From NCBI GenBank assembly GCA_013042495.1, contig JABDQB010000022.1, forward strand, positions 1-27,500: a stretch of DNA of 27,500 nt, written 5' to 3'. This stretch comes from Gemmatimonadota bacterium (GTDB taxonomy: Bacteria > Gemmatimonadota > Gemmatimonadetes > Palauibacterales > Palauibacteraceae). The notes under the pieces were generated by a model, which was not told where the DNA came from, made no database searches, and saw only the letters and a list, made by a program, of their open reading frames with translations. Positions 1-27,500 of this stretch are shown here, one piece after another. How positions within the stretch are numbered: the stretch's first letter is position 1; each line of letters starts with the position of its first letter. A program made the position numbers and the translations under genes.

Positions 1-849
1 CAGGCGGAGGCGGCTGCCGCCGTGCCCGACCTTCGTGACGATGTGCTGGAGGATGCGTACATCGATCTGTGGCTGACCGCGGGCCGGCCGGTTGCGATGG
101 AGCCGATCTTCCTGGAGCTCCAGCGACGACGTCACCCGGCAGGCGGCAACCTCGCTTGGCTGTACCTGACCGCCGGGAAGGCCGACGCGGCCCTCAGTGC
201 AACGCCTGATGGTGGCTGGACTTCGATGTGGATCCCCTACGCCGTCGATCGCACACTCGAGCCGTTGCCGAGTGACTATCTCGAGCAGATTCTCCAGCGC
301 GACAATTGTGGCCCAGCCGCGGAGGCACCCATCCACTGTCTCATCACCTTGGGCGCGTACTACGCTGAGCAGGGGAAGGAAGAGCAGCTCGAAACGCTGC
401 TCGACGATATGCGCAGTGGCGCGGCGGAAGCGGCGGCCGAGGGCCGCGAGCGTTCGGCCGAGATGCTCACCCTGGCGGCCGACGCTCTCGATGCGTACGG
501 CTGGGCGAAGAACGGCGACCGGGTGGAACCTGGGGGAGCGATCCAGAAGCTCGAGGACCTGGCCTTTACGGGCCTACCGCCCAGCATCTGGGTGCGCTGG
601 TGGCTTGGCGAGCTCCACTTGGAGGACGGCCAGCCGGGTGATGCGGTCGTGTACCTCGAATCCCTTCGGGGGTCAGGTGTCCCGCATGTGGCGAACTTCC
701 TGCTCGGCCGGGCCTACACGGAGCTGGGTGAACGGGAGAAGGCGCGCGCCGCCTACGTGCGCTTCGTGCAGGCGTGGGAAGAAGCAGACGCCGACCTGCC
801 ACAGCTCCAGGAGGCCCGCGCCGCTCTCGAGGAGCTGCTCGCCGGCTGA
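1..849 (+). CDS. C-terminal part of TPR-repeat protein (5' truncated by window), probable paralog of 23293-25653
   Basis: Frame is open from base 1. Helical TPR-like repeats. C-terminus FVQAWEEADADLPQLQEARAALEELL parallels VIQFWEDADPELQPKVQEARERLQEIV of 23293-25653. Confidence 0.8.
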   Translation, partial: QAEAAAAVPDLRDDVLEDAYIDLWLTAGRPVAMEPIFLELQRRRHPAGGNLAWLYLTAGKADAALSATPDGGWTSMWIPYAVDRTLEPLPSDYLEQILQRDNCGPAAEAPIHCLITLGAYYAEQGKEEQLETLLDDMRSGAAEAAAEGRERSAEMLTLAADALDAYGWAKNGDRVEPGGAIQKLEDLAFTGLPPSIWVRWWLGELHLEDGQPGDAVVYLESLRGSGVPHVANFLLGRAYTELGEREKARAAYVRFVQAWEEADADLPQLQEARAALEELLAG

Positions 850-951
850 ACGGGGTGGCCGATTGCGGCGCCCTTAACGCCCCTGGCTTCTTGACCACCG
901 CTTGACTGCCATCCCGTATCGTCTGGGCGAACCCTGTGCCTGAAGGTCGCC

Positions 952-2334
952 ATGGACACGCTCAAGTTCGATCTCATCAGCCCCACGGCCTCCATCTGGC
1001 GGGCCCAGCGCAAGGGGAATACCCGTGGACCCCGGGTCTTCCGCTTCTCGATGCTGCCCAGCCTGGCGGTAGCGGCCGCCATGCCGGACGGAGTCGAGAC
1101 CCGGATCATCGACGAGAACGTCGAACCGGTGGACTTCGATACGGACGCGGACCTGATCGGCATCTCGTTCATGACCTTCAACGCCCCGCGCGCTTACGAG
1201 ATCGCCGGGCAATTCCGGGACCGCGGCAAGACGGTGATCTTCGGAGGCTTCCACCCGACGTTCCTGCCCTACGAGGCGATCGCGCACTGCGACGCCGTGT
1301 GCGTCGGCGAGGCCGAGTACAACGCCCCTCGCATGATCGCGGACTTTCGTGCCGGGAGTCTGCAGCCGATCTATCGCAGTGAACGGGTCGACCTTGCGGA
1401 CTTGCCGAGACCCCCGCGTGATCTGCTTCAGCCGAAGCGCTACCTGACGCCCAACGTCCTGCAGGCCACACGTGGCTGTCCGTACAAATGCAAGTTCTGC
1501 TCGATCGCCGCGTTCCACGGGTACCAGATTCGTACCCGCCCCGTCGAAGCCGTGATCGACGAGCTGAAGGGGATGGGGCGCCAGGTCGTATTCATGGACG
1601 ACAACATCATCGGCGACCGCGATTACGCCCTGGGCCTCTTCGAGGCGATGGTTCCCCTCGGGAAGAAATGGTTCAGCCAGTGCGGGATCCACATGGCGGA
1701 CGACGACGAGCTGCTGCGAGCCGCCGTCAGGAGCGGCTGCGGGGGGCTGTTCGTCGGCCTGGAATCGCTGTCCCAGGAGAACCTGAGCCGGTGGACCAAG
1801 GGGCCGAACCGGGCCGCGGAGTACGTGCGACAGGTGCGGACGCTGCACGACAAGGGGATCGCCGTATACGCCGGTTTCGTGTTTGGCAGTGACGGCGACT
1901 CGCCGGAGGTCTTTCAGCGGACGCTCGAGTTCCTGGACGAAGCTCGGATCGACGCGCTGCAGGCCACGCGCCTCACCCCGTTTCCTGGAACACCGCTGTT
2001 CGAAGAGATGGATCAAGCGGGTCGAATCTTCGACAAGGACTGGAGTCACTACGACTTCGGGCACGTGGTGTTCGAGCCGCTCCACATGAGTCGCGAAACG
2101 CTGGATCTCGGCGTCGCCTGGATCTCCCGCGAGTTCTATTCGCGCCGCCGCGTGGCCCGGCGCCTGGTGGGAGAGCTCAGCTACCTGGCGCCCTCCTCCA
2201 TCATCCGCGGGTCCGTTCCACTGAACCTGGGATACCGCGTGCGTTTCGGCCGAAACGGTACGCTGGAGAAGGGGGCTCGATTTGATGCTTCCTATGGCGC
2301 TGGCTCGCCCCCTATTGGGCGCAAATCTACATGA
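952..2334 (+). CDS. B12-binding domain radical SAM protein
   Basis: CxxxCxxC motif RGCPYKCKFC. N-terminal cobalamin-binding-type region (DADLIGISFMTFNAPRAY...VIFGGFHPT). Also FMDDNI, GLES and TPFPGTPLF motifs. Confidence 0.9.
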   Translation: MDTLKFDLISPTASIWRAQRKGNTRGPRVFRFSMLPSLAVAAAMPDGVETRIIDENVEPVDFDTDADLIGISFMTFNAPRAYEIAGQFRDRGKTVIFGGFHPTFLPYEAIAHCDAVCVGEAEYNAPRMIADFRAGSLQPIYRSERVDLADLPRPPRDLLQPKRYLTPNVLQATRGCPYKCKFCSIAAFHGYQIRTRPVEAVIDELKGMGRQVVFMDDNIIGDRDYALGLFEAMVPLGKKWFSQCGIHMADDDELLRAAVRSGCGGLFVGLESLSQENLSRWTKGPNRAAEYVRQVRTLHDKGIAVYAGFVFGSDGDSPEVFQRTLEFLDEARIDALQATRLTPFPGTPLFEEMDQAGRIFDKDWSHYDFGHVVFEPLHMSRETLDLGVAWISREFYSRRRVARRLVGELSYLAPSSIIRGSVPLNLGYRVRFGRNGTLEKGARFDASYGAGSPPIGRKST

Positions 2335-2398
2335 GACTAATGGTCGCAAGCATCTAAAATCTAATATGTTAAATGCACTGTAGGTTCATCTTGGGGGC

Positions 2399-2530
2399 TT
2401 GCGGCTTTTTCCCGATCCGGTAAGCTAGAAGTGTCCGACCGCAACGAAGACCACAGCGGTCGACCGGTGGCGGAGTTGATCGCAGCTTGAAGGCGCGCCG
2501 GTCCGGAGGGACACACCTTCTAAAGCGCGA
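2399..2530 (+). ncRNA. Candidate structured RNA of unknown family (sRNA or attenuator leader)
   Basis: Nested complementary segments: 2426-2436/2509-2522, GACCGC 2437-2442/GCGGTC 2456-2461, GACCGG 2462-2467/CCGGTC 2498-2503, AGTTG 2474-2478/CAGCT 2483-2487. Preceded by an AT-rich stretch and followed by a terminator. No family recognised. Confidence 0.4.
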
Positions 2531-2572
2531 AGAGGGCCTGCCTCAGACGTACAGACAGGCCCTCTTTTTTTT
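2531..2572 (+). terminator. Rho-independent terminator
   Basis: Perfect 10-bp stem AGAGGGCCTG (2531-2540)/CAGGCCCTCT (2556-2565) with a T8 run at 2565-2572. Confidence 0.8.
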
Positions 2573-2586
2573 GTGTAGATTGTGGT

Positions 2587-3921
2587 ATGTCTGACCGTCG
2601 CCGTACCTGGCTGCTGCCCGCCCTCGCCCCGCTGTGCTCGGCCGCGGTTCGCGTATTCTATCGATTCAAGACGCACGGTACGCCTCCGGCGGAGGGTCCT
2701 GTCCTGTTCGTCGCCAACCACCCGAACTCGATCGTGGACGCGATCGTGGTGGCGGCCTCCGTGGGTCGGCCCATCCGGTTCCTGGCCAAGGCGACGTTGT
2801 TCGACGAACCGGGTGTCGGCTCTCTGGTGCGGGCCGGCGGCGCGATCCCGGTATACCGCCGGCAGGACGATCCCGCGCTCACCGACCGCAACGCGCGGGT
2901 ATTCGAGGCGGTGCACGAGGCATTGGCCGCGGGAGATGCAGTCGGGATCTTCCCCGAGGGCCTTAGCCATTCCGAGCCTTCGCTCACGAAGCTTCGCACC
3001 GGCGCCGCGAGGATCTCGCTCGGCGCCTCCGAGCGAAGGGGGATTCACTTTCCGATCGTGCCCGTCGGAATCGTGGCGCGCGAGAAGCAGACATTCCGGT
3101 CCCCGTGTGCGGCGGTGGTCGGAAAGCCAGTGTCCTGGGACGATCTCACCGGTCGCCCGGAGTCCGACGTGGAGGCGGTGCGAGAGCTGACCGATCGGAT
3201 CGAGCTGGGCCTCCGCGCCGTCACGATCAACGTCGAGAACCTCGAGGACCGAAGGATCGTCGAGTGCGCCGAGGCGATCTACGCTTCCGAGCAGGGGCTC
3301 GATCGGTCGCCCGGGGAGCGCGTGCGCAGGCTCCGGGACGCGTCCGAGACCCTGGCTCGCCTGCGGGACACCGATCCGGACAGGGTCGAACGGTTGTTCG
3401 CCGACGTCGAGAGCTTCGCCTGGACCCTGGACGTCCTCGGAGTCCGGCCCGCCGACCTGGATCGTACCGGCGGGCTGCATTCGACGGTCGGGTGGTTTCT
3501 GCGGGTGTTCGGACTCCTGTTCGTGGGCGGCCCGATCGCGGCAGCCGGAGTCCTCGTCTTCTTCATTCCGTACCGGCTGACGGACTGGATCGCGACCCGT
3601 CCCCAGATTCGCCTGGAGCGCCAATCCACGTGGAAGCTCCTCGGCGGGGCGGTCCTGTACATCGGCTGGATCGTGCTGCTCTCCGTTCTGGCTGCGGTGA
3701 TTCTGGGGCCGAAATGGGCGATCGCCGCTGCCGTGGGTCTGCCGATCCTGGCGCTCGCTACGCAGTTCGTCCGCGATCGCTGGCGCCAGGCCCGCGTTCA
3801 GGCTCGCCGCTACCTTCTCCTGCGACGGAAGGGCCGCGTGCGAGAGCGCCTCCTCGAGCAGAGAGCCCGCCTCGCCGGTTCGCTCGAGCAGCTGCGGAGG
3901 GACGCGGATCCGGCCAACTGA
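2587..3921 (+). CDS. Lysophospholipid/glycerol-3-phosphate acyltransferase family protein with C-terminal transmembrane helices
   Basis: HxxxxD motif (FVANHPNSIVD), FLAKATLF and GIFPEG blocks. Hydrophobic helices in the C-terminal third. Confidence 0.88.
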   Translation: MSDRRRTWLLPALAPLCSAAVRVFYRFKTHGTPPAEGPVLFVANHPNSIVDAIVVAASVGRPIRFLAKATLFDEPGVGSLVRAGGAIPVYRRQDDPALTDRNARVFEAVHEALAAGDAVGIFPEGLSHSEPSLTKLRTGAARISLGASERRGIHFPIVPVGIVAREKQTFRSPCAAVVGKPVSWDDLTGRPESDVEAVRELTDRIELGLRAVTINVENLEDRRIVECAEAIYASEQGLDRSPGERVRRLRDASETLARLRDTDPDRVERLFADVESFAWTLDVLGVRPADLDRTGGLHSTVGWFLRVFGLLFVGGPIAAAGVLVFFIPYRLTDWIATRPQIRLERQSTWKLLGGAVLYIGWIVLLSVLAAVILGPKWAIAAAVGLPILALATQFVRDRWRQARVQARRYLLLRRKGRVRERLLEQRARLAGSLEQLRRDADPAN

Positions 3922-4005
3922 CCGCCTGCCGCACTTGACACACCCGGTCGATTCGACGTTTCTGGGGCGTCCCGATACTCATCCACATCTGACGGAGCAC
4001 GACAA

Positions 4006-4449
4006 ATGCGCAAAGCCGGAATCTTAATCGCCATGGCCCTTCTGCTGGTGCCGGCCACGGCCATGGCCCAGCATGACGATCACGCCATGGCCTCCCTCAA
4101 GGAGATGACCCCGACGTGGGAAGCGGCCTTCAACGCCAGCGATGCTGCCGGTATCGCGGCGCTGTATACGGAGGACGGTACGCTGCTACCGCCCAACGCT
4201 GGGCCCGTCACGGGCCGGGAAGCCATCGAGGCCTTCTGGTCGGCGGCCCTCGAGGGCGGGGCGACGGGTGAGCTGAAAACGAAGAGCCTCTATGCCATGG
4301 GTGACCATGCCGCGGAAGTCGGGACATTTGTCCTCACGAACGCGGATGGCTCGCATCTCGATCACGGGGCCTTCACGCTGGTCTACAAGATGGTGGAGGG
4401 CGGTTGGCAGATCGAGAGCGACATTTGGAACAGCGATATGTCGCAGTAG
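4006..4449 (+). CDS. Secreted NTF2-like (DUF4440/YybH-type) protein
   Basis: Signal peptide MRKAGILIAMALLLVPATAMA. Family-typical AFNASDAAGIAALYTEDG...PPN...GREAI and GGWQI...WNS. GGAG RBS upstream. Confidence 0.8.
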   Translation: MRKAGILIAMALLLVPATAMAQHDDHAMASLKEMTPTWEAAFNASDAAGIAALYTEDGTLLPPNAGPVTGREAIEAFWSAALEGGATGELKTKSLYAMGDHAAEVGTFVLTNADGSHLDHGAFTLVYKMVEGGWQIESDIWNSDMSQ

Positions 4450-4500
4450 TTCGGTTTTCGGCGGCCGCGGCGGCTCGCCAGTTCGATCGGAAGTGAAGCG

Positions 4501-4524
4501 AGCGCCCGGCTTCGGCCGGGCGCT
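4501..4524. terminator. GC-rich hairpin, probable terminator
   Basis: Perfect 10-bp stem AGCGCCCGGC/GCCGGGCGCT with TTCG loop, downstream of 4006-4449. The U-tract is weak. Confidence 0.55.
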
Positions 4525-4545
4525 TCGTTCATCGGGGCGCCTTGG

Positions 4546-4575
4546 TTGCCACGAGACGTCTCTCGCGGCGATCTT
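4546..4575 (+). promoter_or_regulatory. Recurring promoter motif, copy 1 (leaderless-type)
   Basis: TTGCCA (4546-4551)-N18-GATCTT (4570-4575). ATG 4582 follows after 6 nt with no SD. Confidence 0.55.
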
Positions 4576-4581
4576 TCCCAC

Positions 4582-5115
4582 ATGTCTAGATCCCGACTTC
4601 TGATCAAGCTGTTGATCGCGGCCGTCGTCCTGGCGATCGGTGCGGTATTCTGGCTGCGCCGGAGTGATACTTCCGAAGGCCCGGATCCCGCGGCGGAAGG
4701 GGAGGCAACCGCCAGCCCCGTGAACGAACTCGCATGGCTCGCCGGATGCTGGAAGCACGAGGAGCCCGGCTTTCGCCGCGACGAGCAGTGGATGAGGCCG
4801 GGCGGCGGCACGATGATCGGCATGAGCCGCAGCGTCGCCGAGGACCGGACGGTCGAACACGAGTACCTGCGGATCGAGATGCGAGAGGGACGCCTTGCCT
4901 ACGTGGCCAGCCCCTCAGGTCAGGGGGAAGCCGCTTTCGTCTCCATCGAGATCACGGACCGGACTGCAGTGTTCGAAGCGCCGGAGCATGACTTCCCGCA
5001 GCGAATCGCCTACGAGCGAATGTCTCCGCGGTCGGTCCTGGCATGGATCGAGGGCGATGTGGATGGCGTGTCGCGCGTCGTCGAGTTCCCGATGACGGCG
5101 ACGAGCTGCCCGTAG
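4582..5115 (+). CDS. DUF6265-like protein with N-terminal membrane anchor
   Basis: WLAGCW...EQWMRPGGGTMIGMSR...EYLRIE...FEAPEHDFPQRIAY pattern and N-terminal hydrophobic helix. Start set at ATG 4582 rather than 4546. Confidence 0.75.
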   Translation: MSRSRLLIKLLIAAVVLAIGAVFWLRRSDTSEGPDPAAEGEATASPVNELAWLAGCWKHEEPGFRRDEQWMRPGGGTMIGMSRSVAEDRTVEHEYLRIEMREGRLAYVASPSGQGEAAFVSIEITDRTAVFEAPEHDFPQRIAYERMSPRSVLAWIEGDVDGVSRVVEFPMTATSCP

Positions 5116-5134
5116 CGACCAGCCGGCGCCGGCC

Positions 5135-5563
5135 TTAGACGATCTCGACCAGCTCGATCTCGAACGTCAGCGCCTCGCCCGCCAGCGGGTGATTCGCGTC
5201 GACGATGACGCGCGCCTCATCGGCTTCGACCACCCGTGCCGAAACGGGCTGCCCGTCCTGGCCCTGCAGGTGGATCTGCTGACCGACCTCCGGATCGAAC
5301 TCCTTCGGAAGCTGCTCGCGGGCCAGCGTCAGCTTCATCTCGTCGCGCGCGGCGCCGTAGGCCTGTTCGGCAGGAATCCGGGTCGTCCGGGTATCGCCCG
5401 GCGTCATCCCACGGACCATTTCGTCGAAACCCGGAATCACCATTCCGGCGCCGACCGTGAACTCCAGCGGGTCGCGTCCGGCGGATGAATCGAACTGCGT
5501 TTCGTCATCCAGGGTGCCGGTGTAGTGCACTCGCACCACATCACCGTCTCTTGCTTCTGCCAC
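5135..5563 (-). CDS. slyD: FKBP-type peptidyl-prolyl isomerase, SlyD/SlpA type, no His-rich tail
   Basis: VHYTGTL...FDSS...VIPGF...AYG, insert-in-flap domain and DANHPLAGEALTFEIELVEI. GTG start at 5563 has an AAGGA RBS. Confidence 0.88.
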   Translation of the reverse strand: MAEARDGDVVRVHYTGTLDDETQFDSSAGRDPLEFTVGAGMVIPGFDEMVRGMTPGDTRTTRIPAEQAYGAARDEMKLTLAREQLPKEFDPEVGQQIHLQGQDGQPVSARVVEADEARVIVDANHPLAGEALTFEIELVEIV

Positions 5564-7256
5564 GCTTTGTCCTTTCGACTGGGTGATCTTCATGCATGTG
5601 GGTACCGAGCGAGCGGCCTTCGCGCAAGGTACGGCTCACGGTCTCAAAAACCTGGCGATCCGCCTTTCGTCGGTCCGGCTTCCGCTTTCGCATGGAAGCG
5701 AGGGAAAGACGCATCCGGGGGACGTCCTTCAACAGGTCCTCGTGACGCTCGAGGTAAGCCCAGTACATCGATGTAAGAGGGCAGGTCGCTTTCGGGTCGA
5801 ACACGCACGCCTGACAGTAGTCGCTCATCCGGTTGATATAGGCGGCACCGGACACGTAGGGCTTCGTCGTCATCAGGTCTCCGGCTCCAAACGTACCCAT
5901 CCCGAGCACGTTGGGCTCGACCACCCAGTCGAACGCGTCTGTGTACATGGACCAGAACCAATCCGTGAGCTCGCGCGGCGATACATCGAGCAGCGAGGCG
6001 ATGTTGGACAGCACCATGAGCCGGGAGATGTGATGCGAATACCCGGTAGTCAGCACCGTGTCTACGACGGAATCCAGGCAGTGGAGTCCCGAGGTCGAGC
6101 CCCAATAAGCATCGGGAAGCGCATTGGCGGCGTCCAGCGCCGACGGCGCTGCAGGGAGTGCCCCGGGTTTGCCTGGATCCGCCGTGGGCTCGCCCTTGCT
6201 CTCGCCCGAAAGATCGCGAAGGCCATCGGTCCGCGCGTGAACGTGCCGCATGAACTCCCTCCACCCGAGCACCTGCCGCACGAAGCCCTCCTTGCTGGCC
6301 AGCGGCACGTCCAACTGAGCCACATCGCGGACCACCCGTCGCGGCAGGAGGCGATGCACGTGCAGGAGAAACGCGATGCGTGAGTGGAACAAGCCGTCGG
6401 ATTGCTCGGACATAGCGTCCTCATAGGGTCCGAACAACGGGAGGCACTCGGTCTTCGCCCAGGACCAGAGAGCCTCGGCATCCGTCTGTGTGGAGCACAG
6501 CGCATGGGGGACCAGGACTCCGGGGTGCGTTTCGAATCGCGCCTGAACCAGCTCGAGAACTTCTGCTTTGATGGGATCGAGTGGGAAGTCCGGCGGGGTC
6601 GGTGCGGCCGGTGTTCCCGGCCATGGCTGCCTGTTGTCTACATCGAAGCTGAACTTCCCACCGACAGGCCGCCCGTCCTCCATCAGGATCCCGGACTCGC
6701 GCCGTACCCGCCGGTAGAAGGCGTCCATCCGCCACGGCGGCGGTCCCTTCTGGCTGGCCGCGAACTGCTCGGGTGTCGTCAGCCATCCCTCGTGCGGCAC
6801 GACGTCGATCAGGCCATCGGCCACGAGTCGTGCGACGTCGAGCCTCAGTTCACGCTCGGCGGCACGCATCATGGTGAGGCCTCCTGCTTCAGCCGCGACG
6901 GGGGCGAGCGCGTCCGAGTATGAGCCTCTTGATACGATATGCCGGACGGCTACCCCTCGGGCCGCCTGCTCGAGCGCGAAATGTCTGAGATTCGAGAGGA
7001 TGAGGGCCAGCTTCTGCTTGTGGTACGGCCTCAGGCTGGCTTTCTGCGGAGACTCGACAAGAACCACCCCCACGTCGGCCGGGTCCATGCGGGAGAGAGG
7101 GCCGATCCGATCAGAGGTCTGATCGTAGGGCACGAAGATCCAGCTGCGGCCTTCCGGGTCGGGATTTCGCGAGAGAAGTTCCCGACGGAATGCGGAGATG
7201 CCCGCGCGGCTCTGCGGTTCAGGGGTCACGGCGCTCAGCTCAACGGTCGAATCCAC
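5541..7256 (-). CDS. Cryptochrome/photolyase family protein, FeS-cluster (PhrB/CryB-like (6-4) photolyase) type
   Basis: HKQKL, GGKFSFDVDNR, GWREF, GYSHHISRLM, DAFDWV and KPYVSGAAYINRMSDYCxxC...CP motifs. Four Cys for a 4Fe-4S cluster (GLHCL plus CQAC...C). Exact start uncertain. Confidence 0.88.
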   Translation of the reverse strand: MDSTVELSAVTPEPQSRAGISAFRRELLSRNPDPEGRSWIFVPYDQTSDRIGPLSRMDPADVGVVLVESPQKASLRPYHKQKLALILSNLRHFALEQAARGVAVRHIVSRGSYSDALAPVAAEAGGLTMMRAAERELRLDVARLVADGLIDVVPHEGWLTTPEQFAASQKGPPPWRMDAFYRRVRRESGILMEDGRPVGGKFSFDVDNRQPWPGTPAAPTPPDFPLDPIKAEVLELVQARFETHPGVLVPHALCSTQTDAEALWSWAKTECLPLFGPYEDAMSEQSDGLFHSRIAFLLHVHRLLPRRVVRDVAQLDVPLASKEGFVRQVLGWREFMRHVHARTDGLRDLSGESKGEPTADPGKPGALPAAPSALDAANALPDAYWGSTSGLHCLDSVVDTVLTTGYSHHISRLMVLSNIASLLDVSPRELTDWFWSMYTDAFDWVVEPNVLGMGTFGAGDLMTTKPYVSGAAYINRMSDYCQACVFDPKATCPLTSMYWAYLERHEDLLKDVPRMRLSLASMRKRKPDRRKADRQVFETVSRTLREGRSLGTHMHEDHPVERTKRGRSKRR

Positions 7257-7798
7257 TCCACGTCGAGGCGGAACGGGCCCTCGACCTTGTCACCGATCAG
7301 GAGTCCCATCTGCTCAATCTGGCCCGGCATGAGATCGGGCGCCCCGCGCGGCTTCCGGCCGCGGTAGGTCGCCTCGAAAGATTCGAACGGGATCTCGATC
7401 GTCTGCCACGTATCTGCCTGGGTACCGAACTCTGCCATGTAAGCGACTCCGTCGAACCGCCGATTCGTCCGCAACCGCACCTGGTACGTGCGACCATCTC
7501 CTCGCACCCGGAGCGCCAAGCCGCGGTGGCTCTCCATGGCCCCGGCTGGAACGACTCCGCGAACCGAGGCGAAACCACCGTTGTTCTCGAGCGACAGGTC
7601 GCCCCGGAAGACTGCAAACCCTTCACCCCCATCGACGAACTCGCTGCTCGATAGTCCGCCCATCACCCCGTCGTTGACGATCGCCCACTCCGAAACGGTG
7701 CTGGCGGTGACCTCAAACATGGGGACCGTGTCCGCGGGAGCGGACAACCCGAGGCCCGCCGCCAGCGCAGGGACGACCAGAACCGTCATCACGTCCAT
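7235..7798 (-). CDS. CIA30 (NDUFAF1-like) family protein
   Basis: WAIVNDGVMGGLS, GDLSLENNGGFASVR, LRVRGDGRTYQ and IPFESFEATYRG motifs. GAGGAG RBS upstream. Confidence 0.88.
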   Translation of the reverse strand: MDVMTVLVVPALAAGLGLSAPADTVPMFEVTASTVSEWAIVNDGVMGGLSSSEFVDGGEGFAVFRGDLSLENNGGFASVRGVVPAGAMESHRGLALRVRGDGRTYQVRLRTNRRFDGVAYMAEFGTQADTWQTIEIPFESFEATYRGRKPRGAPDLMPGQIEQMGLLIGDKVEGPFRLDVEWIRPLS

Positions 7799-7810
7799 GA
7801 TACAATCTCC

Positions 7811-7915
7811 TCATACTTCCAGGTCTCGACTGGCGAACAGCAGCATCCCAGCCAGGAATACGAGCGCGAAAACCACGATGCCCACGCCGCCGATCCATGC
7901 CTCGAGGTTCATCAT
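7811..7915 (-). CDS. 34-aa single-TM microprotein (not in ORF track)
   Basis: Hand translation MMNLEAWIGGVGIVVFALVFLAGMLLFASRDLEV*. ATGA overlap with the upstream stop. Its 3' end overlaps the RBS of the CIA30 gene. Confidence 0.65.
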   Translation of the reverse strand: MMNLEAWIGGVGIVVFALVFLAGMLLFASRDLEV

Positions 7916-8076
7916 GACCTCCGCGTCGCGCCGGCGAGCGACAGGATCGACGGAACCCAGATGCCGACGAAGAGGCCGGAGTCTTTGTCGACGAAGAACC
8001 AGAGGAACACGGAAAACAGGAACGAAATGAACGCCGCGATGAGAAACAGCGTCAGGGGCAGGTTCTTTTTGTCCAT
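7912..8076 (-). CDS. 54-aa two-TM microprotein (not in ORF track)
   Basis: Hand translation MDKKNLPLTLFLIAAFISFLFSVFLWFFVDKDSGLFVGIWVPSILSLAGATRRS*. GAGGT RBS upstream. Confidence 0.75.
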   Translation of the reverse strand: MDKKNLPLTLFLIAAFISFLFSVFLWFFVDKDSGLFVGIWVPSILSLAGATRRS

Positions 8077-8153
8077 CGGACTACCTCGATTCGACGACGG
8101 AGGGGAACGGCCCTGAGCGCCATTCGACGCTGCCTTCCCCCGAAACGTCGTAT

Positions 8154-8228
8154 TGTCTATTCATTGTCAAAATATGATAGCGAATTTCGCGGACTTGTCA
8201 AGGGCAGAAACTGGACAAATTATGGACA
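8154..8228. promoter_or_regulatory. Candidate operator: TnnACA boxes at 11-bp spacing
   Basis: Minus strand TTGACA 8170-8165 and TAGACA 8159-8154. Plus strand TGGACA 8212-8217 and 8223-8228. Confidence 0.45.
8174..8201 (-). promoter_or_regulatory. Sigma70-type promoter of the microprotein-CIA30-photolyase-slyD operon
   Basis: Minus strand TTGACA (8201-8196)-N16-TATCAT (8179-8174) in an AT-rich intergenic patch. Confidence 0.65.
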
Positions 8229-8258
8229 GTCCTGACCACATGGGCAGCCGTCCGGTGG

Positions 8259-8297
8259 GGGAGTTGCCCCCGCGCGCCAAATCAAGCGATCTTGGGC
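8259..8297 (+). repeat. 39-bp direct repeat, copy 1 (contains promoter motif copy 2)
   Basis: 35/39 ungapped identity with 23211-23249 by hand alignment. TTGCCC 8264-8269-N18-GATCTT 8288-8293. ATG 8301 follows after 7 nt. Confidence 0.8.
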
Positions 8298-8300
8298 GCC

Positions 8301-10085
8301 ATGTCAGAAGCCCCCGGTTACCAGCGATTCTTCGCTGAGCTCAAGCGACGGAAGGTCTTTCAGTTGGCGGCCGTGTACGGTGCCGCCATGTTTGGCGTCT
8401 TGCAGGCGGCGGACGTCCTGGTTCCAGCCCTGCACCTGCCGGACGTCCTCATGACAATGGTGGCGGTGCTCGGGCTGATCGGCTTTCCCGTCGCGCTCGC
8501 CGTCGCCTGGACCTACGAGCGAACCGCTGCGGGGCTCGTGCGGACCGAAGACGCGGCGCCTGGTGAGCTGACCGAGATCATTTCGGCTCCTGCGGCGAAA
8601 CGTTGGCCCGTCGGCCTCGCCGCCGCCGCGGGCACGGCCCTGCTTCTGGTGGGCGGGTGGCTGGCGCTCGGCCGGCCGGCGAGTGGCGAGGGTGACACGG
8701 CCACGCCAGCGGCAGCCGGTACCGCGACCTCCGCTACGACGGTCTCCATTGCCGTATTACCGTTCGAGGACATGAGCGAACAGGGTGACAAGGAGTACTT
8801 CTCCGATGGATTGTCGGAGGAGCTCATCGATGTCCTGGTCCGGGTCGATCGACTTCGCGTCGCTGCTCGCACCTCTTCCTTCGCGTTCAAGGAAAGCGCG
8901 GCGGATATCCGGACGATCGCCGATTCCCTGGGGGTCGAAACCGTGCTGGAAGGCAGTGTCCGGGCTTCCGGAGACCGCCTCAAGATCACCGCGCAGTTGG
9001 TCCAGGCGTCAGACGGGTTTCACCTGTGGAGCGATACGTACGAGCGTCAGCTCACGGACGTGTTCGAGGTGCAGGAAGAGATCGCAACGGCCATCTCGGA
9101 CGCGTTGCTCGGCACGCTGGGGCTGGAAGGCCGGACCCAATTCACCGTGGCTCGCACGGACATCGAGGCCTACGAGCAGTATCTTCTGGGCCGCGCATTC
9201 GTAAGCCAGCGCGGACCGGCGCTGCGGCGCGCCGAGGACCACTTCCGGGCAGCCATCTCCATCGATTCGACGTATGCACCGGCCTGGGGCGGTCTCGCGG
9301 AAGTGTTCGCGGTCTATCCCTACTACGTCGATATTCCCGTCGATGAGGCCCTGGCCGAGTCCGAAAGGGCGGCCCGTCGGGCACTCGCCCTCGATTCACT
9401 GTCGGCCAGCGCCAGAGTGGCCCTCGGCAGCGTACTGCGAGAGAGGCGGAAATGGGCCGAAGCCGAAGCCGAGCTGCTGAACGCGCTTGAGCTGTCTCCA
9501 GAAAGTGCGGAGGCCAACGGCGAGTACTCGCAGTACCTGGGCTATGTGGGGCGGCTCGGAGAAGCGTCAGAGTTCGCGGACCGGGCGCTCGCTCTTGATC
9601 CCCTCTCCGGTCACAAGCTTGGCATCGCCGGCGTGTACTCCTTGCTGGCCGGGGATGTCGAGGCGGCCGAGGAACGGATGTGGCGCGCCCGGGACTTCTC
9701 GATTTCCGCCATCATCCTCACCCAGCACCTCGTCTCGCAAGGCAGATTCGATGAGGCCGAACAGGCCGCCCGGCTCAGCCCCAGCACCACGGACATGCTG
9801 CTGACGCTCGTGGAGGCGGTTCGCAGTCCGGTCGGTTCGGAGACCCGCGCCCGCGTCCTCGAACAGATCAGCGATCGCGAAATGCCGCTCGACCTGGGCG
9901 GCGGAACACCTCAATCGGCCTGGTTGCTCCTCCTCGGCGAGAGGGAGGCGGCCATCGACCTCCTCGAGGGGATGCTCGAGGGGCCGCTACTCGGCCTGGA
10001 GATGCTATGGCTGCCGGTGTACGATCCGATCCGTGACCACCCGCGCTACCCGGCGATCGTCGCAAGGCTCGAGCTGCCGGAGTGA
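8301..10085 (+). CDS. Membrane-anchored TolB-like (FlgO-type) domain plus TPR protein, no catalytic domain seen
   Basis: N-terminal YQRFFAELKRRKVF and three hydrophobic helices. SIAVLPFEDMS...EYFSDGLSEELI...VAARTSSF...VLEGSVR...ITAQLV domain followed by TPRs. Start set at ATG 8301. Confidence 0.85.
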   Translation: MSEAPGYQRFFAELKRRKVFQLAAVYGAAMFGVLQAADVLVPALHLPDVLMTMVAVLGLIGFPVALAVAWTYERTAAGLVRTEDAAPGELTEIISAPAAKRWPVGLAAAAGTALLLVGGWLALGRPASGEGDTATPAAAGTATSATTVSIAVLPFEDMSEQGDKEYFSDGLSEELIDVLVRVDRLRVAARTSSFAFKESAADIRTIADSLGVETVLEGSVRASGDRLKITAQLVQASDGFHLWSDTYERQLTDVFEVQEEIATAISDALLGTLGLEGRTQFTVARTDIEAYEQYLLGRAFVSQRGPALRRAEDHFRAAISIDSTYAPAWGGLAEVFAVYPYYVDIPVDEALAESERAARRALALDSLSASARVALGSVLRERRKWAEAEAELLNALELSPESAEANGEYSQYLGYVGRLGEASEFADRALALDPLSGHKLGIAGVYSLLAGDVEAAEERMWRARDFSISAIILTQHLVSQGRFDEAEQAARLSPSTTDMLLTLVEAVRSPVGSETRARVLEQISDREMPLDLGGGTPQSAWLLLLGEREAAIDLLEGMLEGPLLGLEMLWLPVYDPIRDHPRYPAIVARLELPE

Positions 10086-10843
10086 TGGTTCCGCCGGTAC
10101 CCGGGCGGCCACGTAGCCATAGCGCCGGGTTCGGCCGGCGCGACCTGCACGTGTGGAAGGCGGACCTGGACGCATCGCCCGGGCGCCTCGCACGATTCGA
10201 ACAGACGCTGGGGCCGGATGAACGCGCGCGGATCGGCAGGCTTCGTGCAGAGGCCGATCGTCGGAGGGCAACGGCCAGCCGCGGTCTCTTGCGACACGTC
10301 CTGTCGGAATACGCTGGGATTCCCGCCGCGGAGCTACGCTTCGCCTACGGACCGGCGGGCAAGCCCGAGTTGACGGAATCTGCGGACGGCGCGTCGCTCT
10401 ATTTCAACACCGCGCACTCTGGCGACGTGTTGCTCGTCGCCGTTGGCCGGGCATCACTCGGCGTGGACGTCGAGCGCGTTCGGCCGATCGCCCGGTGGGA
10501 GAGGGTCGCCCGGCGCGCCTTTTCCGAGAATGAGATGCGCCAGATCCAGGCGCTTCCGCCGGAGTTGCGGTCCGAGGCCTTCATCACGTGCTGGACCCGC
10601 AAGGAAGCTTGCGTAAAGGCAGTCGGTGAGGGGGTCTGGTCCGCGTTCGGCCGGTTCGAGGTTTCGGTGACGCCCGGCCAGCCCGCGAAAGTGCTATCGG
10701 TGGACGGCGCGCCAGCGCTCGCAGCGGACTGGTCGCTGTACCACCTTGAGCTCGTGCCGCATTTCGTGGGCGCACTGGCGATTCGGGGGACCGGGTGGCA
10801 GCTCCGGGTCAGCACGCTTCGGCCTGCGGAGGCAAGAACGTGA
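10082..10843 (+). CDS. Sfp-type 4'-phosphopantetheinyl transferase
   Basis: YGPAGKP, FNTAHSGD, LGVDVE and WTRKEACVKAVGEG motifs. Start is GTG 10082 or ATG 10085, overlapping the upstream stop. Confidence 0.9.
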   Translation: MMVPPVPGRPRSHSAGFGRRDLHVWKADLDASPGRLARFEQTLGPDERARIGRLRAEADRRRATASRGLLRHVLSEYAGIPAAELRFAYGPAGKPELTESADGASLYFNTAHSGDVLLVAVGRASLGVDVERVRPIARWERVARRAFSENEMRQIQALPPELRSEAFITCWTRKEACVKAVGEGVWSAFGRFEVSVTPGQPAKVLSVDGAPALAADWSLYHLELVPHFVGALAIRGTGWQLRVSTLRPAEART

Positions 10844-12537
10844 GTGTCTTGAAGACGGAAGTTCGACCGGGCGGCTACTACGACTCGATCGTGTTGATGC
10901 AGCTGCAGGCGGCGCTCGCCGATCTGCCAGGGGTCGAGGACGCAGGCGCCGTGATGGCCACGCCGGAAAACCGAGCGCTGCTGGAGGCGAGCGGTCTCAT
11001 GTCCGACGTGGCTGTCGAGGCCGGTCCCGCTGATCTCCTCGTCGTGGTGCGGGCCGAAACGGAAGACGCAGCGACCGACGCCCTGTCCAGGGTCGACGGC
11101 CTCCTGGTGCGGGGTGGCACCGGCGGGGGCGACGATTACCGACCGCGCAGCCTGGAATCGGCGCTCAAAGTGCTGCCGGAAGCGCGGTGGGCCCTGGTTT
11201 CGACGCCGGGCCGGTTCGCTGCCGGCGTGGCGCGCGAGGCCCTGGACCGCGGATTGAACCTGTTCCTGTACAGCGACAACGTGACTGTGGAGGACGAGGT
11301 TGCTCTCAAGCGCAGGGCCGCTGCGGACGGTCGGCTGGTGATGGGTCCGGACTGCGGGACGGCGTTGATAGCCGGAGTCGGGTTTGGGTTCGCCAACCGG
11401 GTGCGACGCGGCTCGATCGGCCTCGTTGCAGCATCGGGCACGGGTCTGCAGGCGATCTCGAGCCACGTGCACGCCCTCGGTGGCGGTGTGTCCCACGCCA
11501 TCGGAACCGGGGGGCGGGACCTTGCAGAAGAGGTAGGGGCGTTGACCGCCCGGCAGGGGCTCGACCTGTTGGCGCGCGATCCCGGAACGGAAGTGATCGT
11601 CCTGGTCTCCAAGCCTCCGGTTCCCTCCGTCGCCCGGTCCGTTCTCGGCGCAGCGAGGGGTACCGGAAAGCCTGTCGTTGTCCACTTCCTGGGATTCGCG
11701 CCGCCGGCACGGCGTATCGGCTCGCTCTACTTCGCGACCAGTCTTCCGGAGGCTGCCTGGATGGCCGTCGATCTGGCCAAGTCCGCGGGTGCGGTGGTTG
11801 ACGCAGAGAAGGACCCTCGCGGTGAAGACGGAGGTGCGAGCGCCGGAGGCTACCTGCGGGGACTGTTCGCCGGCGGCACGCTGGCCTCGGAGTCACTCCT
11901 CGCTCTCAAGAACTTCCTGGATCCGCTGCACTCGAACATGAAAGGGGACACGATACGGCCGTTGGAGGCCGTGCCGCGCAGCGAGTTCCACACGATCCTC
12001 GATCTCGGGGCGGACGAGTACACGGTGGGCCGCCTGCACCCGATGATCGACAACGACATGAGGGTACGCAGGATCGCACAGGAAGCCGCCGACCCGGAGG
12101 TCGGACTGATCCTACTGGACCTCGTGCTGGGCGATGGAGCGCACCCCGATCCGGCCGGTGAACTGGCTCCCGCGATCGCTGAGGCGCGACGCTCGCGGGA
12201 CCTGGAGTTCGTCGTGGTGGTGGTGGGCACGGACGAGGACCCGCAGGATCTGGCATCCCAGGTGGCAGCCCTCGAGGATTCCGGGGCCCTGGTGTTCGAG
12301 GATCTCACGAGTGCTCTGAGTCGAGTCGTCGATCGCCTGGTCGAGGTCGTGCCGCCCCCGCTGCCACCCGTGGAAGTGGAGCTCCTGTCCGCTCCGGTGG
12401 TCGCGGTCAATATCGGGCTCGAGTCGTTCTCCGAGAGTCTTGCGGACCAGGGAGCTCAGGCCGTCCACCTGGATTGGAATCCTCCTGCCGGGGGAGACGA
12501 CCAACTGATGGCGATTCTCGAGCGAATGAGGAGGTAG
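10840..12537 (+). CDS. fdrA: FdrA/YahF family protein (succinyl-CoA synthetase-like folds; AllF-like)
   Basis: YYDSIVLM, FLYSDNV, VMGPDCGT, SHAIGTGGRDL, GLFAGGTLA, DLGADEYTVGRLHPMID and DWNPPAGG motifs. GTG start at 10840 forms a GTGA overlap. Confidence 0.9.
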   Translation: MSVLKTEVRPGGYYDSIVLMQLQAALADLPGVEDAGAVMATPENRALLEASGLMSDVAVEAGPADLLVVVRAETEDAATDALSRVDGLLVRGGTGGGDDYRPRSLESALKVLPEARWALVSTPGRFAAGVAREALDRGLNLFLYSDNVTVEDEVALKRRAAADGRLVMGPDCGTALIAGVGFGFANRVRRGSIGLVAASGTGLQAISSHVHALGGGVSHAIGTGGRDLAEEVGALTARQGLDLLARDPGTEVIVLVSKPPVPSVARSVLGAARGTGKPVVVHFLGFAPPARRIGSLYFATSLPEAAWMAVDLAKSAGAVVDAEKDPRGEDGGASAGGYLRGLFAGGTLASESLLALKNFLDPLHSNMKGDTIRPLEAVPRSEFHTILDLGADEYTVGRLHPMIDNDMRVRRIAQEAADPEVGLILLDLVLGDGAHPDPAGELAPAIAEARRSRDLEFVVVVVGTDEDPQDLASQVAALEDSGALVFEDLTSALSRVVDRLVEVVPPPLPPVEVELLSAPVVAVNIGLESFSESLADQGAQAVHLDWNPPAGGDDQLMAILERMRR

Positions 12538-12541
12538 TTCC

Positions 12542-13780
12542 GTGGACCTCGCGCAAGCCAACCACGCGGCCGTCGAGCGCATGATGACAGCACGCCCATT
12601 GCTGAAGGGCGTCGCGACGGCGCGCGACGTGATCCCCGGGATGCGGGATGGACTGATCCTGCACGCGGGCCCGCCTATCGAATGGGGGCGGATGTCAGGT
12701 CCTCTGCGCGGCGCCGTGATCGGGGCCCTTCTGTTCGAGGGACTGGCCGAGGACGAGTCCGACGCGACAGGCCTGATCGAGAGGGGAGAGATCGAATTCG
12801 CGCCGTGCCACCACCACCAAACCGTGGGTCCGATGGCCGGTGTCACCTCGGCTTCGATGGCGGTCTACGTGGTCGAGAACGTCACGCACGGAAATCTCGC
12901 CTTTTCCAACCTGAACGAGGGATACGGCAAGGTGCTGCGCTACGGCGCCTACAGTCCGGAGGTCCTGGAGAAGCTCGGTTGGATGAACAGCGTGATGGCA
13001 CCCGTCCTGGCGGACGCGCTGGCGGCGAGCGCCGAACTCGACCTGCGCGCCCTTCTCGCCGAGGCTCTGCACATGGGGGATGAGGGGCACAACCGAAACA
13101 AGGCTGGGTCACTGCTGTTCCTCAAACTTCTGGCACCCCACGTGGCCCGGGTGGCCTCTTCGGACGTCGCCGAGGAGGTCCTGAAATTCCTCGGTGACAA
13201 CGCCCTCAGCGTGCTCAACCCCGTGATGGCTGCCTGCAAGGCAATGGCGGATGCGGGGCACGGAGTAGAGGGCAGCACCATCGTGACGGCCATGGCTCGC
13301 AACGGGACGGACTTCGGCATCCGGGTTAGCGGCCTGGGCGGCGATTGGTTCACGGCTCCCGCGCAGGTGCCCGACGGGCTCTACTTCTCCGGGTTCAGCT
13401 CAGAGGACGCCAACGCCGACATCGGTGACAGCACCATCACCGAGACGGCCGGTATCGGCGGCTTCGCCATGGCGGCGGCGCCCGCCATCGTCACCTTCGT
13501 GAGTGGCACACCGAAGGACGCGGTGAACACGACGATGGAGATGTACGAGATCACGGAAACCGACCATCTGCATTTCACGATTCCGGCGCTGGATTTTCGC
13601 GGCACGCCGACGGGCATCGACCTCCGGAAGGTAGTGGAGCTCGGGATCACGCCGCGCATCAACACGGGGATCGCGCACCGGGACGCCGGGATCGGCCAGG
13701 TAGGGGCTGGGCTCGTGCGTCCGCCGATGGAGGTATTCGAGGCGGCACTCATCGCCTACGCCGAGCGCTACGGAGTCTGA
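12542..13780 (+). CDS. ylbE: DUF1116 (YlbE/YahG, AllG-like) protein
   Basis: ILHAGPP, GPMAGVTS, NEGYGKVLRYGA, GDEGHNRN, ARNGTDFGIR, DIGDSTITET and INTGIAH motifs. Strong GAGGAGG RBS. Directly follows fdrA. Confidence 0.9.
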   Translation: MDLAQANHAAVERMMTARPLLKGVATARDVIPGMRDGLILHAGPPIEWGRMSGPLRGAVIGALLFEGLAEDESDATGLIERGEIEFAPCHHHQTVGPMAGVTSASMAVYVVENVTHGNLAFSNLNEGYGKVLRYGAYSPEVLEKLGWMNSVMAPVLADALAASAELDLRALLAEALHMGDEGHNRNKAGSLLFLKLLAPHVARVASSDVAEEVLKFLGDNALSVLNPVMAACKAMADAGHGVEGSTIVTAMARNGTDFGIRVSGLGGDWFTAPAQVPDGLYFSGFSSEDANADIGDSTITETAGIGGFAMAAAPAIVTFVSGTPKDAVNTTMEMYEITETDHLHFTIPALDFRGTPTGIDLRKVVELGITPRINTGIAHRDAGIGQVGAGLVRPPMEVFEAALIAYAERYGV

Positions 13781-13788
13781 GCGGCGCC

Positions 13789-15201
13789 CTACTCGACTCC
13801 CGGCGGCCGACCGATGGGCCTGAGCTCCTCGATCCGCCCGGCCAGGGCCAGGACGGACTCCTCGCCGCGCGGAGGGCCCACGACCTGGATGCCGACCGGG
13901 AGTCCGCTCGCATCCAGCCCCGCCGGGACACACGCCACGGGGAGATCGGTCAGCGTGAGGACGAAGGTGGGCGCGATCCATTCGATGTACGTATCCATCT
14001 TCCGGCCACCGATGGTCTCCGGGAAGTCCTGCTCGACGGGGAAGGGAGGCACGGGAACACAGGGCGTCAGCAGGTAATCATACCGCTCGAACAGGTCGCC
14101 CATCTTCCGGCGCAGCCGCTCCCGCGATTGCTCCGCCGCCGCCACCCGGGCCGGCGCGAGGGCGAGCCCGGCTCTGATGTTCCCGGCCAGATTCGGCCCG
14201 AGCTCGGCCAGCCGGCCGAGCCTGGAACGGTGGTGCTCCACCATCCAGCGTCCGCGCAGCGTCAGGAAAGCCTCGAATCCGTCCGACAGATCGAGGTCGG
14301 TTCCTTCTACATTGGCGCCTGACAGCTCCAGACTCTCCGCGGCCTCGCGGCATACCCGCTCGAGAGCCGGGTCGGCCCCGAGGCCCGCCAGGTCGGGAGC
14401 GTATGCCACTCGAGTCGCTTCTGCGGGACCACGCCGTACCGCGCCGACGAAGTCCCGCTCCGCTCCTGGCTCGGGAGTCGTCGTCGTGGGGATCGGACCG
14501 GAAACCGCCTCGAGCATGAGGGCCACGTCCGCCACCGTGCGCCCCATCGGCCCGGTGACGCTGAGGTCGTCGGCCGGCCACTCGGTAGGCACGGTGGGCA
14601 CCAGGCCCGGGGAAGGGCGCAGGCCGACCACTCCGCAGAACGAGGCCGGCACGCGCAAGGACCCGCCGAGATCGGTTCCCTCGGCCAGGGCGATCATGCC
14701 TGCGGCTAGGGCCGCCGCTCCGCCACCGGTCGATCCTCCCGCGCTCAACTCGGGATTCCACGGGTTTCGCGTGCGTCCGAACACCTCATTGAACGTGTTG
14801 CCGCCGGCCGCGAACTCGGGAGTGTTGGTCTTTCCCAGGATCACGGCCCCTGCCTCGCGCAGTCGGCGCACGACGAGTGCGTCCTCGTCCGGCACGTGAT
14901 CCGCATACAGGGGCGAGCCGTACGTCGTGCGCAGCCCGGCGACGGGCGTGGTGTCCTTGATTCCCACGGGAAGGCCGCACAGGGAACCGGGGTTCTCGCC
15001 TGCCGCCAGTCGCCGCTCGAGTTCCCGGGCCTGCTCCGTGGCGCTCTCATCCGGCGTGACGAGCGCGTTGATCCGGTCGTTGTGGCGGTCGATCTGTTCG
15101 AGGCACGCGTCGAGGACATCGACCGGTGACAGCTCGCCGTCAGCCACCCGACGCCGCAGCTCGACCGCCGAGAGGAGGGCGATCGACGATGGCTCGCTCA
15201 C
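13789..15201 (-). CDS. Amidase-signature family amidase
   Basis: GLPVGIKD, GKTNTPEF, GGSTGGGAAA and GTDLGGSLRVPASFCG (Ser-cisSer-Lys triad). Confidence 0.92.
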   Translation of the reverse strand: MSEPSSIALLSAVELRRRVADGELSPVDVLDACLEQIDRHNDRINALVTPDESATEQARELERRLAAGENPGSLCGLPVGIKDTTPVAGLRTTYGSPLYADHVPDEDALVVRRLREAGAVILGKTNTPEFAAGGNTFNEVFGRTRNPWNPELSAGGSTGGGAAALAAGMIALAEGTDLGGSLRVPASFCGVVGLRPSPGLVPTVPTEWPADDLSVTGPMGRTVADVALMLEAVSGPIPTTTTPEPGAERDFVGAVRRGPAEATRVAYAPDLAGLGADPALERVCREAAESLELSGANVEGTDLDLSDGFEAFLTLRGRWMVEHHRSRLGRLAELGPNLAGNIRAGLALAPARVAAAEQSRERLRRKMGDLFERYDYLLTPCVPVPPFPVEQDFPETIGGRKMDTYIEWIAPTFVLTLTDLPVACVPAGLDASGLPVGIQVVGPPRGEESVLALAGRIEELRPIGRPPGVE

Positions 15202-15216
15202 TGTCGCGGACTCCGC

Positions 15217-16005
15217 TCAGTCTTCCACGAACGCGATGGCGCGGCAGAACGCGGCCTCGCCGTCCTTGAACTTCCACGGGAAGATCCCGATCGTGAGGCG
15301 CTGGTTCTGAAGCTCGGGCGCCGCGATGTCCCCGCCCATGTTCTCGACGTGCATGCAGTTGTGGGGGAACAGCTTGTTGTGCGTGAGCTGGTAATCCTCG
15401 TCCGGGAACAGGCGCGCCACCGCCTCCGGACCTCCGAACTTCTCTTCCGCCAGGGCACGGACGCGGTCGCAGTGTCCGAACGTGCCTTTTCCGAGGAACC
15501 GGCCGATCGGCAGGTCCATGGGGTGATCGGTCGAGATCGCGTCGACGCCCCAGATGCGCACGTCCTTCTCGAGCAGCCATGGCACCATGTCCGGGTGGGC
15601 GCCCGGGTGGACGTGGACGTAGCGCTCCTCGTCCGGCGTCTCACCGAACTGGGCGAATCGTCCCCAGCCCGTGTGGAGGATGACGATGTCCCCCTTCTTC
15701 ACTTCGACCCGGCTGTCGATCATCTCAGGCGTGTAGGCGGCAAGGTCGTCCATCTCCTCGCGGAGGTCGACGATCACTCCCGGTCCGTACAACCAGTCGA
15801 GGGGAATCTGGTCGATCGTCATCCCGCCGGTGACGAAGTGCCGCGGCGCGTCGAGGTGCGTTCCCATGTGGTTCGAAGTCTGGATGTACTGGGCGTTCAC
15901 GCCGTGCTCGACTTTCCTCTTAATGTACTTTACCTCAAACGGCGGATAGTACGGCCAGAAAAAGACTTCCTGATTCAACGGCTGCGACAGATCGTATAGC
16001 TTCAT
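15217..16005 (-). CDS. Cyclase family metal-dependent amidohydrolase (kynurenine formamidase/isatin hydrolase-like)
   Basis: HxGTHxDxPxH motif (NHMGTHLDAPRH), ILHTGW, GVDAISTDHP and HVENM. ATG 16005 has a GGAGG RBS. Confidence 0.9.
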   Translation of the reverse strand: MKLYDLSQPLNQEVFFWPYYPPFEVKYIKRKVEHGVNAQYIQTSNHMGTHLDAPRHFVTGGMTIDQIPLDWLYGPGVIVDLREEMDDLAAYTPEMIDSRVEVKKGDIVILHTGWGRFAQFGETPDEERYVHVHPGAHPDMVPWLLEKDVRIWGVDAISTDHPMDLPIGRFLGKGTFGHCDRVRALAEEKFGGPEAVARLFPDEDYQLTHNKLFPHNCMHVENMGGDIAAPELQNQRLTIGIFPWKFKDGEAAFCRAIAFVED

Positions 16006-16047
16006 GTGTGCCTCCATGTGTGGTTCCGGTGTTGGCGCAGCCCCGCC

Positions 16048-17267
16048 TTACACGACGTCCTGCCGGCGAAGCTCGGCTATCTCCGCTCCGCTCTTGCCCA
16101 ACCAGTCGACGAGAATCTCGTCCGTGTGTTGGCCGAGCACGGGCGGTGGCGTATCTACCGCTCCCGGTGTCTCCGAGAGTTTGACGGGCACCCCGGTCAC
16201 GCGGATCGGCCCGGCCCTTGGATGCTCCAGCTCGACCACCATGTCGCGCGCGAGTACCTGTGGGCGTTCGCACACTTCACGCACGGAGTCGATACGTCCG
16301 GCCGGGACGCCGGCAGCCTGCAGGGCCTCGATCCACTCGGCGGTCGTCTGCTCCAACATCCTCGCGCCAAGCACCGCGCGCAGGTCGTCGGCGTACTTGA
16401 CTCGATCCGCGTTGGTGCGGAAGCGCGGATCCTCCGCAAGTCCTTCCAGATCCGCCGCATCGCAGAACCGGCGCCAAATGGCCTCGTTGCCGCACGCCAC
16501 GTTCAGGTAGCCGTCCCGGCACTCGAAGGTCTCGTATGGAACGATGGACGGGTGCCGATTTCCCATCCGGGTCGGACTCCCGCCGGTGGCGAAGTAGATG
16601 CCGGCCTGGTAGGTGAGCAGCGCGACCTGGCAATCGAGCATTCCGATGTCCACCTTCTGCCCCAGGCCCGTGCGCTCGCGCGCGATCAGGGCCAGCAGGA
16701 TCCCCTGGCAGGCCATCATTCCGGCGACGATGTCGGCCTGGGACGTGCCCACCTTGAAGGGCTGTCCGTCTTCGTCTCCCGTGAGGCTGGCGATTCCGCC
16801 CTCGCCCTGAATGATCAGGTCGTAGCCCGGAAGTGCGGCATCGGGCCCCGTTCCACCATACCCGGAGATCGAGCAGTAGATGAGCTTCGGGTTGATCTCG
16901 CGCACCGCTTCGTAGCCGTACCCCAGGCGGTCCATCAGACCGGGGCGAAAGTTCTCGACCACGACGTCGGCCGTCTCCAGCATCTGGCGCAGAACCGTCA
17001 GCCCACGCTCGTGCTTGAGGTCCAGCGTCATGCCGCGCTTGTTCCGGTTGATGCTCATGAAATAGGTGCTCTCGCCACCCAGGAACGGGGGGCCGTACCC
17101 ACGCGTGTCGTCGCCAGCGCCAGGCCGCTCGACCTTGACCACATCGGCGCCCATGTCGGCGAGCATCATCGTGCAGTACGGGCCGGCCAGGACCCGCGTG
17201 AGATCGAGTATCCGGAGCCCGGCAAGCGGCCGCGGCGAGTTTGCCTCTCCCCCGGCGGGACGATCGC

Positions 17268-17271
<4 letters not shown>
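16048..17271 (-). CDS. Family III (CaiB/BaiF) CoA transferase
   Basis: LAGLRILDLTRVLAGPYCTMMLADMGADVVKVE, NRNKR, DVVVENFRPG and catalytic-Asp region QADIVAG. GTG 17271 overlaps the NCS1 stop. Confidence 0.92.
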
Positions 17272-18709
<1,438 letters not shown>

Positions 18710-18713
<4 letters not shown>

Positions 18714-19600
18714 GCGCCCGCTGCCCTCCGCGCAGCCGTGTCGAGCGCCCGGGCCGTGAGCACTCGCGCGAGTTGCCGGCGGTACGCGGCCGAGGCGTGT
18801 ATGTCGGCCGGCGGATCGATGTCGATCGTCGCCACGGCCTCGCCGGCATCCCGCACCGCGTCCGGGGTGAGCGTCCTGTCGCGCAGCGCGTCCTCGGCCG
18901 TCTTCGCGCACACCGGACCGTCCCCGACGCTGAGCAGCGTGAGCGATGCCCGGGTGCACACGCCGCCGGCGTCCAGGGTGACGACGGCGCACACGCCCAC
19001 CAGCGCGAAGTCGCCTTGCCGGCGCGAGATTTCCAGGAACGCGGTGCCCGTGCCGGCGGGGAGAGGCGGGATTTCGACGCCCGTAACGAGCTCGTCAGGG
19101 GCCAGTGCCGTGCTGAAGAACCCGGTGCAGAAGTCGCAGAACTGCACGGTTCGGTCGCCCGCCGGCCCGCGCAGGTGGATTCGCGCGTCCAGGGCCAGCA
19201 TCACGGCGGGCAGTTCCGCCGCCGGGTCGGCGTGGGCCAGGCTTCCCCCCATCGTGCCTCGATTGCGGATCTGCGGATGGGCGATCCACGGCATCGCTTC
19301 GGCGAGGAGTGGCGCCCTATCGCGCACGACGGCGCTGCGTTCCAGCTCCGAGTGCCGCGTCATCGCCCCGATGTACAGGCCATTCGTAGCCCCGTCGCCT
19401 CCACCGTCCCTGATTCCCCGCAGCTCGTCCAGGCGGTCGATGTCCACCAGCACGGCCGGTTGTGCCAGGCGGAAGTTCATCGTCGGAATGAGGCTCTGGC
19501 CGCCGGCCAGTGGCTTGGCGCCGTACCCCTCGGCGGCCAGCACGGAAATGGCCTCGTCCACGGAGGACGGACGGACGTAACGGAACGGGGCCGGTTTCAC
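18710..19600 (-). CDS. Mo-hydroxylase (XDH/CODH family) FAD-binding medium subunit, CoxM-like
   Basis: MKPAPFRY, LAGGQSLIP, IRNRGTMGGSLAHADPAAE and RRQGDFA motifs. Confidence 0.92.
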
Positions 19601-20181
19601 AGGAGCAGCACCATGACGAGGGCGAGGAGGATCGCGACGACCAAAAAGAGCCTGAGACGCTCCTTGCGTGTCGCCGGCGGCCAGGAAGGGGAAGAGACCT
19701 CCAGGTCGGTGCTCCCCGCGACGGCGGCCGTCGGCGCCTGCCGCTCCATGATGGATCGATTCACCGCTTCCAGTCCCTGCTTACTCATCATCTTGCCGAC
19801 CGATTCGAGCAATCGCTGGCCCACGCTCGCCACGCGTCCACCCACCTGGAGATCGGCCCGGTATTTCATGACGGTTCCGCCGTCAGTCTCCTCGAAGGCG
19901 ACTCTGGCGATCCCGTTCACGAATCCGGCCTTGCCCTTGCCGTCCACGTGCATGTCGAAGCTCTCGGGGCGCACCTTTTCCTTCAGTTCGACCACTACGG
20001 AGAATCGGGCCGCCGTTACGGGGCCGACGCTCGCCTCCATCTCACCCTCGTACCGGTCCTCGCCGACCAATTCGAGCCGGTCGGTGCCCGGCAGCGCGCT
20101 TGCCAGGACGTCGGGATCCAGAAGCCCCTCGTACACGACCTCGGGCGGAAAGTCGAACGTGAACTCGGACTCAATCAGCAT
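19597..20181 (-). CDS. coxG: CoxG/SRPBCC family protein with C-terminal membrane anchor
   Basis: LLDPDVLASALPG, YRADLQVGGRVASVGQRLL and terminal helix LFLVVAILLALVMVLLL. Confidence 0.85.
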   Translation of the reverse strand: MLIESEFTFDFPPEVVYEGLLDPDVLASALPGTDRLELVGEDRYEGEMEASVGPVTAARFSVVVELKEKVRPESFDMHVDGKGKAGFVNGIARVAFEETDGGTVMKYRADLQVGGRVASVGQRLLESVGKMMSKQGLEAVNRSIMERQAPTAAVAGSTDLEVSSPSWPPATRKERLRLFLVVAILLALVMVLLL

Positions 20182-20183
20182 GG

Positions 20184-22571
20184 CTATCCTTCCTCACGCG
20201 CGTCGCGCATCAACTCGAACAGGCGGTTCGGGCTCAGCGGTATCTCGCGGACCTCGAAGCCGTCGACGTCGAGCGCGTTCTCCAGGGCCTGGGCGAACAG
20301 CGCACCGACCGGGATCGCTCCGGCTTCACCCACTCCTTTTACCCCCAGCGGGTTGAGGGGCGAGGGCGTCTCGACGTGGTCGGTCTCGATGGTCGGCACG
20401 TCGGTCGCCGTCGGCAGCAGGTAGTCCATGAACGAGGCGTTGAGAAGCTGGGCGCCCTCGTCGAATACGAGCTCCTCGTAGAACGCGTTCCCGATCCCGT
20501 GCGCCACGCCGCCGTGGATCTGTCCCTCCACGATCATCGGATTGATGACCCGTCCGCAGTCGTGCACCACGACGTAGCGCAGGATCCGGACAAGGGCGGT
20601 GTCCGGGTCGACTTCGAGAATCATGGCGTGTACGCCGCTCGCCGTGACGCCTCGCTCGGGCCCGAAGTACGCGGTGGCCTCGAGACCGGGTTCCGTACCC
20701 GGAGTCACCGCTCCGCGCAGCGGGTTGGCGAGCGCCGCCAGCTCGCCGAGTGAGATCGATTCCCCGCTTCCCACCACCCGCACCACGCCTTCTGCCAGGT
20801 CGAGATCTTCCTCGGCCGCTCCGAGCACGGAGCTCGCCATGGTGAGGACCTTCTTCCGCACTTCAAGCGCTGCCGCGTGGCAGGCGTTCCCGGCGACCAC
20901 CGCGCCCCGACTCGCGAACGTACCCGTGCCCCAGCCGAAGCGGGCGGTGTCTCCGGTCACGACCTCGACATCGGACGCCTGGACGCCGAGCTGCTCGGCC
21001 ACGATCTGGGCGAACGACGTGAAATGGCCCTGACCCTGCGTACCCACGCCTGTCACCAGGTTGATACGGCCGCCCGGCTCGATTCCCACTCGAGCGCCCT
21101 CGTACGGTCCGACGCCCGTGCCCTCCACGTACGAGACGATCCCCAGCCCCACGTGCCGACCTTCCGACCGCGCGGCCGCCCCTGCGCCGGACTCGAAGCC
21201 CGCGTAGTCGATCATCTCGACCGCCCGGTCCATCGCCTCCGCGTAGTTGCCGCTGTCATACACGAGGGGCTTGAAGTCCTGGTAGATGATCTCGTGGTCG
21301 TGCGGGAACTCCTCGGGGGTGAGGTAATTGCGGCGACGGATCTCGACCCGGTCGATCCCGAGCTCGTCCGCCGCCCGGTCCAGGAGGCGCTCCATCACGA
21401 ACACCCCGTGCTGCCGGCCGGCTCCCCGGACCGGCGTGCAGATAGGCTTGTTCGTGAACACCATCCGGAACTCGCTGTGGTAATTCGGGACCCGGTACGG
21501 GCCGAGCAGCGTGCACTGTGTGTTGATCGGAATCGTGAGGCCGTAGGGGTTATAGGCGCCGGTATCGCAGAGGAATTCGTCGCGCACACCCAGGATCCGT
21601 CCCTCCGCATCCACCGCGAGCTCCGACTCGTGGTCCTGCCCGCGCTCCTGCGTCGTCGCGAAGAAGCTCTCCTGCCGGTCCTCGATCCACTTCACCGGCT
21701 GGCCGAGCCGCATCGAGATCCAGGGAAGGAGCACCTCTTCGGGGTAGAACATCATGATCTTGGGTCCGAATCCTCCGCCGATGAACGGGGCGATCACCCG
21801 TACCTCCGACTGGGGAAGACCCAACATCGCCGCGAGCCCGTTGCGGATCGGAATCGGCGCCTGCGTCGTGTCCCACACCGTGAGCTCACGGCTGCGGGCG
21901 TCCCAATTGGCCACGATGCCGCGATTCTCCATCGGGGCCGAGGCTCCGTGATCGTACCAGAAGCGCCTCTTGATCACTCGGTGCGCCCGCTCGCGGACTT
22001 CCTCCCATGACCCTTTTCGCTGGATGACATGCGCTGCGAGGTTCGACTCGAGCTGATCGTGGATCCGAGGGGAGTCCGGTTCAAGGCCTCCCTTGAGGTC
22101 CGATACGACATCCAGCGGTTCGATATCCACTTCGACCAGGGCAGCCCCATCCTCGGCCTCGTATGGGCTCCGCGCCACGACGACCGCGATCGGTTCGCCG
22201 ACGTGCCGCACCTTGCCCTTGGCCAGCGGCACCTGCGTGGCGGCGTGAAACTCGAGGTCGTCGATAGGCGGTGGGGGAACGAGAAGCGGACCGGCCTCCC
22301 AGTAGTCACCGAGATCGTGCGCAGCGTAGGCCGCGACCACCCCGGGATGCTCGAGGGCGGCCGTGAGATCCACGGACTTGACGTTTCCGTGCGCGTAATC
22401 GCTCCGCACGAACGCCGCGTGCAGCATCCCATCCAGGTGAACGTCGTCCACGAACAGGGCCTCGCCCGTGAGAAGTCGGCGATCCTCGTTGCGCAGCGGA
22501 GACTCGCCCACCTGGCGGGGGCGGGCTGGGGCCTCTGCCGGAGGAGCCGCGAAGGTCGTGTCGTGGCTCAC
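20184..22571 (-). CDS. Mo-hydroxylase molybdopterin-binding large subunit (CoxL form II/XDH-like, not form I CODH)
   Basis: EDRRLLTG, TQAP, GGGFGPK, PVRGAGR, GQGH, FASRG, GQIHGG and KGVGE motifs. True start is GTG 22571, overlapping the small-subunit stop. Confidence 0.92.
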   Translation of the reverse strand: MSHDTTFAAPPAEAPARPRQVGESPLRNEDRRLLTGEALFVDDVHLDGMLHAAFVRSDYAHGNVKSVDLTAALEHPGVVAAYAAHDLGDYWEAGPLLVPPPPIDDLEFHAATQVPLAKGKVRHVGEPIAVVVARSPYEAEDGAALVEVDIEPLDVVSDLKGGLEPDSPRIHDQLESNLAAHVIQRKGSWEEVRERAHRVIKRRFWYDHGASAPMENRGIVANWDARSRELTVWDTTQAPIPIRNGLAAMLGLPQSEVRVIAPFIGGGFGPKIMMFYPEEVLLPWISMRLGQPVKWIEDRQESFFATTQERGQDHESELAVDAEGRILGVRDEFLCDTGAYNPYGLTIPINTQCTLLGPYRVPNYHSEFRMVFTNKPICTPVRGAGRQHGVFVMERLLDRAADELGIDRVEIRRRNYLTPEEFPHDHEIIYQDFKPLVYDSGNYAEAMDRAVEMIDYAGFESGAGAAARSEGRHVGLGIVSYVEGTGVGPYEGARVGIEPGGRINLVTGVGTQGQGHFTSFAQIVAEQLGVQASDVEVVTGDTARFGWGTGTFASRGAVVAGNACHAAALEVRKKVLTMASSVLGAAEEDLDLAEGVVRVVGSGESISLGELAALANPLRGAVTPGTEPGLEATAYFGPERGVTASGVHAMILEVDPDTALVRILRYVVVHDCGRVINPMIVEGQIHGGVAHGIGNAFYEELVFDEGAQLLNASFMDYLLPTATDVPTIETDHVETPSPLNPLGVKGVGEAGAIPVGALFAQALENALDVDGFEVREIPLSPNRLFELMRDAREEG

Positions 22572-23077
22572 GTGGCCATCCGATCCGCCGCCAGCCGCAC
22601 GGCCGTCACGATGTTCTGGTAGCCCGTGCAACGGCACAGGTGGCCGGAAAGGGCTTCCCGGATCTGCTCCTCGTCCGGGTCCGGGTTCTCTTCGAGAAAC
22701 GGGACGAGCGTCATCAGGATGCCGGGTGTGCAGAACCCGCATTGCAGGCCGTGAGATTCACGGAACGCGGCCTGGATCGGGTGAAGGTCGGCGTCTTCCG
22801 GATGCGGGATTCCGGATCCATCCGACGGTGTCGCCAGCCCCTCCACGGTGCTTATCTCGGCGCCATCCGCCTGCACGGCGAACACGAGGCACGAGCGCAC
22901 GGCCTCACCGTCGAGGAGGACCGTGCACGCGCCGCACACGCCGTGCTCGCATCCCACGTGCGTGCCCGTCAGGTGAAGGTCGTGCCGGAGGAAGTCGCTG
23001 AGGAGAAGCCGAGGCTCAACAGGCCGGTCGTAGGCTTTCCCGTTGACGGTCAATCGGATGGTCAGCGTCTCGCCCAA
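22568..23077 (-). CDS. Mo-hydroxylase (2Fe-2S)-binding small subunit, CoxS-like
   Basis: [12 protein letters not shown]...[10 protein letters not shown] and CRCTGY motifs. TTG start. Confidence 0.92.
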
Positions 23078-23210
23078 CGGCTACGCCCCTTGTCCTGGAT
23101 TGCCGATCTGCGCTGAGGAGGTGATGAGACACGAAAAACCAATCTACGGAATAGTCACCGCGCGCGAAAATCCGTCACGGCGGTGCAAGTAGCGGACGAT
23201 CAGGATCGCT

Positions 23211-23249
23211 GGGAGTTGCCCCCGCCGGCCGAATCGAGCGATCTTGGGC
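23211..23249 (+). repeat. 39-bp direct repeat, copy 2 (contains promoter motif copy 3)
   Basis: 35/39 identity with 8259-8297. TTGCCC 23216-23221-N18-GATCTT 23240-23245. Confidence 0.8.
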
Positions 23250-23292
23250 CGCCGAACGCAGGCGCGATGACACATGCACAGCAGGAGACCGA

Positions 23293-25653
23293 TTGAGTAC
23301 GACAGGTACGCCCGGATACCAGAGGCTGTTCGCCGAGCTGAAGCGCCGGCGCGTGTTTCGCGTCGCTGCCGTGTACGGCGCCGTGGCCTTCGTGGTGCTC
23401 CAGGTCGCCGACATCATGGTGCCGGCTCTCGCGCTGCCGGAGTCCGTAACCCGGGCCGTGGCGCTCCTCCTGATTCTCGGGTTTCCGATCGCGCTGGTAA
23501 TGGCCTGGGCCTTCGAGCTCACCCCGGAAGGTATGAAGCGCACCGAAGAGGCGGACGCAGCCGAGATCGAGGCGATCGTGGCCGAGCCCAGGTCCCGGCG
23601 CTGGCCGAGTGGTGTACTCGCGCTGGTCGGGATCAGTGCCCTGGTCGTGGGTGCGTTCTTCGTGCTGCGACCCGAGGTCACGTTCCGGGGGCCGCGCGCC
23701 GTGGAAGCCGGCGAGGCGACTCCTGCCCTGGCGGTGCTCCCGTTCAGCGTGAACGGACCGGAATCGGAGTTCTGGCGTGAGGGCATGGCCAATACACTCG
23801 CCACCAACCTCAACGGGCTGGCGGGGCTTCGCACGGTCTCGAGCCGCACGGTGCTATCGCGCTGGGACGCGACCGTGGGAGACGGCGACGCTCCCGATCT
23901 CGACACAGCGCTCGGCGTGGCGCGCCAGTCGGGCGCGGCCTATGCGCTGATCGGGGACCTGGTGGTGGCCGGCGACCGAACGCAGGCGTCGGCTGACCTT
24001 TATGACGTCGAGACCGGTCAGCAGATCGGCCAGGCCCGTTCGGTGGGCTCCGTCGAAGGGGACAGCGCGTTCGCCCTCATCGACCGCTTCACGGTCGAGA
24101 TCGTGGGCGTATCGCCGACGCCAGAAGATGCGACGGTCTCCAACGTGGACCTTGCTCGCCTCACGACCACATCCGTGGAGGCCCTAAAGTCCTACCTCGA
24201 GGGAGAGTCCTTCTACCGTCGCTCGGATTTCGTGGCCGCGATCGAGGCCTACCAGCGAGCGGTGGACACCGACTCGACCTTCGCCATGGCGCACTACCGG
24301 CTCTCCAAGTCGTATGGCTGGGAACGCGGTAACGGGGCTGCCGACGGGCACTGGCTTGCGGCACAGCGCATGGCGGATCGGCTCCCGAGGCGGGAGAAGA
24401 TGCTGGTGGAGGCCAACGTGGCCTTTCTCCGCGGAAGGGTGCACGAGACGCTCGACATCCTGAACGAGGCCGTCCGGCTGTATCCGGATGATATGGAAGC
24501 GTGGTACGTGCTGGGTGACACGTACTACCACCTCGGGTACCAGGCCCTGGAGGACGCGCCGGCACAAACTGAGCGGGCGTTCGGCCGTGCCCTGGAACTC
24601 GATCCAACCGTCGGACCCACGCACATCCACTTGATCGAGAACGCATTTGCCCTTGGCGACAGCGCGTTGGCCAGACAGAGGATCGACGCGTTCCGGGAGA
24701 TCTCGGGCGGAAGTCCCACGCTCCAGGCGAACGAGCTCGCTTTTGCCATCGCGTTCGGGGACCCGACGGCCCGGGAGGCGGCGTTCACGGTCATTGATAC
24801 CACCGCCTTCAGGGACCGAAACGCCCTGGCCACGGTTGCGGCTGACCTTCGCCACCCGACGATGCTGGAATTGAAAGAAGAAGTGGCTCGACGCCTGCTC
24901 GAGGCCGGCATGGCCGGAGATTGGGAGTTCAATCTGGCGATCGGGCGGTCCATGGTTGCCGTGGACCGGGGGCGCTGGGACGACTTCCGAGCCTACGTGT
25001 CCGACGAGCGCATGGCTATCGCCGCCCCGTTCATGACGTATCGGGCCCTGCTGTTCGGCGTGCCTGTCCCGAGTGAGTTCGTACGTGACGAGTTGACCCT
25101 GACCGAAGCCGATACGCTGGCCCTGGATCCGGCAGCCTTGCCTCGTGTGCTCGTGGCCGCGGAACGCGGACAGGTGGGTGAGGTGAAGGCCGTCACCGAG
25201 AGGTGGTGGGCCGAGGCTGACTCGCTGGAGGCGGCCGGGTTCATGAGAGATGCTCGGGTCCAGCGTTGGTTGAACGAGATGGCGGAAGCAAGAGCGCAGT
25301 GGGGAGCCGGCGATCCCGAGGGCGCCCTGACCCGCCTGGTGCCGCTGCAGCGCGAAGCTACGGGGTGGCAATTCATGGTGCCGGTCAACGAGATCATCAC
25401 CACGTACGTGGCCGATCTGTATCTTGAACTCGGCAACAAGGAAGAGGCCGAACTCTTCTACCGGTCGCTGGTCGATCGTCCTCGGGCGGTCCTGGCGCTG
25501 GCCCGCCTTCGTGACGAGGCGGGCGACACCGAAGAGGCCGCCGCCTACTACGCGCGAGTGATCCAGTTCTGGGAGGACGCGGACCCCGAACTACAGCCGA
25601 AGGTGCAGGAAGCGCGGGAACGCTTGCAGGAGATCGTTCGGGCCAGGGGGTAG
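23293..25653 (+). CDS. Membrane-anchored TolB-like plus TPR protein, no catalytic domain seen
   Basis: YQRLFAELKRRRVF, three hydrophobic helices, ALAVLPF...EGMA domain and TTSVEALKSYLEG followed by TPRs. TTG start with AGGAG RBS. Confidence 0.85.
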   Translation: MSTTGTPGYQRLFAELKRRRVFRVAAVYGAVAFVVLQVADIMVPALALPESVTRAVALLLILGFPIALVMAWAFELTPEGMKRTEEADAAEIEAIVAEPRSRRWPSGVLALVGISALVVGAFFVLRPEVTFRGPRAVEAGEATPALAVLPFSVNGPESEFWREGMANTLATNLNGLAGLRTVSSRTVLSRWDATVGDGDAPDLDTALGVARQSGAAYALIGDLVVAGDRTQASADLYDVETGQQIGQARSVGSVEGDSAFALIDRFTVEIVGVSPTPEDATVSNVDLARLTTTSVEALKSYLEGESFYRRSDFVAAIEAYQRAVDTDSTFAMAHYRLSKSYGWERGNGAADGHWLAAQRMADRLPRREKMLVEANVAFLRGRVHETLDILNEAVRLYPDDMEAWYVLGDTYYHLGYQALEDAPAQTERAFGRALELDPTVGPTHIHLIENAFALGDSALARQRIDAFREISGGSPTLQANELAFAIAFGDPTAREAAFTVIDTTAFRDRNALATVAADLRHPTMLELKEEVARRLLEAGMAGDWEFNLAIGRSMVAVDRGRWDDFRAYVSDERMAIAAPFMTYRALLFGVPVPSEFVRDELTLTEADTLALDPAALPRVLVAAERGQVGEVKAVTERWWAEADSLEAAGFMRDARVQRWLNEMAEARAQWGAGDPEGALTRLVPLQREATGWQFMVPVNEIITTYVADLYLELGNKEEAELFYRSLVDRPRAVLALARLRDEAGDTEEAAAYYARVIQFWEDADPELQPKVQEARERLQEIVRARG

Positions 25654-25820
25654 TCGTCCGACGGCTACCGGGTCACGCTTGCCCTGCACGAGCTACTGGA
25701 AGCGCAGCCGGACCGGCAATAAGGCTGGCGATCGGGCCAACCCATCGACGCTTCGCCGAGTCTAAAAGACAGCACGCAACATAGTCCCTCGTTTCCACAG
25801 CGCCCGGCCGGAGACACGGC

Positions 25821-27104
25821 ATGTCAAGACGAGTCGTATCCATCCAAATCGTTCTTCCACTAATCATCTTACTTACGGCTTGCGATCCCGGAAGCGACGC
25901 GTCGGATTCGGGTCCCCGGTGGGAGGCCGCGATCGATACCGTCGCGGACACCGTCATCGTCCGGACCGTCTCGGGACAGGTGTGGGAGTCCGATCGGAAA
26001 CTCGTCTCGGAGGTGAGCATCGGCGTGCTGGACGGCGACCCCGAATACCAGTTCGGAAATGTGCGCGCGTTTGACGTGGACGACGCAGGCCGGATGTTCG
26101 TATACGATGCGCACGTCCCGGTGATACGGGTCTACGCTCCGGAGGGGACGTGGATCAGAGACATCGGCCGGGAAGGGGAGGGTCCGGGCGAGTACAAGCA
26201 GCCGGACTCGGGCCTGGCGATTCTGCCGGACGGGCGGGTGGCAATCCGCGATCCTGGCAACGGCCGCATCACCTTCTATTCACCGGGCGGTGAGTACGAA
26301 GGTTTCTATCGCATCGCCGGCAGTTTCAACACGAGCAACGCCATGATCGCCGACACGTCCGGCACGCTGGCGACCCCTATCGTAGCGAACCTCGGAACGT
26401 CGGTATTCGAGTGGAAATCCGGTCACGCCCGCTACTACCTCGATGGCACGGTGGACACGGTCATGACTCCGGATCTAGGGTACGAGGAGGCGCAGATCTC
26501 GGCCGAGCGGGAGGGCAGCATGAGCGTCAACTCCGTTCCGTTCAGTCCGGGGCAGGTCAGCGCCTGGAGTCCGTTCGGCTACTACATCGTCGGTGTAAAC
26601 GAGGACTACTCGTTCGACATCCTCAGGCCCGAAGGCGTTCTCCGCATCAGCAAGCAGTACGAACCCGTTCCTGTAGATCACGGTGAGTCCGCGGCCGAGC
26701 GGAAGGCTGCGACCGACAACTTCCGGCAGAGCTACCCGGGCTGGAAGTGGAACGGCCCGCCGATCCCCGACGTCAAGCCTGCATATAGCCAGTATTACCC
26801 TTCAAATGACGGACGGATCTGGGTCCGCATACCTGCGCCGTCCGAGCGCTATATGGACGCGGCGGAGCAGAAGGCGGAGGAGGAGCGGCTCGGGCGTGCC
26901 GTGAACCCGTTCCGGGAGCCCGTGCGCTTCGACGTATTCGAGTCCACCGGCGAGTACCTGGGGCGCGTCTCGGCGCCGGAAGGCTTCTCCGCTCGCTGGC
27001 CGAAGCCGGTATTCCGAGGGGACACGGTCTGGGCCATCGTGCGCGACGAATACGACGTGCAGCGCCTGCATCGGTTCCGGCTGGAGGCCATCACGAGCGA
27101 CTGA
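25821..27104 (+). CDS. Lipoprotein, probable 6-bladed beta-propeller (NHL-like)
   Basis: Lipobox LTAC (Cys21). Repeats such as FDVDDAGRMFVYD and IRDIGREGEGPGEY. GGAG RBS. Confidence 0.78.
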   Translation: MSRRVVSIQIVLPLIILLTACDPGSDASDSGPRWEAAIDTVADTVIVRTVSGQVWESDRKLVSEVSIGVLDGDPEYQFGNVRAFDVDDAGRMFVYDAHVPVIRVYAPEGTWIRDIGREGEGPGEYKQPDSGLAILPDGRVAIRDPGNGRITFYSPGGEYEGFYRIAGSFNTSNAMIADTSGTLATPIVANLGTSVFEWKSGHARYYLDGTVDTVMTPDLGYEEAQISAEREGSMSVNSVPFSPGQVSAWSPFGYYIVGVNEDYSFDILRPEGVLRISKQYEPVPVDHGESAAERKAATDNFRQSYPGWKWNGPPIPDVKPAYSQYYPSNDGRIWVRIPAPSERYMDAAEQKAEEERLGRAVNPFREPVRFDVFESTGEYLGRVSAPEGFSARWPKPVFRGDTVWAIVRDEYDVQRLHRFRLEAITSD

Positions 27105-27122
27105 CCGGTTCGCCCCGATCGG

Positions 27123-27152
27123 TTGCCCTGAGCCACGGGTTCCAGCGATCTT
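27123..27152 (+). promoter_or_regulatory. Recurring promoter motif, copy 4 (leaderless-type)
   Basis: TTGCCC 27123-27128-N18-GATCTT 27147-27152. ATG 27159 follows after 6 nt with no SD. Confidence 0.55.
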
Positions 27153-27158
27153 GCCCGC

Positions 27159-27500
27159 ATGGCAACTACTCCAGCTTATCAGCGGTTCTTCGCCGAGTTG
27201 AAACGGCGCCGGGTCTTCCGCGTCGCAGCGGTATATGGCGGCAGCGCGTTCGTAGTGCTGCAGGTGGTGGACGTGATGGCCGAGGGGCTCAACCTGTCGC
27301 CGGGCGTGCTTCAGGCGGTCACCGTCCTGATCCTGGCCGGATTTCCGATCGCGATTGCGCTCGCCTGGGCATTCCAGGTCACTCCCGAGGGCGTTCGGCG
27401 CACCGAACCCGCCACGAGCGCCGACCTCGACTCCATCGTGGCCCAGCCGCGGCGACAGCGCTGGCCGGCAGGGATTCTGGGACTTCTCGGAGGCATAGCC
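27159..27500 (+). CDS. N-terminus of a further FAELKRR-type membrane protein (3' truncated; absent from ORF track)
   Basis: Hand translation MATTPAYQRFFAELKRRRVFRVAAVYGGSAFVVLQVVD...GFPIAIALAWAFQVTPEGVRRTE...RWPAGILGLLGGIA. Frame stays open to the window end. Confidence 0.85.
   Translation, partial: MATTPAYQRFFAELKRRRVFRVAAVYGGSAFVVLQVVDVMAEGLNLSPGVLQAVTVLILAGFPIAIALAWAFQVTPEGVRRTEPATSADLDSIVAQPRRQRWPAGILGLLGGIA

Follow-up and report, generated by a model that had tools for sequence, protein, structure and literature searches.

We found that a ten-gene block at positions 10840-23077 in a sediment bacterium probably serves as one unit for the breakdown of a cyclic ureide, with uracil and/or thymine as the most likely substrates. 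The substrate would be degraded without an oxygenase, via barbiturate, to malonyl-CoA or methylmalonyl-CoA, and we put the probability of this reading at roughly 55%. The window, i.e. the whole stretch of DNA analysed, was 27,500 nucleotides long. Clusters of this type occur in variant forms in many bacterial phyla. The preliminary description had regarded the gene combination as putatively undescribed, and our literature search likewise found no paper on such a cluster; judging from its genes, pyrimidine breakdown is its most likely role.

Gene content and layout

Pfam and NCBIfam profiles named all the genes on the earlier list and a CoxG-like gene in addition. The block comprised the following genes.

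10840-12537, plus strand: fdrA/allF homologue, succinyl-CoA-synthetase-alpha-like, AllFGH-type carbamoyltransferase large subunit
12542-13780, plus strand: allG (DUF1116) homologue (PF06545 AllG, 314 bits)
13789-15201, minus strand: amidase-signature amidase (PF01425, 345 bits), proposed malonamate or ureidomalonate hydrolase
15217-16017, minus strand: cyclase-family metal hydrolase (PF04199, 134 bits), proposed ring-opening amidohydrolase and the signature gene of the cluster
16048-17271, minus strand: family III CoA-transferase (PF02515, 471 bits), proposed to act on a dicarboxylate, probably malonate or methylmalonate
17268-18713, minus strand: NCS1 nucleobase:cation symporter, Fur/allantoin-permease branch (TIGR00800, 362 bits, cut-off 353)
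18710-19600, minus strand: FAD-binding medium subunit of the Mo-hydroxylase, CoxM-like (PF00941 and PF03450)
19597-20181, minus strand: CoxG-like SRPBCC protein (PF06240 COXG, 66 bits), absent from the title of the earlier list
20184-22571, minus strand: molybdopterin large subunit, CoxL/Qor/Kdh branch (PF01315, PF02738 and PF20256), proposed heterocycle hydroxylase
22568-23077, minus strand: 2Fe-2S small subunit of the Mo-hydroxylase (PF01799 and PF00111)

The fdrA gene starts with GTG at 10840, overlapping the stop codon of an upstream gene for an Sfp-type phosphopantetheinyl transferase (PPTase), and allG starts 4 nt past the fdrA stop. On the minus strand, 4-nt overlaps were found at four junctions (FeS/Mo, CoxG/FAD, FAD/NCS1 and NCS1/CoA-transferase), and the gaps at the others were 2 nt (Mo/CoxG), 30 nt (CoA-transferase/cyclase) and 15 nt (cyclase/amidase). 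These coordinates and overlaps bear out the mostly coupled eight-gene minus-strand run described earlier. Its convergence with fdrA-DUF1116 at a distance of 8 bp was also confirmed by the stop codons of allG (13778-13780) and the amidase gene (13789-13791). The block is flanked by TPR proteins and the PPTase.

Linkage of the two convergent gene sets

The arrangement of the ten genes is not chance, because the gene order recurs in the genus, its core recurs in 80 loci, and the site is empty in two relatives. Four further genomes of the genus had an identical gene order. In two same-genus genomes (G005 and G006), window positions 10840-23200 were missing as a single block; the flanking genes were the same, and the PPTase and TPR genes lay within about 35 bp of each other. 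Across the 80 cyclase loci, which came from several phyla, the conserved core was the CoxL-like Mo-hydroxylase, the cyclase (75-90% identity between phyla) and the amidase, often accompanied by a permease of the NCS1 type and by an enzyme for CoA activation. The FAD subunit was counted in 62 loci, an amidase after the cyclase in 60, the Mo subunit in 57, an AMP-ligase instead of the CoA-transferase in 42, and NCS1 and CoxG in 26 each.

The block could also be read as two unrelated neighbouring operons, FdrA-AllG with the PPTase and an independent minus-strand Mo-hydroxylase operon, whose 8-bp convergence reflects genome compaction. In four other genera of the family, a PPTase-FdrA-AllG trio is indeed conserved at a distance from the cyclase cluster. 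FdrA-AllG adjoined the cyclase in just 4 of the 80 loci and thus lies outside the universally conserved core, and four of the five complete carrier chromosomes had no AllG. However, the whole block was gained or lost together inside the genus, and in another Gemmatimonadota MAG (L053) the genes FdrA-AllG-FeS-Mo-CoxG-FAD-cyclase-amidase lie on one strand throughout. In other phyla the two sets are interleaved, as in a Syntrophomonadaceae operon containing AllF, a CN-hydrolase, the cyclase (75% identical), AllG, Mo-hydroxylase genes, NCS1 and AllH. Among 401 sampled Firmicutes-type genomes, 26 had the cyclase; AllG was present in all 26, at most 6 kb away in 25, compared with 30 of the 375 cyclase-less genomes. 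Cyclase and AllG also co-occur across the family: in this genome and 40 relatives, 12 had both genes, two AllG only, one the cyclase only and 26 neither. Two operons brought together by accident are thereby largely refuted, and we consider them highly improbable. The empty site, the co-directional MAG locus, the interleaved operons and the linkage in 25 of 26 genomes support one functional unit, as the preliminary description had supposed for the two strands. That description had named in advance a lack of co-occurrence elsewhere as grounds for refutation; the two gene sets were found together in several phyla.

The variants showed swaps between unrelated genes of like function. In anaerobes, a CN-hydrolase substitutes for the amidase and a carbamate kinase lies inside the operon; a Thermoanaerobacteraceae locus reads carbamate kinase-AllH-AllF-AllG-cyclase-CN-hydrolase-permease. 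In eight of nine loci, AtzD/TrzD-type ring-opening amidohydrolases took the cyclase's place beside AllH-AllF-AllG, a permease and carbamate kinase. Comparing the window with the Syntrophomonadaceae operon, the identity was 43% for AllF, 57% for AllG and 50% for the CoA-transferase beside the operon, and just 29% for the Mo-hydroxylase and 25% for NCS1. Thus, clues from the anaerobes carry over via the shared cyclase, AllG and CoA-transferase and not via the hydroxylase.

Enzymes and candidate substrates

The pathway that we propose rests on the observed gene identities, conservation, linkage and swaps, and its substrates and reactions are all predicted. The base would be imported by the NCS1 permease. 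The CoxL-like Mo/FAD/FeS hydroxylase, together with CoxG, would place a water-derived hydroxyl on C6, giving barbiturate or 5-methylbarbiturate, and the cyclase-fold metal hydrolase would open the ring to ureidomalonate (N-malonylurea), doing the job of a barbiturase with an unrelated fold. FdrA-AllG would then use phosphate to split this N-acylurea into carbamoyl phosphate and malonamate, a reaction like that of E. coli AllFGH on oxalurate. The amidase would yield ammonia and malonate or methylmalonate, from which the family III CoA-transferase would form (methyl)malonyl-CoA. In the many relatives without FdrA-AllG, the amidase presumably splits the ring-opened ureide directly. Urease was not detected in the five carrier genomes searched, so a loss of nitrogen would be expected from the urea-releasing reaction of the classical route where AllFG is absent; this speaks against the pyrimidine reading. 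The order suggested earlier, from import through Mo hydroxylation, an N-acylurea made by the cyclase, AllF/AllG and deamidation to a CoA ester, fits the gene content of all the variants.

For the Mo large subunit, the closest solved relative was quinoline 2-oxidoreductase (1t3q, E 9e-148), with 8uem and 7dqx also among the closest structures. Its active-site loop is PVRGAGR, versus VAYRCSFR in CO dehydrogenase. Aerobic CO dehydrogenase (form I CoxL) was rejected on this loop and on the scores for TIGR02416 (512 versus 991) and NF040766 (901 versus 950). The block shares its three subunits and CoxG, in the order S-L-G-M, with the CoxL/quinoline 2-oxidoreductase/ketone dehydrogenase branch, whose members are commonly labelled form II CO dehydrogenases; it differs in that its score for the NCBIfam aerobic CO dehydrogenase group stays under the cut-off. 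The surrounding genes suggest that the substrate is a heterocycle and not CO.

The cyclase carries the PF04199 family motif HxGTHxDxPxH at residues 50-60, and the motif was invariant in 12 orthologues. Orthologues were 75-97% identical across phyla, whereas a paralogue on a Rhodococcus plasmid, located next to a CN-hydrolase, was about 36% identical. The catalytic residues of the amidase signature are present (the Lys of GIKD, GGST and GGSLR). The amidase was not especially near malonamidase E2 (130 bits, versus 190 for GatA), which counts against the pyrimidine reading.

FdrA matched NCBIfam PRK06091 with 510 bits (cut-off 433) over residues 19-578 and contained the Pfam domains CoA_binding and Ligase_CoA. 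The AllF and AllG (PF06545) subunits of the E. coli system thus both have homologues above cut-offs here, side by side. In E. coli, AllFGH phosphorolyses oxalurate, its only proven substrate, and AllH is essential for activity (Kim and Kim 2024, PMC11326118). AllH (DUF2877, PF11392) was found neither in this genome (81% complete) nor in 40 relatives, 13 of which have AllG, whereas the E. coli control was detected. This absence, and that of FdrA-AllG from four of five complete chromosomes, also runs against the pyrimidine reading. The upstream PPTase was rejected as a stand-in for AllH, since its orthologues persist without FdrA-AllG and it has no similarity to AllH. A profile search found no carbamate kinase among the window genes, in contrast to the E. 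coli system with its AllK; a carbamate-kinase-like gene of full length was located on a different contig (302 bits, below the cut-off of 358). In other phyla, AllH and carbamate kinase homologues accompany AllF and AllG inside the cyclase operon. The E. coli genes have the allantoin genes allB, allC, allD and allE as neighbours, whereas the homologues here are accompanied by a ring hydroxylase and a ring opener, and their substrate is likely to be N-malonylurea instead of oxalurate.

The evidence on the acid product came from the CoA end. The AMP-ligase found instead of the CoA-transferase scored 289 and 276 bits to MatB (malonyl/methylmalonyl-CoA synthetase) versus 214 to oxalate-CoA ligase, and NCBIfam malonyl-CoA synthase was its first or second family. 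Among solved relatives, the CoA-transferase was closest to SUGCT (362 bits) and YfdE (307), with 214 bits to Frc, and so is nearer to the succinyl-CoA:dicarboxylate transferases than to Frc; the closeness of its YfdE and SUGCT scores is a further observation against the pyrimidine reading. Two variant operons (L150 and L146) contain the same trio, which in L150 consists of a carboxyltransferase matching PDB 1x0u at E 6e-186, an OadB-like sodium pump (E 3e-123) and a biotin carrier whose motif is EAMKM. By sequence, this is a biotin sodium pump of the methylmalonyl-CoA-decarboxylase type; it matched glutaconyl-CoA decarboxylase only at E 5e-30. No oxalyl-CoA decarboxylase (TIGR03254) scored above the cut-off of 739 in seven other carrier genomes; the best hit had 221 bits.

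Among ten NCS2 permeases scored from variant operons (including L109 and L112), six matched the E. coli uracil permease UraA best and RutG next, and four were best matched by the xanthine-permease subfamily. The regulators in variant operons were PucR-type, which, together with the xanthine-permease-like transporters, hints at purine products. The NCS1 of the window matched the allantoin permease model best, albeit below the cut-off (303 bits versus 620), a further point against the pyrimidine reading.

These purine-like features agree with the chemistry of the preliminary description, in which an imported hydantoin- or allantoin-type ring becomes parabanate, the cyclase makes oxalurate, and oxamate (with carbamoyl phosphate), oxalate and oxalyl-CoA follow. 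The single proven AllFGH substrate and the 307 bits of the CoA-transferase to the oxalate enzyme YfdE agree with it too, and an alpha-keto-lactam is opened by another member of the cyclase family, isatin hydrolase. However, XDH-family enzymes hydroxylate an sp2 C-H beside a ring nitrogen, and we know of no precursor that would give parabanate by one such step. Moreover, parabanate is reported to hydrolyse spontaneously to oxalurate at neutral pH (PMC5703782). The MatB-like ligases, the uracil-type permeases with the methylmalonyl-type sodium pump in place of an oxalate system, and the lack of oxalyl-CoA decarboxylase hits above cut-off in seven genomes favour the uracil/thymine route over parabanate. 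This part of the earlier proposal did not hold up well, and we consider it distinctly unlikely.

The same enzyme logic might instead act on another ring and lead to another short dicarboxylyl-CoA. The ring might be a triazine-like ureide, a pyrimidine with a 5-substituent or a 2-/4-oxo group, such as isobarbiturate via dialurate, or a dihydroxypyridine converted to a glutaconamate- or ketoglutaramate-type amide. The last would follow HpoH (Rhodococcus rhodochrous PY11) and PKC (pAO1), cyclase-family enzymes for which ring opening of hydroxylated pyridines, followed by the action of an omega-amidase, has been reported or proposed (PMC6214936). That pairing is a precedent for the cyclase and amidase here, and the CoA-transferase is nearest to the C4-C6 dicarboxylate types, for example SUGCT and succinate-glutarate CoA-transferase. 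The same cyclase occurs with Mo-hydroxylases of two unrelated types and with three types of transporter, so the entry substrates may differ by lineage. On the other hand, in 25 of 26 anaerobe genomes the cyclase is accompanied by AllF/AllG and carbamate kinase, which would have no role in the breakdown of pyridine rings, as these contain no ureido group. The MatB-like ligase and the type of the embedded decarboxylase also argue against another product. We regard a different ring as rather unlikely, and uracil and/or thymine as the better candidates.

Comparison with known routes

In Rhodococcus, Mycobacterium and Corynebacterium, the classical oxidative route for pyrimidines consists of uracil/thymine dehydrogenase (EC 1.17.99.4), barbiturase (EC 3.5.2.1) and ureidomalonase (EC 3.5.1.95). 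The proposed pathway has the same order, from hydroxylation through ring opening to a malonate-type acid, and an amidase with intact catalytic residues and a three-subunit Mo/FAD/FeS set are present as candidate counterparts. In contrast, a cyclase-fold enzyme would replace the AtzD-type barbiturase; no AtzD/TrzD-fold barbiturase was matched in the 80 loci, and no such domain was found in the window ORFs. The AllF/AllG-type phosphorolytic step, predicted here and in many anaerobe variants, would be extra, and the CoA-activating enzyme in the cluster is another difference. The HpoH and PKC clusters (2,3,6-trihydroxypyridine hydrolase with the omega-amidase HpoI/NIT) share the PF04199 ring opener followed by an amide hydrolase (PMC6214936). 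However, they use oxygenases and end at 2-oxoglutarate, and they lack AllF/AllG, carbamate kinase, a CoA enzyme and a nucleobase permease. The window cyclase belongs to a separate and far more conserved orthologue group.

More tentatively, and at somewhat less than even odds, the clusters may represent an undescribed oxygen-independent way of degrading pyrimidines, widespread among both anaerobes and uncultured aerobes. It would combine a "form II CO-dehydrogenase-like" uracil/thymine dehydrogenase, a barbiturase of unrelated ancestry with the cyclase fold, and AllF-AllG phosphorolysis of ureidomalonate to carbamoyl phosphate, here apparently free of AllH. Such phosphorolysis would keep the ring nitrogen without urease and give anaerobes a gain of ATP. 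If so, bacteria would have a further route of pyrimidine breakdown besides the reductive, Rut and classical oxidative ones, with carbamoyl phosphate and a sodium-pumping decarboxylase as means of energy conservation in anaerobes. The large CoxL-like group routinely labelled as CO dehydrogenases would gain a physiological substrate and the recently identified AllFGH and DUF1116 a second substrate class, and a function could be assigned to a cyclase-family member that ranks among the most conserved. The pathway would also be relevant to nucleobase recycling in the habitats of the carriers, which were sediments, soils and, as symbionts, sponges.

Gene content and flanks of the block

The window, which is one entire contig, belongs to a Gemmatimonadota MAG of 2.64 Mb (511 contigs, completeness 81%), and DNA nearly identical to it was present in metagenomes from sediment and beach sand in three studies. 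Ten genes across 10840-23077 were named by Pfam and NCBIfam. The block is flanked by TPR proteins and by an Sfp-type phosphopantetheinyl transferase (PPTase) gene.

Genes of the block and the PPTase gene upstream of it
10082-10843, plus strand: Sfp-type PPTase gene; GxDxE and WxxKEAxxK motifs intact
Within 10840-23077, plus strand (Pfam, NCBIfam): fdrA/allF and allG (DUF1116)
Within 10840-23077, minus strand (Pfam, NCBIfam): 2Fe-2S subunit, molybdopterin (Mo) large subunit, CoxG-like protein, FAD subunit, NCS1 permease, family III CoA-transferase, cyclase-family hydrolase and amidase-signature amidase

Four of the minus-strand junctions are 4-nt overlaps, and the remaining gaps measure 2, 30 and 15 nt. 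The convergent stop codons of the two strands are separated by 8 bp. Thus, the block agrees in every particular with the preliminary description, which had reported a mostly coupled, eight-gene minus-strand run converging on fdrA-DUF1116 across an 8-bp gap. Gene naming by Pfam and NCBIfam revealed no regulator, AllH or carbamate kinase inside the block.

Elsewhere in the window (952-3921, plus strand; 5541-7256 and 7235-7798, both minus strand), genes unrelated to the cluster were found: a B12-binding radical SAM gene and an acyltransferase gene, and a photolyase-related (DPRP) gene adjoining a CIA30-domain gene.

Linkage between the two strands

The ten genes occur in identical order in four further genomes of the genus. 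In two others of the same genus (G005 and G006), no more than about 35 bp separate the PPTase gene from the TPR gene found to the right of the block in the window. This junction implied that the stretch 10840-23200 is present or absent as a single piece. PPTase-fdrA-allG is placed apart from the cyclase cluster in four further genera of this family. AllG and the cyclase orthologue nevertheless remain associated when counted by genome: both were present in 12 cases, AllG alone in two, the cyclase alone in one and neither in 26.

At a distant Gemmatimonadota MAG locus (L053), fdrA-allG lies immediately upstream of the Mo genes, cyclase and amidase, in the same direction. The two gene sets are interleaved in a Syntrophomonadaceae operon (PucR / AllF, CN-hydrolase, cyclase, AllG, FAD, FeS, Mo subunit, NCS1, AllH), with a cyclase 75% identical to that of the window and a family III CoA-transferase just past its end. 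An Asp/Glu/hydantoin-racemase-like gene by this operon gave a weak match, is separated from it by an unrelated gene, and was set aside. The order at a Thermoanaerobacteraceae locus is carbamate kinase, AllH, AllF, AllG, cyclase, CN-hydrolase, NCS2 permease. We also surveyed 401 evenly drawn Firmicutes-type genomes. A cyclase homologue was found in 26 of them; all 26 had AllG, which in 25 lay on the same contig within 6 kb of the cyclase. Among the 375 genomes that lacked the cyclase, only 30 had AllG. The link between AllG and the cyclase is therefore much tighter outside Gemmatimonadota than inside. The empty site, L053, the interleaved operons and the co-occurrence in Firmicutes-type genomes leave hardly any room for the two strands being unrelated neighbours.

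Conserved core and replaceable genes

When one genome per species was scanned by pattern, the cyclase (15217-16017, minus strand) proved to have no fewer than 589 relatives. The best 80 loci were mapped; they came from Gemmatimonadota, Acidobacteriota, KSB1, Calditrichota, Longimicrobia, Brocadiia and others, and many of them end at contig breaks.

Genes accompanying the cyclase (best 80 loci of at least 589)
FAD subunit: 62/80
Amidase: 60/80
Mo large subunit: 57/80
2Fe-2S subunit: 53/80
AMP-forming ligase: 42/80
NCS1: 26/80
CoxG: 26/80
Family III CoA-transferase: 8/80
FdrA plus AllG: 4/80

The AMP-ligase and the CoA-transferase take one and the same position, with the permease on one side and the cyclase on the other. 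As these genes are unrelated and have a like function, the swap showed that CoA-ester formation belongs to the pathway. MatB, the malonyl/methylmalonyl-CoA synthetase of Rhodopseudomonas and Streptomyces, came closest to the AMP-ligase (289 and 276 bits, versus 214 bits for oxalate-CoA ligase), and NCBIfam malonyl-CoA synthase was the ligase's first or second match, below the cut-off. The CoA-transferase of the window was closest to succinyl-CoA:dicarboxylate transferases.

In the anaerobe variants, a CN-hydrolase takes the place of the amidase, carbamate kinase and AllH are added, and the Mo-hydroxylase and permease come from subfamilies other than those of the window. Between the window and the Syntrophomonadaceae operon, identity was only 29% for the Mo-hydroxylase and 25% for NCS1, compared with 57% for AllG, 50% for the CoA-transferase and 43% for FdrA. 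AllG was absent altogether from four of five complete carrier chromosomes. Thus, the AllF/AllG step is alternative or added, and not universally required.

G023 carries two copies of a Mo-hydroxylase-NCS1-ligase-cyclase cluster on two contigs (L014 and L015), without AllG; their cyclases are 82% and 81% identical to that of the window. The cluster at L019 (G009:C7, from an assembly of 9 contigs) is fragmented: every one of its genes for the Mo subunit, FAD subunit, NCS1, cyclase, amidase and AllG is broken into several frames, through indel errors in long reads or because this copy is decaying. In Candidatus Palauibacter, a clade of sponge symbionts, a serine beta-lactamase-fold hydrolase lies between the cyclase and the amidase (L036, 10796-12010; L048, 13518-14732), with a YgeY-like M20 hydrolase after the amidase. 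Both were considered as parts of the cluster and rejected as lineage-specific additions.

Candidate reactions and substrate

The metal site of the window's cyclase (HxGTHxDxPxH) is intact. For two members of the cyclase family, HpoH and PKC, hydrolytic opening of the 2,3,6-trihydroxypyridine ring is reported or proposed, as the step before an omega-amidase (PMC6214936). A paralogue on a Rhodococcus plasmid (36% identical) adjoins a CN-hydrolase and a ring dioxygenase. In eight of nine Firmicutes-type loci, the position of the cyclase is held by an AtzD/TrzD-fold ring-opening amidohydrolase, beside AllH-AllF-AllG, a permease and carbamate kinase. This enzyme might be taken as a direct marker of barbiturate. 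However, these proteins share 73% identity with TrzD-type cyanuric acid hydrolases encoded on plasmids, and their loci have neither Mo genes nor an amidase, so this use was rejected. They support a pattern of ring opener followed by AllFGH, not barbiturate itself. AllFGH homologues thus accompany two kinds of N-acylurea-forming ring opener that are unrelated to each other, which supports the order of ring opening and then ureide phosphorolysis.

In E. coli, AllFGH converts oxalurate, an N-acylurea, and phosphate to oxamate and carbamoyl phosphate, and the activity requires all three subunits (PMC11326118). Unlike that system, the window has FdrA and AllG without AllH. The AllH profile had no match in 41 genomes of the order, although it detected the E. 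coli control. Either FdrA-AllG is active without a third subunit, or an unrecognised protein supplies one. The PPTase was considered for this role and rejected. Its stop overlaps the fdrA start (GTGA, 10840-10843), indicating translational coupling, and the PPTase-fdrA-allG trio is kept in five genera of the family. However, it carries the catalytic motifs of an ordinary Sfp-type PPTase, it has no similarity to AllH, and same-genus genomes without FdrA-AllG retain its orthologues. Given this retention without fdrA-allG, the coupling probably reflects position and not function, and the PPTase is no dedicated partner of FdrA-AllG. A full-length carbamate-kinase-like gene lies outside the cluster (G000:C74:1464-2387, in the window's own genome). 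Such genes occur in 36 of the 41 genomes (G000 and 35 relatives) regardless of AllG status and score about 300-320 bits, just under the arcC cut-off of 358.

These gene sets would fit a general scheme in which a cyclic ureide is hydroxylated, its ring opened, the ureide cleaved and a dicarboxylyl-CoA formed, to which we assign a probability of roughly 0.75-0.8. The Mo large subunit falls in the CoxL/quinoline-oxidoreductase/ketone-dehydrogenase branch, and its active-site loop (PVRGAGR) differs from that of CO dehydrogenase. Hydroxylation of uracil at C6 is typical for the Mo-hydroxylase family, and the classical oxidative pyrimidine route is known to begin with it; barbiturate opening then gives N-malonylurea, a close analogue of oxalurate. 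We know of no one-step Mo-hydroxylase precursor of parabanate. At neutral pH, parabanate is reported to hydrolyse spontaneously (PMC5703782).

One anaerobe operon (L150) has three further genes, flanked by the CN-hydrolase and the Mo genes, for a carboxyltransferase, a biotin carrier and a sodium pump of the OadB type. The profile of the carboxyltransferase is nearly identical to methylmalonyl-CoA decarboxylase alpha and propionyl-CoA carboxylase beta. The trio is also found next to another variant operon (L146), and a third has the pump next to it. Oxalyl-CoA decarboxylase was not found in seven carrier genomes. Malonyl-CoA decarboxylase (PF05292) gave no match in carrier genomes, but it gave none in the control genomes either and is thus uninformative. 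Ten NCS2 permeases from variant operons were scored, those of L109 and L112 among them, and six of the ten matched E. coli uracil permease best, then RutG. Several independent clues, with the AMP-ligase and CoA-transferase matches among them, thus favour a malonate-type product, and one favours a uracil-type substrate. However, the window's NCS1 best matched allantoin permease, below the cut-off; four variant-operon permeases best matched the xanthine-permease subfamily; the regulators in variant operons are PucR-type; the window's amidase has no special likeness to malonamidase; and urease (alpha) was not found in five carrier genomes, which bears on the ureido nitrogen where AllFG is absent. 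On balance, a route from uracil or thymine through barbiturate to malonate seems slightly better than an even bet.

The literature searched, which mostly excludes subscription journals, gave no description of this gene combination; it covered FdrA/DUF1116, oxamate carbamoyltransferase, ureidomalonase/barbiturase, parabanate/oxalurate and barbiturase gene clusters. By sequence comparison, the cluster is related to two known systems, AllFGH and the oxidative route of pyrimidine breakdown.

Two further observations concern variant operons. At L109, a 57-residue ORF was called between allF and allG (8416-8589), and the allF product measures 518 aa, against 574 aa for AllF in the L106 operon. The Firmicutes-type loci L130-L138 are ordered PucR / AllH-AllF-AllG-AtzD/TrzD-type ring opener-NCS2-carbamate kinase, and some of them have a second AllG copy. 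Judged by their genes, they may encode a phosphorolytic route, so far undescribed, that would yield ATP from cyanuric acid or biuret-type compounds.
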